Origin: Aggregatilineales bacterium
Lineage (GTDB): Bacteria > Chloroflexota > Anaerolineae > Aggregatilineales > UBA2796
NCBI GenBank assembly: GCA_038239365.1
Contig: JBBSEU010000001.1
Coordinates: 9,688 to 73,687, forward strand
Direction: 5' to 3'
DNA length: 64,000 nt
In this document: piece after piece, positions 1-64,000 of the stretch
Numbering within the stretch: position 1 is the stretch's first letter
How the letters are laid out: the number at the start of each line of letters is the position of its first letter
Translations under genes and position numbers: made by a program
Notes under the pieces: generated by a model
The model's input: the letters and a program-made list of their open reading frames with translations, nothing else
Databases searched by the model: none
What the model was told of the DNA's origin: nothing

Positions 1-383
1 GAACGATGCAAGGCCAGATCAATCAAGACAGCAAATATGATTAGCAGCGTCAATGCGGAAAACGCGATTTGTGCCACGCGCTGAACATCAACCATGTGCT
101 GCAATTCGCGTTCGTTGTAGAACGGCCTGCCATTTGGAAAGGTCAGATCGCGCAAATAGCGGATGTCCTGATTGTTGACCATATAATCGAGCGCATAAGG
201 TCCATAATGCAGCCGATCTGCCAGCGTGAAGCCATACTCATCCGCTGGAAAATCCGGCTTGTTATACTCAAATGATAAGTAAAGTGGGCTGATCATCAGG
301 CGCGTGACGAGCAGCACCAATATGACTGGCACCAGTAGCGTCTTGAGGATCGAGAGCAGATTGAGCAGTAGAGGGTTTTTCAT
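1..383 (-). CDS. Partial CDS (first 127 codons, runs off the left edge): small membrane protein, possibly TIGR01906/DUF1461-like
   Basis: Not in the ORF track (no stop inside window). Reverse strand has ATG at 383..381 overlapping the upstream stop (ATGA), then MKNPLLLNLLSILKTLLVPVILVLLVTRLMISPLYLSFEYNKPDFPADEYGF...FYNERELQHMVDVQRVAQIAF, open to position 1. One N-terminal TM helix and an E-x-x-H-M-x-DV string that I associate with DUF1461 proteins (family call tentative). Confidence 0.4.
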   Translation of the reverse strand, partial: MKNPLLLNLLSILKTLLVPVILVLLVTRLMISPLYLSFEYNKPDFPADEYGFTLADRLHYGPYALDYMVNNQDIRYLRDLTFPNGRPFYNERELQHMVDVQRVAQIAFSALTLLIIFAVLIDLALHR

Positions 384-2005
384 CGGATAAATTGGTTCGC
401 GCCGCCATCCGTCAGGAAATCGATCACCATCGAGTCAACAATCGTCTCGACCGGGGCACGATCATCCGTGAATAATACATCGGACTGAACCGAAGGACGC
501 ATATTTTTGACGGCAGCATCCAACACCGTTCGCAAAACCGGGTTGGCGTTCGCTGGCAGTGCAGCCAGATTCGCGGCCAGATTCGCCGGATCGGTCTTCT
601 GGCGTGTCCCAACCAGGATCGTGTTGAATGAGCCGGGTACATCTATTGTGTACACGTTTGGGTAAACGGTTTGCATGGTATGCGTCATCGCTTCGATCAA
701 GCGCCGATCCTGCTGTTTGGTGCTGCTGTTTACTGTGCGCCCGACATTGATCACAACCACGCCGTTTGACGTCAAGTGATCGCGTACATCCTGAAAAAAC
801 TCGACGGTGGTCAGATTCCAGGGCACGTACGGCACGCGATACGCATCAATCCCGACCACGTCGTACTTTTGCTCGGAACGATGCAGCGCCAACCGTCCGT
901 CTTCGATGATCACATTCAGGTTGGGTTCGGTCATCTCGAAATATTGTTGACCAGCCTTGACGATTTCCGGGTCAATCTCAATGCCGTCAATGGCTACCGG
1001 CCCGAACACCGCCGTATACTGCCGCGCAATCGTGCCCGCCGCCAACCCGACAATACAGACCTTCTTGATCGTGGTGGGGGCATAGGGCGGCGCATTGAAG
1101 AACGGCGCGACCATGAAAAAATCCCAGGTGCGCCCGTAATAGATCGCTTTGTCGTTCCACTGTGAATGAATGCCCTGTCCTTCGTTCAATAACAGGATGC
1201 GCGTTTTGCTTCCGTCGCGGTCTGGATACTCGGCCACCTGAATGTAGTTGTAGGCCGATTCTTTTTCGTAGAGCAGAGTCATGCCTGTTGGCGGCGGGCG
1301 CAGCGGGTTATTCAAGGCCAGAACGGTCAATCCGATCAGCAAAATCGGCATCCAGGCGAGTCGCAGTGCGGCGCGGCGGCTCTGTGTCGCCAACCCGATC
1401 AGGCCAATGATCAACAGTGCCAAACTAAAAATCAGGAACGTAAGCGTCGTGCCCAGTTCCGGGATCATGTACAGTGTCGGTAAGAACGTACCGAAGATGC
1501 TCCCCAACGTCGAGATCGCGTACATCCGTCCCGATGTTTTGCCCGCATCCTGAACACCGCCAATCGCCAATCGAATGGCAAATGGTGAGACACAGCCCAA
1601 TAACGTGATCGGAATCGCAAACAGGATCAGCACTGCCGCGAAAGAGCCAATCGCCACGCTTGCCCGAAAGGTAAGCATCGCACTTCCTGCCGCACTCAAC
1701 ACGGGGCGCGCGATCAACGGCATCAAACCGCTGCTGAATCCGCCAAAGACGATGATGTGATACAGTGTTGCAAGGCGCGGCGAACGATCCGCCCAGCGCC
1801 CACCAATAAAATAGCCCGCCGTCAGGTAGATGAGCGTCAGGCCAATGATGCTTGCCCAGACCGGGTTGCTTGTGCCGAACACATAGCCGAGCAGCCGTGA
1901 CGTTGAAACTTCGACGGCCAGTGAGGTCATGCCGCTGGCAAATACCGCGATGTAGAGCATTCGGCGCTGCCCTGAAACAGTGGTGTGCGGTGCTGGTTCA
2001 ACCAT
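380..2005 (-). CDS. Fused multi-TM membrane domain / spermidine-synthase-like (SAM-MTase fold) protein
   Basis: ORF track 380..2017 (TTG at 2017, first ATG at 2005). N-terminal half is hydrophobic multi-TM (FASGMTSLAVEVSTSRLLGYVFG...). C-terminal half carries VCIVGLAAGTIARQY, GIEIDPEIV, DVVGIDAY, typical of polyamine aminopropyltransferase-like folds. Confidence 0.8.
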   Translation of the reverse strand: MVEPAPHTTVSGQRRMLYIAVFASGMTSLAVEVSTSRLLGYVFGTSNPVWASIIGLTLIYLTAGYFIGGRWADRSPRLATLYHIIVFGGFSSGLMPLIARPVLSAAGSAMLTFRASVAIGSFAAVLILFAIPITLLGCVSPFAIRLAIGGVQDAGKTSGRMYAISTLGSIFGTFLPTLYMIPELGTTLTFLIFSLALLIIGLIGLATQSRRAALRLAWMPILLIGLTVLALNNPLRPPPTGMTLLYEKESAYNYIQVAEYPDRDGSKTRILLLNEGQGIHSQWNDKAIYYGRTWDFFMVAPFFNAPPYAPTTIKKVCIVGLAAGTIARQYTAVFGPVAIDGIEIDPEIVKAGQQYFEMTEPNLNVIIEDGRLALHRSEQKYDVVGIDAYRVPYVPWNLTTVEFFQDVRDHLTSNGVVVINVGRTVNSSTKQQDRRLIEAMTHTMQTVYPNVYTIDVPGSFNTILVGTRQKTDPANLAANLAALPANANPVLRTVLDAAVKNMRPSVQSDVLFTDDRAPVETIVDSMVIDFLTDGGANQFIR

Positions 2006-2047
2006 GAACTTTAGCAACCACGCCTTTTTGCTTCACGGGTACCAGAC

Positions 2048-4345
2048 CTATATGAAATAAATACGGATTGGCACATTTGCCAGACGGATTTCGTCGCCGC
2101 TTTTTAGCGGATACGGTTCATTTGGCTTTATGGCGACGCCGTTAATAAATGTGCCATTGGTACTCCGCAAGTCCTCAATTTGTAACCCGTCGGGGTTGTG
2201 CTGAAGCCGGGCGTGGATACGTGAAACACCAAAGCTATCAGCCTGAAAATCCGTCAGATCGATGTGTTCATCCGGGTTTGCCTCCGGGTTGTGACGACCC
2301 AACGTTATTTGTGAGCCGACAGTGTATGTCAAAGGCATACCAGAATTGTTGACGAACACGACGATTGATAGACCTTCAATCACCTGCGTCGAGTTATTCA
2401 ATGCCTGCCGTTTACTGTCGCTGCTGCCTGTAGCCTTCATTCGATTTGAAGTCGCTTTCCGTGCCAGTATTTCAGCCGCAAGTGCTGCTTCGTCGGTTCG
2501 TGTCAGCGTAGAACTCTCGGCGGAAAGCTCATTTTGATGACCGGATGGCACTACGTTGGCGGGTAACATATCCGGTGCTGCGGTCACTGGCTCAGATACT
2601 TTGGCTTGTTCCGCCGATTTAACGTAGCCAACCTGTACCGTCCAGGGATCAACGCGATTTAGCAGAACACCAGTCACAGGCAGGGATAAGCCACTCAGAT
2701 AACGCTGCGCGCGAACGGCTGCGGCGCGGGGGGTATGCCCGGCGTCAATAACCAGAATGACCTCTGATGTGGTTAACTTGGCGATCAGTGCTGCATCTGC
2801 CTGTTCCAACAAGGCTGGTGCATCGAAAATGATGACATCATACGATGTATCTTTTGCCAGATTCTCCATAAACTGCCGCATTTCCGGCGAGTCGATAAGG
2901 CCTGTTCGGTCAGGCACGGCGACACCTGCCGTGATCACAGACAGACAAGTAATCTCAGTGGGCTTCGCCAGCCTCTCCATCAACTCAGACCAGCGATTTG
3001 TATCTTGTAGTCCATCCTCATATGCCTCCGTTGGCAGTGGGGGCAAAAGCCGAGTTGTCATGGAACCGTTCGTATGAGGCGCTTCTAACTGTTTTACGCC
3101 TTGAGCTTCGGGTTGGCGTGAAACAGTGGTCAAGGCTGTTTCTTCGAGATTCAGAGTCAGAACCGTTGATAGTCCCTGTTCGTTGGACAACTTGAAGATT
3201 TTATGCAATGTTGGATGACGCAAATTCGTATCAACCAGCAAAACCCGTAGTCCGGTCAATGCAAAGGTCACCGCCAGATTAGCTGCATTAATGCTTTTCC
3301 CCTCTTTGGGGTGGGGACTGGTAACGGTATAGCGTAGATGAAGCTGATCGCTTTTTTTCCTCTGCAAAAGCAGATTAAGATACAAAATGCGATAGGCCTC
3401 GGATACTGCCGAAATGGGATTCAGGTACGCGATCAGCTTTTTGTTGTAGGCGCGTCTTCGGCCAAAAGGCGTGATCATGCCGATGAGTGAAAGCCCCAAC
3501 AATGACTCGATTTCTGAGGGTAGACGAATTCCATCCGTCAGGTACTCAACGACGAACACAATGCTCATCGAAAAGACTAACCCGGCGACGAGCGCCACCA
3601 ATGTATTGAGAGTTGCAGACGGCCCGGTGGACTTAACCGGCGTATAGGCCGCCTCAACAACGGTCAGCGTATTGACAGCGTTGGCGTCTTGCAGCTTGAT
3701 TAAGATGCCAAGCTGGTCATTGAGGATAGTTTGTGCGGCAAAGATACGATCATTCAACTCGCTTCGGCGTGTCGTCAACGCCGCTGCATCGGTTGGGCTA
3801 TTCGCAAGCGCCTCAGTAACCTGGTTTAACTCGTCATGGAGGCCTTTCAATTGAGCCTGTGTCTTATCCAGCTCATCCTTGACAACCCGTATCTGATCCT
3901 GCTGTTCAATAGCGATCTTGGTCGGGCTGTTGACAATCAGCTCATCGGCCAGGGCATTGGCGATGCTGGCCGCCAGCACCGGGTTGGAGTTGCTGACAGT
4001 GATGGTAAATAAAGCCGTGTTGGCGCGTGTCTTGACCTGAAACATCTTATCGAGTGCGTCTGCCGTCAGATTGAGGTGCAGACGGTCAATCACGACATTT
4101 AGCGTATTCCGCGTCCGCACGATAAAGATGTAGGTATCTGCCAGTTCGCGGGGGAGCGTCACGGTGGGGCTGTCCAGGTTCGGGTTGCCTGCGCGTGCGG
4201 ACCCAATCTCAAGCGTTGTTGCGGCCTCGTAAATTGGGGGTTGTGCCTTTGTAAAGATGAAGGCGCTGCCGCCTGCCAGAAGCAGCGATAATCCGATTAA
4301 CCAGAACCAGCGACGAAGAATGGAGACATACGTCAGAAATTGCAT
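2048..4345 (-). CDS. Polysaccharide co-polymerase (Wzz/PCP) fused to BY-kinase-like P-loop domain and a C-terminal FHA domain
   Basis: ORF track 2048..4351 (GTG 4351, ATG 4345). TM1 WFWLIGLSLLLAGGSAFIF, long helical ectodomain, TM2 LVALVAGLVFSMSIVFVV. P-loop TSPHPKEGKS, Walker A-prime LLVDTNLR, Walker B VIIFDAPA. C-terminal FHA strings LGRHN, GVSRIHARL, STNGTFINGV, GDEIRL. Confidence 0.85.
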   Translation of the reverse strand: MQFLTYVSILRRWFWLIGLSLLLAGGSAFIFTKAQPPIYEAATTLEIGSARAGNPNLDSPTVTLPRELADTYIFIVRTRNTLNVVIDRLHLNLTADALDKMFQVKTRANTALFTITVSNSNPVLAASIANALADELIVNSPTKIAIEQQDQIRVVKDELDKTQAQLKGLHDELNQVTEALANSPTDAAALTTRRSELNDRIFAAQTILNDQLGILIKLQDANAVNTLTVVEAAYTPVKSTGPSATLNTLVALVAGLVFSMSIVFVVEYLTDGIRLPSEIESLLGLSLIGMITPFGRRRAYNKKLIAYLNPISAVSEAYRILYLNLLLQRKKSDQLHLRYTVTSPHPKEGKSINAANLAVTFALTGLRVLLVDTNLRHPTLHKIFKLSNEQGLSTVLTLNLEETALTTVSRQPEAQGVKQLEAPHTNGSMTTRLLPPLPTEAYEDGLQDTNRWSELMERLAKPTEITCLSVITAGVAVPDRTGLIDSPEMRQFMENLAKDTSYDVIIFDAPALLEQADAALIAKLTTSEVILVIDAGHTPRAAAVRAQRYLSGLSLPVTGVLLNRVDPWTVQVGYVKSAEQAKVSEPVTAAPDMLPANVVPSGHQNELSAESSTLTRTDEAALAAEILARKATSNRMKATGSSDSKRQALNNSTQVIEGLSIVVFVNNSGMPLTYTVGSQITLGRHNPEANPDEHIDLTDFQADSFGVSRIHARLQHNPDGLQIEDLRSTNGTFINGVAIKPNEPYPLKSGDEIRLANVPIRIYFI

Positions 4346-4395
4346 ACTCACCCGTCTTGTTAACCAATTGCGAAGGTTTAGATGGCACGATTGAA

Positions 4396-4884
4396 TTACT
4401 CTAGCCGATCAGGAATTACATTGCCCTGAACGGTCAAAATCGGCATCTGAATGGGTTTGGCACCCATCCGTCGTACCGTTTCCTGTAAGCCCGTTTTCCG
4501 ATCTTGCTGAACGTAAAGGCGCAGTGCCGTTACATAGATGTTCACCGTGACCTGTACATGCTTTTTCCAGTTATCGAGTTCGGAACTTCCCAGTCCCTTG
4601 CCCAGTTCGGCAATAGCCTGATGAGCACTGTTGATCTCCGTGATGAAGCGTTCGTTGCGTAATGCCTGCCAGTTATCGGAAAGAACCAGCGTGGAGACAA
4701 CAAGCAGTGTATTGTTCAGATCGAGCATAGCATTGAGCAGTGACTGCCAAACCTGAAGCTGAGCATGAATAATGGTAAGCACCTTGTGCCGTTCGAGATC
4801 ACACAGGGCTTCCTCATACTCATCGCGCAGCTTGCGGCGCTCTGCCTCCGTAAAATGGAGATCAAGCGTATGCTCATTATCCAT
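4396..4884 (-). CDS. Hypothetical helical protein (no family recognised)
   Basis: ORF track 4396..4908 (TTG). First ATG at 4884 is preceded by a GAAGGT Shine-Dalgarno-like string. Sits directly upstream of and co-directional with the Wzz-like gene. Predicted soluble, helix-rich. Confidence 0.5.
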   Translation of the reverse strand: MDNEHTLDLHFTEAERRKLRDEYEEALCDLERHKVLTIIHAQLQVWQSLLNAMLDLNNTLLVVSTLVLSDNWQALRNERFITEINSAHQAIAELGKGLGSSELDNWKKHVQVTVNIYVTALRLYVQQDRKTGLQETVRRMGAKPIQMPILTVQGNVIPDRLE

Positions 4885-5125
4885 TGCACTACCTTCATGG
4901 CTATTCAAGAAGCGTTATTTCGTCGTATTTTATCACGAGATAGAGCTTTTCGTAGCGCGTTTCGGCAGCCCGATATGTTTGGATATTGATACTTTTCTGT
5001 AATGAAAAGCTACCATATTTAGTACCCTGGTCTCATTGTGTGACCCCCCAAAAACCGGGATACTGAAGATTGTAAAGAAAGCATTGTGTCTTTACGGTTC
5101 GACAACGCACAGGAGAGGATGGCCC

Positions 5126-7171
5126 ATGATTTTTCGGCCTATTGTGAAGTTTTTACTCATCGTTTGTTTGATACAGTTAGGTGCTTCGGTGGCCTGGGCG
5201 GCCCCTGATCGGTTGACACAACCGTTGGCAACTGCCCGGACTTACTATGTCGCAACCAATGGCAGCGACGCCAACGCTGGGACACAAAACCAGCCATTCC
5301 GCACGCTTAACACAGCCGTAAGCGTCCTTCAACCGGGCGATACCCTGCTCATTGGCTCGGGTACCTATGCCGAGTACCTGAATAATGTCATTCCGTCCGG
5401 GCAATCATGGAGCGTACCCGTCACGGTTGCCTCAGTGCCCGGTAGTATCGTGATCATCAAGCCACCTGTGGGCGCGGACAATGTTGTGCGCTTCAAAGAC
5501 AACAGCCAGTTCATTATCTTATCCGGGCTGGTGTTTGATGCCGCCAATGCAACCTACTTTGGGATCAAGTTCGATGTGAACCCCGGTCAGCCGACACCCC
5601 ATCACATCCGCATTATCAATTCCGAGGTCAAGAATGGCAATATTCAGGGCATTATCACTTCGCCCGACGCCAATTATCTGGAATTTATCAATCTGAGTGT
5701 TCACGACAATGGGCATAACGACTTTCAACATGGTATCTACCTGGAAGGCAGTTACAACACCATTTCGGGCTGCACCTTCTACAACAATGCGGGTTGGGGG
5801 ATTCATCTTTACGGTGGCACTGACAGCTTCAATGTCATCTACAACAACCGTATCTATGATAATGCACACGTCGGCACACGCGGCTTCGGCATCGGTGTGT
5901 ATATAGGCCAGGGCAACCTTGTTTATAACAACCTGATCTGGGGCGGCAACGACGGTGGTATCAACGTTGACTTTGGCGCGACAAACACAAAAGTCTATGC
6001 CAACACCCTCTACAACAATCGTGACTATGGCATTTTCGTTGGCAGTGCGAGCGTCGGCACAGAGGTGAAGAACAACATTATTGTTCAGGCGTCAGGGATC
6101 GCGCTGACCGATCACGGCGCAGGCACACAGCTCGCCAGCAACTTGCTGACCGACCCACTGTTTGTAGATGTAAGTGCCGCGAATTTCCATTTGAGGGCGG
6201 GCAGTCCGGCGATTGATCGCGGATCCACGTTGCCGGAAGTGCCTGTCGATTTCGATGGTGTATCGCGTCCCCAGAACGGCGTTTATGATATTGGCGCTTA
6301 TGAGTTCAGCAGTGGTGCAAGTGTTCGTCGTGCCGACACGATTGGTGTCTATAGTAATGGCGTATTCTACCTGCGAAACAGCAACACGCCGGGTTCAGCC
6401 GACATCATTGTACCGTTCAATCCATTCAATGTTCCCGCCTCTCGGCTGCGCCCGGTGACAGGCGATTGGAATGGCGACGGCATTGACTCGATTGGTGTTT
6501 ATGACACACAAACAGGCGTTTTCCTGCTGCGGAACAGTAACACGGGCGGCGCTGCTAATTACACCTTCGTACTGGGTAATCCCGGTGATACCCCCGTTGC
6601 AGGCCGCTGGGACGCTTCGATGACGGGCGATGGGGCAGGTGTTTTCCGGCCTTCAAACGGCTTGTTGTACCTGAAGAAATCGCTGGTCTCAGGTTTCGCC
6701 GATTACACGATGGTGCTGGGCAATCCGGGCGACAGCGGTATCGCTGGTGACTGGGATGGTAACGGTTACGCAAGCATTGGCGTTTTCCGACCTTCTGGCA
6801 CCATGTTCTATCTGAGCAACACAGTAGGGGGTACGACGGGTATTCCAAAGATCGTGTTCAGTGATTACAATTTCGTTCTTGGCTCTATTGTGGGTCAACC
6901 AATAGCCGGAGACTGGACTGCAAGTGGTCAGACGCGGGTTGGCCTGTATCTGAATGGAGTCATGTATTTGCGTAATTCGCTCACTGTGGGTGCGCCAGAT
7001 GCCGCCATTGCCTTTGGAGCGCCCGGTGCGTACCCCGTCGCCGGCCACTGGACAAGCGCCGTAAGCAGTCCGACATCACTCGAATCAGTCCTTGTAGCGC
7101 CTGCCCAATCCGCATCCAAGCCAAACGCTGCGACGCCGTCAACCTCAGATGATAGTAGTCGATACGACTGA
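5126..7171 (+). CDS. Secreted right-handed beta-helix protein with five C-terminal FG-GAP/VCBS-like repeats
   Basis: ORF track 5036..7171. ATG at 5126 follows AGGAGAGG (5111..5118) and opens a signal peptide MIFRPIVKFLLIVCLIQLGASVAWA. YYVATNGSDANAGTQNQPFRTLNTAV...PGDTLLIGSGTY plus repeated N-x-I/V-x-G turns indicate a pectate-lyase-like beta-helix. 6332..7054 encodes five ~45-55 aa repeats (GVY/F..G.FYLRNS....AD..F.LG.PGD.P.AGDW.G.G). Confidence 0.8.
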   Translation: MIFRPIVKFLLIVCLIQLGASVAWAAPDRLTQPLATARTYYVATNGSDANAGTQNQPFRTLNTAVSVLQPGDTLLIGSGTYAEYLNNVIPSGQSWSVPVTVASVPGSIVIIKPPVGADNVVRFKDNSQFIILSGLVFDAANATYFGIKFDVNPGQPTPHHIRIINSEVKNGNIQGIITSPDANYLEFINLSVHDNGHNDFQHGIYLEGSYNTISGCTFYNNAGWGIHLYGGTDSFNVIYNNRIYDNAHVGTRGFGIGVYIGQGNLVYNNLIWGGNDGGINVDFGATNTKVYANTLYNNRDYGIFVGSASVGTEVKNNIIVQASGIALTDHGAGTQLASNLLTDPLFVDVSAANFHLRAGSPAIDRGSTLPEVPVDFDGVSRPQNGVYDIGAYEFSSGASVRRADTIGVYSNGVFYLRNSNTPGSADIIVPFNPFNVPASRLRPVTGDWNGDGIDSIGVYDTQTGVFLLRNSNTGGAANYTFVLGNPGDTPVAGRWDASMTGDGAGVFRPSNGLLYLKKSLVSGFADYTMVLGNPGDSGIAGDWDGNGYASIGVFRPSGTMFYLSNTVGGTTGIPKIVFSDYNFVLGSIVGQPIAGDWTASGQTRVGLYLNGVMYLRNSLTVGAPDAAIAFGAPGAYPVAGHWTSAVSSPTSLESVLVAPAQSASKPNAATPSTSDDSSRYD

Positions 7172-7198
7172 GCTTTAAGTCACCAACAGCCTGATAGA

Positions 7199-7235
7199 GC
7201 AGCCGAACTGTTTACGGCTCGGCTGCCTGTTTTTG
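7199..7235 (+). terminator. Candidate rho-independent terminator after the beta-helix gene
   Basis: GCAGCCGA (7199..7206) pairs with TCGGCTGC (7219..7226), followed by CTGTTTTTG. Overlaps the last codons of the convergent minus-strand gene. Confidence 0.4.
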
Positions 7236-8705
7236 CCTCGTTGCGGCTTGCAATCCCGCAGAGCTGCCTGCCAGAGCCTGGCTTTTCTCTTGTTGATACA
7301 ATACCCACAAGGCGGTACTGATGCCTGCGAACATCCAGATTGGCTTGTAATACTGTGTGGTTGAGGTCAGGCCGTGAATACAAAAGGCGATGAACGTGGT
7401 AAACCAGGTGGCACTGAGTCCGACCATTTCGCGCGATTTGGAACGAAGCATAATCCGCAACAGATCCCAGCAGCTAGCAAGCAGCCAAAGCAGATAAATG
7501 ACAGCGCCAACAACGCCTGTTTCGACCAGAACGGTCAAATACATATTGTGCGGAACCTTATCTACATAGTGCGAGAAATCGGCATTGATGTAGAACCGAT
7601 TATATTCCGTAAATTGACCTATACCCACGCCCACAATTGGATAGTCGCGCCACATGCGAATGGCGCTGTCCCAGAGCGCGTAGCGTACCACGCTGGTATC
7701 ATTCCAGGATGTGGTGCCCACATCGCGTGTTGGGACGCCGGACATTCGGATCGTCTCCTCCAGAATCTGCCAGTAGCTGCCCGGCACGATCACCAATGCA
7801 ACTAATCCTACGCCAACGACCCAGATCATCCGGGAGCGTATGAGTGCCAAATAGGATTTCGGTTCTTTGGCAAAAGACGGCAGCAGCAAAAACATCAGCA
7901 CCAGCACCGCAACCAGCATGATGAAGCCAGTTCGAGAAACGGTCACGACGATACCGAGTGATAGCAGCGCGATGATTAGCGGGAAGAGGAAACGAGTCCA
8001 GTTCTTGGCTTTGGCTCCCAGATACATGGCAAAGGCCAGGGCGAAAATCAGAAACAAGGCCGTCTCGTCCTGGTTTCCAGTCAAATCTGCGCCACCGCGC
8101 ACTGTTGTGACCAGCGAACCTGTAATATGCGCTTCGGGAATTGACAGCGCCGCATTTAAACAGCCAGTGGCGATGCAGCAGATCATCAGGATGTGCTGTT
8201 TGTCCGGCGGGATTAGCTCTGCCGACAGCCAGACTAACATCAACAACTGAACGTAAGTCCACAGCCAGTTCCGCGATGCTCCAGCCGTAGCCGCCTGGAC
8301 ATTGGTGAAGGTCATCCACAAAATGAACGCCAGACCCAAAAGAAACTGTGGACGCAGCAGATAGCGCACTTCAAATTGAAGGCGATTCTGAAATAGATGC
8401 CCGGCCAACGTCACTAATCCAACCAATGACAGAACTGAACTGAAAATCGGCACATCGGGATACTTGGCTTGCAAGGGCATACTTGCTAACAGAAAAACCA
8501 GACCAAAGAACGGCCTGAAAAAGAGCAGTCCGGCGAAAAGGACACCCGCTACCCCAAGCAGCAAAACGGGGACAATATCGGGCCCATTCTGGGCAATGAG
8601 CAGCCCCAAAATGACGGCCCCAGCCAGCGTTGCCAGCGCCACAACAAAGATGAGTGCCTGGGACGAGGCCAGTTTAAGACTTTGCCTAAGTGGTTGCAGA
8701 AGCAT
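7212..8705 (-). CDS. O-antigen ligase/polymerase family (Wzy_C-type) integral membrane protein
   Basis: ORF track 7212..8948. ATG at 8705 (MLLQPLRQSL...) avoids a 260 nt overlap with the upstream gene. About 12 TM segments with VSRTGFIMLVAVLV and PHNMYLTVLVETGVVGAVIYLLWL strings typical of the family. Confidence 0.8.
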   Translation of the reverse strand: MLLQPLRQSLKLASSQALIFVVALATLAGAVILGLLIAQNGPDIVPVLLLGVAGVLFAGLLFFRPFFGLVFLLASMPLQAKYPDVPIFSSVLSLVGLVTLAGHLFQNRLQFEVRYLLRPQFLLGLAFILWMTFTNVQAATAGASRNWLWTYVQLLMLVWLSAELIPPDKQHILMICCIATGCLNAALSIPEAHITGSLVTTVRGGADLTGNQDETALFLIFALAFAMYLGAKAKNWTRFLFPLIIALLSLGIVVTVSRTGFIMLVAVLVLMFLLLPSFAKEPKSYLALIRSRMIWVVGVGLVALVIVPGSYWQILEETIRMSGVPTRDVGTTSWNDTSVVRYALWDSAIRMWRDYPIVGVGIGQFTEYNRFYINADFSHYVDKVPHNMYLTVLVETGVVGAVIYLLWLLASCWDLLRIMLRSKSREMVGLSATWFTTFIAFCIHGLTSTTQYYKPIWMFAGISTALWVLYQQEKSQALAGSSAGLQAATRQKQAAEP

Positions 8706-9798
8706 GACGAATCGGTTCCCTGTGGATAAGCTGCCGTAAACAATCCACATAACTTTCGGAGTTACGATACAGATCGCCGCGATTGCGTGCCGTGATGAGA
8801 TTATCATGCCAGGCGCGCTGCCGGAGCGCCAGATTGGTGATCGCTTCAACAGCCGCTTCCGCGACGGTTGCGGGTTCGATGTTGTCCAGAAGCAGACCCG
8901 TTTTGCGATGCTCGATCCAATAGCGATTGGCTGCATTATCCGGCACAATCGGCATGAGGCCGACGGACATAGCCTCTATCAGGGATGATGATACCCCATC
9001 GGAAGGTATCAGGCTGATATACAGATTATGTTGTGCCAGGATCGTGGGCAGTTGATCGTTCGGGACGAAACCCAGAAAACTGACATACTGCTGCACATCA
9101 AGCTGCTGTGCCAGCGCCATCAGATTAGCACGTTCCGGGCCATCCCCCGCAATGGTCAGATGTGCTTCAAAGCCGCGCTGCCGCAGGGTATGGATCACAC
9201 GGATCAGGCGGTCATTGTTGTAGCGCGCCTGCAAAGAGCGCGTACAGACAATGCGGATGGGTTCTCCCAAAACGGGCGGCGCACAGCGCGTTTTGGCAAA
9301 TTCCTCAACGGGAATACCCAGTGGAATAATAGCGATTCGGTCTTCTGCAACGCCTAACTGATGAATGGCATCCGCCATGTGAGGTGCCAGTGCCGTCGTC
9401 ATATCTGCGCGTGACAGATTAAACTGGATGACGCGTCGCATGATCGGGTTTTGGGGCGACACGAGAATGTCACTCCCGGCTGTCGATAGCACGAGCGGGC
9501 GGTAACCTGCTAAAGCCGCCAGCGTGCCATAACCAGTGATGTAATAGGCAATCACCATATCCGGCTTGATTTCTTGAATCTGGCGGCGTACATAGGGCAG
9601 CGCCGCCAGATATTGCAATTTCTGCAAACGCGGCGGTATCGGAATGGGGAGAGCCTGTGGGAGCTTGCTGCCGCCGCTGCGGAAGGAAAGCAGATGAAGT
9701 TCTGCCCCGGCTTTTTCCAGTGCTTTGTACCAGCGTTGCACGTCCACATGACCCGCATCGGCCAACCAGACGATTCGCAGCGGGCGTTTTTCATTCAT
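8686..9798 (-). CDS. Glycosyltransferase, GT4-like (GT-B fold)
   Basis: ORF track 8686..9828 (TTG), ATG at 9798 (MNEKRPLRIVWLADAG). C-terminal SDGVSSSLIEAMSVGLMPIV resembles the E-x7-E sugar-donor motif. Confidence 0.8.
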   Translation of the reverse strand: MNEKRPLRIVWLADAGHVDVQRWYKALEKAGAELHLLSFRSGGSKLPQALPIPIPPRLQKLQYLAALPYVRRQIQEIKPDMVIAYYITGYGTLAALAGYRPLVLSTAGSDILVSPQNPIMRRVIQFNLSRADMTTALAPHMADAIHQLGVAEDRIAIIPLGIPVEEFAKTRCAPPVLGEPIRIVCTRSLQARYNNDRLIRVIHTLRQRGFEAHLTIAGDGPERANLMALAQQLDVQQYVSFLGFVPNDQLPTILAQHNLYISLIPSDGVSSSLIEAMSVGLMPIVPDNAANRYWIEHRKTGLLLDNIEPATVAEAAVEAITNLALRQRAWHDNLITARNRGDLYRNSESYVDCLRQLIHREPIRHASATT

Positions 9799-9877
9799 AA
9801 ATTTGGCGCAGGAGACCCCCGTTTTCAAACCAGGGAGGAATGCGCGCTAGCTCCTTTCCGTATGATCAACATCCAGT

Positions 9878-11008
9878 TTAGGCGGGAAGCGTCGATTTCT
9901 TTTGAACTTCGCCCGTTTCCAGCAAATTCTGGTAAATCGTGCTAAAGGCTTCGGTGAAAACATCCAGGCTGTAGAGTTGTGAACGTTCTTTGCCCTTCTC
10001 ACCCATCTGCCGACGGAGTGTTTCATCGCCAAGCAGGGTGCAGATATGAGCGGCCATCGCGTCATCATCACCGATAGGGACAACGAAGCCCGTCACGCCG
10101 TTCAGAACCAGTTCGCGGCAGCCCCCACTATCGGTCACGACACAGGGCAGCCCGGAAGCCATCGCTTCGATGATGGCGTTGGGTGAGCCTTCCACGCGGG
10201 AAGTCAGGATAAACATACTCATCGCCTTGAGCAAATCAGGCACATCGCGGCGTTCACCAATAAGCTGAACGACATCCGTTACCCCCAACTCATCGCGCAA
10301 TGCTTCCACCACTGGCCGCAACGGCCCTTCCCCCACAAAAACAAAGCGCGCATCCGGGTACTTTTTGACCACTTGCGCTGCAACCCGGATGAAGTTTTCC
10401 GGGCTTTTGTTGTTGGTCAGGTGGGCAACCGTCCCGATAATCGGCTTACCGCGCCATGTTTCCGGCAGCGGCCAGTTACCGGTTACGCTGCCCAGAAACT
10501 TATTGATATCCAGTCCGTTGAACACAACCCCGGCTTGTTGAGGGCGTATCATGTGGTGTGCCAGCATGTAATCGCGGGCGATATAGGAATTGGCGATAAC
10601 GGCTTTCACATCACGATTTAAGAATGGCAGCAGATTTTGGTACCATTGTGGGTGATATGTCGGGTGATTGCCTTCGTTGACAATGAAGCGGGTGTTTCTT
10701 GCCAGCATCACAGCAAGTCTGCCGTACAGACCGCTAACGCTATCCAGAAACAAATGCGTGATGTCCGGCTTGAGTGTGCGGATCAGGTGGTGGACTTGCC
10801 GCAAACGCTGTACCTCAAGGCGATGGTGGCGCTCTAACTCGATAACCTGATAACCAAGCTGGCGGATCGGTTCAGCCCAGTAGCCACCGGGTGAGAAGGA
10901 GACAACAGTGGCGCGCGGGTGAAGGCGTGCCAACAGATGATAAAGCTGCTGTTCAGCGCCACCCCGATCCAGTTGTCCAATCAAGTAGAGTACGGAATAA
11001 TCATTCAT
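9878..11008 (-). CDS. Glycosyltransferase, GT4-like
   Basis: ATG start. LYLIGQLDRGGAEQQ N-terminus and SRVEGSPNAIIEAMASGLPCVVTDSGG (E-x7-E). Confidence 0.85.
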   Translation of the reverse strand: MNDYSVLYLIGQLDRGGAEQQLYHLLARLHPRATVVSFSPGGYWAEPIRQLGYQVIELERHHRLEVQRLRQVHHLIRTLKPDITHLFLDSVSGLYGRLAVMLARNTRFIVNEGNHPTYHPQWYQNLLPFLNRDVKAVIANSYIARDYMLAHHMIRPQQAGVVFNGLDINKFLGSVTGNWPLPETWRGKPIIGTVAHLTNNKSPENFIRVAAQVVKKYPDARFVFVGEGPLRPVVEALRDELGVTDVVQLIGERRDVPDLLKAMSMFILTSRVEGSPNAIIEAMASGLPCVVTDSGGCRELVLNGVTGFVVPIGDDDAMAAHICTLLGDETLRRQMGEKGKERSQLYSLDVFTEAFSTIYQNLLETGEVQKKSTLPA

Positions 11009-11109
11009 AGGTAAACCGTGTGGTCAATCCTTTTGTGTATACTATGTAGTCGGACGAGTAGATTTTCGACGAACCTTGCTCAGTTAGAACATTGCAAAAA
11101 GGGAGAAGC

Positions 11110-12174
11110 ATGCCCACCTATTCACCATCTCAGCGCGTGAACAGCTTCGATGCAGCGGACACGCCGCAGCAATTGCGTCAGGTTAGTGTCGTGATGCCAA
11201 TCCGCAACGAGGCAAATACGATCAGCCGCTGCCTTGAAGCCGTGTTGAACCAGGATTATCCCCATAGCGACATGGAAGTATTCGTCATTGACGGCATGTC
11301 TACCGATAATACCAGAGATATTATTGCCTCTGTCGCCAGTCGATACCCGGATGTGTCGGTGACGATTCTGGATAATCCGCGTCAAATTGTAGCACCGGGA
11401 CTGAATGCCGCCCTCGATCAAGTCAATGGCGACATCATTGTTCGCATTGATGGACATTGTGAAATCGATCCCGATTACATTTCGCGCTGCGTGGCCTACC
11501 TGCAAACAGGTGACATCGACGGTGTAGGGGGGCCTATCCAGACCATCGGAAAAACCCCCCTCAGCGAAACGATTGCGCTGGGGATGAGTTCCAAGTTTGG
11601 TGTCGGAGGTTCGGCCTTCCGCACCGTCACTGATAAGGCGATGATCGTTGACACCGTCGCTTTTCCGGCTTACACCCGCCGCATTGTTGAGCAAGCGGGC
11701 AAGTTCGATGAAGAATTGGTTCGCAACCAGGATGATGAGTACAACTACCGCATTCGCGCGCTGGGCGGCACGATATTTCTGGCTCCTGATATTCACTCCC
11801 GTTACCACAGTCGCGGTACGCTCCCTTCGTTGTGGCGGCAGTATTTCCAATATGGCTATTGGAAAGTGCGTGTCATGCAGAAACATCCACGACAGATGAG
11901 CCTTCGCCAGTTTGTGCCACCCACGTTCGTCGGTGTTTTGCTGGTGAGTGGTCTCCTGTCCCCGTTCAACCGAACGATGCGCCGTTTAGGTTTTGGCGTC
12001 GCGCTGCTGTATGCGGCGGCAAATCTTGGTGCCTCAATATGGACTGCGAATAAACATGGCCGCCAACATCTGGCGCGTTTGCCAGCCGTGTTCGCGGCAC
12101 TACACGTGAGCTATGGATTAGGATTTTTGGTGGGACTGGCTCGGTTTGCCAACCGCTGGCGGGAGCGGCGCTGA
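11110..12174 (+). CDS. Glycosyltransferase family 2 with C-terminal TM segments
   Basis: ORF track 11092..12174 (TTG), ATG at 11110 after GGGAG. VSVVMPIRNEANTISRCLEAVLNQDYP...VIDGMSTDNT is a GT-A/GT2 signature. One of only two plus-strand genes inside the glycan locus. Confidence 0.85.
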   Translation: MPTYSPSQRVNSFDAADTPQQLRQVSVVMPIRNEANTISRCLEAVLNQDYPHSDMEVFVIDGMSTDNTRDIIASVASRYPDVSVTILDNPRQIVAPGLNAALDQVNGDIIVRIDGHCEIDPDYISRCVAYLQTGDIDGVGGPIQTIGKTPLSETIALGMSSKFGVGGSAFRTVTDKAMIVDTVAFPAYTRRIVEQAGKFDEELVRNQDDEYNYRIRALGGTIFLAPDIHSRYHSRGTLPSLWRQYFQYGYWKVRVMQKHPRQMSLRQFVPPTFVGVLLVSGLLSPFNRTMRRLGFGVALLYAAANLGASIWTANKHGRQHLARLPAVFAALHVSYGLGFLVGLARFANRWRERR

Positions 12175-12798
12175 AGCCAGTCCGCTGTCTGTTTCAGATT
12201 TGAACAACGCTTTGACCGTTTGCGACAAGATGCCAATGTCGCGCCAGACGGTCACGTTGTTCAGATACTCCAGGTCAATGGCAAGTTTGGCGGGCAGAAT
12301 CGAATGGATATAGCGATCTTCCCAGTCGGGGCCGGTGAGGAGCGCCTCCTCATGTCGGAAGCGGACACTTGCCAGACTGGTAATGCCGGGGCGCACTTCC
12401 AACAGTTTGCGTTGTTCCGGCGTATACAGTGCCACATAGCGCAAATCCTCTGGACGCGGACCGACCAGACTCATGGTGCCTGTCAGCACATCAAACAGTT
12501 GGGGTAGTTCATCGAGTTTCGTCCGACGCAGAATGCGCCCCACCGACGTGATACGTGGATCGTGCGATTTTGTGATGCCAGCCCCGATTTTATCCGCATT
12601 CACAACCATCGTTCGGAACTTATGGACTTTAATTTTGGCCCCATGTAACCCGGCACGAGTCGCCGCGTACAAAATAGGGCCGGGTGCTGTCAACTTGATC
12701 GCCAGAGCGATAATCAGCAGCACAGGTGACAAAATGAGCAGCACAACGGCGCTGACCACAATATCGAAAGCGCGTTTCAGGAGTCGCGGACGTGGCAT
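12118..12798 (-). CDS. Small monotopic phosphoglycosyl transferase (bacterial sugar transferase, PglC/WbaP-C-like)
   Basis: ATG start. N-terminal re-entrant helix AVVLLILSPVLLIIALAI. Signature KFRTM...DELPQLFDVLTGTMSLVGPRPE. Confidence 0.9.
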   Translation of the reverse strand: MPRPRLLKRAFDIVVSAVVLLILSPVLLIIALAIKLTAPGPILYAATRAGLHGAKIKVHKFRTMVVNADKIGAGITKSHDPRITSVGRILRRTKLDELPQLFDVLTGTMSLVGPRPEDLRYVALYTPEQRKLLEVRPGITSLASVRFRHEEALLTGPDWEDRYIHSILPAKLAIDLEYLNNVTVWRDIGILSQTVKALFKSETDSGLASAPLPPAVGKPSQSHQKS

Positions 12799-12801
12799 TG
12801 C

Positions 12802-13989
12802 TTATCTCCTATACTGCTTCACAATATCCATTACCGCGGCCACCACATCATACACATCCTCGTCGGTCAGTTGTGTATTGAGCGGCAATGAGAAGCTGCG
12901 TAGATATTCCCGATACGAAATAGGGCATGTATCCGGCTGCCAGCCATATTTATCCCGATAGTAGGGGTGCAGATGCAATGGAATAAAATGCACGCTGCTG
13001 CCGATATTGCGCGTTTTCAGGTGTTCGATGAACTGGGCGCGATCAATGGTCAACTGATCGAGGTGCAGGCGCAAAATATACAGATGGTTGGCGTGTTCGA
13101 CGTTGGGGCGCTGTGTAGGCCGCTCAATCGCTTCGACATCGGCAAAGGCGGCATTGTAGAGGTCGACGATCTGCTTGCGGCGCATCTGTAGCTGGGTTAG
13201 CCGTTGAAGTTGGACAAGACCCATGGCGGCTTGAATATCGGTCATATTGTATTTGAAACCGGGCGCAACCACTTCGTAGTACCAGGAGCCTTCATTGCTG
13301 TATCGCTTCCAGGCGTCCCGATTCATCCCATGCAGACTAAACAAACGCGCCCTGTCCAGAAATTCGGGGCTGCCCGTCAGCATTCCACCTTCGGCAGTGG
13401 TCAGGTTTTTTGTGGCGTAAAAGCTGAAAGCAGTCGCATCGCCGATGGTTCCGATCTTTTTGCCGTTGTAGGAGGCAGGCAGCGAATGCGCCGCATCCTC
13501 AATAATCGACAGGTTGTGTTTCCGGGCTAAGTCCAGCAGCCCATCCATCATGGCGGGGTGACCCGCGAAGTGAACTGGCATGATCGCTTTGGTGCGCGGC
13601 GTGATCTTTTCCGCGACTTTTGCCGGATCGATAGTCATAATGTCGGCTTCGATGTCAGCCAGGACGGGCGTTGCGCCAACGTGTTCGATGACATTGGCCG
13701 TTGCACAAAAGGTAGTCGGCGTCGTAATCACTTCGTCGCCTGGGCCGATATTGAGTGCGGCCAGTGCCACATGCAGCCCACCGGTGCAGGAATTTAGCGC
13801 CAATGCGCCAGGGGCACCGATAAAGCTGGCAAACTCAGTCTCGAATTTCTTGGTTTTAGGTCCCGTAGTGATCCAGGATGAACGCAGCGTATCAACGACA
13901 GCCTCGATCTCGGCCTCAGTAATATCGGGCGGGGAAAACGGTAAAAATGTAGTGCGAGTCCGGTTGGAAAGCGATGTTGGAATGACCAT
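12802..13989 (-). CDS. DegT/DnrJ/EryC1/StrS-family sugar aminotransferase (PglE-like)
   Basis: ORF track 12802..14028 (TTG), ATG at 13989. DITEAEIEAVVDTLRSSWITTGPK and FSFYATKNLTTAEGGML (PLP-lysine region). Confidence 0.9.
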   Translation of the reverse strand: MVIPTSLSNRTRTTFLPFSPPDITEAEIEAVVDTLRSSWITTGPKTKKFETEFASFIGAPGALALNSCTGGLHVALAALNIGPGDEVITTPTTFCATANVIEHVGATPVLADIEADIMTIDPAKVAEKITPRTKAIMPVHFAGHPAMMDGLLDLARKHNLSIIEDAAHSLPASYNGKKIGTIGDATAFSFYATKNLTTAEGGMLTGSPEFLDRARLFSLHGMNRDAWKRYSNEGSWYYEVVAPGFKYNMTDIQAAMGLVQLQRLTQLQMRRKQIVDLYNAAFADVEAIERPTQRPNVEHANHLYILRLHLDQLTIDRAQFIEHLKTRNIGSSVHFIPLHLHPYYRDKYGWQPDTCPISYREYLRSFSLPLNTQLTDEDVYDVVAAVMDIVKQYRR

Positions 13990-14067
13990 TAGTGTTTGCG
14001 GTGATGCGCCTGCCGATGGGCAGCACAAACCGCGTTCTCCTTTCGTACAGATAACGGTAGTTAATTG

Positions 14068-15129
14068 TTAGCGGCCACGCAGGATGTCGGCAGCGGCTCT
14101 AAAGCGCCCCATGACCTGCTTAAGAGTCGGTCCCCAACGCTGGGGGACTATGAAATGCCGTGCCAAAAGCAGCGTATCGACACTCCATGCGTAGACAAAC
14201 CAAAATTTATCATGAAGGGTGTGCTGCGGCAGCGCCCGGCGGTGAATGGCATACTTGTTGTAAATCTCCATATAACCCAGCTTTGCATAGTTCGGGCGGC
14301 CTGCCGGATCATGGAAGTGCAGGACGTGTGCCGCACCTGCCAGCAGAAGTTTTCCTTTCTGGCGGGCACGAAGACTGAATTCCAGGTCTTCACCTAACCC
14401 ATAGCCATGAAAGTTCTCCAAAAAACCGATTTCGAGCGGGACGACAGTTTTCCACATCGCCACCCCGCCTTGCAGCCAATCGCCTTCGATGGCTGCCTCC
14501 GTCGGTTGCAGCGCATTCCAAGGGATCGAAATGCCAGAATGGTAATAGCGACCCGGTTGCAGGGCGGGCACCAAATATAGCAGACGCGCGATACGCCAAT
14601 AGAGCGTCATCATACGACTGTCGATCTGGTTTTCGATAAAAGCTGCTACTCCAACAACGTTATCACCTCCCGTGCGATGCACTTTTTCAAGAGTCGCCAG
14701 ACAGCCTGGCCGCAGGACAATATCATCATCAAAAAACGCAACCAGATCAGTGGAAACCCAGGTCAGAGCAAAATTGCGCTGGCGGGTTAAACCCCGTAAG
14801 GGTTCAGCTACACGCCAATAGATAAGCTGATGACTCAGTCGGTCAAGATCGGTTCGCTGCCGCAGACTTCGCTCCGTGCTGTCGTCGATACTGGCATCGA
14901 CGATGATGAGTTGATCAGGTCGCCGATCATGTTCACTCAGCGAATCCAGAAAACGGTTGAGGCTGGCCGCACGCATGTAGGTGCAAACGACAACCGCGCA
15001 GCCGGGAACGAGCGATTGAGGAGTTGGCGTCGTCCAATTAGAAGCCAATGGAGGCCGGGAAAAGCCGCTGAGGACGTTTTCAGGCATCGTATGTATTGCC
15101 GTTTGTGGCGCAGTCACGTTCTCAAGCAT
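14068..15129 (-). CDS. Glycosyltransferase family 2
   Basis: ORF track 14068..15195. ATG at 15129 gives an 8 nt ATGCTTGA overlap with the upstream stop. CAVVVCTYMRAASLNRFLDSLSE...LIIVDASIDDST and FFDDD (DxD). Confidence 0.8.
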   Translation of the reverse strand: MLENVTAPQTAIHTMPENVLSGFSRPPLASNWTTPTPQSLVPGCAVVVCTYMRAASLNRFLDSLSEHDRRPDQLIIVDASIDDSTERSLRQRTDLDRLSHQLIYWRVAEPLRGLTRQRNFALTWVSTDLVAFFDDDIVLRPGCLATLEKVHRTGGDNVVGVAAFIENQIDSRMMTLYWRIARLLYLVPALQPGRYYHSGISIPWNALQPTEAAIEGDWLQGGVAMWKTVVPLEIGFLENFHGYGLGEDLEFSLRARQKGKLLLAGAAHVLHFHDPAGRPNYAKLGYMEIYNKYAIHRRALPQHTLHDKFWFVYAWSVDTLLLARHFIVPQRWGPTLKQVMGRFRAAADILRGR

Positions 15130-16288
15130 TGGAAAGTGCCCTGTCAATTTGCGGTGGAGTGAGGCAGCTTTGATAAAAGCGTTCGTTGTCGGCAAGCAGC
15201 GTCGTTAGCGCGAAGTTTTGCCGGACGTGTGCCTGTCCTGCTTTGCCCAACTGATCAGCCAGATTTGGATTGCCCAAAATGCAGGTTATTGCCGACACGA
15301 TTTCATCTGGCTGATCAGGATCGATCAGTAACCCGGTTTTGTTGTCTTCGATCAATTCTGGCCCACTACAGCGCCGGGTATAAACCATTGGGCAGCCGCA
15401 GGCCATTGCCTCCAAGGGCACCAACGCAAAGGCCTCGGCATAAGACGGCAAAACGGCAAGTGCGGCTTCCTGATAGGCGCGGCGTAGTTCGCTCTGCGTG
15501 ATATGACCGTGAAAAACTACCGACTTTTGAGCGAGCGGCGTAAGCTGATCAAGCAGGTAAGCGCGCATCGACTGACGCGCTTCGGTGAAGCCATCTTTGC
15601 CGTAGATGTGCAATTCCGCGTCAGGCATTGCTGCCAACACCTGGGGCCAGGCTTGAACGAGTGCAATGATCCCCTTCTTTGCGGTCAGCGTTCCAGCAAA
15701 CACCACGCGATTTGTAGATCGTGTCACGGTATCCTGTTCAGAGATGAATTCGGCTGCATTGTAGAGAATCTGGCTGCACGGACGGCGGGGTTTCAATAGC
15801 TGCTGCGTTTTGCGGGCAGTATATTGACTGACAGAACACCATGCTTCGGCGCGGCCTAATGAGGCTTGTTCCAACCAGAAGGTGAGCCGGTCAGTTGGCT
15901 TTGCCAGTTCTACCGCGAAGTAGGTGGAGCAGCCATGCAGCCGAACGACCAACGGTACGGACAGCTTCGGCCAGAAAGCCGCCCATCCGTGCCAATCGGG
16001 GACTTCCACGAGATCGATCTCACCCTGCCGACTCCAGGCGGCGATAGTGCGATAGAGGCGATAGCGCGCTGAGACCCAACCCAGACGCGCACTGGAATGT
16101 CGCAGCCGCCAGACCTGAACCCCTTGATCCACTTCGTATTCGGCTTCTGGCGTGGTGGGGGCGTAAATCCCCACGACACGAACCTGGTGACCCGCCTGAA
16201 CCAGTGCCCGCCCGAAACGCTGAACGAAGCTGCCAATGCCGCCATGTGAGGATGGCGGATATTCGGAGCAGACAAAACACAGCCTCAT
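15122..16288 (-). CDS. Glycosyltransferase, GT4-like
   Basis: ATG start in an ATGA overlap with the upstream stop. MRLCFVCSEYPPSSHGGIGSF and SYAEAFALVPLEAMACGCPMVYT (E-x7-E). Confidence 0.85.
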   Translation of the reverse strand: MRLCFVCSEYPPSSHGGIGSFVQRFGRALVQAGHQVRVVGIYAPTTPEAEYEVDQGVQVWRLRHSSARLGWVSARYRLYRTIAAWSRQGEIDLVEVPDWHGWAAFWPKLSVPLVVRLHGCSTYFAVELAKPTDRLTFWLEQASLGRAEAWCSVSQYTARKTQQLLKPRRPCSQILYNAAEFISEQDTVTRSTNRVVFAGTLTAKKGIIALVQAWPQVLAAMPDAELHIYGKDGFTEARQSMRAYLLDQLTPLAQKSVVFHGHITQSELRRAYQEAALAVLPSYAEAFALVPLEAMACGCPMVYTRRCSGPELIEDNKTGLLIDPDQPDEIVSAITCILGNPNLADQLGKAGQAHVRQNFALTTLLADNERFYQSCLTPPQIDRALSNA

Positions 16289-17829
16289 CGTGCAGAGTTC
16301 ATTTCAAGGCTTGCGGTCTGCACGATTGGCGGCAGGGCGTTCGATGCAGCCGATGGCCTTATATCCACATGAACCAGGCGGGTGATTAGCCCGGCAATAC
16401 GTTCAGCCGTTTTGCCATCAACGAGGCCGCAGTCAGTGGCCGCCAGCTTTTCGCGTTGGTGCTGATCGCGTGTCCGATCCGCCACATAAGCGGTGACTTC
16501 GGTGACGAGTTGATCCATATTTTGTGCCAGCCGCACGCCGCCACTTTCGATGATCGGCGCGTAAAAGTCTGTTTCATAGGCCATGTGGCAAAAACGATCC
16601 TCTTTGCTGCCCGCTTCTAATGCAAATCCCACACAAACGGCGGGTGTGCCCACTGCCGCCGCATCAAGGCTCATGGTTGACCACATGTTGAGGCAAACAT
16701 CAGCATAGCGCAGACTGTTAACAAGCAATGCCTGTTCTTCGGCCTTGCTGAAATGCCAACTGCGCGTGGTCGGCTGGCTAACCACGAGGTTAGGCGCGTT
16801 CATCAGTTTTCCAGCCCACCGTTGATAATTGTCCTGGGGGTGAAGCCGGGTAACGATCATGTGGTTGCACAATTTCAGTGAACGTTTGCAACGCTGCGCG
16901 AATTCTGCGATCAAATCGGCCTCTGTCGGCGTTTGATGAAATGAATTGGCCGCATAGAGAACGTAACGAGTTCCCGGCGGCAAACCCAGCCGAGTGAGCG
17001 TTTCCTCGCGTGTCCAGCGAAATTCATCGCGCCCATGAAAGTCAAATTGTGGTGCCCCGGTGATGTGTACACGAGACTTAGCAACCTGGGGATGAAAGGT
17101 CAGCAGTTGATTTTGCATACGTTGATTCCAGACTGAGAAATCATCGCAGGGCGCAATTTGTGGCCGACTGGTGAGTGCATCAAAACTTTGGATACAGCCG
17201 AGCGTTGGAATACCCAGATCGCGGGCAGCCATAATATACGCTTCTTCAGCCCAGATAACGCAGCTTGTGGCGACAACCAGCGATGGACGCAATTGTTTCA
17301 GTTGTTCTCGCGCCTGCTCAAAATTCCATTGTTGGTACTTGGAATGTTGCAACGCCTCGTTTTGCCAGCCAAAGAAAGGATCGTGGCTGCCTACAATAGA
17401 AAGCGCCTGAGCCGCCTGATTCCGTATCTTTTCCCAGAGCGAAACATTGCGAAAATACCACCAGCGGGTGACCCGATCATTATTCAGGTGATAGCGCCGG
17501 AAGAAAGAAGCCCGCTGGATGGCACCCAACGTGGCGGCCCCGCGCTGCTGTCTCACCAGGGGTGGTGCGGTTAACACAGACCACCCTTCCACACCATCAT
17601 AGTCCTGATGTTCTAAAGGGTTAACCTTCGTATTCCGAAAAGCCGGAAGATAATTTTCCATCGTTTCGGGCGTTCCAATGAGCAAATGCGAACGGATGCC
17701 GTGTTGCCGTAAAAGTCGGGCTACTCCGGTATGCACCATATTTCGGATACCGAGATGTACCGGGCACAGGAATACCACAGGGCCAAGTGCTTTTGCATCC
17801 GTAGTAGTCGGTAGAGATTGAGAGTGCAT
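16285..17829 (-). CDS. Uncharacterised 514 aa protein, possibly a GT-B-like transferase
   Basis: Long ATG-initiated ORF, translationally coupled on both sides inside the glycan operon. No family motif I can name with confidence. C-terminal half (VLYAANSF...VTRLHPQD...MWSTMSLDAAAVGTPAVCVGF) resembles the nucleotide-sugar-binding half of GT-B/capsule transferases. Confidence 0.55.
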   Translation of the reverse strand: MHSQSLPTTTDAKALGPVVFLCPVHLGIRNMVHTGVARLLRQHGIRSHLLIGTPETMENYLPAFRNTKVNPLEHQDYDGVEGWSVLTAPPLVRQQRGAATLGAIQRASFFRRYHLNNDRVTRWWYFRNVSLWEKIRNQAAQALSIVGSHDPFFGWQNEALQHSKYQQWNFEQAREQLKQLRPSLVVATSCVIWAEEAYIMAARDLGIPTLGCIQSFDALTSRPQIAPCDDFSVWNQRMQNQLLTFHPQVAKSRVHITGAPQFDFHGRDEFRWTREETLTRLGLPPGTRYVLYAANSFHQTPTEADLIAEFAQRCKRSLKLCNHMIVTRLHPQDNYQRWAGKLMNAPNLVVSQPTTRSWHFSKAEEQALLVNSLRYADVCLNMWSTMSLDAAAVGTPAVCVGFALEAGSKEDRFCHMAYETDFYAPIIESGGVRLAQNMDQLVTEVTAYVADRTRDQHQREKLAATDCGLVDGKTAERIAGLITRLVHVDIRPSAASNALPPIVQTASLEMNSAR

Positions 17830-17843
17830 TTATCTTTTTCCTA

Positions 17844-19133
17844 TCAAAAAGAATGAGTAGAACGGGATGATGGTGACAGTGTATTCAGCTGTTGATAAGC
17901 GGCCTGTCCCAACTCGATTTGCCGGAGCGCAGCATCCAGTAATATCGGACGGATTTGGTCGGCATGAGTCCAGGCATTCTCCATTGCTGTGCGTAAAGAC
18001 TGTGCCCAATCTGCATCGCTTAGAAGGATCATTTCGCAACCTTCCCCAAATTGATCGCGCAGCCCGACAAATTTATCGACGTAGTATTGGGATTGCGCGA
18101 GGCAGATCGTTGGAATGCCCTGTGAGAGTGCGAATACGGCGGCATGGTAGGCACCCGTAACAACAATGCGGCAGCGGCCTGCCAGTTCAATCGCCTGTGT
18201 CGGGCGTGTGATGGTCAGGCCGTCCGTTACAGAATTTTCGTAGCCCATCAAAAGACTTTGAATATGGCACGGATCATCTACCCCCACGTGAAGCGCGATG
18301 GGAATTGGGATCAGCGGCGCTTGATGCGTCCTGGCGAACTCATGCAAAATCGGGCGCAGCTTCTCAATCATGGTCAGGCCGATCTCCGCGTAAGCTGCCA
18401 CCCGCAGGTTAATGCCGACGCCATTGGAAAGCGTCGATGGGTGGGCATTATAGGCCAGTTCAATCGCATCATCGCCAGTCGTCACGATGCGTTCAGACGG
18501 GACACCCAGAGCCTCGAGCAAGGGGCGGGCAGTCACTTGTTCGCGGATCGCAATCAGGTTCACATGAGGCAGCACAGCACTGACTCTAGCGCGTAATTGA
18601 GGGTCGTCCATGGGGCCAATGCCCTGACCAAACAAGGCAGTCGGTATTCCCCGGCGGATCGCCATGTCGAGTGTTTCCAGCACCAGATATGTCCAACTCT
18701 TTGCGGAGTCGGTGAAGCCCCCTGTTCCACTGACCAATAGCCAGTCAGCATTTTTCAGGGTATCCAGAAACGGGCGTGGATCACCTTGAGGGTTTCGCAG
18801 CCGCGCTTTCAGGCAAATGGCCGACTCGACCAGAAAAGGCTGTGTGCGCTCTATCTGACGTTTGAGCACGCCCAACTGATGCGAACGACGGGGCGGTAAA
18901 CGATTATGTACAGCGCCTAGCAGGTAGTCATCGGCCAACCAGCTATAACGGCTTAGTTCGTGGAGCGGCGTGGCTTCGGGGCAGTGCTTGAGCAGAGTTT
19001 CTGGCACGCGCGTCAATACTTTCAGATTGGCTTGCGGCCACATGATACACAGCCGGTGCAGCATCACCTGAAGCATTGCCAGATCGCCTAAATTATCGCA
19101 ATTTGAATTATCGGAGTCAATCAAAATTTGCAT
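17844..19133 (-). CDS. Polysaccharide pyruvyl transferase family protein (CsaB/WcaK-like)
   Basis: ATG start. N-terminal NLGDLAML and C-terminal IVVTGAYHAAVFALSQGIPTICLAQSQYYVDKF match the PS_pyruv_trans pattern as I recall it. Confidence 0.7.
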   Translation of the reverse strand: MQILIDSDNSNCDNLGDLAMLQVMLHRLCIMWPQANLKVLTRVPETLLKHCPEATPLHELSRYSWLADDYLLGAVHNRLPPRRSHQLGVLKRQIERTQPFLVESAICLKARLRNPQGDPRPFLDTLKNADWLLVSGTGGFTDSAKSWTYLVLETLDMAIRRGIPTALFGQGIGPMDDPQLRARVSAVLPHVNLIAIREQVTARPLLEALGVPSERIVTTGDDAIELAYNAHPSTLSNGVGINLRVAAYAEIGLTMIEKLRPILHEFARTHQAPLIPIPIALHVGVDDPCHIQSLLMGYENSVTDGLTITRPTQAIELAGRCRIVVTGAYHAAVFALSQGIPTICLAQSQYYVDKFVGLRDQFGEGCEMILLSDADWAQSLRTAMENAWTHADQIRPILLDAALRQIELGQAAYQQLNTLSPSSRSTHSF

Positions 19134-19154
19134 GATCCCCCGTTTGACAGGTTT

Positions 19155-20222
19155 TCAACTTTTGGCGATATGCTCCCAGCTAAGCGGCGTGCCGCGCGGG
19201 AGGTCGCGTGTGGCCTGGCAACCCAGGATTGAATGCAGATACTTCGGCGGCAAGCCATTGCCCGGACGGATCGAGCGAACATTCGCTGACGTGAAGACCT
19301 CGCCTGCTTTGAGATCAGCCACCACGAACAATGAACGGCGGAAAATGCCGCTTTTCCGCTCTTCCTCGCCAACTTCATAGTGAACCGTGCCGAGTGCTTT
19401 CTCAGCCGTGCGGATCGCTTGAACCATCTGCTTGAACTCATCCGGTTCAAGGGAAAAGGTGCTGTCCGGCCCAGGAATGGAACGTGACAGGGTGAAATGT
19501 TTCTCAACGATGCACGCACCCAGCGCCACCGCCGCGACGGGCACCGTCGTACCCAGAGTGTGATCCGACAGGCCAATTGGCACACCAAAGGTCTGGCTCA
19601 GGTGCGGGATCGTGTTCAAGTTCATTTCTTCGGGTGGTGAGGGATAAGCACTGGTACATTTAAGGAGTGCCAGTTGCGTCGCCCCGCCTTCGGACGCTGC
19701 GCTGACGGCATCTTGAATCTCTGCCAGATTTGCCATGCCTGTCGAGATGATCATCGGCTTGCCCGTTCGAGCGATGTACTGGATCAAGGGCAAATCGATC
19801 ATCTCAAAGGACGCCACTTTGTAAAACGCGACATTGAGCGATTCCAGGAAATCGACAGCCGTTTCATCGAACGGTGTTGAGAAAAAATCCAGCCCACACG
19901 ACTCGGCCACTGCCTTAAGTTTGGGGTGCCACTCCCAGGGGGTGTACGCTTCACCATACAGATCGTACAGGTTGCGGCCTTCCCAGAGCGACCCGGCACC
20001 GATCTGGAAATATTCGTTATCGCAATCAATAGTGAGCGTGTCCGGTGTGTAGGTCTGTAGCTTTACCGCATCGGCACCCGTTTCTTTGATGGCATGAATG
20101 ATCCGCACGGCTTCATCGAAATCCTGGTTGTGGTTCGCCGACATCTCGGCAATGATGTACACCGGTTCACTGGGTCCGATCTTTCGGCCATTGATCGTCA
20201 AATGAGTCGATAACGTGTTCAT
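19155..20222 (-). CDS. pseI: Pseudaminic acid synthase-type nonulosonic acid synthase (NeuB family, SAF C-terminal domain)
   Basis: IIAEMSANHNQDFDEAVRIIHAIKETGADAVKLQTYTPDTLT, GLSDHTLG, C-terminal SAF-like VVADLKAGEVFTSANVRSIRPGNGL. ATGA overlap with the upstream gene. Confidence 0.85.
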   Translation of the reverse strand: MNTLSTHLTINGRKIGPSEPVYIIAEMSANHNQDFDEAVRIIHAIKETGADAVKLQTYTPDTLTIDCDNEYFQIGAGSLWEGRNLYDLYGEAYTPWEWHPKLKAVAESCGLDFFSTPFDETAVDFLESLNVAFYKVASFEMIDLPLIQYIARTGKPMIISTGMANLAEIQDAVSAASEGGATQLALLKCTSAYPSPPEEMNLNTIPHLSQTFGVPIGLSDHTLGTTVPVAAVALGACIVEKHFTLSRSIPGPDSTFSLEPDEFKQMVQAIRTAEKALGTVHYEVGEEERKSGIFRRSLFVVADLKAGEVFTSANVRSIRPGNGLPPKYLHSILGCQATRDLPRGTPLSWEHIAKS

Positions 20223-22369
20223 AAAGCACTCCGGGTGTATTCGACCAATCCATGTTGGCGCAGCACATCAATTGTTTGTTTGGCCGCGTCGAAGGTAATG
20301 CCCAATGTGCTGGCGATCTGGGCAATGGTGCGCGTACCATCAATCAGGAACATGATGTCGAACAGGGCTTTGTTGCCTGCCGGATTGGTGTAGGCGTCAA
20401 TGTGGATGCCGTAACGGGAAGCGAATACTTCGCCCTGAAAATGATTGAGCGGGATGAAGTTATTTTCGAGTGTGTCGATCATGCCCAGCACCAGATCGCG
20501 CGAGTCCTCAAGCCGCCGGATTGAGGTGTACTCCGGCGTATCGAAGCTCGAATGATATTCACGGTACGGCCATTCGGGTGAAGACGGCGGCAAAACGCGC
20601 GAAATGGAGAGCATCGGTACGCGCACGCCAGGGCCGTTGAATTGGCGCTCGTCGTTGCCGATCACGGTTCGGAAGGCACCTGACCAGCTATGAAAATCGC
20701 GCTGTTTCATCGCCAGTGTGAAGCATTCATCAAGCTCTGTCTGACCATCAAAGGAAAGCTGTAAAGCGTGTGGGTATTGCAGCCCCAACATCTCCAGGAA
20801 CAGCCCGCCCTTCATCTTTGGGATGAGCGCCTCGTGGTGACTCAGATAGGCAACGGAGCCAATCGTTTCTGGCACAATCAGAAAACGATAAGTGTAGTAC
20901 GGCTTCTCCCGCTGCAGCAGCGCCCGCATCACCTCCATACCGACAACGACGCCGCTCAGGTCATCGTTGACCATTGCCGGATGGCACAGATGGGCACACA
21001 GGATAATGTTCTGATCGGTTTGGCCGGGCACAACCACTTCGCCAACTTTTAGATTGCCATAGCTGAATGTCGTTCGGATCACGACGCGGTAGCGATCCGC
21101 AGTGAGTGAGTCCTTAAGCCGTTTTGAGCAGCACAACCCCCAATCCCGTTCGTAATACTTGAACTGAAACGGGATCGCATCCGCGATCAATGGATGGACA
21201 TGCAGGTGGTTAAACAACTCCTGGCGTGATACTTCGCCTTCGTAAGGCAGTGAATAGGACACCACATGCAGCGGATTATCGGCATAGGAGAAGATGCGCT
21301 GGCCGTCGAGCGTTTCCAGATAGGCTTCGTAACACGTCCATTTTTCAGGAACGATCCAGCTCCAACTTTCTGTGCCGGTGGGGTAATTTAGAATGGTCAT
21401 CGGAAGCTGCGTCGCCAGTGCGTTCAAAGCATCGTCATAGCCTTGCGAAACGATCTGACGCGGCAGTTTCCAAAGCGCATCGATCATTTGCGTCATGCTG
21501 GCCTTTTCAGGAAGATGAACTTCATGTGTTGGTTCAGCCACTCGTGCCTGTTCCAATGCAATGGGATCGCCGGCTGGCCCTTTGGCGGTAAACCAACGAT
21601 CCGATTCAATGGCGGCACTCACGAAGTCGAAATAGGGTTGACTGTCCACACCCCAGATTTCGCCACAGCCAACCTGGGCAACCTTACAGATATGCTCACG
21701 ACTGGCGCTTTGTTCCAGGCGGCTGCCGTCCGGGAAGCCATTCTCGGCCATAATGCGGACGTTATACAGCCAGCCCGTTTTTCGCTGCACACCGTTGTTA
21801 CGAATAGTGCCTGTGAACAGTTTTTGGTAGCGGAAGGGCACGCCGATCATTTCTTCAACATGGTGTTGGAAGGTCGCTTCATGCAGGCCAACGCCGATCA
21901 TACAGATTTTGCCGTTGGCCTGCTTTAAGCGGTCATGGATGCTGCCCGAACCGAAGCACGTCGCAGGTACATCCGTAAGCAGTTCCGCTGCCCGCGGCCC
22001 CAAACCAGCCACTGAATGGATCGGATCAGTCGAGCGCACAACGCCCGGCTGCGCGCGAAAGTATTCCAGAAATTCAACCGATGTACTCCAGGGGCCGCCC
22101 TGTGTCGGTGTGTTCTGAACGTCAAATATCGCCTGCTGACAAAACGAAAAAGTGTACGTTGGGATCAGGATCGTGCCTGCATCGGTCAGCACCTTCTTGA
22201 GAGCAGCCAGCACCAGATCGCTGCGCTGCTTCACGTCTGAAACGTCTTTGGCCTGTCCCAGCGTATCCAAACAGAGGTGAAAATAAACGGTGTCACCCGC
22301 TTGAAGCCCTGCTTTATGCAGTCCGTCGATCAGGTCAGACTGAGTGTAGTGCCATTCGGTGGTTGTCAT
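20219..22369 (-). CDS. Fusion protein: AAC(3)-like N-acyltransferase domain + DUF2172/DUF4910 aminopeptidase-like domain + C-terminal winged helix
   Basis: Residues 1-280: GDTVYFHLCLDTLG...AGTILIPTYTFSF...RSTDPIHSVAGLGPRA...ICMIGVGLHEATFQHHVEE (aminoglycoside 3-N-acetyltransferase fold pattern). Residues ~290-716: LWKLPRQIVSQGYDDAL...NPLHVVSYSLPY...IPFQFKYYERDWGLCCS...LCHPAMVNDDLSG...YRFLIVPETIGSVAYLS (DUF4910-type). Confidence 0.8.
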   Translation of the reverse strand: MTTTEWHYTQSDLIDGLHKAGLQAGDTVYFHLCLDTLGQAKDVSDVKQRSDLVLAALKKVLTDAGTILIPTYTFSFCQQAIFDVQNTPTQGGPWSTSVEFLEYFRAQPGVVRSTDPIHSVAGLGPRAAELLTDVPATCFGSGSIHDRLKQANGKICMIGVGLHEATFQHHVEEMIGVPFRYQKLFTGTIRNNGVQRKTGWLYNVRIMAENGFPDGSRLEQSASREHICKVAQVGCGEIWGVDSQPYFDFVSAAIESDRWFTAKGPAGDPIALEQARVAEPTHEVHLPEKASMTQMIDALWKLPRQIVSQGYDDALNALATQLPMTILNYPTGTESWSWIVPEKWTCYEAYLETLDGQRIFSYADNPLHVVSYSLPYEGEVSRQELFNHLHVHPLIADAIPFQFKYYERDWGLCCSKRLKDSLTADRYRVVIRTTFSYGNLKVGEVVVPGQTDQNIILCAHLCHPAMVNDDLSGVVVGMEVMRALLQREKPYYTYRFLIVPETIGSVAYLSHHEALIPKMKGGLFLEMLGLQYPHALQLSFDGQTELDECFTLAMKQRDFHSWSGAFRTVIGNDERQFNGPGVRVPMLSISRVLPPSSPEWPYREYHSSFDTPEYTSIRRLEDSRDLVLGMIDTLENNFIPLNHFQGEVFASRYGIHIDAYTNPAGNKALFDIMFLIDGTRTIAQIASTLGITFDAAKQTIDVLRQHGLVEYTRSAL

Positions 22370-23136
22370 TGCTGCTCCTGATCTTCGTAGGATAGATTGA
22401 GACGCAGGTATATTTTGCGTCCGTCGTGGCGAAAATAGGCTGAGGCGTAAGGCGGATAGGTACGCGCCCGCAAAAGATTGATCAGTTCACGCCCGGTGTA
22501 GGTTCGATCCAGGTCAATCTCATCAATCTGCTCAACATCTTTCACGCGATGTGTCGTGCCCGCGCTGGCTGGCTGCGAAAGACGAACCGCGCGCCCAGCG
22601 CGAAGCAGCGGCCAACTTTGCTTAAACAGGTCAACCGAGGCCTGCTCCAACTTTTTGTAAAGACTTTCGCCTGTATCGACTGGTTCAACCGGAACGATCT
22701 GCTGGGCAATAATATCGCCTGTATCAACGCCCACATCCATGTAGTGCAGTGTCACACCCGCCGGAGTGTCTTCGATGATGCTCCAAACGTTGGGGTACGC
22801 GCCCCGGTTATAGGGCAAATAGGCCGGATGGAGATTGATACAGGGCATCAATTCCAGAATGGGTTGACGCAGGATGTAGCCAAAAAAGACGGAGACGCCA
22901 ATCTCTGCGCCAAGTGCCCGTAACGCCTCAATCTGTGCCGGGTCGTTGAGCCTTGAGCCATCAAAGACCTGTGAGGGTGGTAACGCCGCGCTGGACAGGA
23001 TTTCGTCGCCATACTTGCGCTTCTGATCGGGATGCAGAACCAGACCCACAATCTCGTCGCCTTCGGCCTGTTGGGTTCGCAACCATTCAATGATCTGCCA
23101 GGCTGCCCAATTGTTACCAAAAAACAGGATACGCAT
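22366..23136 (-). CDS. Formyltransferase-fold protein (Fmt/sugar N-formyltransferase-like)
   Basis: MRILFFGNNWAAWQIIEWL, INLHPAYLPYNRGAYPNVW (His loop), TLHYMDVGVDTGDIIAQ (Asp). ATGA overlaps on both sides. Confidence 0.8.
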   Translation of the reverse strand: MRILFFGNNWAAWQIIEWLRTQQAEGDEIVGLVLHPDQKRKYGDEILSSAALPPSQVFDGSRLNDPAQIEALRALGAEIGVSVFFGYILRQPILELMPCINLHPAYLPYNRGAYPNVWSIIEDTPAGVTLHYMDVGVDTGDIIAQQIVPVEPVDTGESLYKKLEQASVDLFKQSWPLLRAGRAVRLSQPASAGTTHRVKDVEQIDEIDLDRTYTGRELINLLRARTYPPYASAYFRHDGRKIYLRLNLSYEDQEQQ

Positions 23137-23142
23137 CGCCCC

Positions 23143-24192
23143 TCAGCATTCGCTTTCATTCGATAATAACAGCCGCGCGACTCGTTCAACGCCCAGACCA
23201 TCCACAAACGACTGTGCTTTCTGGCTCATCTCACGACGTAGCTCCGTGTCGACGATCAGATGGTGTACTTGTTCGGCCAACGCATCTGCCGTTAAACTGG
23301 CGAACCAGCCCGCATCCAACGCTACGCCAGCATCGAGCAGCCCTTTGGCGATCTTCACCTGATTATCAGCCAGCGTGATTGTCACCATCGGCACGCCAAA
23401 AAAAGCCAGTTCCCAGCAGGTGCCGCCCGCCGCCGAAATAGCAACTTCTGCCCAGTTCATCAAAGTTGGCATATCTGTCACGGCAACCAGCAGTTCAATC
23501 GCAATGGGTGAAGCATTGATCGCCTGCGAGAGGCTGTCCTGATAGCGATTTGCCGCCCCAATCACGACTTTGCTTTGTAGCCCAGGATGACGTTTGGACA
23601 ACTCAGCCAGCGCCTCGATCACGTAGAGCGTCGTATTGTCAGGATCGCTGCCGCCCAACGTGATCAGGATACGCCGGGGATCAGCGGCAATGCTGCGCGT
23701 TCGGTCCGGCCAATGCCGAAATTCACGGCGCAAAAGGGCATAATGCGCCCCAAGCAGCAGTTGAGTAGTGGGCGCACGCTGTTGATAAAAAGCCTGATCC
23801 GCATAGATTTGTGGGTTCAGCACAAAATCCGCATCATAGCGTTTGGCGTGCCCATAATCATCAATGAACAAGACCGATAGACCATGTGCTTTCAGTGCTT
23901 TTTGATAATTGGCATCGAAGTCATAGCCATCCACAACGATCCATTTTGCACCAAACTGCTTTGCCAGATCAGCGGTTTGATCGGCATCTTGGGTAGTGTC
24001 TGAAGGCAGGCAGTCTACCCGCATTTTTTCGGTGACGAGGCGCTCAACCAGCGCGGGCGTATCCGTGATCAAGACGAACAACACGTCCCCGCCCATATCC
24101 TGATACGCCTGCGCGATTGCCAGACAGCGCATTAAATGCCCTGTACCCAACCGGGCGTTTGCGTTACATCGAATCAGCAGGTGATTTACCAT
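23143..24192 (-). CDS. pseG: UDP-2,4-diacetamido-2,4,6-trideoxy-beta-L-altropyranose hydrolase-like (PseG)
   Basis: N-terminal LIRCNANARLGTGHLMRCLAIAQAY (the RxDxxxxxGxGHxxR pattern of PseG) and a GT-B C-terminal half with GGTCWELAFFGVPMV. Confidence 0.75.
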   Translation of the reverse strand: MVNHLLIRCNANARLGTGHLMRCLAIAQAYQDMGGDVLFVLITDTPALVERLVTEKMRVDCLPSDTTQDADQTADLAKQFGAKWIVVDGYDFDANYQKALKAHGLSVLFIDDYGHAKRYDADFVLNPQIYADQAFYQQRAPTTQLLLGAHYALLRREFRHWPDRTRSIAADPRRILITLGGSDPDNTTLYVIEALAELSKRHPGLQSKVVIGAANRYQDSLSQAINASPIAIELLVAVTDMPTLMNWAEVAISAAGGTCWELAFFGVPMVTITLADNQVKIAKGLLDAGVALDAGWFASLTADALAEQVHHLIVDTELRREMSQKAQSFVDGLGVERVARLLLSNESEC

Positions 24193-24965
24193 GCCGAAAA
24201 ACCACCGTCAACCATCAGGGACTCTCCGGTAATGTAGGACGCTTCGTCAGAAGCCAGAAACGCGACTGCATTTGCAATTTCGTCAGGCTGCGCCATGCGA
24301 TTTAGCATCGTTTTGTTGCTGTAGTTAGTCACGAACTCGTCCGATTGACGTTGGGACGAACGTACTCCCCCGGCCACTACCGCATTCACCCGCACACCTT
24401 GTTCGCCCCATCTGGCAGCCAGCGTGCGCGTCAGTGACAGAAGTGCCGCTTTTGCCGCGCTGTACTGTGGTGGGGTGGGTGCCATCCCTGCTGGATAGAT
24501 GCGTTGATCAACGGCATTCACGGCGTAAATCGAAGACAAAATAACAAAGCTGGCGGCCTGACCAGCCAACTGTTTGATCAGTTCTCGCGCACAGATGAAG
24601 TGTCCGGCAACGTCCACGTTATACAAACGGCTGAAACTTGCGTGATCAAGCTCATCAAAGGGTGTTGCCAGCCCATCGCGCAGTGAGGCATTGGCGATCA
24701 ATATTGTCGGTATACCAACCGTCTCGGCCAAATGATTCAGGGCGTTGGCAATGCTTTGTTCATCGCCCAATTCGAGGGGAATGCCGATCAACTTAGCAGT
24801 GCCGGGGACAGACTGATCGGCTGCCCAACTTTCGGCTTTTTCGGCAGTGCGTGATGTGATCACTACCGTTGTGCCCTCAGCCAGCAAGCGCCGAACAACT
24901 GCACTGCCGATCAAGCCACTGCCACCCGTAACTAAGGCCACTCGACCTGCTAAGCCCTTCATCAT
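24186..24965 (-). CDS. Classical short-chain dehydrogenase/reductase
   Basis: VALVTGGSGLIGSAV (TGxxxGxG), NASL, YSAAKAAL (YxxxK). Confidence 0.9.
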   Translation of the reverse strand: MMKGLAGRVALVTGGSGLIGSAVVRRLLAEGTTVVITSRTAEKAESWAADQSVPGTAKLIGIPLELGDEQSIANALNHLAETVGIPTILIANASLRDGLATPFDELDHASFSRLYNVDVAGHFICARELIKQLAGQAASFVILSSIYAVNAVDQRIYPAGMAPTPPQYSAAKAALLSLTRTLAARWGEQGVRVNAVVAGGVRSSQRQSDEFVTNYSNKTMLNRMAQPDEIANAVAFLASDEASYITGESLMVDGGFSAW

Positions 24966-25720
24966 TGTTTCTCTCCGCTATTGGGAAAAGGGCTTTTGTG
25001 AATAGGCTCAAGCGGCGAATGACCATCACGGGCGTGCAGGCCGCGTACCAGCAGTTCGGCCAGTTCAAACTCCTCAGCGCGATCAATGTCGATTCCCCGG
25101 TTGCCATCCATCGCGGCCACATAGAACGGATCGCCATAAAAGGCGTGCTGCCGGATGAAATCTGGCACGCGCACCCACCAAACCGCACCCGTCGGGCACA
25201 TCGGCACACCAAGCTGTTGACTTGGCACAAGGTAGTTACCAAAAACCCAGCGCCCCTGCTGTGCTTCGTTTGCTGTGAGCGCCCAGTGTGGATAAACACC
25301 ACGATAGGGCACAACCGAAATCTGGCAGGGGCGTTCTTCCTGCTCGAAGCTACGGTAGAGCGCCACAACATCTTCACTGCGACGTAACGGACAGTTCGGC
25401 ATCAACTGACACAATGCCGTTGGCTCGACGCCGCGCGCTTTGAGGGTATTCAGGACATGTTCGGCAACGTCCACAAGTGTCGCCTCGTCGGTTGCCAGTG
25501 CCGCCGGGCGAGGCAGGTATTCAGCGCCATACCACTCTGCGATCTCACCCGTAGCCGGATCATCTGTTGAAACGATAATATGTGAGAAAAGATTGCTATT
25601 CTGCGCTGCGACAATTGCGTAGGCCAGCGCCGGATGACCAAAAAAGGGGCGTGTGTTTTTGCCGGGCAAACGTTTGGAGCCGCCGCGTGCAGGGATCAGT
25701 GCAACCCGTTCGTGCGTCAC
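24962..25720 (-). CDS. Acylneuraminate cytidylyltransferase family protein (paralog 2)
   Basis: ORF track 24962..25783. GTG at 25720 lies just after the upstream TAA (25722..25724) and gives VTHERVALIPARGGSKRLPGKN, the canonical N-terminus. The ATG at 25783 would overlap the upstream gene by 62 nt. Confidence 0.75.
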   Translation of the reverse strand: MTHERVALIPARGGSKRLPGKNTRPFFGHPALAYAIVAAQNSNLFSHIIVSTDDPATGEIAEWYGAEYLPRPAALATDEATLVDVAEHVLNTLKARGVEPTALCQLMPNCPLRRSEDVVALYRSFEQEERPCQISVVPYRGVYPHWALTANEAQQGRWVFGNYLVPSQQLGVPMCPTGAVWWVRVPDFIRQHAFYGDPFYVAAMDGNRGIDIDRAEEFELAELLVRGLHARDGHSPLEPIHKSPFPNSGEKQ

Positions 25721-25721
25721 G

Positions 25722-26417
25722 TTACGCGCCTTGCCGTGATAACAAAAATGCGGCCAGATCAAAATCGAACGCTTCCGCAACATGCACGCTGCGTTCTTCG
25801 GGAGTTTGATAAACGGCTAAATGCGGGCCAAAAAAATTACGGTGTTCAAGCAGGGGGTCAGCGCGCCCAATTTTGATCGAGCCGTTTGGACGGAAGACTG
25901 GTGGCAGGAGCGGCCTCTCGATCATGTACTGATCGCCAAAATACATCGCCCAATCACTATCCTGATCACCGTTTTGTTGCACTGCCCAATGAAAGTAGTG
26001 GGGATCAATGGGCGTCACAGAAACCAGGTAATCGGCCTTACTGAGGCAAAACATCTCCCATGATCCGCAAATATCCTGGGCATTTCGCAGGGGTGAGGAT
26101 GGCTGCAGGCAGATGATCGCGTCGTAGGTTTCTCCGGCGGTCTGAAGCACCTGGAACACTTCGATGCAGACATCGGTTGCGCTAACCAGATCACCAGCCA
26201 ATTCGGGTGGGCGAAGATGGAAACGCGCGCCAAATCGTTCGGCAATCGCGCCGATTTCTGTGTCTTCCGTCGAAACGTAGACCGTTTCAAACAAACCGCT
26301 GTGCAGCGCCGCTTCGATGGAATAGGCAAGCATCGGTTTGCCAGCAAGGGGTTTGATGTTCTTGAGCGCCAGACGTTTTGAGCCGCGTCTCGCCGGGATC
26401 ACACACAATGGTTTCAC
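25722..26417 (-). CDS. Acylneuraminate cytidylyltransferase family protein (paralog 1, PseF-like)
   Basis: GTG start. MKPLCVIPARRGSKRLALKNIKPLAGKPMLAYSIEAALHSGLFETVYVSTED matches the CMP-nonulosonate synthetase N-terminal pattern. Confidence 0.8.
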   Translation of the reverse strand: MKPLCVIPARRGSKRLALKNIKPLAGKPMLAYSIEAALHSGLFETVYVSTEDTEIGAIAERFGARFHLRPPELAGDLVSATDVCIEVFQVLQTAGETYDAIICLQPSSPLRNAQDICGSWEMFCLSKADYLVSVTPIDPHYFHWAVQQNGDQDSDWAMYFGDQYMIERPLLPPVFRPNGSIKIGRADPLLEHRNFFGPHLAVYQTPEERSVHVAEAFDFDLAAFLLSRQGA

Positions 26418-26436
26418 GTTAACTTTACCTACTCGC

Positions 26437-27414
26437 TTAAGCGGATACTAAAATTGGATACGTTTTCGCGGTCAGAGCGATCTGCAGCGCCGCCAAACCG
26501 TGCTGCAAGTTGCTAAAGGTTGGCGTGCCGCTCTCGATGTGTTCCATAAAGTAGCGTAGTTCATCGACGTACATCTGATTCACCGTCCAATCCGAAGGCT
26601 GCTCAATGAGTGTAGGGCTGCCTGTCGCCGCATAGCAGTAAATTTTGCCCTCGCTAAAACGCCAGTAGAGGCTTCCTTCGCTGCCGATTATTTCACAGCC
26701 GCGATGATAATCACGCTGAATAAAATTCAAGTGGACGCTCGATAACACACCGGAGTCATGGCGCAGCAGCACTTCCAGCAATCCCTCGACTTCCAAACCG
26801 ATGCTTTCAGCAGGCAGCTTGACCGCGTATTGCACCACTGCCGGGCCAAAGTACCAGAGTGCCAGATCGATCTCGTGGATACAGTCCAGGATTGCGCCGC
26901 CACCCTGAACTGCGGAGGCGCTGTAACTCTGCCGATAATCGACACCGGGACGCCACGTCGGCAAATAGGAGCCGGTATAGATGCGGGCAGCGATGACCCG
27001 CCCGATCTGCCCTTGATCGAGCAGTGCTTTCACCTTTGCAGGGCCGGGATGAAAGCGCATGTTGCAGCCCACCATCGAGATCAAATTGCGTTCGTCAACC
27101 TCTGAACACAACGTTTCTACATCTGCCAGTGAATGGGACAGCGGTTTTTCGATAAACAAATGACAATTATAACGGGCGGCGGTCAGTGCCAGAGCGATGT
27201 GTTGATTGGAAGGGGCGGTCACCAGCACAACCTCGGGTTTTTGCGCCCAAACGTCTTCGAGCGCCGCACAACCGACTGCGCCACTTTCAACCTGAGCCTG
27301 ATCACGCGCGGCGGCGGACGGATCAAAGGCCAGAAGATCAGCGTAGCCCAATGCGCGCAGATTTCGCAGATGACGCCGACCAATTGAGCCACAACCCAGC
27401 ACAGCAATTTGCAT
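26437..27414 (-). CDS. Gfo/Idh/MocA-family NAD(P)-dependent oxidoreductase
   Basis: MQIAVLGCGSIGRRHLRNLRALGY Rossmann start and EKPL motif (LFIEKPLSH). Confidence 0.85.
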   Translation of the reverse strand: MQIAVLGCGSIGRRHLRNLRALGYADLLAFDPSAAARDQAQVESGAVGCAALEDVWAQKPEVVLVTAPSNQHIALALTAARYNCHLFIEKPLSHSLADVETLCSEVDERNLISMVGCNMRFHPGPAKVKALLDQGQIGRVIAARIYTGSYLPTWRPGVDYRQSYSASAVQGGGAILDCIHEIDLALWYFGPAVVQYAVKLPAESIGLEVEGLLEVLLRHDSGVLSSVHLNFIQRDYHRGCEIIGSEGSLYWRFSEGKIYCYAATGSPTLIEQPSDWTVNQMYVDELRYFMEHIESGTPTFSNLQHGLAALQIALTAKTYPILVSA

Positions 27415-27448
27415 TGCGGACAGCCTTTACGCTTTATCGAGTCAGATG

Positions 27449-28657
27449 TTACGCGCTTGTGCCGATGGGTGAACCGACCTGCAATACTTTATGGAGCGCC
27501 TTGAGTACATCATCGACATCCGCATCGGTCATACGTGGGAAGATAGGCAGCGAAACGATCCGCTCATAGGCCGCCTCTGCTACCGGGCACAAACCGGGGC
27601 GTGTGCCGAAACGCTTCTGATAAAAGGGGTGAAGATGCACAGGAATGTAGTGGACATTGACCCCGATCCCTTCCTTACGCAACGCCTGAAAGATCGCCAT
27701 GCGCGTTTGCTGAGCGGCTTCCAGGTCAAGACGGACGACGTACAAATGATAGGCGTGGGCAGCCTCCGGGCGCTTGCTGAGCGGCGCGATCATGGGCATT
27801 TCAGCAAAGGCCGCATCGTAACACTGTGCGATGCTTTGGCGTCGGCTGACCCAATCGGGCAATTTGCGGAGTTGACTGATCCCCAACGCACATTGCAAAT
27901 CGCTCAGCCGATAGTTGTAGCCAAGATCGACCATTTCATAGAACCATGATCCCTGGGCTTCTCGCTGGCGATGATCGCTGGTGATACCGTGATTGCGGAA
28001 AACACGCATCCGACGCGCCAGTTCTGGATCATCCGTCGTGATAACGCCGCCTTCACCCGTCGTGATATGCTTGACCGGATGGAGGCTGAACGTATTCAGA
28101 TCGGCCAGTGTTCCAACCGGATGCCCTGCATAACGGCCACCGACAGCGTGGCAGGCATCGGCCACAATTGCCAGATCATGTTTCGCGGCGATAGCGCGCA
28201 AATTATCGTAATCACAGGGCTGCCCGGCATAGTCCACCGCGACGATGGCGCGGGTGCGTTCGGTGATGCGGGCTTCGACCTGTGCCGGATCGATAAGCAG
28301 TGTGTCTGGATCAACGTCACAAAACACAGGCGTTCCACCCTGGTAGACAACGCAGTTCGCGCTGGCCGCAAAGGTCATCGCCGGAACAATGACTTCATCG
28401 CCCGGAACAATATCAAGTGCATACATCGCGGCGTGCAAGGCGGCAGTCCCGTTCGAGACGGCGACTGCCTCAGCGGCACCCGTGAATGCGGCGAAGGCCT
28501 GCTCAAATTCGCCAACTTTTGGACCCGTGGTTAGCCAATCGGAACGAAGGACATCAATCACCGCATTGATGTCATCGTCATCGATCCACTGACGACCATA
28601 GGGCAGCAGCGTCTCACGAACCGGCTTATCGCTGGACAAGGGTGGGTTGTAATTCAT
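27449..28657 (-). CDS. pseC: UDP-4-amino-4,6-dideoxy-N-acetyl-beta-L-altrosamine transaminase-like (PseC, DegT family)
   Basis: ORF track 27449..28669 (TTG), ATG at 28657. LLPYGRQWIDDDDINAVIDVLRSDWLTTGPKVGEFE and FSLHPVKHITTGEGGVITT. Confidence 0.85.
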   Translation of the reverse strand: MNYNPPLSSDKPVRETLLPYGRQWIDDDDINAVIDVLRSDWLTTGPKVGEFEQAFAAFTGAAEAVAVSNGTAALHAAMYALDIVPGDEVIVPAMTFAASANCVVYQGGTPVFCDVDPDTLLIDPAQVEARITERTRAIVAVDYAGQPCDYDNLRAIAAKHDLAIVADACHAVGGRYAGHPVGTLADLNTFSLHPVKHITTGEGGVITTDDPELARRMRVFRNHGITSDHRQREAQGSWFYEMVDLGYNYRLSDLQCALGISQLRKLPDWVSRRQSIAQCYDAAFAEMPMIAPLSKRPEAAHAYHLYVVRLDLEAAQQTRMAIFQALRKEGIGVNVHYIPVHLHPFYQKRFGTRPGLCPVAEAAYERIVSLPIFPRMTDADVDDVLKALHKVLQVGSPIGTSA

Positions 28658-29660
28658 GCTGATCTTCAATCAACTCTTGCAGTTCGGAAATGGCTAGCCA
28701 TTCCGTGTTAGCGTCACTGGTGTACTGAAAATTTTCTGGCAGCGCACGGCCTTCGCTCCAGTTTTCGCTGAACCACCAGGGGTACAACGGTTTGACGATA
28801 TACATGTTGTCCAGTTCCAGGGTATGGCGTGCCTCGTCTTCGGAAATCAGTATTTCGTGCAGCTTTTCGCCGGGGCGAATGCCGATCATGTCAATCTGGC
28901 AGTCAGGAGCCACTGCAGTGACGACATCTATCAGGCTCATACTCGGAATTTTGGGGATGAAAACTTCGCCGCCCTGCATTTGCTCAAGGCAGTTTGTCAC
29001 AAACCGTACTACCTGATCGAGCGTCAACCAAAAGCGTGTCATGCGTTTATCAGTCACGCTGACCTTACCGGTTTTGCGCTGCTTCAAGAAAAGCGGAATG
29101 ACGCTGCCACGACTGCCAACAACGTTACCATAACGCACACAACTGAAGCGTGTCGGGCCTTCGCCACTGTAGGCATTGGCCTGTACAAATAGTTTTTCGG
29201 CCACGAGCTTGGTGGCCCCATATAAATTGGTGGGACTCACGGCCTTATCGGTGCTGATCGCCATGACGCGCTTGACTTTCATATCGAGTGCCGCTTCGAT
29301 CACATTCTTAGCACCCATGATATTCGTCATCACGGCTTCAATGGGATTGTATTCACAGGCGGGCACATGCTTGAGCGCCGCCGCATGGATGACAATATCG
29401 ACGCCGTTCATGGCACGACGAAGGCGGTCAACATCGCGCACATCGCCAATGAAGTAGCGCATTGGCGATCCCTCAGTATCGGGAAAGACCTGACGCATTT
29501 CATGCTGCTTAAGTTCATCCCGACTAAAGATAATCAGGCGTTTGGGATGATAGGTATTCAGAATAAACTCGGTGAGTTTTTTACCCATCGAGCCAGAGCC
29601 GCCAGTAATAAGAACGGATTGCTGTTTCCAATCAATCGGTTCGAGGTTCGAGGTTGACAT
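28626..29660 (-). CDS. pseB: UDP-N-acetylglucosamine 4,6-dehydratase (inverting)-like (PseB/FlaA1)
   Basis: ORF track 28626..29912. ATG at 29660 gives MSTSNLEPIDWKQQSVLITGGSGSMGKK and removes an 84 aa W/R-rich extension that would overlap the ABC gene. YGATKLVAEK (YxxxK), HEILISEDE. Confidence 0.9.
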   Translation of the reverse strand: MSTSNLEPIDWKQQSVLITGGSGSMGKKLTEFILNTYHPKRLIIFSRDELKQHEMRQVFPDTEGSPMRYFIGDVRDVDRLRRAMNGVDIVIHAAALKHVPACEYNPIEAVMTNIMGAKNVIEAALDMKVKRVMAISTDKAVSPTNLYGATKLVAEKLFVQANAYSGEGPTRFSCVRYGNVVGSRGSVIPLFLKQRKTGKVSVTDKRMTRFWLTLDQVVRFVTNCLEQMQGGEVFIPKIPSMSLIDVVTAVAPDCQIDMIGIRPGEKLHEILISEDEARHTLELDNMYIVKPLYPWWFSENWSEGRALPENFQYTSDANTEWLAISELQELIEDQHELQPTLVQR

Positions 29661-29688
29661 AGGTTGTTCCTTTGAAGTGCCCAATCTT

Positions 29689-31587
29689 TTATGGTAATGT
29701 CTCAAGTTGAACAGTGTTCGATGCTTTAACTTCCATGGGGAGGTTATCCAGGATTTGATGACTCCACAGGGACTGGTAGGTCTTGCAAGTTTGTTGCAAT
29801 TCCTGATGGGTGCCGAACCCCACCACCTGCCCATTTTCCAGCACCAGAATACGATCCGCGCGCCGAAGTGCAGAGAAACGATGGGTGACAACGAAGGTAG
29901 TACGACCTTCAATCAGATGCTCCAAAGCGATCTGGACAGAATGCTCCGAAACCGCGTCCAGGTTACTGGTTGCTTCGTCCAGGAAAAGAATTGGCGCGTT
30001 TTTGAGTAAGGCAGCCGCGATACAGATACGCTGTTTTTGCCCAACCGATAGGCCGCGCCCTTCCTCACCGATGCCGAGCATCGTCTCGTAGCCTTTTTCC
30101 ATTTGCATGATCTCATCGTGGATGTTCGCCGCTTTGGCCGCCTCAATGACTTGTTCCATTGAAGCAGTGGGCCGCCCCATCCGAATATTATCAACGACGC
30201 TATCGACAAACAGGATCGGCTCCTGTAGGACAATGCTGCACTGATCCATCAAATCGGTGTAGCGTATGTCACGCAGATCAACACCATCAAACAAAATTTT
30301 GCCGCCAGTATTTTCATAGAAGCGCAGCAGCAGAGAGATGAAGGTCGATTTTCCCGCGCCAGATGGACCCACAATACCAATCGTTTCGCCCCGATGAAAG
30401 ACGGCGGAAACATTCTTTAGAACAGTTTGATCATTGTAGGCGAAGGAGACGTTCTGGAATTCAATCGTCTTGGGGCCTTGCTTCAACGAAACCGGATTGG
30501 ATCGATCCTGAAGGGCGGTAGGCATCGCCATCACCCGCTGCACATGTTCGATATTCGGGATTGCTCCGCGCAGTGTCGAGTATGTTTGTAGCAGACTCAC
30601 AATCGGTGAATAGACAGCCAGGACCGCAATTAACAGGCTGAGCAGTGATTGCCAGTCAAGACGCCCGGCGGCAATATCCTGCCCGCCAAAGGCCAGCACC
30701 ATAACCAGACCAATCGCCGAGACAACCTCTAGCATGAGACGCGCCAATCCGCGATTACGCGCCTGTTGTGTCACCAACTGATAAAGCGTTTCCGCAATAT
30801 CACGGGCTTTGGCAAGAATGCGTTCTTCGGCGCGATTAACCTTTACCGCGCGGATGCCCTGTGAGACTTGAAGAAAGCTATCATGCCAACTGGCAAGCCC
30901 TATGCGGCGTTTGCGGGCGGCCAGTGTAATACGCTGCCCAAACCAGCTAGCGGGCAAAGCGATGAGTGGCACCGCTACGAAACCAATAAAAGCCAGCTTG
31001 GGACTGATAAGAACCGCCACAACTGCCAGCGAAGCCAGCCGTGTGCTGTACAGGATCGCTCGCCCGGCTTCTTCGGTTGCCCAGCGCAGCCCCTGAATAT
31101 CCTGGTAGGAACCCATCACCATATCGCCCTGGTTGCTCTTTTCAAAATAGCGCACCGGCAGCGTCAGCACTTTTGCCAGCAGCCGCCACATCGACTCAAT
31201 TTCGATGCGGTGTCCAAGTTGAACCGAAGTCAATTCGGCAATGAAGGTACCAATCGACTGAAGCAGGCTGAACACCAGGATGATCCCGGAAGCAACCAGT
31301 AGAGTGGTAATTGAACCGCCCTCTGAGGTGCTGAATAACAGAATCGCCTGCCGAAGCCCCCATACTAGCAGCGCCTGAAAAACACCCTGCAGCGCAGTTC
31401 CCAGCAGGAACATGGCCGTTAATCGGGGGTAGCGCAGCATAGATCGAAAACCCATCCATAGGGCAGAGAAGAAGCTCGTTGTTGAGTAGATATTCAAAGA
31501 TGAGACCCTTCCGATCAAGCCGTGTATTGCAGATAAAGAACGGAGATTCTTAAAGCTCCGCAGTACCGACACACTTGAACAGTGCAT
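29689..31587 (-). CDS. ABC exporter, fused permease/ATPase (MsbA/PglK-like)
   Basis: Six-TM N-terminal half. Walker A GPSGAGKST, signature LSVGQKQR, Walker B ILFLDEATSNLD. Start uncertain (ATG at 31587, in-frame Met codons at 31455 and 31440). Confidence 0.85.
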   Translation of the reverse strand: MHCSSVSVLRSFKNLRSLSAIHGLIGRVSSLNIYSTTSFFSALWMGFRSMLRYPRLTAMFLLGTALQGVFQALLVWGLRQAILLFSTSEGGSITTLLVASGIILVFSLLQSIGTFIAELTSVQLGHRIEIESMWRLLAKVLTLPVRYFEKSNQGDMVMGSYQDIQGLRWATEEAGRAILYSTRLASLAVVAVLISPKLAFIGFVAVPLIALPASWFGQRITLAARKRRIGLASWHDSFLQVSQGIRAVKVNRAEERILAKARDIAETLYQLVTQQARNRGLARLMLEVVSAIGLVMVLAFGGQDIAAGRLDWQSLLSLLIAVLAVYSPIVSLLQTYSTLRGAIPNIEHVQRVMAMPTALQDRSNPVSLKQGPKTIEFQNVSFAYNDQTVLKNVSAVFHRGETIGIVGPSGAGKSTFISLLLRFYENTGGKILFDGVDLRDIRYTDLMDQCSIVLQEPILFVDSVVDNIRMGRPTASMEQVIEAAKAANIHDEIMQMEKGYETMLGIGEEGRGLSVGQKQRICIAAALLKNAPILFLDEATSNLDAVSEHSVQIALEHLIEGRTTFVVTHRFSALRRADRILVLENGQVVGFGTHQELQQTCKTYQSLWSHQILDNLPMEVKASNTVQLETLP

Positions 31588-31645
31588 CGTGATGGTTGAG
31601 ACGACAAGTTGTGGAACAACCTACAAGTTACGGACACGACGAACG

Positions 31646-32191
31646 TCAATGAGCCGGAGCAATGTCTTTCACATTGATTTCGGCACGGACTGAGCGGCCC
31701 AGCAGTTCTAACAAAATGTGGACACGTTCAGAGCCAGTCAGATAGCGATTGAACAAACCCACATAGCCCGCAAAAGCACCGCCGACGATCATTACCGAGT
31801 CGCCGGGCTGCAATGGTTTTTCAGCTTCGGCGCTCAGCGAAGGCTGAGAAGCAAGCTGGCTTAAAAAATGCTGCAACTGCACAATGACATTTTCGGGAAC
31901 AATCGCGGGCTGGCCGTCGAACTGAACCAATCCTATCGAACCTGGTGCCCAGCGCAAGCGATCAACATCGACAGTTCCCAGGTTAAGCTGGATAAACAGA
32001 TAACCTGGAAAATACGGACGAACTCTGGCAGCGCGCGGATTCACCGGCTTAACATGAAGGACGGGCGCGAAAACGTGAATGTCTTCTGAAGACAGATAGT
32101 CGCTCAAGTGCCTTTCGTGATGCGGCTTACTCTGTAGAGCGTACCAGCTACGCTCTACGACTGCCGGAGAGGTATCCATATGACTGTCCAT
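31646..32191 (-). CDS. Specialised NusG paralog (RfaH/UpxY/LoaP-like transcription antiterminator)
   Basis: NGN domain SWYALQSKPHHERHLSDYL...RPYFPGYLFIQ...GSIGLVQFDGQPAIVPENVI and KOW-like GDSVMIVGGAFAGYVGLF. Embedded in a polysaccharide operon. Confidence 0.8.
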   Translation of the reverse strand: MDSHMDTSPAVVERSWYALQSKPHHERHLSDYLSSEDIHVFAPVLHVKPVNPRAARVRPYFPGYLFIQLNLGTVDVDRLRWAPGSIGLVQFDGQPAIVPENVIVQLQHFLSQLASQPSLSAEAEKPLQPGDSVMIVGGAFAGYVGLFNRYLTGSERVHILLELLGRSVRAEINVKDIAPAH

Positions 32192-32194
32192 TCC

Positions 32195-34165
32195 TCAGGC
32201 CAGTACCGCCACCGGTAAGGCAACCGGGTCTACCTTGATATTGCTCGGCTCACTCAGTTCCACTTGAAGCGGTTCTCTGCCGTTCTGAATAAGCATATTC
32301 ATCTGGCTTGGGTTGTTGCCCAGGCCATAGCGGAGCAGTTCATCCAGATGTTTGATAAACGACTCTGCATTGAAATGAGCCAGTTTGTATTCAACGCGCA
32401 TGATTCCAGGGTGAATGGTATCCATGAGCGATTCAGACTCGCTATGGAGCTGCTCGTCCAACTTTTCGCCGGGGCGAACGCCAGTGAACTGAATGTCGAT
32501 GTCTTTGTAGGGGCGCAAGACGCGCAACCGAATCATTCGTTCAGCCAGATCAACGATACGAACCACATCACCCATTCGCAGAATAAACGCATCGCGGCCA
32601 GTCGTCATACACGCGGCATGAATCACCAGATTGGCGGCTTCTGCAATGCTCATGAAATAGCGGGTCATATTCGGGTGAGTCACCGTTATGGGGCCGCCAT
32701 TATCAATTTGCTGATTAAAGGTAGGTACAACGCTTCCACGACTACCCAGCACGTTCCCAAAGCGCACTGACGCAAAATAGATGGCGTTGTGTTTCTGGCT
32801 CAGGGCATGAAGGATAAGTTCACACACACGCTTGCTGGTGCCCATGACGCTGGACGGGTTGACCGCCTTATCCGTCGAGATCAACACAAAGCGTTCAACT
32901 TTGTATTCACAGGCAAGGCGTGCTAGCAAGTAGGTGCCGCCCACATTAACGCGCAGCGCCTCATCCGGGAAACGCTCCAACATGGGGACATGCTTGTAGG
33001 CCGCCGCATGAAAAATAACCTGCGGCCTATAAGACTCGAACATCGCCCGCAGCGATTCTTCAACGGTAATATCCGTTAGCACAGACGTTGTTTTGACATG
33101 CGGAAACTTCGCCATCAGTTCAACACTTAAATCGTGTAAACTGCTCTCGTTGTTGTCGAGCAGGATAAGCTCACGAACCTGATAGGTGTACAACTGGTGG
33201 CACAGTTCTGAACCAATTGATCCCGCCGCGCCCGTCACCAGGACGCGCTTATCCTTTAGCGGTGTCAGGTCAACGCCCTTTTGGTGCGTGATCGCCGTCC
33301 GCCCAATCAGGTCTTCAGGGGTAATATCGCGTAGCAGCGTTGTACTGGTGCTGATACCCATCATCGCCACGACATCGGGTGCTATTTTGATGCGCGCCGT
33401 CGTTCGCTCACAATAACTTAAAAGCTGGCGGAATTCTGCGCCAGAGACTTTATTCATGGCAACGACGATCAAATCTATGGCGTAGTCTTCGGCAAGGCGC
33501 GGAATATCCGCGTAACCGCCTAGAACAGGTGACCCCTCGATGTATAGTCCGTGCATTTCGGGCTTTTGATCGATAAAGCCGACAACCACATAGATATGTT
33601 CATTATTGTGGGGATGATGTTTAAGCTGAATCGCCAGTTCCTGTGCAGGGTTGCTGGCCCCAACAATGACCACGCGCGTTACTGACTTTGGAAATTCATA
33701 GTTCATAACGGCCCGCCACCGCCACGAAAACCCGGTCAGCAGACGTGACCGAAAACGTGTTGCCACAAAGCCAAAGAGCGCCAGCAGATTGCCCAACAAG
33801 ACAATGCTAATTGGCAACGGGTGTTGAATGGGCGCAATATCCAGCGGAACGATGATAACCGTCGCAATCAAGACGGCTTTTATTAGCAAAGAAACGCCAT
33901 AGCCGCTGGTCATTGACCAGAGGCGGCGATAAACGCCTGAAACAAAGAGGATGCTGACCACAATGAAGGTCGCGGCAGCAGTCATGCCAAAGCTGTCGAT
34001 ATAATCGAGCGGTGTGCTGGCTGCCCGAACGAAAAACGCCGTCAGGTAAGCGACTTGCACCACAAGAATATCAATCAGCATCGAAAGTAAGGCACGCCTA
34101 AGTTGATTAGAACTTATCAGTTGAGAAACGACTGTTCGAGGCGACGGTACTGTGTTATTTCTCAT
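32195..34165 (-). CDS. Membrane-anchored polysaccharide biosynthesis dehydratase (CapD/WbpM/PglF-like)
   Basis: ORF track to 34168 (TTG), ATG at 34165 preceded by GAGGTG. Four to five N-terminal TM helices, VLVTGAAGSIGSELCHQL, MGTSKRVCE (YxxxK-equivalent region), VRFGNVLGSRGSV. Confidence 0.9.
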   Translation of the reverse strand: MRNNTVPSPRTVVSQLISSNQLRRALLSMLIDILVVQVAYLTAFFVRAASTPLDYIDSFGMTAAATFIVVSILFVSGVYRRLWSMTSGYGVSLLIKAVLIATVIIVPLDIAPIQHPLPISIVLLGNLLALFGFVATRFRSRLLTGFSWRWRAVMNYEFPKSVTRVVIVGASNPAQELAIQLKHHPHNNEHIYVVVGFIDQKPEMHGLYIEGSPVLGGYADIPRLAEDYAIDLIVVAMNKVSGAEFRQLLSYCERTTARIKIAPDVVAMMGISTSTTLLRDITPEDLIGRTAITHQKGVDLTPLKDKRVLVTGAAGSIGSELCHQLYTYQVRELILLDNNESSLHDLSVELMAKFPHVKTTSVLTDITVEESLRAMFESYRPQVIFHAAAYKHVPMLERFPDEALRVNVGGTYLLARLACEYKVERFVLISTDKAVNPSSVMGTSKRVCELILHALSQKHNAIYFASVRFGNVLGSRGSVVPTFNQQIDNGGPITVTHPNMTRYFMSIAEAANLVIHAACMTTGRDAFILRMGDVVRIVDLAERMIRLRVLRPYKDIDIQFTGVRPGEKLDEQLHSESESLMDTIHPGIMRVEYKLAHFNAESFIKHLDELLRYGLGNNPSQMNMLIQNGREPLQVELSEPSNIKVDPVALPVAVLA

Positions 34166-34388
34166 CAAGGCTAAATCACCTCATACCTATACGTTTCGTG
34201 GACGATGCAAGCGACTTGACAATTTCAATGATGGCTGGATGGAAAACGATTTGTCAATTTTAGATAGGTGTCAATGTGTTCAAGAGAAATTTGAATTCAT
34301 CGACAAATAGTCTTAAAGTCACACCTCAGCTTAGAGAACCAGAGAGACTAAAGCAACTATACTATTATTGTTTTGAAAGATCAAGAGC

Positions 34389-34418
34389 ATTATCTATAAG
34401 GCGTCAGATATTTTACAA
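34389..34418 (-). promoter_or_regulatory. Weak candidate sigma-70-like promoter for the minus-strand glycan operon
   Basis: Reverse strand reads TTGTAA (34418..34413), 18 nt spacer, GATAAT (34394..34389). Would give a ~220 nt leader before the WbpM-like gene. Pattern match only. Confidence 0.25.
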
Positions 34419-34545
34419 GTTTTAAGAAAAGATAAAGAATAGGGCTGTCAAAGCTCTGAACTTAACCATATTTTGTAGGTGAGACGGAAGAATTATTAAG
34501 AACGTATTGGCTCTGAGTGCAACCAGAGGTCGCACGTCAAAACGC

Positions 34546-34574
34546 TTGACAACATACTGTACACTGTATACAAT
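34546..34574 (+). promoter_or_regulatory. Sigma-70-like promoter of the sugar ABC transporter operon
   Basis: TTGACA (34546..34551), 17 nt spacer, TACAAT (34569..34574). The spacer holds the repeated ACTGTACA/CTGTATACA string, a possible operator. Confidence 0.55.
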
Positions 34575-34724
34575 ATTTTTGTGCTTAAGCAGATTGCATG
34601 TACCGAAAGGAAAAGATGCTATCAAGAAAGGCAGGTGCGACTTATCATCGACTGCGCCCAAAAGTTCGTTGTGTGTACAGCCCTAACCAGTCCTTCTCAG
34701 GTCTTAGTTCTTAGGAGATTTAAA

Positions 34725-35771
34725 ATGCAAAGACTTTTCGCCAGGATCAGCGTGCTTATGCTCGCACTCCTTCTGATTATTACGGCTGCCATTGTTCCAT
34801 CGGCGCGTACCAAAGCCCAGGCCGGAACGAAAATTTGTTTTGGCTTTCAGGATTTGGAGACGGAGTTCTGGGTAGCAGGCCATAAAGCGATTACCGAGAC
34901 ACTCCGTAAGCAGGGTATCGACGTTCTTGAATACAACGCCAACGAAGACCCGAACAAGCAGCTTGAGCAGGTACGCGACTGCATCTCGCAGGGTGTTAGT
35001 GGGATCATCATCATCCCGCAGGACGGCGACAGCGCCAACACCATTGTGAAGGAAGCACAGTCGGCAGATATTCCAATCGCCGTATTTAACCGTCCTCCCA
35101 ACGATAAAACCAAGGGGATCGTCGTGGTCGCCGATAACGTCAGCGCCACCGAGCAGGCGGTTGAATTTATCGCTCAGAAGGCGCTGCGCCAGTGGGAAAT
35201 TACCCAGAAGCCGATCACGCCGCTGATCCTCGTCGGCGCGCTGCAAGACACCAATGCGATTGGTCGTCGGGATGGTTTCTTCAACGTCGTTAACCGCTAT
35301 AATAAGCGTTATCCGGGTATGTTTGCCAAGCCGATTGAAGTGGCCTCGGAATGGGACGCAAAGACCGCACTGGCGAACCTGGAAGCAGCAATTACGGCCA
35401 ATCCGAACGTTGATTTTATGTTCACCTCGTCGGATTTCCTGTTCCCCACCATTCGTTCCGTGCTGGAACCACGCAAAAAGTGGCTGCCTGCCGGTCAACC
35501 CGGACACGTGCTTCTGGCCGGGCTGGATGGGGACGTAACCGCTTGCAAGCTGATTGGTGATGGTCTTGTGGATGCGACGGGTGTACAGGACCTTTTCCTG
35601 GAAGCCAAATTGACGATGGATCGTTTACTAAAGGCGATCAATGACAAGGAAAAGACCCCCAATCAGGTGCTGCTTGATCCGGGCTTCGCGCTCTCGGCAG
35701 GTAACTACCCCTGGCAGCGGTCTAACATGTGGGGCTGCCAGCTTCTGGATGCTGGATCGAAAGCCAAATAA
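34725..35771 (+). CDS. Sugar ABC transporter substrate-binding protein (type I PBP, RbsB-like)
   Basis: ORF track 34581..35771. ATG at 34725 follows AGGAG (34713..34717) and opens a signal peptide MQRLFARISVLMLALLLIITAAIVPSARTKAQAG. Periplasmic-binding-protein pattern GFQDLETEFWVAGHKAI...IIIIPQDGDS. Confidence 0.85.
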   Translation: MQRLFARISVLMLALLLIITAAIVPSARTKAQAGTKICFGFQDLETEFWVAGHKAITETLRKQGIDVLEYNANEDPNKQLEQVRDCISQGVSGIIIIPQDGDSANTIVKEAQSADIPIAVFNRPPNDKTKGIVVVADNVSATEQAVEFIAQKALRQWEITQKPITPLILVGALQDTNAIGRRDGFFNVVNRYNKRYPGMFAKPIEVASEWDAKTALANLEAAITANPNVDFMFTSSDFLFPTIRSVLEPRKKWLPAGQPGHVLLAGLDGDVTACKLIGDGLVDATGVQDLFLEAKLTMDRLLKAINDKEKTPNQVLLDPGFALSAGNYPWQRSNMWGCQLLDAGSKAK

Positions 35772-35793
35772 CGTTTCCTGACGCCTGACCATA

Positions 35794-35830
35794 AAAACGG
35801 GGAGAACACGAACTGCTCTCCCCGTTTTCA
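35794..35830 (+). terminator. Stem-loop with U-run after the binding-protein gene (partial terminator/mRNA stabiliser)
   Basis: AAAACGGGGAGA (35794..35805) pairs with TCTCCCCGTTTT (35817..35828). Lies between the SBP and permease genes. Confidence 0.6.
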
Positions 35831-35881
35831 GGTAAAATGACTTAAGATCATCAGTGACGCATTTTTGTAAGGGGCTATCGC

Positions 35882-37063
35882 GTGTCAATACTTAATGAGC
35901 AGGCCAACGGGGAACGCCTTTCAGTGAGTGCCAGGCCTTCTACACCGCGCGTCAGATTTTCATTATTAACACCGATCCGAACCCTCCTGATTTCTGATTA
36001 TTTCGTTCTATATCTGACGGCTCTTTTCTTTTTCGTTTCCGCACTCTTTTTCCCATCGCTTGGTGCCCCTGTCAACATTGCAAATCAGATTCAAAATATG
36101 TGGCCGCTGCTGGCCGTAGCGATTGGAGAAACCTTCGTCCTAATTCTGGGCGGCATTGATCTTTCGGTGGGCGCAACGATGGGACTCACCAGCGTCGTCG
36201 GCGCGATTGTAATGGCGAATAAATTAGACCCCGCCTTTTTTGACAAGAGTCCCGTGTGGGGAATCCTGATGCGGCCTGAAGGTGGCATTCTGACCGGAAG
36301 CGCCTGGGCAGTTCCGGGTGCCATCGCAGCCATGCTGATTGTCGGTATGCTGGTCGGCTTTCTAAACGGCTATGCAGTCACGCGCTTCAATCTGGCACCG
36401 TTCATGGTGACACTGGTCACATCCACATTTGTCAGTGCATTTGCGCTCTGGTTGACACAATCACGTAACATTTCTGGGATTCCCGACGCATTTGTCACGC
36501 TCGGCAAAGGGGATATTATTTCAATTTATCTGGGGCCGAAGCTGACCTCGGATATTGCGCGGCGAGATATTTTGCCGCTGATTACCTACCCCTTCGTTAT
36601 TTCGGTTGGGTTAGCTGTGACGGCTCAGTTCATACTTGGCCGTACTGTATTTGGGCGACGCATGTTCTCGATTGGTACCAGCCGCCGCACTTCGGAAGTT
36701 TCCGGTCTACCGAATGGGCGGGTCATCACGCTTGTTTACACATTCAGCGGCTTATGCGCTGCGGTTGCGTCTATTCTCTATTCGGCGCGGCTGGCAATCG
36801 GGCAGCCCTCTTTGGGCGCGGGGAACCTGCTGCTGGATGTCATAGGCGCTGCGGTCATCGGTGGCACCAGTTTGTTCGGCGGCAAAGGCTCGGTGCGGGG
36901 CACTTTTTTTGGCGTGGCATTCTTCGTTCTTCTGCTCAATATCCTGAATGCCATGCGGCTGTCTCCGTTCGTCATTGATGCGATCAAAGGTCTGGTCATT
37001 CTCCTCGCGGCATTGTTGGATGTCACCCGCACGCGACTGATCAATATGGAAAACCGTACTTGA
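35882..37063 (+). CDS. Sugar ABC transporter permease (RbsC/AraH-like)
   Basis: GTG start. About 10 TM segments. GGIDLSVGATMGL and GGTSLFGGKGSVRGTFFG strings typical of CUT2 permeases. Confidence 0.85.
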   Translation: MSILNEQANGERLSVSARPSTPRVRFSLLTPIRTLLISDYFVLYLTALFFFVSALFFPSLGAPVNIANQIQNMWPLLAVAIGETFVLILGGIDLSVGATMGLTSVVGAIVMANKLDPAFFDKSPVWGILMRPEGGILTGSAWAVPGAIAAMLIVGMLVGFLNGYAVTRFNLAPFMVTLVTSTFVSAFALWLTQSRNISGIPDAFVTLGKGDIISIYLGPKLTSDIARRDILPLITYPFVISVGLAVTAQFILGRTVFGRRMFSIGTSRRTSEVSGLPNGRVITLVYTFSGLCAAVASILYSARLAIGQPSLGAGNLLLDVIGAAVIGGTSLFGGKGSVRGTFFGVAFFVLLLNILNAMRLSPFVIDAIKGLVILLAALLDVTRTRLINMENRT

Positions 37064-38622
37064 ATACTTTGCTCGAGCTGCATAACATCACAAAGACATT
37101 TTTTGGGGTTGCGGCAGTTAAGGACTTGAGCCTTTCCGTCGATAATGGACAGGTACTTGGGCTAATCGGACAGAACGGTGCAGGCAACAGTACGCTGATG
37201 AATCTGATCGGCGGCGTTGTTCAGCCCGATAAGGGTGAGATAATTTTCAAATCGCGCCCCTATCATCCGCGACAGCCAGCCGATGCCCAGGACAGCGGTA
37301 TCGCGTTCATTCATCAGGAATTGAATTTGTTTGCGAACCTGACCATTGCTGAAAATGTTTTTATCAGCAAGTTCCCGCGAAAAGGGCTTTTACGGACAAT
37401 AGATCGCACTGAGTTGCATCAACGCACGACTGAACTGCTGCAGGCTGTCGGTTTGGATGTCAGGCCAGACACGCTCATTGAACGCATCTCGCCGGGCGAA
37501 CGGCAGCTTGTCGAAATCGCAAAGGCGCTGTATCAGAATGCCTCGCTGATTATCTTCGATGAACCGACGACTTCACTGACGGCGCGCGAAACGGAGCGAT
37601 TATTTGGCATTATCAAGCAACTGAAAGCCCAGGGAAAAGCCCTGATCTATATTTCGCATATTCTCAGCGAAGTTTTGAACCTGTCGGATGCCATTGCGGT
37701 GATGCGGGATGGACAGTTAGTGGCCTATGACACCGTCGATAAATTCGACATCAACCGTATGATCAGCCTTATGGTAGGGCGGAGCATCGAGCAATTGTAT
37801 CCGCCGCGCCTTTCGACTCCGACACAGAAACGGGTATTGGAGTTGAAGCAGGTATCATCGCCTGGTATCGTAGACAACATCAACCTGACCTTGCATGAGG
37901 GCGAAGTGCTGGGCGTGTTTGGGCTGATGGGTTCGGGACGAACCGAGTTGGCAAGAATGATCTTCGGGCTTGATCCATTTGAGCAAGGGCAAATCCTTGT
38001 TGACGGGCAGGTTATGCAAGACCCCTCGGCGCGCCGCAGCATTCGCCATCACATGGCTTTCGTCACGGAAAACCGACGTGAGGAAGGTCTGCTAATGAAC
38101 ATTGATATTGCAAACAACATTGGTCTGGTCGCACTCCCGACCTTTTCTCATACGGCGCTGAAAATCCTGGATCGCCAAAGTTTAGTGAGTGCCGCGCGCG
38201 AAATGGTGAGTGCCCTGCAACTACGCAGCGGCAACATCGAACAACAGCCAGCCAAAAACCTGAGTGGTGGTAATCAGCAGAAGGTTGTGATTGCCAAATG
38301 GCTGCTCTCCAAACCGACTATATTCATTATGGATGAGCCGACACGCGGCATTGATGTGGGTGCCAAATACGAAATCTACTCGATCATCAACCAGATCGCG
38401 GTAGAGGGCAGTGCGATCCTGATTATCTCGTCAGAATTAGAAGAACTGATCGGCATGTGTGATCGAATCCTGGTGATGAGTCGCGGAGAGATTTACGGTG
38501 AGTTCGCCCGTGATCAATTCCACGATGAACGGATTCTACGCGCCGCCTTCCGTGAACAGGACTTACCCGGTCTGGATGTACATCAGCACGGCGAACTCAC
38601 ACAGCCGGAGCCATCAGCATGA
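37060..38622 (+). CDS. Sugar ABC transporter ATP-binding protein, tandem NBDs (RbsA-like), with non-canonical first Walker A
   Basis: TTG start overlapping the permease stop. NBD1 GQNGAGNST (Asn where Lys is expected), LSPGERQLVEIAKAL, IIFDEPT. NBD2 GLMGSGRTE, LSGGNQQKVVIAKWL, FIMDEPTRGID. Confidence 0.85.
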   Translation: MNTLLELHNITKTFFGVAAVKDLSLSVDNGQVLGLIGQNGAGNSTLMNLIGGVVQPDKGEIIFKSRPYHPRQPADAQDSGIAFIHQELNLFANLTIAENVFISKFPRKGLLRTIDRTELHQRTTELLQAVGLDVRPDTLIERISPGERQLVEIAKALYQNASLIIFDEPTTSLTARETERLFGIIKQLKAQGKALIYISHILSEVLNLSDAIAVMRDGQLVAYDTVDKFDINRMISLMVGRSIEQLYPPRLSTPTQKRVLELKQVSSPGIVDNINLTLHEGEVLGVFGLMGSGRTELARMIFGLDPFEQGQILVDGQVMQDPSARRSIRHHMAFVTENRREEGLLMNIDIANNIGLVALPTFSHTALKILDRQSLVSAAREMVSALQLRSGNIEQQPAKNLSGGNQQKVVIAKWLLSKPTIFIMDEPTRGIDVGAKYEIYSIINQIAVEGSAILIISSELEELIGMCDRILVMSRGEIYGEFARDQFHDERILRAAFREQDLPGLDVHQHGELTQPEPSA

Positions 38623-39605
38623 AACCACGAAATATTCAACAATTTCTCTTAAACAACTCAACCATTGTTCTGTTTATCATCATGTTTATTGTTTTTGGCC
38701 TCTGGTCACCACGTTTCTTTCTGCCGGAAAATATGGTGAACATTGTCAAGCAGGCGGCATTCACTGGCATTGTGGCCGTCGGCATGACGTTCGTCCTGCT
38801 CACCGGCGGCATCGATCTGTCGGTAGGCTCCAACATGTATCTGTCAGTTGTCGTCAGTGGATTGCTGATGCGATCTTCTCTGGAACTTGGTGTGCTGCCT
38901 GCCCTGCTCATTGCGCTTCTTGTGGGTGTCCTCATCGGTGCATTCAACGCATTTTGTATCGTGCGGCTGCGGATCATCCCGTTTATGACAACATTTGCGA
39001 CGCTGGTTATCGCGCGCGGAATTGGCACCGCCCTGACTTCCTCTCAGCAAATTGATTTTCCTGATAAACTGGATGCGTTTGGACAGTTTCACTTGTTGGG
39101 TATCCCCGTTCCCGTTATTGCATTCCTGATCGTGATTGGCTGTGCGTACTTTATCCTCACTCAGCTACCACTCGGACGGCAAATTTATTCGATTGGAAAC
39201 GATCCCGAAGGTGCCAAAAAAGCTGGTGTCAACACGGATCGTGTACTGACCAGTGTCTATATCATCTCTGGTCTCTGTGCGGGTCTGGCGGGTTTTGTCC
39301 TTGTCTCACAGCTTGGCGGGCGGATGGATCGAAGTTTTGGCTCAGGAAGCGAATTTGACGCGATTGCTGCAGCGGTGTTGGGTGGAACCAGCCTGTTTGG
39401 TGGTGTGGGCAATGTATTCGGTACTGTCGTTGGCGCACTGTTGATCCAAATGGTGCAAACGGGGTTGGCCTTTAATCTGGTCAATCTATACTTGCAGCCG
39501 ATGGTTCAGGCCGTGATTATCTTCCTGGCGATCTTTTTCGACAGCCTGCGTGAGGCTAATCTCAAGAAACTTAAACGCCGTTTCATTCGGCCTGTTGAAG
39601 CATAA
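38619..39605 (+). CDS. Sugar ABC transporter permease (second subunit)
   Basis: ATGA overlap with the ATPase stop. GGIDLSVGSNMYL and GGTSLFGGVGNVFGTVVG. Confidence 0.85.
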   Translation: MKPRNIQQFLLNNSTIVLFIIMFIVFGLWSPRFFLPENMVNIVKQAAFTGIVAVGMTFVLLTGGIDLSVGSNMYLSVVVSGLLMRSSLELGVLPALLIALLVGVLIGAFNAFCIVRLRIIPFMTTFATLVIARGIGTALTSSQQIDFPDKLDAFGQFHLLGIPVPVIAFLIVIGCAYFILTQLPLGRQIYSIGNDPEGAKKAGVNTDRVLTSVYIISGLCAGLAGFVLVSQLGGRMDRSFGSGSEFDAIAAAVLGGTSLFGGVGNVFGTVVGALLIQMVQTGLAFNLVNLYLQPMVQAVIIFLAIFFDSLREANLKKLKRRFIRPVEA

Positions 39606-39644
39606 ACTGTATTTCCAGTTTTAGATAAAGTCGCATCACAGACT

Positions 39645-40799
39645 CTAGACGACGTTGAATTCGCGGACGAGTCGCCCCTGCCCGAAGCGCGCCGCATCCA
39701 ACGCTGAAATGTCAACCGTGTGTGCTTGGCCGTCAAGGATTTGTTCGGCAACCAGCAGCCCCGCGATTGGCCCGTGCATGAAGCCGTGACCACTGAACCC
39801 GGTCACGACGTATAAGCCCTTCACCGCCGGGATCGAACCAATGATCGGGTGTGCATCGGGCGTCACTTCGTAGAGTCCTGCCCATTCGGTCAACTTGCCC
39901 GCCGTTTCAAGAATCGGCAGTCGCTCCATCGCCCGATCCATGTGCTGCAATGTCCAGGACGGATCGATCACCTGCTCGAAGGTGGACGGTTTGCCGACGA
40001 TCCCCTGTCCAGTCAGCAGGCCGCCGCCCTCACGATGAAAGTACAACCGCTGATGAAAATCGATCACGAACGGAAAATCGGCGGGAATATCGGGCATGGG
40101 CGTTGTCACCAGAATTTGTTGGCGCTCCGGTGTTACAGGTAGATCAACGCCAACCATCGCGCACAACGGCGCTGACCAGGGACCCACCGCGTTCACGAGA
40201 AGGTGTGTTTCGATGCGCCCCTGTGAGGTTTGCACGGCCATGATCTCGCCGTCGTGCGTTTCGATCCCGGTCACTTCGACGTTGTTCAAGGTCTGCACGC
40301 CCAGATTGCGCGCCGCCGTGATATAGCCATTCACCACGCCAGATGGATCAGCAATGCCATCTTTGCCGTAATACGTGCCGCTGATGATTCCATCCAGGTT
40401 GAGCAGCGGCACACGCGCCGCGATCTGATCGGGCGTCCAGATTTCGGAGAGGATGCCGTGTTCGTGCTGCTTGGCGACATTGCGCTCGAACTGCGCCATT
40501 TCTTCGGGCGTGGAGAGCAGAAACAGATAACCGGTTAGTTTGAGATCAATTGGCTGACCGGTATCCTGCTCAAACCGTTCCAACATGGCGATGCTCTTGA
40601 TCGAAAGTTCAATGTTCACATCGGTTGAGAACTGATGGCGAATGCCGCCCGCACAACGCCCGGTTGATCCCTGCCCAAAGAACGCTTCACGCTCCAGCAG
40701 CACAATGTCATGCACGCCGCGTTTTGCCAGATGAAAAGCAGTGCTTGCGCCCATGACGCCGCCGCCGATGATCACAATTTCCGCATGGTCTCGTAGCAT
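39645..40799 (-). CDS. FAD-dependent oxidoreductase (DAO family, sarcosine/glycine oxidase-like)
   Basis: ORF track to 40844 (GTG). ATG at 40799 gives MLRDHAEIVIIGGGVMGASTAFHLA (GxGxxG dinucleotide fold) and avoids overlap with the XRE gene. C-terminal GFSGHGFMHGP. Confidence 0.85.
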   Translation of the reverse strand: MLRDHAEIVIIGGGVMGASTAFHLAKRGVHDIVLLEREAFFGQGSTGRCAGGIRHQFSTDVNIELSIKSIAMLERFEQDTGQPIDLKLTGYLFLLSTPEEMAQFERNVAKQHEHGILSEIWTPDQIAARVPLLNLDGIISGTYYGKDGIADPSGVVNGYITAARNLGVQTLNNVEVTGIETHDGEIMAVQTSQGRIETHLLVNAVGPWSAPLCAMVGVDLPVTPERQQILVTTPMPDIPADFPFVIDFHQRLYFHREGGGLLTGQGIVGKPSTFEQVIDPSWTLQHMDRAMERLPILETAGKLTEWAGLYEVTPDAHPIIGSIPAVKGLYVVTGFSGHGFMHGPIAGLLVAEQILDGQAHTVDISALDAARFGQGRLVREFNVV

Positions 40800-40821
40800 G
40801 TTGACTCCGTTCAGGCTGTTT

Positions 40822-41160
40822 TTACTTGGACAACTGCTCGCCACCCAGCCGAATCACACCCGGCCAGCCATTTCGGCGGAAAGTATCGACTATTTGTCGT
40901 TCTTCATCAGATAAAATGCCACCACCAACATGCCCTAACGGCTCATCTGTCCCACCGAGTAGATAATCTACGCTTATGTGTAATTGATCGGCAATCAGTT
41001 TGAGTGTGCTTGACAATGGATCAGTCTGCCCTGTCTCGTATTTGTGAATTAGGGTAGCACCGATCCCACATAAACGGCCAAGTTCCCGTTGTGACCATCC
41101 CTTTTGTTCACGTGCTTTACGGAGTCGATCCGTTCTTAGGGCAATTCCTATATCTGGCAT
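40822..41160 (-). CDS. XRE-family HTH regulator, module 1
   Basis: ORF track to 41190. ATG at 41160 gives MPDIGIALRTDRLRKAREQKGWSQRELGRLCGIGATLIHKYETGQTDP (Cro/C1-type HTH). Paralog of 51605..51982, including the C-terminal TFRRNGWPGVIRLGGEQLSK tail. Confidence 0.8.
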   Translation of the reverse strand: MPDIGIALRTDRLRKAREQKGWSQRELGRLCGIGATLIHKYETGQTDPLSSTLKLIADQLHISVDYLLGGTDEPLGHVGGGILSDEERQIVDTFRRNGWPGVIRLGGEQLSK

Positions 41161-41180
41161 GTAAAAACGCAAAAACCTAC

Positions 41181-41209
41181 TTGACAGCATTCAAGGAACA
41201 ATATATGAT
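41181..41209 (+). promoter_or_regulatory. Sigma-70-like promoter for the module 1 small ORFs
   Basis: TTGACA (41181..41186), 17 nt spacer, TATGAT (41204..41209). Lies 20 nt from the divergent XRE start. Confidence 0.6.
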
Positions 41210-41216
41210 ATTCCAT

Positions 41217-41244
41217 AAATTAGGAACGAAGTCATTCCTAATTT
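41217..41244. promoter_or_regulatory. Perfect 10 bp inverted repeat (candidate operator or 5-prime UTR hairpin)
   Basis: AAATTAGGAA (41217..41226), 8 nt spacer, TTCCTAATTT (41235..41244), immediately downstream of the -10 element. Confidence 0.5.
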
Positions 41245-41299
41245 GGCAGCAAGCCCACTTTAATAAACTTGCCGCCAAAAAACAGAAAGGATTCTATCC

Positions 41300-41599
41300 G
41301 TGAACATTTTACCCGATTTCGCGTCTGCTTCATATTCCCAGTTTCCGGCAGCACAATTGATGCTGCCCGCGCCCCGTATTGCCGGACTGCTCTCGGCGCG
41401 TGTTCCTTCTTCGCAACAGGTGATCGTCACCAAACCGCGCGAGTCGCTCCTGGATCGCCAGCGGGCAATCTGGGCAGCACAGGACGCCGAGCTAGAGGAA
41501 TTTCTAATCGGCGCACGCCAGCGGATTGCCGCCGTGATCGCCGAAATCGAACATGATCGTACAACACGCCGTCCGTACCTTTGGGAGATCACGTCATGA
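41300..41599 (+). CDS. Small hypothetical protein (module 1, ORF a)
   Basis: GTG start after GAAAGGATT. The N-terminal 36 aa share 24 identities (counted by eye) with the ORF at 51114..51473 (ASYS.FP...LML.APRIAGLL.A.VP). ATGA coupling to the next ORF. Confidence 0.6.
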   Translation: MNILPDFASASYSQFPAAQLMLPAPRIAGLLSARVPSSQQVIVTKPRESLLDRQRAIWAAQDAELEEFLIGARQRIAAVIAEIEHDRTTRRPYLWEITS

Positions 41600-42030
41600 G
41601 TCCATCCGAGATGCCGCCATTTCTGCCTTTTACCGACGAGGAAGGCTACTATGTGCGTGATCCAAAAGCGGTGTTCAACCGTACCGATGCTGAGTTCCGC
41701 GCGTTTGAGACACACTTTCAGGCGCTCCTGGACGGTGTGCAGCGGCTTGACGCTAACCGTTCGCCAGAGCAGCAGGCGATCATTGAGCAGCTAAAAAACG
41801 ATTTACAACTGACGCAGGGCAGCACCAAACTGCTGCTATCCCTGATGCGTGAACTTGCCACCTATAACACGCGCCTGACCGAACAACGCCAATCGGCGCG
41901 CAAGGCATTCGAGACTGGCTGGGAAGCCCGCTATATGGACATTCTGAGTCAGCTTCACCCGGAAGATCAGCGGATGCTGCGCTGGATTATTGAGCATATT
42001 GCCGCCACTGACTCATCGGACGAACTGTGA
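41596..42030 (+). CDS. Small hypothetical helical protein (module 1, ORF b)
   Basis: ORF track 41581 (TTG). ATG at 41596 overlaps the ORF a stop (ATGA), the same architecture as module 2. No family recognised. Confidence 0.55.
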   Translation: MSPSEMPPFLPFTDEEGYYVRDPKAVFNRTDAEFRAFETHFQALLDGVQRLDANRSPEQQAIIEQLKNDLQLTQGSTKLLLSLMRELATYNTRLTEQRQSARKAFETGWEARYMDILSQLHPEDQRMLRWIIEHIAATDSSDEL

Positions 42031-42079
42031 TAGTAGCGATCAAGATGATTGGATTGTCTATTCTGACGAATCGCCAATT

Positions 42080-42107
42080 TTGACAGCGCCGTACAGCCCT
42101 ATATAAT
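42080..42107 (+). promoter_or_regulatory. Sigma-70-like promoter of the Liv-type ABC operon
   Basis: TTGACA (42080..42085), 16 nt spacer, TATAAT (42102..42107). Confidence 0.55.
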
Positions 42108-42126
42108 CTTCATCACTCCGCAATAG

Positions 42127-42156
42127 GATGATCAGGTGTTTACCATCCTGATCATC
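42127..42156 (+). promoter_or_regulatory. Leader stem-loop followed by a U-rich tract upstream of the binding-protein gene
   Basis: GATGATCAGG (42127..42136) pairs with CCTGATCATC (42147..42156), followed by GGTTTACTTTTT and then the AAGGAGAG RBS. Confidence 0.4.
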
Positions 42157-42181
42157 GGTTTACTTTTTAAGGAGAGTAGTT

Positions 42182-43594
42182 ATGAAGATCGTTAAGCTGT
42201 TTACCGTCGTTATCGTTCTGACACTCCTGGCGCAACTGCATGGGGCAACCCCAACACGCGCTCAGGGCACTGTTATCAAGATCGCCTCACATAGCCCACT
42301 TTCGGGCGGACAATCACAGCCGGGTAACGCCATCAAGAACGGCGTCGATCTGGCTATTCAACAACTGAGCAAGCCGATCAAGGATTTGGGCTTCACGGTT
42401 GAACTCGCGCCGTTCGACGATCAGGCAGACCCCAAAGTTGGCCCCGTCAACGCACAAAAGATCGTCAGCGATAAGGCAATTGTGGCCGTCGTTGGTCACT
42501 ACAACTCCGGTGTAGCGCGTCCATCGTCGGTGATCTACAACGATAACAATCTGGTCATGGTCTCGCCCGCCAACACCGCCGTCGATATTACGGATCGCGG
42601 TTTCCCAACGGTCAATCGCGTTTGCGGACGTGATGACGCTCAGGGCGCGGCAGGTGCAGATTACGCCGCCAACACGCTCAAGATCAAGTCCGTGTATGTC
42701 ATCAATGACAAGACGGTCTACGGCGCGGGCGTCGCCAAGTTCTTTGTCCAGTCGATCACGGCTGCGGGCGTGAAGGTGCTGGGCAACGAAGGCACGGAAG
42801 AAAAGAGCAACTTCGACGCCGTGATCACCCCGATCCTGAGCCTGAAGCCGGATATGGTCTACTTCTCCGGTATCTATGACCAGGGCGCGCTGTTCTTCAA
42901 GCAAGCCCGTGCGAAGGGTGTGACTGCCCAGTTCATGGGGCCGGATGGTTTGGATGCCCCGGATACCGCCCAAATCGGTGGTGATGCAGTGGTGGGTCTG
43001 GTCTACACGACGACTGCCGCTCCTGCCGCACTCTCGCCCGACTCGAAGCAGTTCCGCGATGATTACAAAGCCAAGTTCGGCTCAGACGCCCCGGCCTATG
43101 GCCCCGAAGCCTATGTTTCAACGGCCATTGTGTTGAAGGCGATTGAAAAAGTCATCAAGGACAACGGCGGCAAGTTCCCGGATCGTAAGGCGATTTCGGA
43201 CGCCGTTCGCGCCACGAAAGACTTCAAGAGCATCCTCGGCACGATCACCTTTGATAAGAATGGCGATCCACAGGTTGCGACGTACTATGTCCTGAAGGTC
43301 AAGTCTGCCGATCCAAAGAACTGGACAGGCAACGAACCGGTTGCGTCCAGCAAGGCCAATTCGCCGCTGACGCCTGCCACTGGTGCCGCCGCAAGCGCGA
43401 CAATGGCTGCTACGATGGCGGCCACCGCTGGTGGTGCAGCACCCACAAATGCGCCTGCCCCTGCGACCATGGCACCAACAATGGCTGCTACGATGGGGGC
43501 AACGACGACACCCGCTACGAAGGCAGCAACCATGCCTGCCACGATGGCTCCAACGATGGCCGCCACCATGGCTCCAACGATGGCCGCCAAGTAA
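42182..43594 (+). CDS. Branched-chain amino-acid-type ABC substrate-binding protein (LivJ/K-like) with a Met/Ala/Thr/Pro-rich C-terminal tail
   Basis: Signal peptide MKIVKLFTVVIVLTLLAQLHGATPTRAQG. PBP type I pattern IKIASHSPLSGGQSQPGN...AVVGHYNSGV. The last 76 aa are low complexity with ten Met residues (ATMAPTMAATMA...). Confidence 0.85.
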   Translation: MKIVKLFTVVIVLTLLAQLHGATPTRAQGTVIKIASHSPLSGGQSQPGNAIKNGVDLAIQQLSKPIKDLGFTVELAPFDDQADPKVGPVNAQKIVSDKAIVAVVGHYNSGVARPSSVIYNDNNLVMVSPANTAVDITDRGFPTVNRVCGRDDAQGAAGADYAANTLKIKSVYVINDKTVYGAGVAKFFVQSITAAGVKVLGNEGTEEKSNFDAVITPILSLKPDMVYFSGIYDQGALFFKQARAKGVTAQFMGPDGLDAPDTAQIGGDAVVGLVYTTTAAPAALSPDSKQFRDDYKAKFGSDAPAYGPEAYVSTAIVLKAIEKVIKDNGGKFPDRKAISDAVRATKDFKSILGTITFDKNGDPQVATYYVLKVKSADPKNWTGNEPVASSKANSPLTPATGAAASATMAATMAATAGGAAPTNAPAPATMAPTMAATMGATTTPATKAATMPATMAPTMAATMAPTMAAK

Positions 43595-43626
43595 GCAGTC
43601 GGGTCTGGCAACGCAACGACCCTACA

Positions 43627-43649
43627 GGGGGAGACGAACTGTCTCCCCC
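43627..43649 (+). other. Intercistronic GC-rich stem-loop (no U-run)
   Basis: GGGGGAGAC (43627..43635) pairs with GTCTCCCCC (43641..43649), between the binding-protein and permease genes. Confidence 0.4.
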
Positions 43650-43678
43650 GCGCATTCTCGACTCGCAAGGAGTTCCGC

Positions 43679-44818
43679 ATGACCTTTTCCACGCGCGCAG
43701 CCAACTGGACGTGGACTTATATCCTCAGACCGTTTTTACAAATTCTGCTGTTTGTCCTCGGTTCGGCTGCCCTGATGTCCGTCATTGCCGTAATTGTGAG
43801 CCTGATCTTTCGTACTCCGGCCTCACGTGGCGCAACACTCGAAATAGATTTATTTGAGCAACTCCTTAAGCAACTGCCTGATACGCTCATCGACGGGATC
43901 ACAATTGGCTTTTTGTACGCCGTGATCGCGCTCGGCTATACAATGGTCTATGGCGTCTTGAAGTTCATCAACTTCGCGCACAGTGAAATCTTCATGGTGG
44001 GCGGCGTGATCGGCTTCGAGGTGATGATTCGGCTGCGCGATGGCAGTTTGCTGACGACGTTTCCGCCAGTGCTATTGGTCATTTTGATGATCGTAGCGGC
44101 CATGGCTTTTTCGGGCACGTTGGCCGTCGTAATCGAACGGTTCGCGTACAGGCCGCTGCGTAATGCGCCGCGCTTGGTGCCGCTCATCTCAGCGATTGGT
44201 ATCTCGTTGTTTCTACAAGATGCGGTACGTGCTTTGGAAGGGTTGGGGCGTAACCAGTTCAATTTGGCCTATCCGACGGACAGCGTCCCCTTCCTGACAC
44301 AGCGCCTACCGATTGGGCCAACAGTGACGATCAGTGTCACGGCGATCATCATCGTGATTAGTGCGATTATCATGGTACTTGGCCTGAATTATTTCGTGAA
44401 TGCCACCAAAATCGGCAAAGGTATTCGCGCCGTTTCACAGGATCAGGCGACGGCCAGTCTGATGGGGATCGACGTGAACCAGATGATTGCGATCACGTTT
44501 CTGGTGGGCGGCGCATTAGGTGGCGCGGCAGGCGTGCTGTTTGGGTTGAAGGCGGGCAATATTTCGCCGTTTTCGGGGTTCATTCCTGGCCTCAAAGCAT
44601 TCACGGCGGCGGTGTTAGGCGGAATCGGTAATATCACGGGCGCGTTGCTCGGTGGCATTCTGCTAGGGCTGATCGAAGCCTTTTTTTCGTCGCTGCTGCC
44701 TTTTTTCCCTTCGTTCGGCACCAGTTACAGCGATATTTTTGCTTTTATGATCCTGATTCTGATCTTAATATTCCGACCTACCGGGCTGCTCGGTCAGCGC
44801 GTTGATGAGAAAGTGTAG
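43679..44818 (+). CDS. livH: Branched-chain amino-acid ABC permease (LivH-like) with N-terminal extension
   Basis: GITIGFLYAVIALGYTMVYGVLKFINFAHSEIFMVGG is the LivH signature. About 60 extra N-terminal residues include one TM helix. Confidence 0.85.
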   Translation: MTFSTRAANWTWTYILRPFLQILLFVLGSAALMSVIAVIVSLIFRTPASRGATLEIDLFEQLLKQLPDTLIDGITIGFLYAVIALGYTMVYGVLKFINFAHSEIFMVGGVIGFEVMIRLRDGSLLTTFPPVLLVILMIVAAMAFSGTLAVVIERFAYRPLRNAPRLVPLISAIGISLFLQDAVRALEGLGRNQFNLAYPTDSVPFLTQRLPIGPTVTISVTAIIIVISAIIMVLGLNYFVNATKIGKGIRAVSQDQATASLMGIDVNQMIAITFLVGGALGGAAGVLFGLKAGNISPFSGFIPGLKAFTAAVLGGIGNITGALLGGILLGLIEAFFSSLLPFFPSFGTSYSDIFAFMILILILIFRPTGLLGQRVDEKV

Positions 44819-44823
44819 CCGAT

Positions 44824-46239
44824 ATGACCGTACAGCAAACGATAAACGCGCCGCCTGATAACCTGCTTCGGCGCTACGGAATACTGGCAGCGGTGATCAT
44901 CTTCGTGGCGGCGATGTTCCTCATCCTGATCACGATGGACAACAGTCTGACATTTTCGCCGTTGTGGACAGCATTGGCTTTCCCGGCACTGGCGATTTCG
45001 CCGTTTTTGATCTTGCGTCTGAACGTGAGTCGGCAGATCAAAGCGTTTTTGATCCTGATCATGCTGCTGATCCTGATGCCCGTGTTGGGCGTTCATGACA
45101 GTTTTTACTTCACGCTGGCAACGCAGATCGGCATTTTCGCGGCGATGGCGCTTGGCCTGAACATCGTCGTCGGCTTCGCCGGGCTGCTTGACTTGGGTTA
45201 TGTGGCATTTTTCGCGGTGGGCGCGTACCTGTGGGGTATTTTCACGTCGCAGACCGATAATTATATTCACGCCATTGGCCTGACCGCGCCCGCCTGGATG
45301 TTTTATGTGTTCCTGTTTTTGGCGGTGATTGTGGCCGCTTTCGCCGGGATTTTACTGGGATTACCCGTTTTGCGCTTGCGCGGCGATTATCTGGCAATCG
45401 TGACGCTCGGCTTCGGTGAGATGATCCGCATCCTATTCAAGAATCTGGATCACCCGGTGAACATCACGAACGGGACGCTGGGCTTGGATGGGTTGGCGTC
45501 GCCGCCGCTGCCCCCGTTTATAGGGAGCATCACCGATTGGCTGGTGACGACGTTCAAGCTGGAAGTTGGTAATCCGCAGGTGTTGGCTTATCAGTTGTTT
45601 TTCTATCTGTTGGTGCTGGCGATTTGCGGCGCAGCGATTTTAGTGGCTGGGCGGCTGGACGACTCCCCAATTGGGCGGGCATGGACGGCGATTCGTGAGG
45701 ACGAGACGGCGGCGCTGGCAATGGGCGTGCCGCTGGTACGCATGAAGCTGCTGGCCTTCGCAATGGGCGCATCATTCGCGGGCGCGATGGGCGTGGTATT
45801 CGCCGCTAAGTTCAAATCCCTGACGCCGGATGCGTTCGATTTCAACCAGTCGATTTTCATTCTAGCAATTGTGATCGTCGGCGGCATGGGCAGCATTCGC
45901 GGCGTGCTGTTGGGCGCGATTGTTGTTTCGCTGCTCAACCTGCAAATTCTGCAAAGTCTGTCGAGCTTGATCAATAACCTGAAAAATCAGAACGCGGTGA
46001 TCCCGGTCATCAACTTTGCGTTTAAGGATTGGCCGAATCAATTGGCCGTCGAAAATTATCAACGCTTTGTGTTCGGTATTCTGCTGATCGTGATCGTATT
46101 GTTCCGACCTGCCGGGATTCTGCCTGCCAGTCGGCGCAAAACCGAACTTGAGGATCGAGATGATGTGCCGCCCGACCTGACCGAAATACCGCCGGATATG
46201 TCCCTGACCGAAAGCGGAGGTGACGGCCATGCTGCTTGA
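44824..46239 (+). CDS. livM: Branched-chain amino-acid ABC permease (LivM-like) with N-terminal extension
   Basis: GLNIVVGFAGLLDLGYVAFFAVGAY and LRLRGDYLAIVTLGFGEMIR signatures. About 100 aa N-terminal extension with extra TM helices. Confidence 0.85.
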   Translation: MTVQQTINAPPDNLLRRYGILAAVIIFVAAMFLILITMDNSLTFSPLWTALAFPALAISPFLILRLNVSRQIKAFLILIMLLILMPVLGVHDSFYFTLATQIGIFAAMALGLNIVVGFAGLLDLGYVAFFAVGAYLWGIFTSQTDNYIHAIGLTAPAWMFYVFLFLAVIVAAFAGILLGLPVLRLRGDYLAIVTLGFGEMIRILFKNLDHPVNITNGTLGLDGLASPPLPPFIGSITDWLVTTFKLEVGNPQVLAYQLFFYLLVLAICGAAILVAGRLDDSPIGRAWTAIREDETAALAMGVPLVRMKLLAFAMGASFAGAMGVVFAAKFKSLTPDAFDFNQSIFILAIVIVGGMGSIRGVLLGAIVVSLLNLQILQSLSSLINNLKNQNAVIPVINFAFKDWPNQLAVENYQRFVFGILLIVIVLFRPAGILPASRRKTELEDRDDVPPDLTEIPPDMSLTESGGDGHAA

Positions 46240-47005
46240 AGTACGGGGCGTGATCAAGAAGTTTGGCGGTCTGACGGCGGTTCAAAACGTCGAATATACG
46301 CAGGAAGCGCGCACGATTTGCACGATCATCGGGCCAAACGGTGCGGGCAAAACGACGTTTTTCAACATCCTGACCGGGATTTACAAGCCGGATGGTGGCA
46401 GCGTCACCTTTGGCGGTAAGAACATGGTTGGCTTGCGACCAGACCAGATCAACGCGGCGGGGATTTCGCGCACCTTTCAGAATATCCGCCTGTTCAACAG
46501 CATGTCCGTCCTTGAGAATATCATGGTTGGGATGCACTCACGCTTGCGGATCAATCTGTTCGATACGATTATCCGAACGCCGCGCTTCAATCATCAGGAA
46601 GAATCGGTTCGGCGCAAAGTGGGCGATATTCTGGATTTCGTGAACCTGAGCGATAAGAGTAACGAGATCGCGCGCAACCTGCCCTATGGCGATCAGCGGC
46701 GGTTGGAGATCGGGCGGGCGCTTGCCAGTGACCCCAAATTGATCCTGCTCGATGAACCCACCGCCGGGATGAATCCGCAGGAAAGCGTCGAGGCGATGGC
46801 CTTGTTCCGGCGCGTGCGGGACGAACTGGGCATCACGGTGCTGCTGATCGAACATGATATGCGTGTCGTGATGGGCATTTCGGATCGGATCACGGTGCTT
46901 GACTACGGTCAGAAGATCGCCGAAGGATCGCCCGATGAAGTGCGCCGTGAACCGCGCGTGATTGAGGCGTATCTGGGACGCGGTAGTCAAACGGATGCGT
47001 TGTGA
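46229..47005 (+). CDS. livG: Branched-chain amino-acid ABC ATP-binding protein (LivG-like)
   Basis: ORF track 46220 (GTG). ATG at 46229 after GGAGG gives MLLEVRGVIKKFGGLTAV. GPNGAGKTT, LPYGDQRRLEIGRAL, LLDEPTAGM. Confidence 0.9.
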   Translation: MLLEVRGVIKKFGGLTAVQNVEYTQEARTICTIIGPNGAGKTTFFNILTGIYKPDGGSVTFGGKNMVGLRPDQINAAGISRTFQNIRLFNSMSVLENIMVGMHSRLRINLFDTIIRTPRFNHQEESVRRKVGDILDFVNLSDKSNEIARNLPYGDQRRLEIGRALASDPKLILLDEPTAGMNPQESVEAMALFRRVRDELGITVLLIEHDMRVVMGISDRITVLDYGQKIAEGSPDEVRREPRVIEAYLGRGSQTDAL

Positions 47006-47094
47006 GAAGAAGGTATCAGCAGTCAGGTATCAGCTATCAGCAAAAGACAGATAGGATTATTCCCCGGCGTAAATAAGTAGGGACGGGCACTTGC

Positions 47095-47805
47095 ATGGCG
47101 CTTCTTAAACTGGAAAATGTACATACTTACTACGGCCATATCCACGCGCTCAAAGGTATCTCGCTGGAAGTGAATGAAGGCGAAGTCGTGACGCTGATCG
47201 GCTCGAATGGTGCGGGCAAAAGTACCACCTTGCGAACGATCAGCGGATTGGCGCGGCCACGACTCGGATCGGTCACGTTCGCGGATAAGTCGATTGGTGG
47301 TTTGAAACCGCACGAGATCACCAAACTGGGATTAGGACATGTCCCCGAAGGTCGGCGCATTTTCCCACTGCTGACTGTGCGCGAAAATCTTGAGATCGGG
47401 GCGTATACAGTGGCACGGCGCGAAGTGGAACCGCGCATCGAGGCGGCACTGGTACTTTTTCCGCGTCTGCGCGAACGGCTTACGCAAATGGGCGGCACGC
47501 TCTCCGGCGGTGAGCAGCAAATGTTGGCGATGGCGCGCGGGCTGATCCTTGAGCCGCGTATTTTGCTGCTCGATGAACCGTCGATGGGACTTGCGCCGGT
47601 GCTGGTTGATGCGATTTTTGACATCATTCAGGAGCTTCACGCCAAAGGCACGACGATCCTGTTGGTTGAACAAAACGCCCGACTCGCGTTGCAAGTTGCG
47701 GATCGCGGTTATATTTTGCAGACCGGGATGATCGTCTTACAGGACAGCGCCGAAAATTTGCGTTCCAGTGATACCGTCCGCAAAGCGTACCTGGGCGAAT
47801 CCTGA
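47095..47805 (+). CDS. livF: Branched-chain amino-acid ABC ATP-binding protein (LivF-like)
   Basis: GSNGAGKST, LSGGEQQMLAMARGL, LLLDEPSMGLAP. Confidence 0.9.
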   Translation: MALLKLENVHTYYGHIHALKGISLEVNEGEVVTLIGSNGAGKSTTLRTISGLARPRLGSVTFADKSIGGLKPHEITKLGLGHVPEGRRIFPLLTVRENLEIGAYTVARREVEPRIEAALVLFPRLRERLTQMGGTLSGGEQQMLAMARGLILEPRILLLDEPSMGLAPVLVDAIFDIIQELHAKGTTILLVEQNARLALQVADRGYILQTGMIVLQDSAENLRSSDTVRKAYLGES

Positions 47806-47870
47806 ACGCGCCATCACCGCTCCTGCGCGGCGCGTTTTATGGGCTGGCCGCGGGCGCGATCTGGGGCGGG

Positions 47871-48689
47871 ATGTACGTCGTCAGCGAACAGGTGCTGCGC
47901 GTCATTCCATCATTTACGCTGCTTTCACTGCGCCTGATCATCGGATCGGCCATCCTCGGCACGATATTGGCGGCGCGCGGCGAACTTCGTATCGAACGGC
48001 ACGACGCTATCAGACTGTTGGGCGTGGGAATCGTCGGCTCAGGCTTGAGTCTGGGCGCGCAGTTCGTTGGGACACATCTCGCCTCCGCGATCAATGGCGC
48101 AGTTGTGACCAGCGCCTCACCTGCTTTCACATTGTTGTTCGCGTGGCTGCTTTTGCGTGAACCACTCAGCCTGACGCGAATCGGAGCAGTGCTGCTGGCG
48201 ACCATTGGCGTTTTGGCGGTACTGGATTTGTCGAAGTTCGATCTGGAGTCGAGCGCCGTGCTGGGCAATCTTGCGTTGATCTTCGCCGCACTGACGTGGG
48301 GCTTGTATTCGGCGCTGGTACGGCTGGTCTCGAAACGTTACCCGACGCTCACGATCAGTTTTTATGCGCTGGCAGGTGGATTGATTATTTCGATTCCGGC
48401 GGCAGGTTTGGAATTATCCAGTCAAACGATCAGCGACGTTTCATTGGGGACGATTTTGGGTGTGCTGTACCTGGGCGTCGTGTCCTCGGCATTGGCACTG
48501 CTGCTCTGGAATCGTGCGTTTGCGTTGGTAGAGGCAAGTGTAGCGTCACTGTTCTTTTTCGCGCAACCGCTGGTGGGCGTGATCCTTGCTGCGATTATCC
48601 TGCATGAACCAATCACCTTGAATCTACTCATTGGCGGCTTTTTGATCGTGTTGGGTGTGCTGTTATCGATCACACGCAGTCACTCATAA
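47871..48689 (+). CDS. EamA/DMT-family transporter (start uncertain)
   Basis: Two EamA-like halves, about 10 TM. The in-frame upstream codons (47823..47870: LRGAFYGLAAGAIWGG) look like the missing start of TM1, but the frame has no ATG/GTG/TTG back to the livF stop. Confidence 0.7.
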   Translation: MYVVSEQVLRVIPSFTLLSLRLIIGSAILGTILAARGELRIERHDAIRLLGVGIVGSGLSLGAQFVGTHLASAINGAVVTSASPAFTLLFAWLLLREPLSLTRIGAVLLATIGVLAVLDLSKFDLESSAVLGNLALIFAALTWGLYSALVRLVSKRYPTLTISFYALAGGLIISIPAAGLELSSQTISDVSLGTILGVLYLGVVSSALALLLWNRAFALVEASVASLFFFAQPLVGVILAAIILHEPITLNLLIGGFLIVLGVLLSITRSHS

Positions 48690-48711
48690 ACTACTTGATC
48701 CAAAATAGCAA

Positions 48712-48739
48712 TTGCCAATTAGCCGGATTCCGCTAGAAT
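48712..48739 (+). promoter_or_regulatory. Weak candidate promoter for the redox gene trio
   Basis: TTGCCA (48712..48717), 16 nt spacer, TAGAAT (48734..48739). Pattern match only. Confidence 0.3.
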
Positions 48740-48775
48740 TATATAGACTGGTCTATTTAATGAAGGCAAATAAAA

Positions 48776-49408
48776 ATGAAGTTAGCGATTTTTGGCGCGA
48801 CGGGTCGTACCGGAGTGCCTTTAGTGCAACAGGCGCTTGACGCGGGACATGAAGTCGTCGCGCTGGTTCGTAATCCAGCCAAAATGACTATCAAAAATGC
48901 GCGCCTGTCCTTGATTCAGGGCGATATAATGAATGCCGCCGATGTCGAGAAGGTGATTAGTGCTGATGTCAGTGCAGTAATCGCCGTTCACGCGCCAAGC
49001 AAAGAGTCGCCCAAGACGCTGCTCACAAGCGCAGCCGATAACATTCTGGCGACCATGAAACGGCACAAGGTCAAGCGCATCATTTACATGACAGGCGCGG
49101 GTGTCGATATGCCGGGCGATAAGCCGAAGCTGATCAACCATGTAATCAAGTTTGCGCTCAAGACGATGGCGGGCGATGTTTTGAAACAGTCCGAGGAAGC
49201 CGTTCGCAAGGTACAGAACAGCGGGTTAGATTGGACAATCGTCCGTGTGCCGATGTTGAATGAAGATCCGCACAGCGGCAAGTATCGGGTTGGGATGGTG
49301 GGTGTCGGCACGGGGCCGCGCCTGAGTCGTGCCGATGCTGCCGATTTCATCCTGAGCGCGCTGAAGGATAGCAAGTATCTAGGCCAGTCGCCCGTAATCA
49401 GCAATTAA
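48776..49408 (+). CDS. NAD(P)H-binding atypical SDR (NmrA/flavin-reductase-like)
   Basis: MKLAIFGATGRTGVPLVQQALDAGHEVVALVRNPAKM Rossmann start. Confidence 0.85.
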   Translation: MKLAIFGATGRTGVPLVQQALDAGHEVVALVRNPAKMTIKNARLSLIQGDIMNAADVEKVISADVSAVIAVHAPSKESPKTLLTSAADNILATMKRHKVKRIIYMTGAGVDMPGDKPKLINHVIKFALKTMAGDVLKQSEEAVRKVQNSGLDWTIVRVPMLNEDPHSGKYRVGMVGVGTGPRLSRADAADFILSALKDSKYLGQSPVISN

Positions 49409-49422
49409 AGGAGACTCGACTT

Positions 49423-49884
49423 ATGCAAAACCGATCCTGGGAGTGGACGCCGCCGCCTACAATGAACCGCGTTATGTCTACCGTTTTACGGCTGCCGGTG
49501 CTGCATCGCATGATGAGCAAGGAAATTTTGCTGCTCACTTTTACCGGGCGCAAGTCTGGCAAAAAGTTCACAACGCCTGTTGGCTACTTCCGTGAGGGGA
49601 ATACCGTCACGCTGCTGACCAAACAGTTCCGCCCCTGGTGGCGCAACTTTATCAATGCTGCCCCGGTTCAGATGCGGATGGAAGGTAAAACAGCCAAAGG
49701 AACGGCCAAAGCCTTGACTGATACGGCAACCATCACGCCCATTATCGCTAATCTCATGGAAAAGCACCCGCGCGAGGCACAAATTTACGGCGTTGGCTTG
49801 CTGCCAGATGGCAAACCAAATATGGATGATGTGAACCGTATCGCGCCGAAAGTGGTCATCATCCAAATTACCCTTGAGAAGTGA
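49423..49884 (+). CDS. Deazaflavin (F420H2)-dependent oxidoreductase family protein (DDN/DUF385-like)
   Basis: ILLLTFTGRKSGKKFTTPVGYFREGNTVTLL...RPWWRNFINAAPVQMRMEG matches the split beta-barrel TGRKSG...P.WxRN pattern. Confidence 0.7.
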   Translation: MQNRSWEWTPPPTMNRVMSTVLRLPVLHRMMSKEILLLTFTGRKSGKKFTTPVGYFREGNTVTLLTKQFRPWWRNFINAAPVQMRMEGKTAKGTAKALTDTATITPIIANLMEKHPREAQIYGVGLLPDGKPNMDDVNRIAPKVVIIQITLEK

Positions 49885-49957
49885 TGGGCAACCCTCGTCA
49901 GATCGAAAACCCGGCCTATAATCGATCCGGTTCATAGTCGATATCAACAAGGGATGG

Positions 49958-50737
49958 ATGATGACAGGTTTTCGTGTTGGGGTTCAGCTTCACCCGCAGC
50001 TAACAACGTATGCTTCGTATGCGGACGCGGTTCGCCAATCTGAGGCGATGGGTGTCGATAGTATCTGGAACTGGGATCACTTCTTTCCGCTGTATGGCGA
50101 CCCGAATGGCAATCACTTCGAGGGCTGGACGCTGCTGACGGCAATGGCGACGCTGACGCAGCGTGCCCAGATCGGGTGTCTGGTGACGTGCAACACCTAT
50201 CGCAACCCGGCGCTGCTGACGCACATGGCAAAGACGATTGATCACATCAGCGGCGGACGGTTGATCATTGGGTTGGGCGCGGGTTGGTTTGAGCGCGATT
50301 ACAAAGAATTTGGTTACGAGTTCGGCACAGCGGCGGATCGGCTGCGCGCGCTAGGTGAGTCGCTGCCGATTATCAAGCAGCGCATGGCCGCCGAAGTACC
50401 CGCGCCAGTACGCAACCCGATCCCGATTCTGATTGGTGGCGGTGGCGAAAAAGTGACACTTAAGCTGACTGCTCAATACGCTGATCTGTGGAATAGTTTT
50501 GGCCCGGCTGAACAATGGCAGCATAAGAACAACGTCCTGAATGAATGGTGTGAAAAAGTGGGTCGCAATCCGGCAGAGATCGAACGCACGATTGCGGTTT
50601 CGGCAGAAGACCCGGCAGACGCCCTTGATCAGTTCGCCAACGCGGGCGCAACGCACATGATTATCTCGATGGGACATCCCTGGGATTTCAAGCGAATCGA
50701 ACAAGCAATTCAGTGGCGTGACGCGGCAAATAAGTAA
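49958..50737 (+). CDS. Luciferase-like (LLM class) F420-dependent oxidoreductase
   Basis: FRVGVQLHPQ...MGVDSIWNWDHFFPLYGDPNGNHFEGWTLLTAMA...GGRLIIGLGAGWFERDYKEFGYEF. Confidence 0.8.
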   Translation: MMTGFRVGVQLHPQLTTYASYADAVRQSEAMGVDSIWNWDHFFPLYGDPNGNHFEGWTLLTAMATLTQRAQIGCLVTCNTYRNPALLTHMAKTIDHISGGRLIIGLGAGWFERDYKEFGYEFGTAADRLRALGESLPIIKQRMAAEVPAPVRNPIPILIGGGGEKVTLKLTAQYADLWNSFGPAEQWQHKNNVLNEWCEKVGRNPAEIERTIAVSAEDPADALDQFANAGATHMIISMGHPWDFKRIEQAIQWRDAANK

Positions 50738-50750
50738 ATCAGTTCTAGCG

Positions 50751-50783
50751 GGTGGGCTTCAACAAAGGAAGCCCACCGTTTTC
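50751..50783 (+). terminator. Rho-independent terminator between convergent genes
   Basis: GGTGGGCTTC (50751..50760), 7 nt loop, GAAGCCCACC (50768..50777), then GTTTTC. Confidence 0.6.
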
Positions 50784-50808
50784 GGATCAAACGCTCTGAT
50801 TGAATACT

Positions 50809-51117
50809 CTATTCGCCGCGCATCGCCCTTAGCTGTGCCAGGATCGCCCGATAGGCGGCCACCGCTTCGTGACGCTGTGCCAGCATCTTATCAGACAGTT
50901 CGACGGCTTGCCGCGTGGTTTCGCGCGCCATGCCAATATCGGTATACACTTCGTCGGCGCGCTGCTCGATGTTGCTGAGGAAGTCGTAGATGGCAGATGT
51001 ACTTTCTTCGCCGGTCCGCATCATCTCACGCGCCATATCGATCTGTTCAAACAGGCGCAGCAGTGATTGATCGGCCTGATCCAGCGGATCGCTGTGCAGA
51101 AAACTTGAAGGTTTCAT
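50809..51117 (-). CDS. Small hypothetical helical protein (module 2, ORF b)
   Basis: ATG at 51117 overlaps the stop of ORF a (ATGA). Helix-rich and acidic. Positional equivalent of 41596..42030, though sequence similarity is not obvious. Confidence 0.55.
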   Translation of the reverse strand: MKPSSFLHSDPLDQADQSLLRLFEQIDMAREMMRTGEESTSAIYDFLSNIEQRADEVYTDIGMARETTRQAVELSDKMLAQRHEAVAAYRAILAQLRAMRGE

Positions 51118-51473
51118 GAACCACGCTCCGCCTGTGCGCGCTGCTGCCAGCGTTCACGTACTGCCTGCCGCTGTCGTTCCACATCATCACACAGCGCGAC
51201 ATAGCGTGCTTGTGCCTGCTCGAATATGGCGTACAGATCGGCGTCCATTTCGTCGGGCGTGCGGAACAGGCGATGTGTTTGCAAGCCTGTGTCCTGGCTA
51301 TTCTTTTTGAGTAGCAATTCCTGACCGGGCGCGAGTCCGGTACGAAATACGGGCGGCTCAGCGCCGGGGACTTGTGCCGGGAGCAGCCCGGCGATTCGGG
51401 GCGCGGCCAGCATCAACAAGGGCGGCGGGAAATGGGAATATGAAGCGGGCGCAGATTGAGGTACAATTTGCAT
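51114..51473 (-). CDS. Small hypothetical protein (module 2, ORF a)
   Basis: ATG preceded by GAAAGGATT, the same string as upstream of 41300. N-terminus MQIVPQSAPASYSHFPPPLLMLAAPRIAGLLPAQVP is paralogous to module 1 ORF a. Confidence 0.6.
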   Translation of the reverse strand: MQIVPQSAPASYSHFPPPLLMLAAPRIAGLLPAQVPGAEPPVFRTGLAPGQELLLKKNSQDTGLQTHRLFRTPDEMDADLYAIFEQAQARYVALCDDVERQRQAVRERWQQRAQAERGS

Positions 51474-51549
51474 CGGAAACTAATCCTTTCTTGTGCGGCG
51501 AATCGCTCGTGTCTGGGTGTTCGCCGTGCATCACTCAACATTCAATTAG

Positions 51550-51578
51550 ATGATACGTTAGTTATTCTGGCTTGTCAA
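51550..51578 (-). promoter_or_regulatory. Sigma-70-like promoter for the module 2 small ORFs
   Basis: Reverse strand reads TTGACA (51578..51573), 17 nt spacer, TATCAT (51555..51550). Same geometry as the module 1 promoter. Confidence 0.55.
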
Positions 51579-51604
51579 GTAATTCCTCATTTTCAGGTCG
51601 CAGC

Positions 51605-51982
51605 GTGAAAACACGGATCGGAATCCGCATAGATCGGCTTATCAAACTGCGTGAAGAACGTGGTTGGTCACAACGGGAACTTGCTCGACGTTGCGATTTA
51701 AGCGACTCGATGGTTCAAAAGTACGAGACGGCGGCTAGTGATCCTACATCTTATACTATCATTCTTTTGGCAGGTACATTAGACGTAAGTACCGATTATT
51801 TGTTAGGTGTGACAGATGATCCACGAAGAAATGTTAGTGATGGCGCGCTCGATCAGGTAGAACGCTTCCTGGTAGAAACCTATCGGCATAAGGGCTGGAG
51901 CGGTATCGCTCATTTAGGCGTCGAGGAATTATCGAAGTTTGCGCCCGATGCCCAAAGACGCACCGGGAAACGATCAGATTGA
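51605..51982 (+). CDS. XRE-family HTH regulator, module 2
   Basis: ORF track 51572 (TTG inside the divergent -35). GTG at 51605 gives VKTRIGIRIDRLIKLREERGWSQRELARRCDLSDSMVQKYETAASDP, colinear with module 1 XRE. C-terminal TYRHKGWSGIAHLGVEELSK. Confidence 0.75.
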   Translation: MKTRIGIRIDRLIKLREERGWSQRELARRCDLSDSMVQKYETAASDPTSYTIILLAGTLDVSTDYLLGVTDDPRRNVSDGALDQVERFLVETYRHKGWSGIAHLGVEELSKFAPDAQRRTGKRSD

Positions 51983-52395
51983 TGTCGCAAATCAGCAATG
52001 CCGCGCTCATCGAAAAGGCCGCCGCCGTCCTTAACCCGATCAAGCTGGCTGATCATTGGGTGGGCGATGTGGGCAGCGCACTCATCACCGATCAGGGCAA
52101 TATTTACCTGGGTGTGTGCATGGACATCAGTTCGGGCATTGGTTTTTGTGCCGAACATAGCGCCATCGCCGCGATGGTCACGGCAGGTGAATACCGGATC
52201 GAAAAGATCGTCGCCGTCTGGAAAGATGACAAAGGGCTTTACGTGCTATCTCCCTGTGGGCGCTGCCGAGAGTTCATCCGCCAGATTCACAAGGATAATT
52301 TGCAGACCGAAGTGATCTTAGACGTGGATAAAGTGGCGCGGCTGGCCGAACTGCTGCCCTACCACGATTGGTTTCATCCCCTGTCGAAGGGTTAA
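51982..52395 (+). CDS. Small cytidine/deoxycytidylate deaminase-fold protein (blasticidin-S-deaminase-sized)
   Basis: Zinc-ligand motifs CAEHSAI (C/H-A-E) and SPCGRCREF (PCxxC). ATG shares one base with the XRE stop (TGATG). Confidence 0.8.
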   Translation: MSQISNAALIEKAAAVLNPIKLADHWVGDVGSALITDQGNIYLGVCMDISSGIGFCAEHSAIAAMVTAGEYRIEKIVAVWKDDKGLYVLSPCGRCREFIRQIHKDNLQTEVILDVDKVARLAELLPYHDWFHPLSKG

Positions 52396-53375
52396 CCCCA
52401 CACAATTACCGTATTATCTTTGCTACCGGATGCGATCCGCGCGCCATCACTCGAAAACGCAATGCTATGCACCTTATCAGTGTGCCGCCGCAAGACCCCA
52501 ATCGGATAAGGGCGGCGGTCATCAATACGCCATAAACGGATCGTATGGTCACTTGAGGCAGACGCTAGTCGCAAGCCGTCCGGCGAAAAAGCCACGCATT
52601 GAACGCAGTCTTCATGCGCGCGGAGCGTGATCGGCACGGCATAGCGAAGCGTCGTCAGATCGTGTGGCAACAGCGATAAATCCCAGATTTTGACGGTGCC
52701 ATCATAACTGCCCGATGCCAGCCGCCGTCCGTCAGGTGAAAAGGCGGCACTCGTCACACCATCGGTATGGCTGCGAAGGGTCACCAACGGTGCGGTAGTT
52801 TGCCTGTTCAGGATAGCGCGCAAATCCCACAACAGCAGCGTATTATCCATGCTGGTCGAAATCAACCAGCGCGCGTTAGGTGATACTACCACCTGATAAA
52901 CATGACCGTTGTGCCCACTCAGAGCAATCGGCGGGCGCTGCGGCTTTTCCAGATCGATCAGCCGCACAACGTTGTCCGTGCCGCCGGAGATCAGCCAGCG
53001 TTCATCGGGAGTGAAGGTCACACTGTAGACCGCGCCCGAATGCGCTTCCAGTCCGAGTCGCAACCAGGCGGCCAGTCTGCGCCGAAGGGCAAGCTGCCAT
53101 AAGCGAACCCGGTGATCATTGCTGCCTGTCGCCAGCCAACTGTGTCGTGGCGAAAAAGTGACGCTGGAAACTGAACCCGCGTGCCCTTCGAGTGTTGAGT
53201 CAAGTCGCTCCGCCGATAAATCCCACAGTTTGACCGTGTTATCGTAGCTGCCAGAGGCCAGATAGCGAGGGTTTGCAGAAAGGCTTGCAAAGGCGACGCT
53301 GTACACCGTTTGAGTGTGGCCGCGTAGCGTCATGAGCGGCTCAAATTTCCCGGATCGGCTGAGTGGCGCAACCAT
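52392..53375 (-). CDS. Stand-alone seven-blade WD40 repeat protein
   Basis: Seven repeats ending VKLWDL, VRLWQL, VRLIDL, LLLWDL, VKIWDL, IRLWRI, VIVWG, each preceded by GH-type starts (LRGHTQTVYSVAF, LEGHAGSVSSVTF...). Confidence 0.85.
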   Translation of the reverse strand: MVAPLSRSGKFEPLMTLRGHTQTVYSVAFASLSANPRYLASGSYDNTVKLWDLSAERLDSTLEGHAGSVSSVTFSPRHSWLATGSNDHRVRLWQLALRRRLAAWLRLGLEAHSGAVYSVTFTPDERWLISGGTDNVVRLIDLEKPQRPPIALSGHNGHVYQVVVSPNARWLISTSMDNTLLLWDLRAILNRQTTAPLVTLRSHTDGVTSAAFSPDGRRLASGSYDGTVKIWDLSLLPHDLTTLRYAVPITLRAHEDCVQCVAFSPDGLRLASASSDHTIRLWRIDDRRPYPIGVLRRHTDKVHSIAFSSDGARIASGSKDNTVIVWG

Positions 53376-53405
53376 AAGCGTTTGCCTGATTCTAGTGAAT
53401 GTTAC

Positions 53406-54647
53406 CTAGCGTTCCGAAATCTCCGTTTCTGAGAGGAAATAGACGTGCATTCGCAGCCCACCCAACCGTATTTCATCGCCATTTTTAAGAGGATGCGGCT
53501 GATTCGGCATCAGCGAATAACCGTTAACAAAAGTGCCATTGGCGCTGTTGTTATCCTCGACCTCAACGTTTGCGCCAACGCGCCGTATCGTTGCATGGAC
53601 ACGTGAAACGCCTTTATCAAACGCCTGATATGACTCCAGATCAACATGCGCTTTGGCTGACTGCCCGGTAAGCTGCCGTCCGAGTGTCAACTGCGGCTGC
53701 ACCACCGCGGTCAATGGTTCGCGGAAATTATCAATAAATAACACAATCGTGTCTTTGCGCGTCTCTGCCGGGATGAAGTCGAGCCGGGCAGTACCCGTGA
53801 GTCGTTTGGTCTTCATCGACGGGTTAGCCGCTTCGCTGCTATAGACAAGCGTGCTGATCACCCGCGTCAGTTCTTTCCAATCGACGGGTTTTGCTATGAA
53901 AACATCTGCACCCGCTTCCATCGCACCACGAACCGATTCTTTATCGTTCAGGGCGCTCACCACAATAATCGGAATCGAGGGTAGCTGCGTATCACGGCGC
54001 ACGTAACGGCACAGTTCCAGGCCGCGAATGCCGGGCAGCATCAGATCAAGCATGATCGCGCTGGGTGTCAGATGATTGAGCGCACGAATGGCAGTAACCA
54101 GTTCGCGCGCCGACTGCACTACATAACCGCCGCGCTCTAAGGCCACACGAAACATTTCGGAGAGGTTTTGATCGTCCTCGACAACGAGTATGCGCTGTCC
54201 CGTGCCTTTGGTGGGCACACCTGCAAACGATAGTTCCTCACGCATAGCCAGGATACTGGTTTTGCGGGGGCGTGCCCGAAGGCTGATTTCCCCCTTCATA
54301 TGACCCAGGTACAGAATATCGCCCGTTGAGATACGGACGGGTTCGTTGGGGGTCAACACATCGCCATTCAGGACGCTGCCATTACCCGCGCCCAGGTCTT
54401 GATAGCTCAGTGACGTGCCATCATTCGTGACGATCCCATGTTTGCGCGAAACACCAAGCTCTACGCCGTTGTAGTCGGTCAGATCGACGCTGGGCATTTC
54501 GGCCTGACCGTTGGGGGTACGGCCTAGCAGCAGTTCATGTTCAACCGTGAAGTGAACCACCTGCGGCGGATCCTCGATCTTAAAATCAACGTCCCAATCC
54601 AGTTCCGCAGAAGCCGCTTTTTTGCCCTGCTCGATCTTACCGGACAT
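53406..54647 (-). CDS. FHA - receiver (REC) - FHA three-domain protein
   Basis: N-terminal FHA LLLGRTPNG...GVSRKHGIV...AGNGSVLNG. REC ILVVEDDQN...AIMLDLMLPG...IIVVSAL...FIAKP (acidic pocket, phospho-acceptor Asp, Ser/Thr and Lys all present). C-terminal FHA LTLGRQ...GVSRVHATI...SANGTFVNG...GDEIRL. Confidence 0.85.
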   Translation of the reverse strand: MSGKIEQGKKAASAELDWDVDFKIEDPPQVVHFTVEHELLLGRTPNGQAEMPSVDLTDYNGVELGVSRKHGIVTNDGTSLSYQDLGAGNGSVLNGDVLTPNEPVRISTGDILYLGHMKGEISLRARPRKTSILAMREELSFAGVPTKGTGQRILVVEDDQNLSEMFRVALERGGYVVQSARELVTAIRALNHLTPSAIMLDLMLPGIRGLELCRYVRRDTQLPSIPIIVVSALNDKESVRGAMEAGADVFIAKPVDWKELTRVISTLVYSSEAANPSMKTKRLTGTARLDFIPAETRKDTIVLFIDNFREPLTAVVQPQLTLGRQLTGQSAKAHVDLESYQAFDKGVSRVHATIRRVGANVEVEDNNSANGTFVNGYSLMPNQPHPLKNGDEIRLGGLRMHVYFLSETEISER

Positions 54648-56594
54648 TTATATAACCTTTATTGTGTGCAGGATAAACAGGCCGACAGCGGCGGCAATGA
54701 TCAACAGCACCAGTATCACGACGACCAGGATTATGGGGCTGCGTCCCTGTTTTTTCGGTTTTATGTCTTCGGGGCGCGGCGCGGCCATCATACCGGTGAG
54801 GCCGCTTCCGCCATCCAGCATATTGCGCTTGAGCGATGAACGCCGCATAAAATCCGTGCGATATTGTTCTTCCAACTGGCGGGCGGTGGTCGGCTGCGCG
54901 CCAGCCGCGCTGGGCGGCACAGACGCATATTTGCTAAAGTCGTATGGCTTCGATTCCGGCGGTGCGGATGGCTGCGCGCCTGGATAAGACGACATTGGCA
55001 TATCCGGCATGGTCTTGTCCATGCCGGGTGTCCCTGGCCGGGAGTAACCCGGTGTTTCCGGTTGGGGGCGTTGCGGGACATAGGGCGCTGAGTAGGGCGA
55101 ACTATCCGCCTTCGCATCATTGCGCTGTGCCGATGGTGATACATAGGGCGCAGCATAGGGCGGCTCTGGCGCACGCGCAGCAGGTGAAACGTAGGGCTGC
55201 TGATAGGGTTCTGGCTGCGGTGTGGGTGGTGGTGTTGGTGCCCCGCCGATAAATGTATCCAGTTCTGGTTCTTTTGCGGGCTGACGCAGTTGATCAACCG
55301 AAAACCCTTCGGGCATCGTCCGATCCATTGCCATTGGCTCAGGTTGCGGCGCACGAGTCGGTGGTGGCACGGGAGTCGGTGGTGGGGTTGGCGGCGCGGC
55401 AGCCTGACGTAATTGATCAACCGAAAACCCTTCAGGCATCGTCCGATCCATCGCCATTGGCGGCGGTTCAGGCGCACGAGCCGGTGGTGGCGCGGGAGTT
55501 GGTGGTGGGGTTAGCGGCGCGACAGCCTGACGTAATTGATCAACCGAAAACCCTTCGGGCATTGTGCGATCCATCGCCATTGGCGGCGGTTCTGGCGCAC
55601 GGGCTGGTGGTGGCGCGACAGCCTGACGTAATTGATCAACCGAAAACCCTTAGGGCATTGTGCGATCCATCGCCATTGGCGGCGGTTCTGGCGCGCGAAC
55701 AGGCGCGGCAAGTGGCGCTATTGACGGCGCTGACAGAGTACGGAGTGCCTCGGTCAGCGCGCCAATGTAATCGGCATACGATGAATAACGCTGCGATGCG
55801 TCTTTTGCCAGCCCGCGCGTGATGATCGGCGTCAGCACTGCCAACGATGGATCAATCACTGCCGGAGTCGGGATCGGCGCACCGGTGTGTTGAGCAATGA
55901 CCTGTTGCGGGGTGCTGGCTGTGTAGGGTGGCTGCCCCGTGACCATCTCGTAGAGCAGTGCGGTGAGCGAATACTGATCGGAAAGTGCCGTAATCGGTTG
56001 CCCGCGCACAACTTCGGGCGCGGCGTAATAGGCCAGCGAGAGATCATCAGTCAACGCTTTGGGAAGTCTCAAACCGATCAGTGGCGCAAATCCCACATCA
56101 CCTAACAGGGGACCCCGTTTGCTGCTGACCGTGATCGACAGCGGCGAAAGGCTGCCATGCAGCATCGCGTTTTGGGCGGCGTAAGCCAACGCTTCGGCCA
56201 AAATTTGCGTATATTCCAGGGCGGTGTTGAGCGCAATTCGCCCGTCTTCATCAAGTTTGCGGCGCAGCGTAGGCGATTTATGATATTCAGCGACGACGTA
56301 GAAGGTCTCGTTGTCGTTGCCGTAATCATATAGCTTGAGCAGGTACGGTGAATTAAAGCCGAGCAGTGTCTTGATCGTCTCCCGAAAGCGTACCTGAAAG
56401 CCGGGCTGTGCAGTCAGGGAAGGAGTCAGTATCTTGAGCGCGATCTTGAGTTTGACGGCTTCGTGGGACGCCAGATAAGTATCCAACACCGCATTCGAGG
56501 TCACCAGTTCGAGAACTGAATAGGTGATGGGCATGGTATCCACCATATGATGAACCGTCTGCCCAACAAGTGATCGCTTATCCTGATTCGCCAC
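54648..56594 (-). pseudogene. Kinase-like (predicted pseudokinase) protein with a 4x tandem repeat, Pro-rich region and C-terminal TM anchor. One in-frame TAA at 55652..55650 splits it into ORFs 55650..56594 and 54648..55580.
   Basis: Both ORFs share one frame. The stop sits where the other three repeat copies have GAA (MAMDRTMP-E-GFSVDQLRQ). The kinase fold is recognisable (IALKIL, RETIKTL, GDVGFA, AAPEV), but HRD is HGS and there is no Gly-rich loop. The C-terminus RSPIILVVVILVLLIIAAAVGLFIL is a TM helix. Could also be a sequencing error or two functional genes. Confidence 0.65.
55281..55700 (-). repeat. In-frame tandem coding repeat, 4 copies (periods 96, 123, 123 nt)
   Basis: Core CTGACG(T/C)A(A/G)TTGATCAACCGAAAACCCTT..GGCAT.GT.CGATCCAT.GCCATTGG recurs with the 18 aa cores at 55676..55623, 55580..55527, 55457..55404 and 55334..55281, encoding MAMDRTMPEGFSVDQLRQ plus Pro/Ala-rich spacers. 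Confidence 0.85.
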
Positions 56595-56630
56595 AGCCGT
56601 AATCCTCAGCCACTTGACACAATTGATTGA

Positions 56631-58946
56631 TTAGTAATCCAGATCAAACCTGAATTCGAGCGATCCGAGGCGGATCAGATCGCCATTTTTCAGGTGTTTG
56701 GGCACGTCGGGCAGCATTTTCACATTATTGACGAATGTTCCATTGCGGCTGGCCCGATCTGTGATGTAAAAACCGTCTTCGCCGATGCTAATCTCGGCAT
56801 GTCGCCGCCCAATCAGAACGGGTTCGCCATCCAGCAGCATATTCGCCAGATCAATATCCGGGAAGTAACCAATTTCCGGTATTGCTCGCCCGATCACCGT
56901 CTCCCGATCCTTGTTGATCGGGAACGACTTGCCGCCCGACTGCGTCCAGATCAGGTAGACGCGCATATCCATTCGCATTTGACGATGTGCATTATACAGC
57001 TTTTCTAAAAGACGGCGCGTGTCCGGGCTGATCAATCGCTGGCGGCTGGCACGTCGATCCGCGTCTGGTGTGGGGCGTCCGGGGTCACGAATACCTGACC
57101 AGCGTACTTTCAACTCCTGGATCGTTTCCATGATCTTATCGACGTTTTCCATCTGGATCACGCCGCCCTGTTCGGGGTTACGCTTGACGCGCCGATCCAA
57201 CTCGCTGAGCGTATCGCCCATCAGATACGAGATCACACGCTTGAACTCTTCGTCGCTTGCCAGATCATCGGAAGGCAGCAGAATATATTGACGTAGCATT
57301 TCCAGATCGCTGGCAACGCCGGGTTGCGGGTGGAAATCTTCGATACGAAGGCGATCTGTTGTGCGTTTGTCGCGGAAAAATTCGGCCAGATAAGGTTCGC
57401 CAGTCTTAGGATCAATGGGCGAGTCGAACTGCTCCACCTGTTTTTCATCAGCCGACATTTGCAGCCGGAACAACGGCACCACTTCGACTTGCAGCTTATC
57501 GGCTTCCATATCCGGCTCCATCGAGCGAATCCAGCCCAATTCGCTGATACGGCGGCCACCATCGGCCTGACGTTCGGCATGGATGACCAGTTGGAAAGCG
57601 TTGTAAATGTGCCCGACGATCTCCGCTTCATTCTGGACGCCCGCGTTGGACATACGTACCAGCGCCTGCAAACGGCTGACGGCGTACTGTGGGCCGCTGG
57701 AGTGAATTGTACAAATCGAGCCGTCATGCCCGGTGTTCAACGCCTGGAGCATATCCCATGCTTCCGCGCCGCGCACCTCACCCACGATGATCCGACGCGG
57801 TGAAAGGCGCAGCGAATTGATCACCAGATCGCGCATGGTGTAGCTGGTGCCTTCACGAGTGCTGGCTGTTTTGGTCAGCAGCGAAACGACGTTCTTTTCA
57901 TCCACATCCAAATTGCTGATGCGCGCCAAATCTTTAACGTCGATTTCGCCCGCGCCGTCGCCGTTTCGATCTCCGGTGAGCTGCAATTCCTGGGTGTCTT
58001 CAATGGTCACAACGCGCTCATGTGCCGGGATGAAACCCGCGATCACGTTGAGCAGAGTCGTTTTACCCGCGCCAGTGCCGCCCGTCACCAGAATATTGAA
58101 GCGCGAACGCACAACCAGCCCCAAAAGCGCCATCAGCCGCACATTGTACACGCCGCGCAAGAGCAAATCGCGCCAGTTCCATGTCCCGACGTGTTTACGA
58201 ATGGTGATGTACCACAGGCCATCGGCGGCAATCGGTGGGATCGTGATGTTGATACGGTGTTCGGTGTTGGGCAGCTTAGCATCGAGGATCGGGGAGTTTT
58301 CGTCAACGCGACGGTTGATCTCCGATAGGTTGCGGTAGACCACGTTTCGCAGGTGTTCGTGGCTGCGAAAGTGAATCGTTTCATCCACTGAGCCGAGGCG
58401 CGGACGCTTGCTGCGAACCTGTCGCACGCGGTCTTCGGCGCGCGTCTTGACCAACACCTGATTCCAGCCGATCACGTAAATATCTTCGGCCATCTCGTCT
58501 TCATTATCGCGCTCGTAGTCAGTAACCAGTTCTTCGAGCGGACCAAAACCAACCATATCGTCCAGGATTTCTTCTGACCAGGCCGTGATCGCGTTGCGGC
58601 GGCCTAACTCATCCTGAGCGCGCATCCGCTTGATCAGGTCAAGTGCGATGTGATCCAGTTCATCATCGTTGAGCAGTTCGACGCATGTTTTGCGGATGAT
58701 AGGGGTCAGCAGGCGGCGGCGTTCAGCCTTCGACATGGTCATTAACGAGGCGTCATCGGCAAAACCGGGCACGATCAAGCCTTTGAGTGGCGCTTTACGG
58801 ACAGCCTGGCCGCGCGGTTTGTAATCGATCATCGTGCCCATACGCGCCATTTGTGCCAGCCGCCGGGCTGCCGCACGTTTCAGTATTTCGACTTCGCTGT
58901 CTGTGTACGTGAGCGCCTGCTGCTCGGTTTGCTCCATGACTGCCAT
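56631..58946 (-). CDS. cpaF: CpaF/TadA-type secretion ATPase with long N-terminal extension and C-terminal FHA domain
   Basis: Walker [14 protein letters not shown], Asp box [12 protein letters not shown], Walker [14 protein letters not shown], His box [13 protein letters not shown]. Residues ~680-771 carry VIGRA...IGRRHAEI...[10 protein letters not shown]...GDLIRLG (FHA). 771 aa in total. Confidence 0.9.
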
Positions 58947-58998
58947 TAAAAATTTTCCCTGTCTAAACGCCCATGTTGAAAGCTGATAATATTATAGC

Positions 58999-59997
58999 TC
59001 ATGGCGTCAGTGGAATGTTAGCGACAAACAAGCCGACACTGGCAAGCAGCGTCAGCATCAAGGCCAGCACAAGCAGCGATTGAGGATAAACAATCGTAAC
59101 GCGCGCCGTGGAGGCCGCTTGTTCCGCCGCTTTGAGTCGTCCATTACGCACGCGATCCACGATTTCGGGCAGGGTATCGCGCAGTGAACTACCCACTTCC
59201 TGGGAGAGCGTGACGGCCTGTGTCAGTTCGTCCCAGAGCGTGACCGCCGCATCGCTGAACTCGTTTTCGTCGCCTTCTTTACGCATGGTGGCGCGCAATC
59301 CCAACGAATCCATAAAATCGGCACGGGAGACGCCCATATTACGTTCAAACAAGGCTTGTGCCAGTTCGATTCCAAGTGGATATTGATCGGGCTTGAGCAG
59401 ATAGCGATCATAAATCGTGCGCCCCGCCGTTTCAAGCGCCTGATCGAACTCTGCCCCGGCGCGCATCGTGATCGCCATCAGCTCCAGTAGGTCGGCCAAT
59501 TGCAGTAGAAGGCGCTGTTTGCGCTGCTCAACGCGGCGCTTGAGGGCAATTGTCGGGAAGCGCCAACCCAGAAAGCCCAGCCCCAACGACAGAACAACCG
59601 CCACGCTCAGGACAAAATCAGCGGGTGCAGGTGGATTTTCCAGATTTTGTTTGGCCTGAACGGTCATACCAGGCAGACTCGCGTCGGTGAAAGTGGGCAC
59701 TTCGGACAGCCAGCCCGCCGCTGAACAGGCCAGAAAAATCCCCAGCACCGCCCCCGCCCCTTGCAGCCAACGGTAACGCCAGGGAGTGGCTCGGAATGGA
59801 TCGTTCAAATAGGACAGCCGCTGCTCCATTTCCGCATCCTGGCGGCGGCGTAATGCTGTCGGCATCAAAAAGACGATGAGCGCGGCGGGCACGCGCCCCA
59901 ACAGCCCGAACGCGCGGCGACGTGGCCGTGAGTTCCACAACCCGGTAGCGAATAAGACCATCAAAATGACCGTCGCAAACATTCCGTACTGACCCAT
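58999..59997 (-). CDS. Type II secretion system F-family membrane protein (TadC-like)
   Basis: Position after the tadB-like gene. N-terminal TM, cytoplasmic helical domain (LLLQLADLLELMAITMRAGAEFDQALE), C-terminal TM pair. Confidence 0.75.
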   Translation of the reverse strand: MGQYGMFATVILMVLFATGLWNSRPRRRAFGLLGRVPAALIVFLMPTALRRRQDAEMEQRLSYLNDPFRATPWRYRWLQGAGAVLGIFLACSAAGWLSEVPTFTDASLPGMTVQAKQNLENPPAPADFVLSVAVVLSLGLGFLGWRFPTIALKRRVEQRKQRLLLQLADLLELMAITMRAGAEFDQALETAGRTIYDRYLLKPDQYPLGIELAQALFERNMGVSRADFMDSLGLRATMRKEGDENEFSDAAVTLWDELTQAVTLSQEVGSSLRDTLPEIVDRVRNGRLKAAEQAASTARVTIVYPQSLLVLALMLTLLASVGLFVANIPLTP

Positions 59998-60008
59998 AAT
60001 GATCCCTG

Positions 60009-60920
60009 CTACACGTCCGTCGAATTAATCTGAATGATCCAATATACGCTGATGCCAATGGCGGTGAAGGCCAGGATCAATACAAAACGCCCAAAATAGG
60101 TACCATACAGCAGCCCACTGAATAATGGAAAAGCCGTCAGGCCAAGAAATAGCCCAACGATGATCACCACGAGCGACGTGGCGGCCTGCCTTCCCGGAGC
60201 AAGCTGCGTGCGAATTTCGCGCTCAGTGGCTTCGCGCTGATGCAGCAGTCGGGATAAATCATTGAGCAGTTCACCCAGATCGCCGCCCAATGGTCGTACT
60301 ACCGAAATGGTGAGCGCCGCCTGATCGAGTGCGTCACTTTGATACAGTGGGTTTTGCGCGATCTCAGCCAGAGCTTCGTCAATCGAGATCAGGCCGCCGC
60401 TTGCCACCATTTTAATCAGTGCATCGCCAAATTCCTGGCTGATCGGCTTGCCAAACTGAGTCGCCACGCGCTGAACGGCGGCTTCGACAGAGTGCCCGGC
60501 GGCGATCTCGTCACCCATAATGCCCAGGGCTTCGGGCAGCAAGCGCGCCATATTCTTTTGGGCAGCGCGATTGTAGAGCGAGTTGCCCACCAGGATCGCA
60601 AAGATGACGCCAATGACGCCGAACAGCAGCAGGAAGACAAGTCCGAAGCGCAATGAATCATCACCCGAACCGGCCAACAATGTCGAGACCAGCACAGCCA
60701 CGACTCCAAACCCGATCCAAAACGATCCGGCGGTCAGGTGTGTGCCGCGCGTGAGTTCCAGATAATCGGCAACTCGTTCCATCGAGGCGGCAATGCGTTG
60801 ATACAGACCGGGCTTGCCGTTGGCAGTTCGCAGCAACACCACGTTCAAGCCATCGATCATGCGGCGCAGCAAGCCAAGTCGCCACACGATATACAGCGCG
60901 ATTAGCTCTACAACCAGCAC
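60009..60920 (-). CDS. Type II secretion system F-family membrane protein (TadB-like)
   Basis: GTG start. LPEALGIMGDEIAAGHSVEAAVQRV...LGGDLGELLNDLSRLL helical domain flanked by TM helices. Confidence 0.75.
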   Translation of the reverse strand: MLVVELIALYIVWRLGLLRRMIDGLNVVLLRTANGKPGLYQRIAASMERVADYLELTRGTHLTAGSFWIGFGVVAVLVSTLLAGSGDDSLRFGLVFLLLFGVIGVIFAILVGNSLYNRAAQKNMARLLPEALGIMGDEIAAGHSVEAAVQRVATQFGKPISQEFGDALIKMVASGGLISIDEALAEIAQNPLYQSDALDQAALTISVVRPLGGDLGELLNDLSRLLHQREATEREIRTQLAPGRQAATSLVVIIVGLFLGLTAFPLFSGLLYGTYFGRFVLILAFTAIGISVYWIIQINSTDV

Positions 60921-60938
60921 GCTCTAGACTCCATTTCT

Positions 60939-61697
60939 TTAAAAGAACTTGGTGATTAGATTTAGCGTATCAACATCATCCGCTTTGTCAACACACCAGC
61001 CTGTCAGTTTGGCACTGGCATAGTAGACCTGCCACCAGCGCAGCCCATTGGCGAAGACCGGGCCGCCGACAATGACCGCCGTCTTGCCATTCGGGATGAT
61101 GAAATACGTATCGCCTTTCAAGCCGGGCTTACGACGGATGTTCAGGCTGTCGCCCGCTGTCGTCCGAATGCGAACGAAATCCCCATAGTGAAAATCGAAG
61201 GGCGGCGGTTGGGGCAGCGCAAAACGCATCGGCTCATGTTCGATCATCACGATAGAGCGCGAACCTAACGGCACATTCAAGGCGATGCCGGGTCCGGCCA
61301 TCGGGATTTGCGCCACGATCTCGACACTCAGGCGCGTCCCGATCTTGCGCTGTTTGGCATCTATCGGATCGAATTTGATCTTGATTTTGTTGCTGCAACC
61401 GTCGTTTTGCAGCGTGCAGTGTTCCGGGTCAGTGCAGCCGTCGGCAACCAGACTGCACGCTTCCTTGAGGATGCGTTCAATCTCATCGTTGCTGTTGGTC
61501 ATCGCGCCCCACTGCGCCGCCCGCGCCACGATGTCGATCACCTGCTGCTGCAAGAAAATAGCGCGAATGACGATCACGCCGCCGCCCATCGTGGACATGA
61601 TCAGCATGATCACGAGTGCGAACTCAACCAGTGCCTGACCGCGCCGAGATCGTTGTGCCAGACCGCGCCAACGCCGGAAAACACGAGGCAGGATCAT
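60939..61697 (-). CDS. TadE-like pseudopilin with Cys-rich insert and C-terminal bacterial SH3 domain
   Basis: N-terminus RRGQALVEFALVIMLIMSTMGGG (TadE/class III signal pattern). CSLVADGCTDPEHCTLQNDGC. C-terminal GDFVRIRTTAGDSLNIRRKPGL...GLRWWQVYY...LTGWCVD is SH3b-like. Confidence 0.75.
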   Translation of the reverse strand: MILPRVFRRWRGLAQRSRRGQALVEFALVIMLIMSTMGGGVIVIRAIFLQQQVIDIVARAAQWGAMTNSNDEIERILKEACSLVADGCTDPEHCTLQNDGCSNKIKIKFDPIDAKQRKIGTRLSVEIVAQIPMAGPGIALNVPLGSRSIVMIEHEPMRFALPQPPPFDFHYGDFVRIRTTAGDSLNIRRKPGLKGDTYFIIPNGKTAVIVGGPVFANGLRWWQVYYASAKLTGWCVDKADDVDTLNLITKFF

Positions 61698-61698
61698 C

Positions 61699-62226
61699 TT
61701 AGAAAAACTCCCGTGTTGGTGCTGCCGTGACGCGCGGCTCCATCCGTGCTGTTGCCTTCGTGCCGAGCCGTACCGTCAGGTCTGGCAAAAACGGGCCGAC
61801 AAGCTGCATATCGTAGGTCACTTCGACGCTCACCGGGTTATCCGGGATATTGTTCGGATCGAGTAGTGCCGCCGGGTCAGGTGTAATCGTGGACGGTGCT
61901 TTGCCTGTGACGGGGATCGGTGTGGGCGTCACATAACGTTTGAAGACTGGCTTTTCGGGCGTAAAAACCACGCGCAAACGGGCTGCATTGACTCCCGGCA
62001 AATTGTCCAGCACAAGCTGACGCGCCACCGTCGTATCGCCAGTCAATGCAACGGCGCGCACGGCGATATCCGCCGCGTTGTTGACCGAGTACCAGGTGTT
62101 GAGGATCAACAACATCCGCACAATCGACAGGATCAAAATGAGCAGCACGGGCAGCAGCACCGCGAACTCGACGAGCGATTGTCCAGGCCGGATGCGCCGA
62201 AATAAACTGGGAAAACTTAGGAACAT
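61699..62226 (-). CDS. TadE-like pseudopilin
   Basis: ORF track to 62331. ATG at 62226 gives MFLSFPSLFRRIRPGQSLVEFAVLLPVLLILILSIV (TadE N-terminal motif). Confidence 0.75.
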   Translation of the reverse strand: MFLSFPSLFRRIRPGQSLVEFAVLLPVLLILILSIVRMLLILNTWYSVNNAADIAVRAVALTGDTTVARQLVLDNLPGVNAARLRVVFTPEKPVFKRYVTPTPIPVTGKAPSTITPDPAALLDPNNIPDNPVSVEVTYDMQLVGPFLPDLTVRLGTKATARMEPRVTAAPTREFF

Positions 62227-62267
62227 GATGAATAAGCGTAGCACAGCTAACCCGGCTCGGCAAGCGG

Positions 62268-62276
62268 TGATACAAT
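62268..62276 (+). promoter_or_regulatory. Candidate extended -10 element for the two-component operon
   Basis: TGATACAAT (TGn + TACAAT at 62271..62276) in the 70 bp divergent intergenic region. No good -35. Confidence 0.3.
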
Positions 62277-62296
62277 GATCGATCAAGGTGTTTAAT

Positions 62297-63010
62297 ATGC
62301 AGCAAAACAAATCAACGCGCGTGCTGATCATTGAAGATCAGGTCAAAATTTCTCACTGGCTAAGCACATTTCTGCAACAGGCGGGCTTCGAAGTGCTTTC
62401 GGCGGCCAACGGCGCGCACGGTCTGGCACTGGCACGCACTGAACAACCGGACGTGATCGTTCTGGATTTGATGCTGCCCGATATGGATGGCCTGGATGTG
62501 TGCCGCGCTATTCGACGTAACTCCGATGTATTCATTATTATGCTGACAGCGCGCGTTGAAGAAACGGATCGGCTGATCGGGTTGGAGATGGGCGCGGATG
62601 ATTATGTCACCAAGCCGTTCAGTCCGCGCGAAGTGGTTGCCCGCATTCGGGCGCTGCTGCGGCGTGCCAATGGTGGATTGGCGACGGGTACGGTCACAGC
62701 GAAGCCGCTGGTGTGTGGGGCGCTCACACTCGATCCGACGCGCCGAACCTGCACATTGGCTGATCAGTCGATCTCACTGACGCCGACGGAATTTTCGATC
62801 CTGGAAACGATGATGCGACAGCCGGGTATTCCCTTCACGCGCGAACGGCTCATCTCTGAGGCACTTGGCTACGATTATGCGGGTTACGAACGGACGATTG
62901 ACGTTCACATTCGCAATTTGCGGCGCAAACTCGAAGACGATCCGCAAAATCCACATTTTATCCTGACCGTGTTCGGCGTTGGCTATCGGTTTGCGGAGGA
63001 TAGGCCATGA
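62297..63010 (+). CDS. OmpR/PhoB-family response regulator
   Basis: ORF track 62288 (GTG), ATG at 62297. VLIIEDQ, VIVLDLMLPDMDG, IIMLTAR, YVTKPF. Winged helix LTPTEFSILETMM...GVGYRF. Confidence 0.9.
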   Translation: MQQNKSTRVLIIEDQVKISHWLSTFLQQAGFEVLSAANGAHGLALARTEQPDVIVLDLMLPDMDGLDVCRAIRRNSDVFIIMLTARVEETDRLIGLEMGADDYVTKPFSPREVVARIRALLRRANGGLATGTVTAKPLVCGALTLDPTRRTCTLADQSISLTPTEFSILETMMRQPGIPFTRERLISEALGYDYAGYERTIDVHIRNLRRKLEDDPQNPHFILTVFGVGYRFAEDRP

Positions 63011-64000
63011 ACTTCTGGCGCAGTCGATTACGCTGGCAACTGATGCTCAGCTATTTACCGTTAATCGTCGTGCCGGTGCTGCTGATCGGGTTGGTGACTT
63101 CACGGTTGGCCGAACAGGGTTTGACGCTAATCATTACGCAGGGGGCACAGCACAAAGCAAGCGAACAGGCCACGCAATTCGCGCAATATTATGCTGACCA
63201 CGGCTCCTGGGATGGCGTTTCGCAGCTTTTTGTGATCCCGCAGCGCCCGCCCTGGCTGCCGATTCTCAGGCCGCTTGACCCGGACAAACCCAGAGGTGAA
63301 GGCCCCGGTTTTGGTGAACTGTTCTCACCGGAGCAGCTTCTGATCACCGATCTGAACGGCACGGTGATTGCCAGCGACAGTAATAAAGGTTTGGGACAAT
63401 CTCTGGCGGAAGGGGCACTGCGGCGCGGCGCACCGATCATCGTCAAGGGTAAGCAGATCGGGACGCTGGTCATTGGCGCGGCGTTCGGGCTGCTCGATCA
63501 GCAGCAGCGCCAACTACTGGATGCGGTGAATACGGCGCTGGTTTTATCGGGGTTTGTTTCCGTCGTACTGGCGATTGTTTTGGGGCTGTGGTTGTCGTGG
63601 CAGATCACGCGGCCAGCGCAGCAGTTGATGATCGGCGTGCGGCGACTCTCGCAAGGGGAGTGGACAGAGCCGTTGGAAGTGCAATCCAACAATGAATTTG
63701 GTGATCTGACGCGCGCCTTCAACACAATGGCAAGCGAAGTGACTCGCCAGCAGCAGCTTCGCCGCCAAATGGTGGCTGATGTGGCACACGACTTGCGAAC
63801 GCCGCTCAGTGCCATGACCTTAGAGATCGAAGCAATTGAAGCAGGCTTTCAGACGCCCGAAGAAGCAACGGCCAGTTTACGTGAGGAAGTTAACTGGTTA
63901 CAGCAGCTTGTGGATGACCTGCGAACGCTGTCACTGATGGATGCCGATCAGGTGCAGTTACAGCCGATTGTCACGCCGCTCTATCCGTTTTTGTGCAGCG
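63007..64000 (+). CDS. Sensor histidine kinase, partial (runs off the right edge)
   Basis: Not in the ORF track (no stop). ATG at 63007 overlaps the regulator stop (ATGA). TM1 LMLSYLPLIVVPVLLIGLV, periplasmic segment, TM2 LVLSGFVSVVLAIVLGLWL, HAMP (RPAQQLMIGVRRLSQGEW...FGDLTRAFNTMASEV), H-box MVADVAHDLRTPLSAM. Confidence 0.85.
   Translation, partial: MNFWRSRLRWQLMLSYLPLIVVPVLLIGLVTSRLAEQGLTLIITQGAQHKASEQATQFAQYYADHGSWDGVSQLFVIPQRPPWLPILRPLDPDKPRGEGPGFGELFSPEQLLITDLNGTVIASDSNKGLGQSLAEGALRRGAPIIVKGKQIGTLVIGAAFGLLDQQQRQLLDAVNTALVLSGFVSVVLAIVLGLWLSWQITRPAQQLMIGVRRLSQGEWTEPLEVQSNNEFGDLTRAFNTMASEVTRQQQLRRQMVADVAHDLRTPLSAMTLEIEAIEAGFQTPEEATASLREEVNWLQQLVDDLRTLSLMDADQVQLQPIVTPLYPFLCS

Follow-up and report, generated by a model that had tools for sequence, protein, structure and literature searches.

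A putative FHA-controlled polysaccharide co-polymerase with a partly degenerate BY-kinase domain in an uncultured Chloroflexota

Does a polysaccharide co-polymerase that has a BY-kinase fold, and that ends in an FHA domain, still run a phosphotyrosine cycle, or has its control passed to phosphothreonine recognition? This question is raised by a gene for a Wzz/BY-kinase-like/FHA protein located at 2048..4345 on the minus strand of the window, i.e. the whole stretch of 64,000 nucleotides that was analyzed. The reading frame is continuous up to the stop codon (2048-2050); counted from a GTG, it spans 2048..4351 and encodes 767 aa, or 765 aa when counted from the ATG at 4345. Homologues begin at the equivalent ATG/Met, as does the database copy P0001, a protein identical to that of the window. 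Residue numbers are counted here from the GTG, except where P0001 numbering is stated, and all features of the protein lie on the minus strand.

It is scarcely credible that the fusion is an artefact, whether an assembly chimera, a two-gene read-through or a decaying pseudogene. The protein is known from one sequence cluster and its nearest relative, P0002, is truncated by a contig end, which might have suggested such an origin. Against this, the ORF is uninterrupted, a Logan contig, assembled independently, yields the identical protein, and the same colinear Wzz-kinase-FHA architecture was recovered in at least 8 other clusters (29–41% identity, from different samples), with functional residues conserved in both domains.

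The protein consists, in order, of two transmembrane (TM) helices enclosing a short helical ectodomain, a P-loop domain, a disordered linker and a C-terminal FHA domain. A Pfam scan assigned Wzz to residues 7-90, a weak GNVR to 217-267, a CbiA/ParA P-loop to 343-572 and FHA to 682-757. TM helix 1 (residues 15-34; 4250..4309) was delineated by hydrophobicity and corresponds to an AlphaFold2 helix at 14-34 (P0001 numbering), and TM helix 2 (248-270; 3542..3610) was found by a hydrophobicity scan and in the AlphaFold2 model. Between them lies the extracytoplasmic Wzz-family domain (35-247; 3611..4249), defined by the Wzz and weak GNVR matches together with AlphaFold2, which predicted a long helical hairpin within these ~210 aa (helices 141-182 and 184-224, pLDDT >90). 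The Wzz/GNVR matches, the TM pair, the modelled hairpin and the Wzy-dependent locus are all those of a PCP-2 protein. The protein had originally been described as PCP-2a-like. This stands for the fusion and the two TM helices, but not for the ectodomain, which is ~210 aa instead of the ~400-aa OPX-docking periplasmic domain of that class, nor for the locus, since the Pfam scan found no Poly_export/Wza (OPX) gene among the window ORFs of at least 150 aa. The segment following TM helix 2 (274-300; 3452..3532), which contains the Phe of an 'ITPFG' motif, is the equivalent of the CapA C-terminal activator peptide in a phmmer alignment, where residues 274-400 of the query were aligned on residues 17-141 of the CapA/CapB chimeras 4jmp and 3bfv. 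Because the ectodomain is short and these chimeras are the best sequence match in the structure database, the predicted cytoplasmic and membrane layout resembles that of a fused CapA-CapB more closely than that of a PCP-2a.

The P-loop domain (301-572; 2636..3451) was assigned to the BY-kinase fold by NCBIfam and Foldseek. The NCBIfam BY-kinase model TIGR01007 was matched barely above its cut-off (109.8 bits versus 108.05) and over two separate stretches, and Foldseek gave TM-scores of 0.85–0.93 with the kinase domains of CapAB, BceF, Wzc and Etk. A motif scan located the three Walker motifs (348-353, 373-378 and 507-513) in agreement with the original prediction. Walker A (PKEGKS, 348-353; 3293..3310) is that of a BY-kinase, with Lys352 and Ser353 intact; the P-x-E-G-K-S form, in which the x position varies, is the consensus of the clade, and the Lys is kept in 145 of 150 relatives. 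Walker A' (VLLVDTNLR, 370-378; 3218..3244) departs from DxD: as had been noted from the VDTNLR motif, the second Asp is replaced, Asn376 being aligned with CapB D79, a position occupied by Asp in 134/150 relatives. His379, directly after the motif, stands in place of CapB K82. Walker B (IIFDAPA, 507-513; 2813..2833) retains Asp510, and P512-A513 match CapB P159-P160, so that the second Pro of the extended motif is an Ala. This decay of the Walker B extension, from DTPP to DAPA, had not been part of the earlier description. The LNR base contact and the activator Phe are also retained. In CapB, D79 is the second Asp of DxD and the proposed catalytic base, the substrate Tyr lies sandwiched between K82 and P159-P160, and CapA F221 has a role in adenine binding (PMC2422856).

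The third element to have changed is the tail. A single tyrosine, Tyr576 ('VGY'; 2624..2626), was found in the 40 residues past the last strand, and DxD relatives have a median of 5 Tyr per 12-residue tail window. Comparison of the tails of P0091, P0092, P0094, P0100 and P0104 ('D-A-G-Y-...') with those of P0001, P0002 and P0090 showed that Y576, a residue also found in P0002 and P0090, occupies the place of the first tyrosine of the ancestral cluster. The Tyr-rich tail, reported at first as absent, is therefore missing as a cluster but has left one residue where the cluster of the relatives begins. Three elements of tyrosine transfer are thus gone together, namely the DxD base, the Pro-Pro sandwich and the Tyr cluster, and alignment with CapAB supports the view that the kinase domain lacks the parts needed for tyrosine phosphorylation. 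A BY pseudokinase has been defined by a BY-kinase fold without the Walker A, A' and B consensus and without a Tyr-rich tail (PMC12004946). The status of the window protein is intermediate, A', the Walker B extension and the Tyr tail being lost, Walker A and Asp510 being kept.

To place these changes among related proteins, an exhaustive HMMER search was performed and the best 150 cluster representatives were compared. Pro-Pro was kept in 2/16 relatives with DxN versus 116/134 of the others (Fisher p 2.4e-9), and DxN was associated with loss of the Tyr cluster (Mann-Whitney p 1.7e-7), in tests that treat phylogenetically related cluster representatives. DxN was found in many separate lineages of the tree. 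Along with N376, H379 and P512-A513, this co-variation extends the support for the original proposal that tyrosine autophosphorylation has probably been given up.

An explanation that we consider rather unlikely is that the protein is still a working BY-kinase, in which Asn376 suffices, the substrates are Y576 or other proteins, and the FHA domain only localises the pTyr cycle or gates it, a dual control such as that expected of the relatives that possess both a Tyr cluster and an FHA domain. The intact Walker A Lys/Ser, Walker B Asp, LNR and activator segment would fit with this, as would the conservation of Y576 with P0002 and P0090 and the retention of 3–4 tail tyrosines in some DxN relatives (P0098, P0203 and P0215). 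Mutagenesis points both ways: Wzc D562A/D564A, in Walker A', has reduced activity that is still present, whereas the YwqD Walker A' mutations D81A/D83A abolish kinase activity (PMC9800525). Residual kinase activity on Y576 or other substrates may exist, since an Asn remains able to form hydrogen bonds with the Mg-water network and the Wzc mutants are still active. However, the base, the Pro-Pro and the substrate cluster are altered together, this combination recurs in many lineages, and in P0002, the closest relative, the Walker A Lys has been lost as well (GTS). We favour, as the probable explanation, a PCP-2 co-polymerase whose BY-kinase-fold domain no longer runs a pTyr cycle and which is instead controlled by FHA-pThr recognition.

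The FHA domain (661-767; 2051..2371), for which profile search and structure prediction had been proposed as checks, was borne out by both. Pfam FHA (PF00498) was matched with 62.3 bits against a cut-off of 20.7 (E 5.7e-17), and AlphaFold2 produced a β-sandwich with pLDDT >90. The pThr-contact residues are complete: G685-R686, the SRIH motif at 710-713 (S710/H713) and N732-G733. Of the best 150 cluster representatives, 7 carry an FHA domain; each of these is recognised by the Pfam FHA model, and GR, SxxH and NG are invariant in all of them. Such invariance among carriers only 29–40% identical overall is the pattern expected if phosphopeptide binding is under selection.

The FHA domain is preceded by a disordered linker of ~85 aa (577-660; 2372..2623), delimited by composition and AlphaFold2, and the Ser/Thr/Ala-rich character announced for it was found again (21% Ser+Thr, 38% Ser+Thr+Ala). 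In the model its pLDDT is <50 at 573-618 and 629-656, with one short helix at 619-629 (P0001 numbering). A second segment predicted to be disordered (pLDDT 44–63) is an acidic, Ser/Thr/Pro-rich insertion at 401-453 (2993..3151), seen as a gap between chain residues 141 and 143 of the CapAB structure alignment. An insertion of ~60 aa following A' had been predicted; it is present, but counts 53 aa and begins 23 residues past A', and its position is common only to the window protein, P0002 and P0090. We also looked for a conserved Thr motif in the linker as a pThr ligand, and this candidate was rejected as the positions do not align across carriers. A 'T-R/S-T' element occurs in P0001, P0090, P0097 and P0271 and a 'T-x-x-L' in several others; being unaligned, and so short that they are expected by chance, these elements are leads only.

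The co-polymerase gene closes a ~32-kb Wzy-type polysaccharide locus of this Chloroflexota genome, whose best hits point to an Anaerolineae/Aggregatilinea-like bacterium. As defined by Pfam scans, the biosynthesis genes extend over 7212..34168 on the minus strand, with the exception of a glycosyltransferase on the plus strand (11092-12174). They encode a Wzy-like polymerase (Wzy_C, 7212-8948), an initiating sugar transferase (Bac_transf, 12118-12798), the nonulosonic-acid protein NeuB (19155-20222), an ABC exporter/flippase-like protein (29689-31587), a NusG paralogue (31646-32191) and a CapD-like dehydratase (32195-34168), as well as two cytidylyltransferases, also belonging to the nonulosonic-acid genes, and glycosyltransferases. 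CapD, DegT, sugar transferase, Wzx/Wzy and glycosyltransferase genes are likewise found in the loci of FHA-bearing homologues. A 170-aa hypothetical gene located immediately upstream of the co-polymerase gene (4396-4908) was considered as a partner and discarded, having no Pfam family and no counterpart in related loci.

Pfam scans detected no phosphotyrosine phosphatase signature in the window; this is not discriminating, because such a gene is also missing beside homologues that have a Tyr cluster. Neither an active Ser/Thr kinase nor a PP2C phosphatase nor a candidate pThr ligand turned up within 10 kb of the gene or of its homologues, and an HRDxKxxN regular expression for Ser/Thr kinases had no match in the window. 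The expression missed the one kinase-like gene detected by Pfam because this gene is degenerate. It is the only kinase-like gene of the window and lies 51 kb from the co-polymerase gene; other FHA fusions of the window adjoin it.

The vacancy around the co-polymerase gene bears on a further explanation, which we hold to be improbable: that the FHA domain acts without phosphothreonine, as a plain adaptor to another envelope machine or scaffold, with no input from a Ser/Thr kinase. The lack of an active Ser/Thr kinase or PP2C gene within 10 kb is in its favour, and the FHA fusions next to the degenerate kinase-like gene hint at networks that operate without a local active kinase. Yet a Ser/Thr kinase often acts in trans, its gene lying far from those of its targets, and the Arg, Ser, His and Asn that contact pThr are invariant across the divergent carriers. 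Returning to FHA-pThr control, it may reasonably be inferred that pThr recognition controls chain length or export, and the architecture suggests that sugar-polymer export responds to Ser/Thr kinase signalling.

The FHA fusion is rare yet recurrent. The 7 carriers sit at three places in a rough tree, and all of them are uncultured Chloroflexota known from metagenomes. None of the 80 GTDB species-representative loci listed by a Walker A' pattern scan, a sample and not a census, had the fusion, and a single-protein scan of GTDB representative contigs by exact peptide patterns found no relative. Recovery depended on the method: word-index searches with the window protein or the full alignment missed FHA relatives found by HMMER, and the same search with P0097 as query recovered more of them. 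A single origin of the fusion could not be established, as the FHA domain of the window protein resembles a paralogous FHA of the window (44%) more than it does those of the second carrier clade (36–40%).

The carriers differ in what remains of the kinase. P0093, P0097, P0212, P0271 and P0272 combine DxD, Pro-Pro and a Tyr cluster with FHA; P0090 keeps DxD and Pro-Pro, with a single Tyr, beside its FHA domain; in P0096 and P0107 both Pro-Pro and the Tyr cluster are gone; and P0001 has lost DxD, Pro-Pro and the Tyr cluster. The idea of an FHA domain in place of a Tyr cluster hence describes the window protein and not a rule of the architecture, given that five relatives possess both. The Tyr cluster was nevertheless lost in 4/7 FHA carriers versus 10/133 others (Fisher p 0.002, with an FHA sample of 7–9 clusters). 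Since the five relatives have intact kinase elements together with FHA, we read the alignments to mean that BY-kinases acquired FHA/pThr control while still functional, the Tyr module having decayed later in this lineage.

Under the mechanism that we propose, the co-polymerase would still bind ATP, and perhaps hydrolyse it slowly, the assembly/disassembly cycle driven by phosphotyrosine being gone. A Hanks-type Ser/Thr kinase, with its gene elsewhere in the genome, would phosphorylate a threonine, and binding of the FHA domain to this phosphothreonine would set the oligomeric state or the coupling to the polymerase/flippase machinery. The ligand could be the Ser/Thr-rich linker or the insertion of a neighbouring subunit, as in Rv1747, or a partner protein. 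FHA would have been fused first to canonical BY-kinases, giving dual control, after which the tyrosine module would have decayed repeatedly, the lineage of the window protein being the most degenerate of the series.

More speculatively, and with some doubt on our part, a regulatory hand-over may be in progress in several lineages, in which inter-subunit FHA-pThr contacts have replaced the contacts of the Tyr tail with the active site by which the octameric ring is assembled and taken apart, the kinase becoming an ATP-binding pseudokinase. Such a hand-over would represent a natural experiment, indicating that what the co-polymerase requires is not tyrosine phosphorylation in itself but a reversible, phospho-dependent oligomerisation switch. 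The timing of polymerisation and export by BY-kinase co-polymerases, and the way in which BY pseudokinases function without a pTyr cycle, have been raised as open questions (PMC12004946). For these, the relatives provide a graded series, from full kinase with FHA through one-Tyr kinase with FHA to degenerate kinase with FHA. A phosphothreonine reader on the kinase domain would also tie Hanks-type Ser/Thr signalling to polysaccharide export within one polypeptide. The practical weight of these points is limited, the carriers being uncultured Chloroflexota known from metagenome sequence.

BY pseudokinases and FHA-regulated exporters are already known, and their combination as found here is rare and undescribed. 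Among solved structures, the chimeras of CapA and CapB of Staphylococcus aureus, a PCP-2b with a separate BY-kinase (3bfv, 2ved, 4jmp), are the best sequence match (E 2e-24, versus 1e-18 for Wzc), with a kinase-domain TM-score of 0.89–0.93. Both systems have a short ectodomain between TM helices, an activator segment with a Phe, the Walker A GKS, the Walker B Asp and the LNR base contact. Unlike CapA/CapB, the window protein is a single polypeptide, in which CapB D79 is changed to Asn, K82 to His and P160 to Ala, and it has the 53-aa insertion, one Tyr, and an extra linker and FHA domain. Full-length Wzc of Escherichia coli (PCP-2a; 7nhr, 9r62) is the top Foldseek match (E 1e-28); its TM and kinase domains are likewise fused and it has a co-polymerase role in a Wzy-dependent pathway. 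Compared with Wzc, the ectodomain of the window protein is about half the size, the locus has no Wza/OPX or Wzb phosphatase gene, DxD, DTPP and the Tyr-rich tail are absent, and FHA is added.

BY pseudokinases have been described that scaffold PCP-2 proteins without phosphorylation (PMC12004946), such as EcpK/EpsV of Myxococcus, HfsB/HfsA of Caulobacter, the fused SMc01795 of S. meliloti and the 'pseudo-BY-kinase' GumC (PMC12004946, PMC9800525). They resemble the window protein in having a BY-kinase fold that has lost catalytic and/or acceptor residues but is still engaged in a Wzy-type pathway, where a scaffolding role in co-polymerase assembly, with no pTyr cycle, is proposed. EcpK lacks all three Walker motifs, whereas the window protein, keeping Walker A and the Walker B Asp, is only partly degenerate. 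To our knowledge, an FHA or other phospho-reader domain is absent from all BY pseudokinases described so far. For this feature the closest parallel in our comparison is Rv1747 of Mycobacterium tuberculosis, an ABC exporter with two FHA domains that is regulated by PknF and whose pThr sites lie in a disordered linker (PMC8339232). Unlike the window protein, Rv1747, a member of an unrelated transporter family, has its FHA domains as an N-terminal pair, and the kinase that acts on it has been identified. The structure of its FHA domain (6cah) is among the sequence matches of the window protein, and both are membrane P-loop export components for cell-envelope glycoconjugates that combine a cytoplasmic FHA domain with a disordered, Ser/Thr-containing linker.

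An uninterrupted minus-strand ORF (2048..4351) was found where the original prediction had placed a gene, and encodes 767 aa counted from a GTG, which is taken as the start for residue numbering; an ATG at 4345, two codons after the GTG, is the start in the database copy and in all homologues, giving 765 aa. Pfam profiles identified a Wzz domain (residues 7-90), a weak GNVR match (217-267), a CbiA/ParA-type P-loop domain (343-572) and an FHA domain (682-757; 62 bits for a cut-off of 20.7, E 5.7e-17), and every predicted motif was in place: Walker A PKEGKS (348-353), Walker A' VDTNLR (373-378), Walker B IIFDAPA (507-513) and, in the FHA domain, GR (685-686), SRIH (710-713) and NG (732-733). TIGR01007, the NCBIfam BY-kinase domain model, scored 109.8 bits, barely above its cut-off of 108, with the match in two pieces. 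The AlphaFold2 model, with 84 homologues as input (mean pLDDT 85), ran from TM1 through a helical-hairpin ectodomain, TM2 and the P-loop domain to a confident C-terminal beta-sandwich, which with the profile match bears out the FHA assignment; two stretches, an insertion and the linker, were disordered. The top Foldseek match was full-length Wzc (E 1e-28), and the kinase domain gave TM-scores of 0.81-0.93 against CapAB, BceF, Wzc and Etk. Topology, fold, disordered tether and polysaccharide-locus context of the protein are established, and an assembly or annotation artefact behind the FHA fusion is effectively excluded, because an identical protein lies on an independent contig and the colinear architecture recurs in eight other clusters.

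Some features had to be redrawn. Two TM helices do flank a helical ectodomain ahead of the P-loop domain, as expected of the PCP-2a type, but the ectodomain is only ~210 aa and the best sequence matches among solved structures were CapAB, not Wzc, so that the protein seems better described as a fused CapA-CapB. The segment after TM2 aligned to the activator peptide at the CapA C-terminus, with the adenine-stacking Phe (PMC2422856) among the matched residues. Alignment to CapA/CapB chimeras placed query residues 274-400 on chain residues 17-141 and 454-568 on 143-253; the gap fixes the insertion, thought to be ~60 aa directly after the A' motif, at 53 aa (401-453) beginning 23 residues past it. 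This insertion is acidic, Ser/Thr/Pro-rich and predicted to be disordered by the model. The Tyr cluster of the tail is gone as proposed, except that one residue, Y576 ('VGY'), stands exactly where the clusters of close relatives start (e.g. 'DAGYGYYYYYGY').

In CapB, D79, the second Asp of the A' DxD, is placed to deprotonate the incoming Tyr, which is held by K82 on one side and, on the other, by the two prolines of DTPP, the Walker B form specific to BY-kinases (PMC2422856); replacing the A' aspartates by Ala abolished kinase activity in YwqD and reduced it in Wzc (PMC9800525). Compared with CapB, D79 is N376 here, the Asp-to-Asn change read correctly at the outset, K82 is H379, DTPP is DAPA, and the acceptor cluster is down to one Tyr. 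The domain has kept the Lys and Ser of Walker A, the Asp of Walker B and the LNR contact to the base. From these residues the P-loop domain is predicted to bind ATP yet is probably no tyrosine autokinase; some remaining activity as a tyrosine kinase, the FHA being an accessory, for which the conserved nucleotide-binding residues leave room, is unlikely.

Motif columns were tabulated in the best 150 representatives of an exhaustive HMMER search of 1.8 billion proteins, and DxN occurred in 16/150. Pro-Pro was kept in 2/16 DxN vs 116/134 DxD proteins (Fisher p 2.4e-9) and, across the 150 representatives, DxN tails held far fewer tyrosines than DxD tails (Mann-Whitney p 1.7e-7), p-values that overstate independence because the representatives are mutually related, with the direction of the effect still clear. 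The DxN proteins were spread across at least 10 lineages of a neighbour-joining tree, which argues for recurrent, coordinated loss and not one inherited accident. P0002, the nearest relative (56% identity, Aggregatilineaceae), is cut short by a contig end and has lost the Walker A Lys as well.

An FHA-segment search found a C-terminal FHA in 7/150 representatives (P0001, the protein described here, with P0090, P0093, P0096, P0097, P0107 and P0212); all seven exceeded the Pfam FHA threshold and kept GR, SxxH and NG. A search started from P0097 added P0271 and P0272, ~115 of its best 120 matches being ordinary 540-600-aa Aggregatilinea/Anaerolineae kinases without FHA, and none of the best 80 GTDB species-representative loci listed had an FHA within 8 kb. 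By these counts the architecture is rare among the sequences searched. Carriers fell in three places of the tree: with P0090, P0001 and P0002; with P0093, P0107, P0096 and P0097; and at P0212. They were not uniform. P0097, P0271, P0272, P0093 and P0212 combine a DxD A' and Pro-Pro with 4-7 tail tyrosines, P0090 has DxD, DTPP and one tyrosine, P0096 and P0107 have DxD, no Pro-Pro and 0-1, and P0001 has DxN, DAPA and one. As a rule, therefore, the FHA does not replace the Tyr cluster, since five carriers have both. It was apparently joined to canonical kinases, the tyrosine module being lost later, at least three times among carriers; such loss was enriched in carriers (4/7 vs 10/133 non-carriers, Fisher p 0.002, in a small sample of related sequences). 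The motifs of the present FHA form an intact predicted phosphothreonine pocket, and binding independent of phosphorylation is very improbable.

The gene is the final one in a ~32-kb minus-strand polysaccharide locus, which runs from a CapD-like dehydratase, a NusG paralogue and an ABC exporter/flippase-like protein through a nonulosonic-acid pathway to a pyruvyl transferase, several glycosyltransferases, an initiating sugar transferase and a Wzy-type polymerase, then a secreted beta-helix protein encoded in the divergent orientation, and a small orphan gene. The pseudaminic/legionaminic-like pathway (19155-29912, minus strand), a chemistry unusual for a Chloroflexota surface polymer, comprises a NeuB-type synthase, two CMP-sugar cytidylyltransferases, a PseB/CapD-type dehydratase, DegT aminotransferases, a formyltransferase and an acetyltransferase fused to DUF4910/M28. 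The NusG paralogue (31646-32191, minus strand) sits close to the start of the long operon, directly downstream of the CapD-like gene, a placement that matches, by analogy, UpxY/LoaP-like operon-specific antiterminators. Where the flanking DNA was long enough, FHA-bearing homologues likewise adjoin genes for CapD, DegT, sugar transferase, Wzx/Wzy and glycosyltransferases; no Wza/OPX, phosphotyrosine phosphatase, PP2C or active Hanks kinase was found near this gene or any homologue. Named best hits place the source organism in the Chloroflexota, probably in the Anaerolineae/Aggregatilineales. The 711-aa right-handed beta-helix protein (Pel9A-like/NosD; 5036-7171, plus strand), with repeated 'GDWDG.G...IGV' units in its C-terminal half, may be a polymer-trimming lyase or hydrolase, and a similar gene lies near P0093 (1290-2909 of its locus). 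Thirty bases downstream of the fusion gene, in the same orientation, 380-2017 (minus strand) encodes 545 aa with several hydrophobic TM-like stretches and a spermidine-synthase-like domain; no counterpart was found next to the homologues.

Further FHA genes lie on the minus strand of the window. A 771-aa Tad/CpaF-type secretion ATPase (56631-58946; Pfam T2SSE) has a C-terminal FHA at 684-761, and is thus a second P-loop envelope-machine ATPase with this domain in the same 64 kb; it belongs to a Tad-pilus-like cluster together with two T2SSF genes (58999-59997, 60009-60920) and one for TadE (61699-62331). A Pkinase-family gene (55650-56594), the sole kinase-like one detected in the window, probably encodes a pseudokinase, because its catalytic core is degenerate (HRDLKPxN reads 'HGSLSPLS', DFG reads 'DVG', and there is no Gly-rich loop). 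A single in-frame stop separates it from a Pro-rich ORF (54648-55694), which encodes 'RAPEPPPMAMDRTMPEGFSVDQLRQ' in tandem repeats of 96/123 bp and has a TM helix at the C-terminus. This stop falls inside the first repeat unit ('MP*GF' vs 'MPEGF' in later units); the two ORFs were probably once a single membrane-anchored protein, and the stop may have arisen by sequencing error or by a mutation that made a pseudogene, or may be a site of read-through. An FHA-receiver (REC)-FHA protein follows (53406-54647), then a seven-bladed WD40 protein (52392-53375). The C-terminal FHA of the REC protein was 44% identical over 106 aa to that of the fusion protein; for the FHAs of kinases in the second carrier clade the figure was 36-40%. 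This closer similarity suggests that an FHA subtype has been shared and shuffled in the source genome.

We propose that this co-polymerase would have stopped cycling through Tyr phosphorylation, and that a Ser/Thr kinase acting in trans would make the phosphothreonine bound by its FHA, a contact that could set the oligomeric or partner-bound state needed by co-polymerases. The ligand might be a phosphorylated partner within the assembly machinery, or might lie in the linker or insertion of a neighbouring subunit, as in Rv1747, where phosphothreonine sites lie in the disordered linker between FHA domains (PMC8339232). Full-text literature searches brought up no description of a BY-kinase/Wzc fusion to FHA, nor does FHA figure in an evolutionary survey of the BY-kinases (PMC4007543). 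Exporters regulated through FHA domains, cross-talk between Ser/Thr and Tyr kinases, and BY pseudokinases are already known separately, and the scaffold role of the BY pseudokinases EcpK and HfsB provides a precedent for phosphotyrosine-independent co-polymerase function (PMC12004946).

Follow-up and report, generated by a model that had tools for sequence, protein, structure and literature searches.

The locus raises the question of how an operon that encodes PseB, PseC, PseG and PseI can make pseudaminic acid (Pse) in the absence of PseH. We examined the window, a stretch of 64,000 nucleotides from an Aggregatilineales bacterium, using NCBIfam models and their cut-offs for PseB, PseC, PseG and PseI (equivalog models) and for PseF, PseH and AAC_3. 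All genes named in the original prediction lie on the minus strand at the coordinates given there, and pseB, pseC, pseG and pseI each score above their equivalog cut-offs (Table 1). The type of the synthase had been questioned; its score identifies a true PseI and not a legionaminic or neuraminic acid-type enzyme. Between pseG and pseI lie a formyltransferase gene (FT) and a gene for an AAC(3)/DUF4910 fusion protein, and the predicted ATGA overlaps are real at both the FT/fusion and fusion/pseI junctions. Across the whole genome, pseB, pseG, pseI, FT and the fusion are each present in one copy.

Table 1. Features of the operon and the evidence for each assignment.
Feature	Position	Strand	Evidence
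pseB, UDP-GlcNAc 4,6-dehydratase (inverting)	28626..29660	-	TIGR03589, 488 bits (cut-off 408)
pseC, aminotransferase, UDP-4-amino sugar as product	27449..28657	-	TIGR03588, 486 bits (cut-off 424)
pseG, UDP-sugar hydrolase	23143..24192	-	TIGR03590, 226 bits (cut-off 154)
pseI, pseudaminic acid synthase	19155..20222	-	TIGR03586, 506 bits (cut-off 340)
FT, putative sugar 4-N-formyltransferase in PseH slot	22366..23136	-	Formyl_trans_N + N_formyltrans_C
Fusion, N-terminal AAC(3)-fold acyltransferase domain, residues about 1-270	21560..22369	-	PF02522 (Antibiotic_NAT), 114.6 bits
Fusion, C-terminal DUF4910/DUF2172/wHTH module (Cj1295 / CA_C2195 family), residues 293-716	20219..21493	-	3k9t, 1e-56, TM 0.76
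Gfo/Idh/MocA oxidoreductase; candidate ElaA-like enzyme, would oxidise a hydroxyl of a CMP-nonulosonate	26437..27414	-	Pfam GFO_IDH_MocA
PseF-like CMP-nonulosonate synthetase, paralog 1	25722..26417	-	TIGR03584, 132 bits (below cut-off 206); PDB NeuA, 6ifd
PseF-like CMP-nonulosonate synthetase, paralog 2	24962..25720	-	TIGR03584, 141 bits (below cut-off 206)
Classical SDR	24186..24965	-	adh_short_C2; TGxxxGxG and YxxxK seen in translation
Polysaccharide pyruvyl-transferase-family protein	17844..19133	-	PF04230
514-aa protein, candidate nonulosonate transferase	16285..17829	-	Weak match to BFO_1060-family glycosyltransferase, 44 bits
Second DegT aminotransferase (DegT2, 12802-14028) and PglC-like phosphoglycosyl transferase (12118-12798)	12118..14028	-	
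Operon head: WbpM-like dehydratase (32195-34168), NusG paralog, ABC exporter	29689..34168	-	

The locus had been described as lacking PseH or any GNAT, and our searches bear this out. No ORF between 12.8 and 34.2 kb contains a GNAT domain, the 84-kb contig is without any GNAT, and the PseH model has zero matches on this contig even at E<=10. The genome-wide search for pseH that had been proposed found none at cut-off, with a top score of 52 bits against 93. Judged by sequence, PseB, PseC, PseG and PseI are thus orthodox and PseH is absent. The PseH step might instead be supplied by a divergent GNAT or another acetyltransferase elsewhere or on unassembled DNA, with FT and the fusion making minor glycoforms only: the genome is 92% complete and split over 461 contigs, generic GNATs reach the 52 bits, and the PseH cut-off misses real cases, because GNATs of related Pse loci score 36 bits or do not match the model. 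However, the genome has no homolog of the GNATs from two such loci (L072 and L081), which, together with the GNAT-free contig, makes this explanation very improbable.

FT is a 256-aa protein in which the Asn/His/Asp triad, singled out earlier for checking, is present (Asn101/His103/Asp138) and invariant across 5 orthologs. Its PDB matches include 4nv1 (4e-31), PseJ (6ci2/6ci4, 3e-29), Rv3404c and VioF, and its closest solved relatives, PseJ included, all formylate nucleotide-linked 4-amino-4,6-dideoxy sugars. Surveying 80 metagenome loci with FT homologs (50-65% identity), we found pseG directly upstream in 49 of 57 and pseI directly downstream in 53 of 60, whereas just 2 of 60 have the fusion as the next gene downstream. 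PseB, PseC, a cytidylyltransferase, PseG, FT and PseI occur together in 19 loci, about six of them contiguous with gaps of at most 350 nt; the extra ORFs in these six-gene loci encode methyltransferases or class-III aminotransferases and in no case a GNAT. FT alone therefore fills the PseH slot, since it occupies the pseG-pseI gap, the fusion is usually absent and several of the six-gene operons are too compact to hold a GNAT. In operons with neither fusion nor GNAT, FT must act on the sole free amine, the 4-amino group, and the many FT operons without a GNAT indicate that the FT route is self-sufficient, further arguing against a PseH encoded elsewhere. Very probably, FT would use N10-formyl-tetrahydrofolate to formylate the PseC product, UDP-4-amino-4,6-dideoxy-beta-L-AltNAc, at the PseH step as PseJ does, and PseG and then PseI would yield Pse5Ac7Fo. 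The triad, the kinship with 4-amino-sugar formyltransferases and the pseG-pseI slot support the predicted N7 acylation in its formyl form, formylation being the most probable fate of the 4-amino group that becomes N7.

The exchange of PseH for a formyltransferase is already known and not novel, the route from PseJ to Pse5Ac7Fo being published (Reimer et al. 2018, ACS Chem Biol 13:3161, as cited in PMC11040635). PseJ of Anoxybacillus kamchatkensis is, like FT, a formyltransferase in a Pse cluster that replaces PseH, and the two have a common catalytic core, the match covering only this core (residues 80-203; solved PseJ chains are 192-217 aa long). Unlike PseJ, FT ends in a dimerisation domain, N_formyltrans_C, that is characteristic of dTDP-Qui4N formyltransferases (4nv1, VioF, Rv3404c). 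FT is not a strict PseJ ortholog but a separate lineage that probably does the same job.

The fusion (716 aa, 20219..22369) combines an Antibiotic_NAT domain with a DUF4910/DUF2172/M28-like region and a wHTH. Foldseek aligns its AAC(3)-fold domain with AAC(3) enzymes (TM 0.72-0.78) and FrbF (0.71), and the domain shares with these proteins (6mb4, 3sma) the Antibiotic_NAT fold and conserved His/Glu region, with His169 and Glu172 invariant. In contrast to them, it scores only 73 bits on the AAC_3 model (cut-off 270), is joined to DUF4910 and lies inside a sugar operon; by these criteria it is no resistance gene. The C-terminal module matches CA_C2195 of Clostridium acetobutylicum (Das et al. 2014, PMC4000134) over residues 293-705. 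Both proteins have a three-domain build and a single-zinc His/Asp/His site, and in both the usual catalytic Asp and Glu of M28 are replaced. The zinc ligands of the fusion, His463/Asp469/His606, are invariant and correspond to His189/Asp195/His324 of CA_C2195, and the M28 residues are replaced by Ala465 and Pro500. Das et al. doubted a classical amidase mechanism for DUF4910 because these two residues are missing, which counts against a deacetylase role; for the single-zinc CA_C2195 they described carbohydrate gene neighbourhoods, fusions among them. CA_C2195, likewise in a nonulosonate-type neighbourhood, is a stand-alone protein, unlike the fusion.

The original prediction had placed both FT and the fusion in the position of PseH. 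This stands for FT, which fills the slot alone in most related operons, but not for the fusion, which is a separate add-on since it is present in GNAT-retaining Pse loci and in legionaminic-type loci as well. The PseG-FT-fusion-PseI block recurs in L041, L043, L046 and L065, and FT and GNAT alternate: fusion-bearing Pse loci without FT have a GNAT adjoining or fused to PseG (L081, L072). Members of the same phylum can have the fusion and no FT, and there it is often split in two, with the DUF4910 gene immediately preceded by an AAC(3)-like one. Legionaminic-type loci pair one LegC with a formyltransferase and the fusion, so that one new amine is matched by two N-acylating activities. In L088, the fusion is immediately preceded by a donor-making set of two FabH genes and a FabG-like SDR.

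Genetic data for the family come from Campylobacter jejuni NCTC 11168, where Cj1295 is required for 5-N-(2,3-di-O-methylglyceroyl)-Pse, a Pse with its 5-N-acetyl swapped for another acyl group; cleavage of the 5-acetamido group was its proposed function (PMC3068675). The adjacent Cj1296/7 is annotated as aminoglycoside N3'-acetyltransferase (PMC3025981). By Pfam, PDB and these papers, the pair belongs to the same two families as the fusion halves, and it directly follows pseB/pseC. The fusion differs in being a single chain with the acyltransferase first, and the window differs in lacking PseH, containing a formyltransferase and encoding no carrier protein, FabH or methyltransferase that would supply a glyceroyl donor. 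We infer that the fusion, a widespread add-on, is most likely an N5 deacetylase/re-acylase. That it edits the other nitrogen of Pse in this operon is plausible, if just short of an even chance: the single-zinc DUF4910 module would strip the 5-N-acetyl group, and the AAC(3)-fold domain, resembling Cj1296/7, would then add another acyl group from a thioester. A candidate is 3-hydroxybutyryl, giving a Pse5Hb7Fo-type sugar (compare Pseudomonas aeruginosa O7/1244), although this identity is a guess because the locus contains genes for neither a carrier protein nor an obvious acyl donor.

The roles could also be reversed, with the AAC(3)-fold domain substituting for PseH (N7-acyl), DUF4910 removing the 5-N-acetyl and FT formylating N5 to give a Pse5Fo7Ac-type sugar. 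[quoted passage not shown] We nevertheless consider this arrangement improbable, since FT homologs occupy the pseG-pseI slot of complete six-gene operons without fusion or GNAT, the nearest characterised relatives of FT use nucleotide-linked 4-amino sugars, and L072 and L081, which have the fusion and a PseG-linked GNAT without FT, would be left with one N7 acylase too many and none to re-acylate N5.

The WbpM-like, DegT2 and PglC-like genes form a second 4-amino-sugar branch, likewise without an acetyltransferase in the locus, which the AAC(3) domain could serve instead. The fusion would then N-acylate a bacillosamine/QuiNAc4N-type sugar, or modify the finished polymer, and the nonulosonate would be Pse5Ac7Fo or an epimer. 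The locus has no PglD-type acetyltransferase and no NeuD/PglD-family protein in the genome reaches its cut-off; the commonest fusion neighbour, moreover, is a homolog of the pyruvyl-transferase, a polymer-level enzyme family; 50 of 80 loci have one within 10 kb downstream of the fusion, in many cases as the very next gene. Against this, most fusion loci have a single DegT-type gene within 10 kb, LegC- or PseC-like, five genomes place the fusion in the pseG-pseI block with no WbpM/DegT2 pair nearby, the family's sole genetic evidence, that on Cj1295, bears on the group carried by N5 of Pse, and the DUF4910 half would be left without a role. A function off Pse is thus unlikely.

The Pse sugar might be modified further after activation. 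The predicted cytidylyltransferases (24962..26417) proved to be two PseF-like paralogs, 35% identical to each other, but neither reaches the PseF cut-off; the start of paralog 2 is most likely GTG 25720, one base past the paralog 1 stop. With the Gfo/Idh/MocA and SDR proteins they recall ElaABC of Acinetobacter baumannii KL49, a C8-epimerisation module composed of the same trio (PMC13656337). The Gfo/Idh/MocA protein contains EKP Lys90 and His180, and it resembles ElaA in length (about 323 aa) and in having its catalytic Lys and His at near-identical positions; orthologs (53-60% identity) follow pseC in L041, L043, L065, L110, L111 and L160. The likeness runs via PDB entries: the window's three proteins match the search models used for ElaA (3ezy, the top match), ElaB and ElaC (6uh2, 1e-28). 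The Ela system differs in its substrate, legionaminic acid, and the window in its two synthetase paralogs; EpaA has an aldo-keto reductase domain in place of Gfo/Idh/MocA. EpaAB shows that such a module can 8-epimerise Pse (PMC12053666). We tentatively suggest that the Gfo/Idh/MocA enzyme, one PseF-like synthetase and the SDR may act as ElaA/B/C, oxidising and re-reducing one CMP-sugar hydroxyl (C8 in the Ela system) to give an epimer. The SDR would be an ElaC-like ketoreductase or else a reductase of the FabG/PhaB type making a 3-hydroxyacyl donor.

Homologs of the 514-aa protein, a candidate for transferring the nonulosonate, occur in 17 of the 80 fusion loci. Taken as a whole, our best explanation, which we favour somewhat, is that the operon would make a pseudaminic acid that is N-modified and CMP-activated, destined for a surface glycan with ABC-type export.

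Pfam and NCBIfam scans resolve the locus into a single long minus-strand operon in which PseB, PseC, PseG and PseI score above their NCBIfam equivalog cut-offs (488 bits vs 408, 486 vs 424, 226 vs 154 and 506 vs 340, respectively). For both cytidylyltransferase paralogs PseF is the best model, at 132 and 141 bits, below its cut-off of 206. Read as its longest ORF (24962-25783), the second paralog shares 62 nt with the first; a GTG codon in frame at 25720, one base past the upstream stop, matches the PseF model better and is probably the start. The ATGA overlaps described earlier are present in the sequence. No operon ORF contains a GNAT domain in these scans, and the model for PseH (the GNAT that N-acetylates the 4-amino sugar) finds no match on the same contig even at E<=10. 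Across the whole genome (92% complete), its best match lies on another contig and reaches 52 bits against a cut-off of 93, so that the search for a pseH elsewhere returned none at cut-off; the pse genes, the formyltransferase and the fusion gene are each single-copy in this genome. The PseH cut-off does miss some working candidates, because the GNAT part of a 557-aa PseG-GNAT fusion from Victivallales (locus L072; PseG part 216 bits) scores only 36 bits on the same model. Nevertheless, we regard a PseH hidden in unassembled DNA as very unlikely. With four core enzymes above cut-off and a GNAT-free operon, the original prediction of a pseudaminic acid (Pse)-type locus lacking PseH is borne out: on sequence grounds, this is a genuine PseH-less Pse operon.

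Features of the operon, in order from its head, from Pfam and NCBIfam scans, and of related loci (L handles) from other genomes and metagenomes
Feature	Location	Strand
Whole operon	34168-12118	(-)
WbpM-like UDP-GlcNAc 4,6-dehydratase		(-)
NusG paralog		(-)
ABC exporter		(-)
PseB		(-)
PseC		(-)
Gfo/Idh/MocA oxidoreductase	26437-27414	(-)
First PseF-like cytidylyltransferase	25722-26417	(-)
Second PseF-like cytidylyltransferase	24962-25720	(-)
SDR	24186-24965	(-)
PseG		(-)
Predicted sugar 4-N-formyltransferase (FT)	22366-23136	(-)
716-aa fusion	20219-22369	(-)
PseI		(-)
Polysaccharide pyruvyl-transferase-family protein	17844-19133	(-)
514-aa protein	16285-17829	(-)
GT4 and GT2 glycosyltransferases		(-)
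Second DegT aminotransferase		(-)
PglC-like phosphoglycosyl transferase		(-)
Second 4-amino-sugar branch (WbpM-like, second DegT, PglC-like)	12118-14028, 32195-34168	(-)
TIGR04396 protein	L011:13456-14892	
PseG-GNAT fusion	L072:3287-4960	
FabH-like and FabG-like genes, Desulfomonilaceae	L088:5833-11119	
DUF4910 gene and pse set, Sinorhizobium fredii SMH12 chromid	L095:16372-34872	
Oxidoreductase/cytidylyltransferase/class-III aminotransferase module	L065:4306-7384, L043:3056-7026, L081:2788-5809, L110:1998-5063, L111:2901-5945, L092:24277-27527	

The predicted formyltransferase (FT) combines Formyl_trans_N (PF00551, 82 bits) with an N_formyltrans_C dimerisation domain. Aligned with four orthologs, it shows the expected Asn/His/Asp catalytic triad as invariant Asn101, His103 and Asp138. 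Single-sequence and profile searches place it nearest to 4nv1 (which we take to be Francisella WbtJ), PseJ (6ci2, 6ci4), Rv3404c, dTDP-Qui4N formyltransferases and VioF, which share the activity of formylating nucleotide-linked 4-amino-4,6-dideoxy sugars. The top-scoring solved relative is 4nv1 rather than PseJ; the match to PseJ covers the catalytic core only (residues 80-203), and PseJ chains are shorter, whereas FT has the additional N_formyltrans_C domain. Judged by these matches, FT is not a strict, full-length ortholog of PseJ, which the passage of PMC11040635 citing Reimer et al. 2018 gives as the published formyltransferase of the route to Pse5Ac7Fo (N5-acetyl, N7-formyl Pse).

We then mapped the window's proteins onto 80 metagenome loci carrying FT homologs of 50-65% identity. 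Where the contig is long enough to show it, pseG lies directly upstream of the FT homolog in 49 of 57 loci and pseI directly downstream in 53 of 60, while the fusion comes directly after it in just 2 of 60 (or four if contigs ending just past FT are included); any DUF4910 match is present in 7 of the 80. PseB, PseC, a cytidylyltransferase, PseG, FT and PseI occur together in 19 of these loci, and in about six of the 19 the set is contiguous, with no gap above 350 nt. Any additional ORFs there encode methyltransferases or class-III aminotransferases, and none encodes a GNAT. Since the PseC product offers the sole free amine in such operons, FT must act on it, and they are the strongest evidence that the predicted enzyme takes the PseH step, which would give an N7-formyl group, without need of the fusion. 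By this survey, the FT lineage is common among environmental bacteria and appears able to replace PseH on its own. Exchange of acetyl for formyl at N7 is a known kind of variant, here by another formyltransferase lineage; because that exchange is already published, the locus shows no new pathway logic.

The fusion is widespread, with more than 1700 homologs in the protein collection and occurrences in more than 520 species genomes from Acidobacteriota, Gemmatimonadota, Verrucomicrobiota, Planctomycetota, Desulfobacterota and other groups. Among 80 fusion-centred loci (L009-L088), most of them legionaminic-type, genes within 10 kb encode a DegT aminotransferase in 59, a pyruvyl-transferase homolog in 50 and a NeuB-family synthase in 47. 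The exact block PseG-FT-fusion-PseI was found again in L041, L043, L046 and L065, at 53-66% identity. Two Pse loci carry the fusion without FT: L081 has a GNAT after PseG, and L072 has the PseG-GNAT fusion. FT and GNAT thus replace one another beside a constant fusion, which makes the latter an add-on and not a PseH substitute. The proposal that FT and the AAC(3)-like fusion together stand in for PseH therefore holds for FT, given the six-gene GNAT-free operons, and fails for the fusion, which those FT-only operons and the GNAT-plus-fusion loci speak against.

Further observations concern the neighbourhoods of the fusion and its DUF4910 module. The pyruvyl-transferase-family gene, among the commonest fusion neighbours, often lies immediately downstream, and pyruvyltransferases have also been seen in DUF4910 operons (Das et al. 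2014, PMC4000134). In a sample of 301 genomes of the window's phylum, including only one order-level relative, the DUF4910 module is present in 26 and fused in only three; in several of the genomes a DUF4910 gene is immediately preceded by an AAC(3)-like gene, near NeuB-type synthases and with no formyltransferase nearby. On the S. fredii SMH12 chromid, ~12 kb separate a stand-alone DUF4910 gene from a complete pseB/pseI/pseG/CT/pseC set. K-antigens of N-hydroxybutyryl pseudaminic acid are known from S. fredii strains; at that distance rather than adjacency, we consider this lead to Pse (rkp-3-like) genes weak. The 514-aa protein of the window has a weak match (44 bits vs a cut-off of 200) to glycosyltransferases of the BFO_1060 family, which takes its name from a Tannerella forsythia gene, in agreement with its being a candidate nonulosonate transferase; in related loci, a TIGR04396 'surface carbohydrate biosynthesis protein' takes a similar position.

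The N-terminal domain of the fusion has the Antibiotic_NAT fold (PF02522, 114.6 bits), and this half of its AlphaFold model (pLDDT 76) matches AAC(3) enzymes and FrbF in Foldseek with TM 0.71-0.78. The fold is shared with AAC(3) aminoglycoside acetyltransferases but equivalog-level similarity is absent (72.7 bits on the resistance model NF033082, far under its cut-off of 270). His169 and Glu172 of this domain, and the zinc-ligand residues His463, Asp469 and His606 further on, are invariant in 17 homologs. The remainder comprises DUF4910 (208 bits), an inserted DUF2172 (92 bits) and a C-terminal wHTH (22 bits); residues 293-705 match CA_C2195 (PDB 3k9t) at E 1e-56, and the model superposes on that structure with TM 0.76. 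CA_C2195 coordinates a single zinc via His189, Asp195 and His324, is missing the catalytic Asp and Glu of M28 enzymes, and lies in modified-carbohydrate neighbourhoods, at times fused to amino-sugar N-acetyltransferases (Das et al., PMC4000134). The fusion has the same His/Asp/His single-zinc site, and the M28 residues are likewise replaced, Ala465 and Pro500 occupying the positions of Ser191 and Pro225 in CA_C2195.

The same family as the DUF4910 module includes Cj1295 of Campylobacter jejuni NCTC 11168 (PIRSF015244, DUF2172; PMC3068675, PMC6321876), encoded directly after pseB/pseC and beside Cj1296/7, an annotated aminoglycoside N3'-acetyltransferase (PMC3025981). Cj1295 is genetically required for Pse with 5-N-(2,3-di-O-methylglyceroyl); cleavage of the 5-acetamido group by this protein, making way for a new acyl group, was proposed by Hitchen et al. 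(PMC3068675). Since these adjoining genes belong to the same families, the window protein is a natural fusion of that suspected pair. By analogy, its zinc module would strip the 5-N-acetyl inherited from UDP-GlcNAc, and its AAC(3)-fold domain would place a different acyl on the same nitrogen. The gene content of L011 bears on this: a PseF-like synthetase, a NeuB-type synthase, an Fmt/ArnA-like formyltransferase, PtmE-like and LegB-like proteins and LegC (473 bits vs a cut-off of 420) are followed by the fusion, giving one new amine against two N-acylating activities and a hydrolase-like domain, a tally that fits only by removing and replacing a pre-existing acyl. [quoted passage not shown] Somewhat less improbable, though still doubtful, is service to the operon's second 4-amino sugar: its WbpM-like, second DegT (42% identical to PseC) and PglC-like genes are not accompanied by an N-acetyltransferase gene of the locus, and nothing encoded in the genome reaches the NeuD/PglD cut-off. 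This would leave the DUF4910 half, and the family's association with nonulosonates, unexplained. We tentatively favour a bifunctional N-acyl editor, which together with FT and an Ela-like triad could possibly yield an undescribed nonulosonic acid, a Pse epimer with 7-N-formyl and a non-acetyl 5-N-acyl.

As to the acyl donor, the window encodes neither a carrier protein nor FabH, and differs in this from the Campylobacter system with its carrier-protein machinery. In L088, the fusion is immediately preceded by genes for two FabH-like ketosynthases and a FabG-like SDR, which suggests that a 3-hydroxyacyl donor is made locally; an AMP-ligase and an HMGL-like enzyme are encoded in L072 and an FkbH-like protein in L086, so acyl donors seem to vary by locus. 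Pse5(3-hydroxybutyryl)7Fo occurs naturally (PMC11040635), and 3-hydroxybutyryl is a reasonable guess for the new acyl in the window's product. Considered as a maker of 3-hydroxybutyryl-CoA, the window SDR scores 121 bits against 302 on the acetoacetyl-CoA reductase model.

The Ela-like triad consists of the Gfo/Idh/MocA enzyme, a CMP-nonulosonate synthetase and the SDR, encoded together as in the ElaABC module. C8 of CMP-legionaminic acid is the site epimerised by ElaA (Gfo/Idh/MocA, 323 aa, catalytic Lys91/His181), the CMP-synthetase ElaB and the SDR ElaC (PMC13656337), and the EpaA/EpaB pair turns Pse into 8-epi-Pse (PMC12053666). In the window, the Gfo enzyme (325 aa) has Lys90, in an EKP motif, and His180 at the positions corresponding to the ElaA pair, and the SDR carries a YxxxK motif. 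Among the top PDB matches of the window's trio are 3ezy, 6ifd and 6uh2, the same entries that provided the search models for ElaA, ElaB and ElaC (PMC13656337). The apparent likeness is circumstantial, an analogy by composition and shared search-model entries. Neither EpaA nor EpaB was found in the phage collection searched with the window SDR and synthetase. In related loci, a class-III aminotransferase takes the place of the SDR beside the Gfo-synthetase pair, which points to a shared keto intermediate that is then re-reduced or aminated. Separately, a module of an oxidoreductase (Gfo/Idh/MocA or aldo-keto reductase), a PseF-like cytidylyltransferase and a class-III aminotransferase recurs in Pse-type loci from unrelated bacteria and also on a plasmid of Halorussus. 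Its make-up looks suited to oxidising a CMP-nonulosonate hydroxyl and then aminating it, which would give a tri-amino sugar; we know of no description of such a module.

Both the fusion and the Ela-like block are add-ons, and the roles given to them here are inferred. Differences in the N-acyl groups of pseudaminic and legionaminic acids shape surface recognition by phages, antibodies and immune systems, and the enzymes that put non-acetyl acyl groups on N5 are still unknown (PMC11040635). The locus is of value chiefly as a compact setting in which to test the N5 acyl-exchange hypothesis, since two proteins long suspected of this exchange, Cj1295 and Cj1296/7, are naturally joined there; being compact and free of carrier-protein machinery, the fusion is a convenient candidate for a first biochemical test of the DUF4910 family. 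If it is an N-acyl editor, this would be the first biochemical function for that family and would explain the origin of N5-modified pseudaminic and legionaminic acids.

Follow-up and report, generated by a model that had tools for sequence, protein, structure and literature searches.

In a 64,000 nt stretch of DNA from an Aggregatilineales bacterium (hereafter the window), two small gene modules in inverted orientation flank a block of transporter and redox genes, and in each of them an XRE-type regulator gene is divergent from two coupled small ORFs, a and b (products A1 and B1 in module 1, A2 and B2 in module 2). This arrangement raises the questions of whether the modules are copies of a conserved genetic unit, and of what such a unit may do. 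We find that they are diverged old paralogs, from two different sub-lineages, of a previously undescribed three-gene cassette in which a DNA-binding repressor faces two tiny helical proteins.

Gene content and paralogy of the two modules

All six ORFs have the predicted coordinates and strands in an ORF listing with translations, and an independent gene caller applied to the same DNA made the same calls for the module 1 products (112, 99 and 144 aa). The features of the two modules are as follows.

40822..41160, minus strand: XRE1, 112 aa, HTH_3 (E 3.7e-14), family-specific C-terminal tail ..FRRNGWPGVIRLGGEQLSK
41181..41209, plus strand: A1-B1 promoter, TTGACA-17-TATGAT, 11 of 12 matches, -35 just 20 nt from the XRE1 start codon
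41217..41244, unstranded: predicted operator, inverted repeat AAATTAGGAACGA / TCATTCCTAATTT, just 3' of the -10, about +1 to +28 of the A1-B1 transcript
41242..41279, plus strand: 5' leader hairpin of module 1, GGCAGCAAG ... CTTGCCGCC, 14-nt loop, -13.1 kcal/mol, z -3.9
41285..41293, plus strand: A1 ribosome-binding string GAAAGGATT, 6 nt 5' of the A1 GTG start
41300..41599, plus strand: A1, 99 aa, GTG start, motif ..L.LPAPRIAGLLPA.. in the N-terminal half
41596..42030, plus strand: B1, 144 aa, three-helix, ATGA overlap with A1
50809..51117, minus strand: B2, 102 aa, remote B-family member without the conserved C-terminal part
51114..51473, minus strand: A2, 119 aa, ATG start, shared N-terminal motif LLMLAAPRIAGLLPAQVP
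51482..51490, minus strand: A2 ribosome-binding string GAAAGGATT, 8 nt 5' of the A2 ATG
51496..51526, minus strand: 5' leader hairpin of module 2, CGGCGAA ... TTCGCCG, 17-nt loop, -10.8 kcal/mol, z -2.9
51550..51578, minus strand: A2-B2 promoter, TTGACA-17-TATCAT, 11 of 12 matches, 26 nt from the XRE2 start
51605..51982, plus strand: XRE2, 125 aa, HTH_3, GTG start, tail as in XRE1 plus a 14-aa extension

The original prediction described the two regulators as colinear and about half identical, with a shared tail beyond the generic HTH. Indeed, they are 50% identical over 107 aa (E 2e-38), up to the end of XRE1, and within the tail E87, R95, G98, W99, G101 and L110 are invariant in 12 of 12 module-linked XREs, with V102 and S111 nearly so. 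The identity between XRE1 and XRE2 (49-50%) compares with 43-59% between either of them and XREs from other organisms, and the closest relative of XRE2 is the XRE of locus L016 (66% over 70 aa). A1 and A2 are also homologous (E 2e-13), most clearly in the N-terminal 35 aa, and L016 encodes an A-like product that is also similar to A2 (36% over 90 aa, E 1e-8).

Paralogy of the modules, which had been proposed as a whole, is thus evident for the XRE and A proteins, yet B1 and B2 show no similarity in direct comparison (E 1.1; hhalign probability 3.5%), and their relationship emerges through a remote HMM match. Against an HMM built from distant B-like proteins, B2 reaches 16.8 bits, a score that none of 2000 shuffles attained (best shuffle 12.5), and by BLASTP it matches P0097 (28% over 67 aa, E 1e-6); consequently, we regard B2 as a remote B homolog. 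Its own homologs amount to just one other cluster among 5.8 billion proteins, and it stops directly after a QR..A..AY motif, lacking the GW..RY.DIL segment and the acidic tail. At the DNA level the modules are just 74-75% identical, in stretches of at most 106 nt, which argues for an old paralogy and against a recent duplication. No third copy was found in the 64 kb window.

The failure of the original prediction to assign A or B to a known family is upheld by our searches, in which neither matched any Pfam, NCBIfam, PHROG, PADLOC or PDB entry and no relatives of known function or fold were detected. The 37 clusters of A1 homologs are all unannotated, and the B1 homologs form 29 clusters with 55-65% identity. 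An AF2 model of A1 has a disordered N-terminal half followed by a single long helix (residues 50-89), and that of B1 (pLDDT 74) has helices at 23-49, 57-119 and 122-138, with no structural match.

Shared architecture of the intergenic regions

The elements proposed for the intergenic regions are present in both modules: a TTGACA-17-TAT(G/C)AT promoter beside the XRE start (11 of 12 matches in each), a common GAAAGGATT string 6-8 nt from the start of ORF a, and an ATGA junction between ORFs a and b. Moreover, a TTGACA/TAnnnT promoter has the same location in 10 of 11 related intergenic regions, GGAG/AAGGA strings stand in the same place in all related loci, and the A-B junction TGGGAGATCnnnnCATGA is conserved, the ribosome site of B1 (GGGAGA) lying within the final codons of A1. 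No promoter was recognised for the XRE genes. A leader hairpin folds at the same position in each of the 11 related leaders examined (z -2.3 to -5.5), with differing stem sequences and no Rfam match; in module 1 it has the operator on one side and the ribosome site on the other. The order promoter, hairpin, SD is common to 11 loci.

The inverted repeat at 41217-41244, which had been put forward as a binding site, is real: its 13-nt arms are 92% complementary, it was equalled in just 2 of 300 shuffles, and it is unique within the window. XRE1 may bind there. Significant operator-like repeats occur at 3 of 11 loci (module 1, or W1, together with L002 and L012). In module 2 (W2) no such repeat is significant, and a half-site TTCCTCATT at 51583-51591 has one mismatch to that of module 1.

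Distribution of the triad and its neighbours

Database searches reveal that the tailed XRE stands together with A and B in other genomes as well, a conserved association. The triad of an HTH regulator divergent from A and B was found at about 17 independent metagenomic or MAG loci, these being metagenomic contigs from few lineages with an Aggregatilineales (Chloroflexota) MAG as the sole named source; in that source, the cassette belongs to Anaerolineae-type Chloroflexota. The tailed XRE accompanies A and B in divergent layout at L002, L003, L007-L014 and L019-L024, and the order HTH, A-like, B-like is kept in the distant relatives L016 and L017. At L006 and L017 the regulator is another HTH protein, which lacks the GW tail, suggesting that the tailed XRE is replaceable. 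Both small ORFs evolve as proteins, with dN/dS values (0.23 in A, 0.15 in B) that indicate purifying selection, and together with the conserved triad this supports the predicted pair of small coupled genes under a regulator. The three outcomes named beforehand as damaging to the prediction all turned out otherwise, in that the genes co-occur, the small ORFs show protein-level evolution, and XRE similarity extends outside the HTH.

In most relatives the cassette sits in anti-phage defence islands, an adjacency that is correlative. Neighbouring genes include BREX PglX/PglZ/BrxL, type IIG/ISP R-M plus TIR, HKD+Snf2, MmeI_N, PIN, a DrmMI-like methylase, PDC-M30A/B, pAgo and type I R-M; L009 has a PIN toxin and other TA-like genes nearby. 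Furthermore, at ten loci B is followed directly by a DNA-targeting gene of variable type, which either overlaps it or is at most 14 nt away. After A-B there follows a ResIII helicase at L006, L007, L011, L013, L019 and L024 (with a 154-aa protein also belonging to the helicase-type effector), an Mrr-like protein gene at L010, L012 and L014, and a GmrSD-like protein gene at L008/L009. Neither window module has an effector gene after A-B. Six contexts (W1, W2, L002, L003, L021/22 and L016) are without both effector and defence neighbours, and purifying selection persists in them, which suggests that A-B is able to act alone.

A further feature of the B family is its C-terminus, which in 33 of 66 representatives combines an acidic run with [ILMVT]-P-[FY] (e.g. 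...EKEDDDIPF, ...HDDIPF, ...GNDIPF), and in about a dozen more reads ...DDPSLF. The acidic ...IPF tail of many B homologs resembles SSB-Ct, the acidic C-terminus of bacterial SSB (MDFDDDIPF in E. coli; PMC7913777), a likeness in sequence that we treat as a lead. Unlike SSB, B has no OB fold and is instead a helical hairpin, and the ...PF tip is missing in both window copies (B1 ends ..SSDEL and B2 is truncated).

Possible functions and comparison with known systems

A potential explanation for these patterns, which we hold with middling confidence, is that the modules belong to a defence-linked A-B cassette under XRE repression, of which the window has two effector-less paralogs. Under this hypothesis, a divergent XRE-family repressor faces a strongly promoted and translationally coupled operon of A then B, and would keep its promoter closed by binding at the -10 or just 3' of it, until a signal, for instance infection or DNA damage, relieves repression. 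A, putatively one long helix preceded by a disordered docking motif at the N-terminus, and B, a predicted helical hairpin usually bearing an acidic ...[ILM]PF tip, would be produced in equal amounts and may assemble into a small helical complex, which could serve as a conserved sensor, adaptor or gate to which swappable effectors are joined. Since both window copies are without an effector gene, they would represent minimal or orphan versions.

An alternative, which we consider rather unlikely, is that the cassette is an autonomous TA or abortive-infection-like module, in which A and B are a putative toxin and neutraliser, or a two-part toxin, silenced by the XRE and spreading as selfish units that gather in defence islands like other TA and also persist alone at ordinary chromosomal sites. 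An ability of A-B to act alone would fit this reading too: stand-alone copies among unrelated neighbours (W1, W2, L002, L003, L021/22) remain under purifying selection, the cassette is present more than once per genome (two copies each in the window and in one Aggregatilineales MAG), translation of A and B is tightly coupled at 1:1, and a repressor governs a strong promoter with a structured leader. Additionally, the XRE HTH is similar to the HipB, HigA and MqsA antitoxins, and the PIN toxin and TA-like genes near the cassette in L009 point the same way. However, neither A nor B matches a toxin or antitoxin family, the HTH gene is divergent where classical type II systems co-transcribe theirs, and the extension of the operon into a nuclease or helicase gene at ten loci is unexpected for a closed two-gene TA.

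The genes that the modules enclose or adjoin suggest another possibility, that XRE1 and XRE2 are local metabolic regulators of the enclosed block (a Liv-type ABC system of 5 genes, EamA, NAD_binding_10, F420H2_quin_red and Bac_luciferase) or of the outward DAO and cytidine deaminase genes, with A and B as accessory co-regulators. A DAO oxidoreductase gene lies 22 nt 3' of XRE1 on the same strand, and the start of a cytidine-deaminase-family gene overlaps the XRE2 stop (TGATG), so each XRE is probably co-transcribed with its outward metabolic gene; A1-B1 is directed toward livK, 152 nt away. Nevertheless, we think a metabolic role improbable. The liv operon has its own 12/12 consensus promoter (42080-42107), the operator of module 1 occurs just once in the window, and XRE1 and XRE2 are as distant from each other as from XREs of other organisms, all of which argue for independence from the block; moreover, A2-B2 is convergent with the luciferase-like gene and does not lead into it, and the commonest partners of the cassette family are defence genes. 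The implied link between the modules and the block they bracket consequently finds no support, as two-module flanking occurs at no other locus and neighbours differ at all of them; the intervening transporter genes are probably outside the control of the modules, whose flanking is read as an accident of position. Least credible in our view is that the modules derive from decayed prophages, satellites or integrative elements, as remnants of their immunity (lysogeny-switch) regions, with the XRE as a cI/ImmR-like repressor and A and B as early small genes, e.g. anti-repressors comparable to those of phage TF-smORF modules. The divergent layout with an overlapping promoter region is switch-like, the closest solved sequences to the XRE HTH are ImmR of ICEBs1 (7t8i) and P22 C2, identity to Firmicutes phage regulators is 30-38%, the XREs match PHROG repressor families, and at L003 the module has a Peptidase_M78 gene 4 kb away. 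Yet searches of 2.9 million viral contigs, 50,697 phage records and 72,556 plasmids found no relatives of A or B, the window and the 20-kb related loci contain neither an integrase nor a tRNA or phage structural gene, A and B have no HTH or known domain, and a domain search found no S24 or M78 partner domain in either XRE, and with these results the suggested likeness to cI/cro switches is left unsupported.

Similar layouts are known from several systems. Like lambda cI/Cro, P22 C2 and ICEBs1 ImmR/ImmA, the cassette is transcribed divergently from a compact intergenic stretch and has an HTH_3 repressor whose hinge reads ..S.DYLLG.., whereas a Cro-like HTH, an S24 autocleavage domain, an ImmA partner and a phage or ICE context are absent. 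With HigBA, HipBA, MqsRA and PaaR2-PaaA2-ParE2 it shares small genes with stop/start overlap, a DNA binder of the XRE type, several copies in a genome, locations that vary and, often, defence islands; it departs from type II and tripartite TA in its divergent HTH, its frequent extension into large nuclease/helicase genes and the lack of any TA-family match for A or B. R-M controller (C) proteins are likewise small HTH_3 proteins and time the expression of a potentially self-toxic nuclease. Their genes usually precede that of the endonuclease on a common transcript, and the proteins bind to C-boxes of their own promoters; unlike them, the cassette XRE is divergent, and two extra genes stand between promoter and nuclease. 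PADLOC 'Control_protein' matches are weak (E about 1e-5 for XRE1), far below the best PADLOC match of XRE1, the defence-operon repressor CapH (E 1.7e-12; 3.9e-10 for XRE2), which chiefly covers the HTH portion.

CapH/CapP, with CapW/BrxR and CapK/CapS as functional counterparts, are transcriptional regulator modules beside diverse anti-phage operons (bioRxiv 10.1101/2022.04.27.489752; 10.64898/2026.02.02.703251). The small XRE-type repressor of the cassette is, like CapH, divergent beside operons whose effectors vary by genome, but the window modules are without a CapP-type M78 peptidase, WYL domain or kinase/STAS partner, and the conserved partners are instead two novel small helical proteins, whose genes open the regulated operon. 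A transcription factor adjoining a small-protein gene also characterises the TF-smORF modules of linear plasmid-like phages, which share this layout with one another and differ in sequence, and in which a phage-borne TF, often XRE-type, activates a smORF whose product acts on protein and not DNA, inactivating the phage cI (Silpe et al. 2023, PMC10432266). Unlike these, the cassette is chromosomal or in defence islands, with two coupled small genes and no cI target, and for its XRE repression is a more likely mode of regulation than activation.

The two window modules and a conserved triad

Both modules comprise an HTH regulator (XRE) divergent from two coupled small ORFs (A and B), and all six ORFs were confirmed at the positions originally predicted:

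40822-41160, minus strand: XRE1, regulator of module 1
41300-41599, plus strand: A1
41596-42030, plus strand: B1
50809-51117, minus strand: B2
51114-51473, minus strand: A2
51605-51982, plus strand: XRE2, regulator of module 2

The products of module 1 (112, 99 and 144 aa) are also given by an independent gene caller (Logan SRR24807096, locus L001, the same DNA as the window). As had been proposed, the two regulators are colinear through their tails, with 50% identity over 107 aa (E 2e-38). Both match HTH_3 (PF01381; XRE1 52.9 bits, XRE2 52.6 bits, Pfam gathering cut-off 23), and their similarity extends beyond the generic HTH, with E87, R95, G98, W99, G101 and L110 invariant in 12 of 12 module-linked XREs. 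We define this module-linked subfamily by the tail E-x7-R-x2-GW-x-GV-x7-L-S after the HTH together with a divergent A-B pair, and both window XREs possess these features.

Contexts of related metagenomic and MAG loci were obtained via exact look-up and pattern scans. Co-occurrence of the tailed XRE with A-B is conserved in L002, L003, L007-L014 and L019-L024, and wherever a locus has sufficient upstream sequence, a divergent HTH regulator precedes A-B; one Aggregatilineales MAG (Chloroflexota, Anaerolineae) carries the cassette twice, on two contigs. The regulators of L006 and L017 are different HTH proteins without the tail. Docking of the A N-terminal motif on the XRE tail was considered but set aside as the main idea, given that the A motif persists in L006 and L017 beside tail-less regulators. 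Two loci (L002 4982-5879 and L003 4876-5871) have two tandem tailed XRE paralogs before a single A-B pair, the distal one similar to XRE1 and the proximal one to XRE2. The C-terminal halves of the L003 pair are nearly identical (PRGHLGDAQVADEEKEMIEMFRREGWPGVI..) and the HTH halves differ, a pattern that points to gene conversion or to partial duplication in the recent past.

Among 5.8 billion proteins we find 37 homolog clusters for A1 (83-120 aa) and 29 for B1 (about 144 aa), all of them unannotated. The B1 family is tight (55-65% identical, with numerous invariant columns), and a full HMMER scan of the B profile against 1.84 billion representatives returned 37 proteins, including distant relatives of 120-135 aa that share the core L..QRQSA+.AF.AGW..RY.DI...L. 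For two such relatives (L016 and L017/L018) the genomic context was recovered, and there the order HTH, A-like, B-like is found again and the A-like genes retain an N-terminal ..L.APRIAGLLPA.. string. Indeed, the most widely conserved feature of A is its N-terminal ..[Q/M]-L-x-L-P-A-P-x-I-A-G-L-L-P-A.., which is present in A2 and in distant relatives. Median pairwise dN/dS across nine loci is 0.23 in A and 0.15 in B (dS 0.9-3), so purifying selection acts on both frames at the protein level. The A/B junction (TGGGAGATCnnnnCATGA) is likewise conserved, with the ribosome site of B within the last codons of A and a 4-nt overlap, and the predicted ATGA is present at this junction in both modules. 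Consequently, we regard a long antisense ORF at 41260-41715 as an artefact.

AF2 models B1 as three helices (23-49, 57-119 and 122-138; pLDDT 74) with disordered ends; in the A1 model the N-terminal half is disordered and a single confident helix (50-89) comes after it. Neither A nor B has a family match or an HTH in Pfam, NCBIfam, PHROG or PADLOC, and searches of PDB sequence profiles and Foldseek searches of PDB and BFVD yielded just generic helical-hairpin noise. A and B are new protein families.

Similarity between the modules differs from gene to gene. A1 and A2 are homologous (E 2e-13), most strongly over the N-terminal 35 residues. Direct comparison of B1 with B2 did not succeed by BLASTP (E 1.1), mixed-family hhalign (probability 3.5%) or a close-family HMM (5 bits), and B2 is linked to the B family only via the distant-B HMM and a bridge sequence, the B-family representative P0097. 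Residues 13-91 of B2 are colinear with positions 14-93 of that HMM (16.8 bits, where none of 2000 shuffles scored above 12.5 bits), B2 matches P0097 at a composition-corrected E of 1e-6, and B2 stops directly past its QR..A..AY motif. Judged by these sequence comparisons, all three genes are paralogous between the modules, B only remotely. Since B2 has one other homolog cluster only, and since the nearest relative of XRE2 is the L016 XRE (66% over 70 aa) and A2 is similar to the L016 A-like gene, we assign module 2 to a different and rarer sub-lineage than module 1.

Between the modules, DNA identity is only 74-75%, in stretches of at most 106 nt, and XRE1 is 43-59% identical to XREs of other organisms, with XRE2 no closer. 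Low DNA identity, together with the comparable distance of XRE1 from XRE2 and from foreign XREs, argues that the modules are old paralogs and not the product of a recent inverted duplication. We found no third module copy in the window.

Promoter, operator-like repeat and leader hairpin

The predicted A-B promoters are present at 41181-41209 (plus strand) and 51578-51550 (minus strand), each matching TTGACA-17-TATAAT at 11 of 12 positions, as is GAAAGGATT upstream of the ORF a start in both modules. Across 11 intergenic regions the order of elements is constant: XRE start, promoter facing A, a locus-specific stretch, a hairpin, ribosome site and A start. The promoter has the form TTGACA / 16-18 nt / TAnnnT and lies 20-30 nt from the XRE start codon, while the hairpin has an 8-10 bp stem and a 12-20 nt loop, with the ribosome site about 10-15 nt later. 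In the window the hairpins lie as follows:

41242-41279, plus strand: 5' leader hairpin of module 1
51496-51526, minus strand: 5' leader hairpin of module 2, stem CGGCGAA/TTCGCCG

A hairpin occurs at the equivalent position in L002, L003, L006-L008, L011, L012, L014 and L016, with a loop that often begins AGCC. Folding is found in all leaders tested (z -2.3 to -5.5), values that are somewhat flattering because segments were picked once the hairpin had been seen. Pairing is kept while the stems differ (GCAGCAAG/CTTGCTGC, GCGGCAAG/CTTGCCGC, GCAGCGAG/CTCGCTGC, CAGCAGGTG/CACCTGCTG, GTAGGTAGC/GCTACCTAC and CGGCGAA/TTCGCCG). Our description is based on per-sequence folds instead of an alignment: in tests of alignment-based covariation RNAalifold gave no structure, and MAFFT misplaced the 3' arms because loop lengths vary. 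An Rfam 15 covariance-model search of 40500-52500 at E up to 1 gave no match for the hairpin, and the 10-mer GCRGYRAGCS, tried as a marker of further copies, proved too common to be informative. The hairpin could be a protein-binding or stability element.

The inverted repeat noted at 41217-41244 was verified, with 13-nt arms, and is the sole copy within the window. Significant operator-like inverted repeats over -10/+1 occur in module 1, L002 and L012 only, and module 2 has none; an operator shared by all loci was therefore rejected. A half-site (TTCCTCATT) lies at 51583-51591 (plus strand), just upstream of the module 2 -35, with one mismatch against the module 1 half-site TTCCTAATT; chance alone would give about 8.6 such one-mismatch half-sites over the full window (the spacer is 130 nt), and the match is mildly suggestive of cross-talk or common ancestry. 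On the XRE strand we recognised no sigma-70-like promoter scoring at least 8/12. From layout and family we infer that the XRE probably represses the A-B promoter.

Genes following B and possible roles of the cassette

Many relatives of the cassette lie among defence genes. Within 10 kb of it we find a type IIG/ISP restriction-methylase and a TIR-HEAT protein (L007), HKD+Snf2 helicase-nucleases (L008/9, L019 and L020), BREX PglX-PglZ-BrxL (L013), an MmeI-like fragment (L014), a PIN toxin (L009), a DrmMI-like methylase and PDC-M30A/B (L019), and a prokaryotic Argonaute with a type I R-M system (L023). More informative still, in ten loci a DNA-targeting effector gene of one of three kinds directly follows B, at a gap of at most 14 nt or with an overlap. 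These are a 600-aa ResIII helicase (L006, L007, L011, L013, L019 and L024), a 465-aa Mrr_cat-like protein (L010, L012 and L014) and a 571-aa GmrSD_N protein (L008/9). In the ResIII variant the helicase is followed by a 154-aa protein of no family and then by a convergent XRE of a second type, a unit with weak PADLOC matches only (PbeA, E 3e-5):

L007, 6766-9391: helicase, 154-aa protein and second-type XRE
L011, 2800-5476: the same unit
L019, 10760-13385: the same unit
L006, L013 and L024: also present (partial)

The second-type XRE also ends the Mrr-like variant (L010 and L014), as if B and this XRE bounded a cargo slot. Homologs of the helicase, Mrr-like and GmrSD-like effectors are absent from the window, and stand-alone copies amid housekeeping or metabolic genes comprise both window modules, L002, L003, L021/22 and L016. 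In L017 (6435-7365), B is followed by an 86-aa protein resembling part of the A-like gene, and then by a 226-aa protein that contains a GIY-YIG-like string (..GVYQIV..IGQG..RLKEH..) and has no Pfam match at E 0.001.

Operons under repressor control are a familiar theme of defence islands, and the way in which this cassette recurs beside defence genes and adjoins three kinds of DNA-targeting enzyme is what one usually sees with a conserved sensor or regulator whose effectors are exchanged. For the best-supported reading, that of the cassette as a defence-island unit, in which the XRE switch and coupled A-B form a constant front end to swappable DNA-targeting effectors and the window copies are effector-less members of two sub-lineages, we judge the chances to be about even. 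Its main rival, an autonomous toxin-antitoxin-like or abortive-infection-like module, accounts well for the stand-alone copies, yet it leaves unexplained the gapless run of the operon into nucleases and helicases, and we consider it somewhat unlikely. Moreover, A and B match no toxin family (RelE/HigB, HipA, MqsR, RES, etc.) in Pfam, NCBIfam or PADLOC, and whereas the HTH antitoxin of a type II system is co-transcribed with its toxin, the XRE here lies on the opposite strand. That the XREs are local metabolic regulators is very unlikely: each has an outward gene tight behind it (DAO at 22 nt; a deaminase-family gene that overlaps), but this link is not conserved elsewhere. An origin as a prophage or ICE immunity remnant, to which the similarity of the XRE HTH to ImmR, P22 C2 and phage regulators would point, is highly improbable, as searches of viral contigs and of phage and plasmid sequences (tblastn) gave no A/B relatives. 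With the tRNA search also empty, a mobile-element origin was rejected.

The suggested likeness to a lambda-type cI/Cro switch does not hold, since A and B lack a Cro-like HTH and their AF2 models are plain helices; nor do XRE1, XRE2 or the modules match Peptidase_S24 or M78, and the prophage or integrative-element setting is missing (no viral, phage or plasmid A/B relatives, and no tRNA or integrase-like ORF in the window). A PADLOC match to capH (E 1.7e-12) covers profile positions 9-74 of 103, mostly generic HTH. The adjacent CapP (M78/IrrE-like) metallopeptidase, which cleaves CapH, is absent from the window modules and related cassettes, and one M78 gene lies 4 kb from the cassette in L003 only. 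The CapH/CapP-like divergent placement before varied defence operons is seen in ten relatives but not in the effector-less window. Restriction-modification controller (C) proteins are co-oriented upstream of the endonuclease and have a C-box operator, whereas the XRE is divergent from the effector-bearing operon in all loci, and PADLOC Control_protein matches are weak (E 1e-5 to 0.03). The WhiJ/BldB-type XRE-DUF397 paralog families of actinomycete-like bacteria differ in that neither A nor B matches DUF397. Closest in logic are the CapH/CapP, CapW/BrxR and CapK/CapS immune-operon regulators and phage TF-smORF modules (PMC10432266), although the cassette lacks the defining partner protein of each. 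What is already known is the repressor-gated, defence-associated operon as a kind of system, and what is new are the A and B families.

In 33 of 66 B representatives the C-terminus consists of an acidic run and [ILMVT]-P-[FY] (e.g. ...EKEDDDIPF, ...GNDIPF, ...ENEIPF), examples within the set P0039-P0105 being P0084 (L016 690-1091) and P0083 (L017 6001-6381), and about a dozen further representatives end in ...DDPSLF. The tail tracks the downstream gene, with ...DDPSLF beside the helicase and ...SDxxPF beside Mrr-like or GmrSD-like genes. Window copies differ in lacking the acidic tip (B1 ends ...TDSSDEL and B2 ...AMRGE). The acidic tip of bacterial SSB (MDFDDDIPF) recruits >17 genome-maintenance proteins (PMC7913777), and the acidic ...PF end of B looks like this tip, which we treat as a lead. 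In a bolder and unlikely reading, A and B would be small proteins of a novel class that mimic a replisome hub and make up the conserved core of an as yet undescribed anti-phage system whose effectors can be exchanged. On its helical scaffold B would carry an acidic, SSB-like ...DDDIPF tip, A would offer a conserved docking peptide at its N-terminus (..Q-L-L-L-P-A-P-R-I-A-G-L-L-P-A..), and where foreign DNA is being replicated the two would recruit, gate or decoy enzymes that bind SSB tips. These enzymes could be phage proteins of recombination and replication or the linked effectors (ResIII helicase, Mrr-like or GmrSD-like nuclease); control would lie with the XRE switch and the conserved 5' leader hairpin, and the effector-less window copies would be free-standing sensor or decoy units. 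The SSB-tip-like ends of many B proteins provide a concrete, testable idea of the cellular hub that the system contacts.

The cassette comes from Anaerolineae-type Chloroflexota, whose immune repertoire is, to our knowledge, almost unstudied. With A and B, which belong to no described family, at its heart, and with its recurrence beside BREX, restriction-modification, Argonaute, TIR and HKD-Snf2 genes, the cassette family is a concrete candidate, open to testing, for a new module linked to defence in a phylum that has had little study; the window holds an ordinary-looking, effector-less instance of it.

The block between the modules

The modules flank a block comprising a five-gene Liv-type ABC transporter, an EamA transporter, an NAD(P)H-binding protein, an F420H2-quinone-reductase-family protein and a luciferase-like monooxygenase. 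The original prediction asked whether the modules control the enclosed genes, which the comparisons made here do not support. In none of the other loci do two modules enclose a block. A promoter at 42080-42107 (plus strand; TTGACA-16-TATAAT, 12/12) in the 152-nt B1-livK gap gives the liv operon a strong promoter of its own, the module 1 operator occurs just once in the window, A2-B2 is convergent on the luciferase-like gene, GC content is the same in the block and its flanks, and we found no tRNA, integrase or transposase in the window. Consequently, the symmetric bracket is most likely a positional coincidence, at most an old rearrangement, and the block should not be taken as a regulon or mobile island. 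A composite transposon or inverted-repeat island was rejected on the divergence of the modules (74-75%), the absence of a transposase or integrase and the unchanged GC.

Outside the block, the stop of XRE2 overlaps the ATG of a cytidine/dCMP-deaminase-family gene (TGATG, 51980-51984), and an FAD-dependent (DAO) oxidoreductase gene follows XRE1 after 22 nt on the same strand (40799-40822). Each window XRE is probably co-transcribed with its outward metabolic gene, an arrangement not seen in other loci. The livK-like gene (42182-43594, plus strand) has a low-complexity Ala/Thr/Met/Pro C-terminal tail (..ATMAATMAPTMAATMA..; encoded at 43400-43590 by about nine imperfect 12-nt-phased repeats), an extension that is unusual for a Peripla_BP_6 protein. 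At 52392-54647 (minus strand), a seven-blade WD40 protein adjoins one in which a response-regulator receiver domain sits between two FHA domains; this pair is unrelated to the modules, and such WD40 and FHA/receiver signalling pairs are typical of filamentous Chloroflexota.
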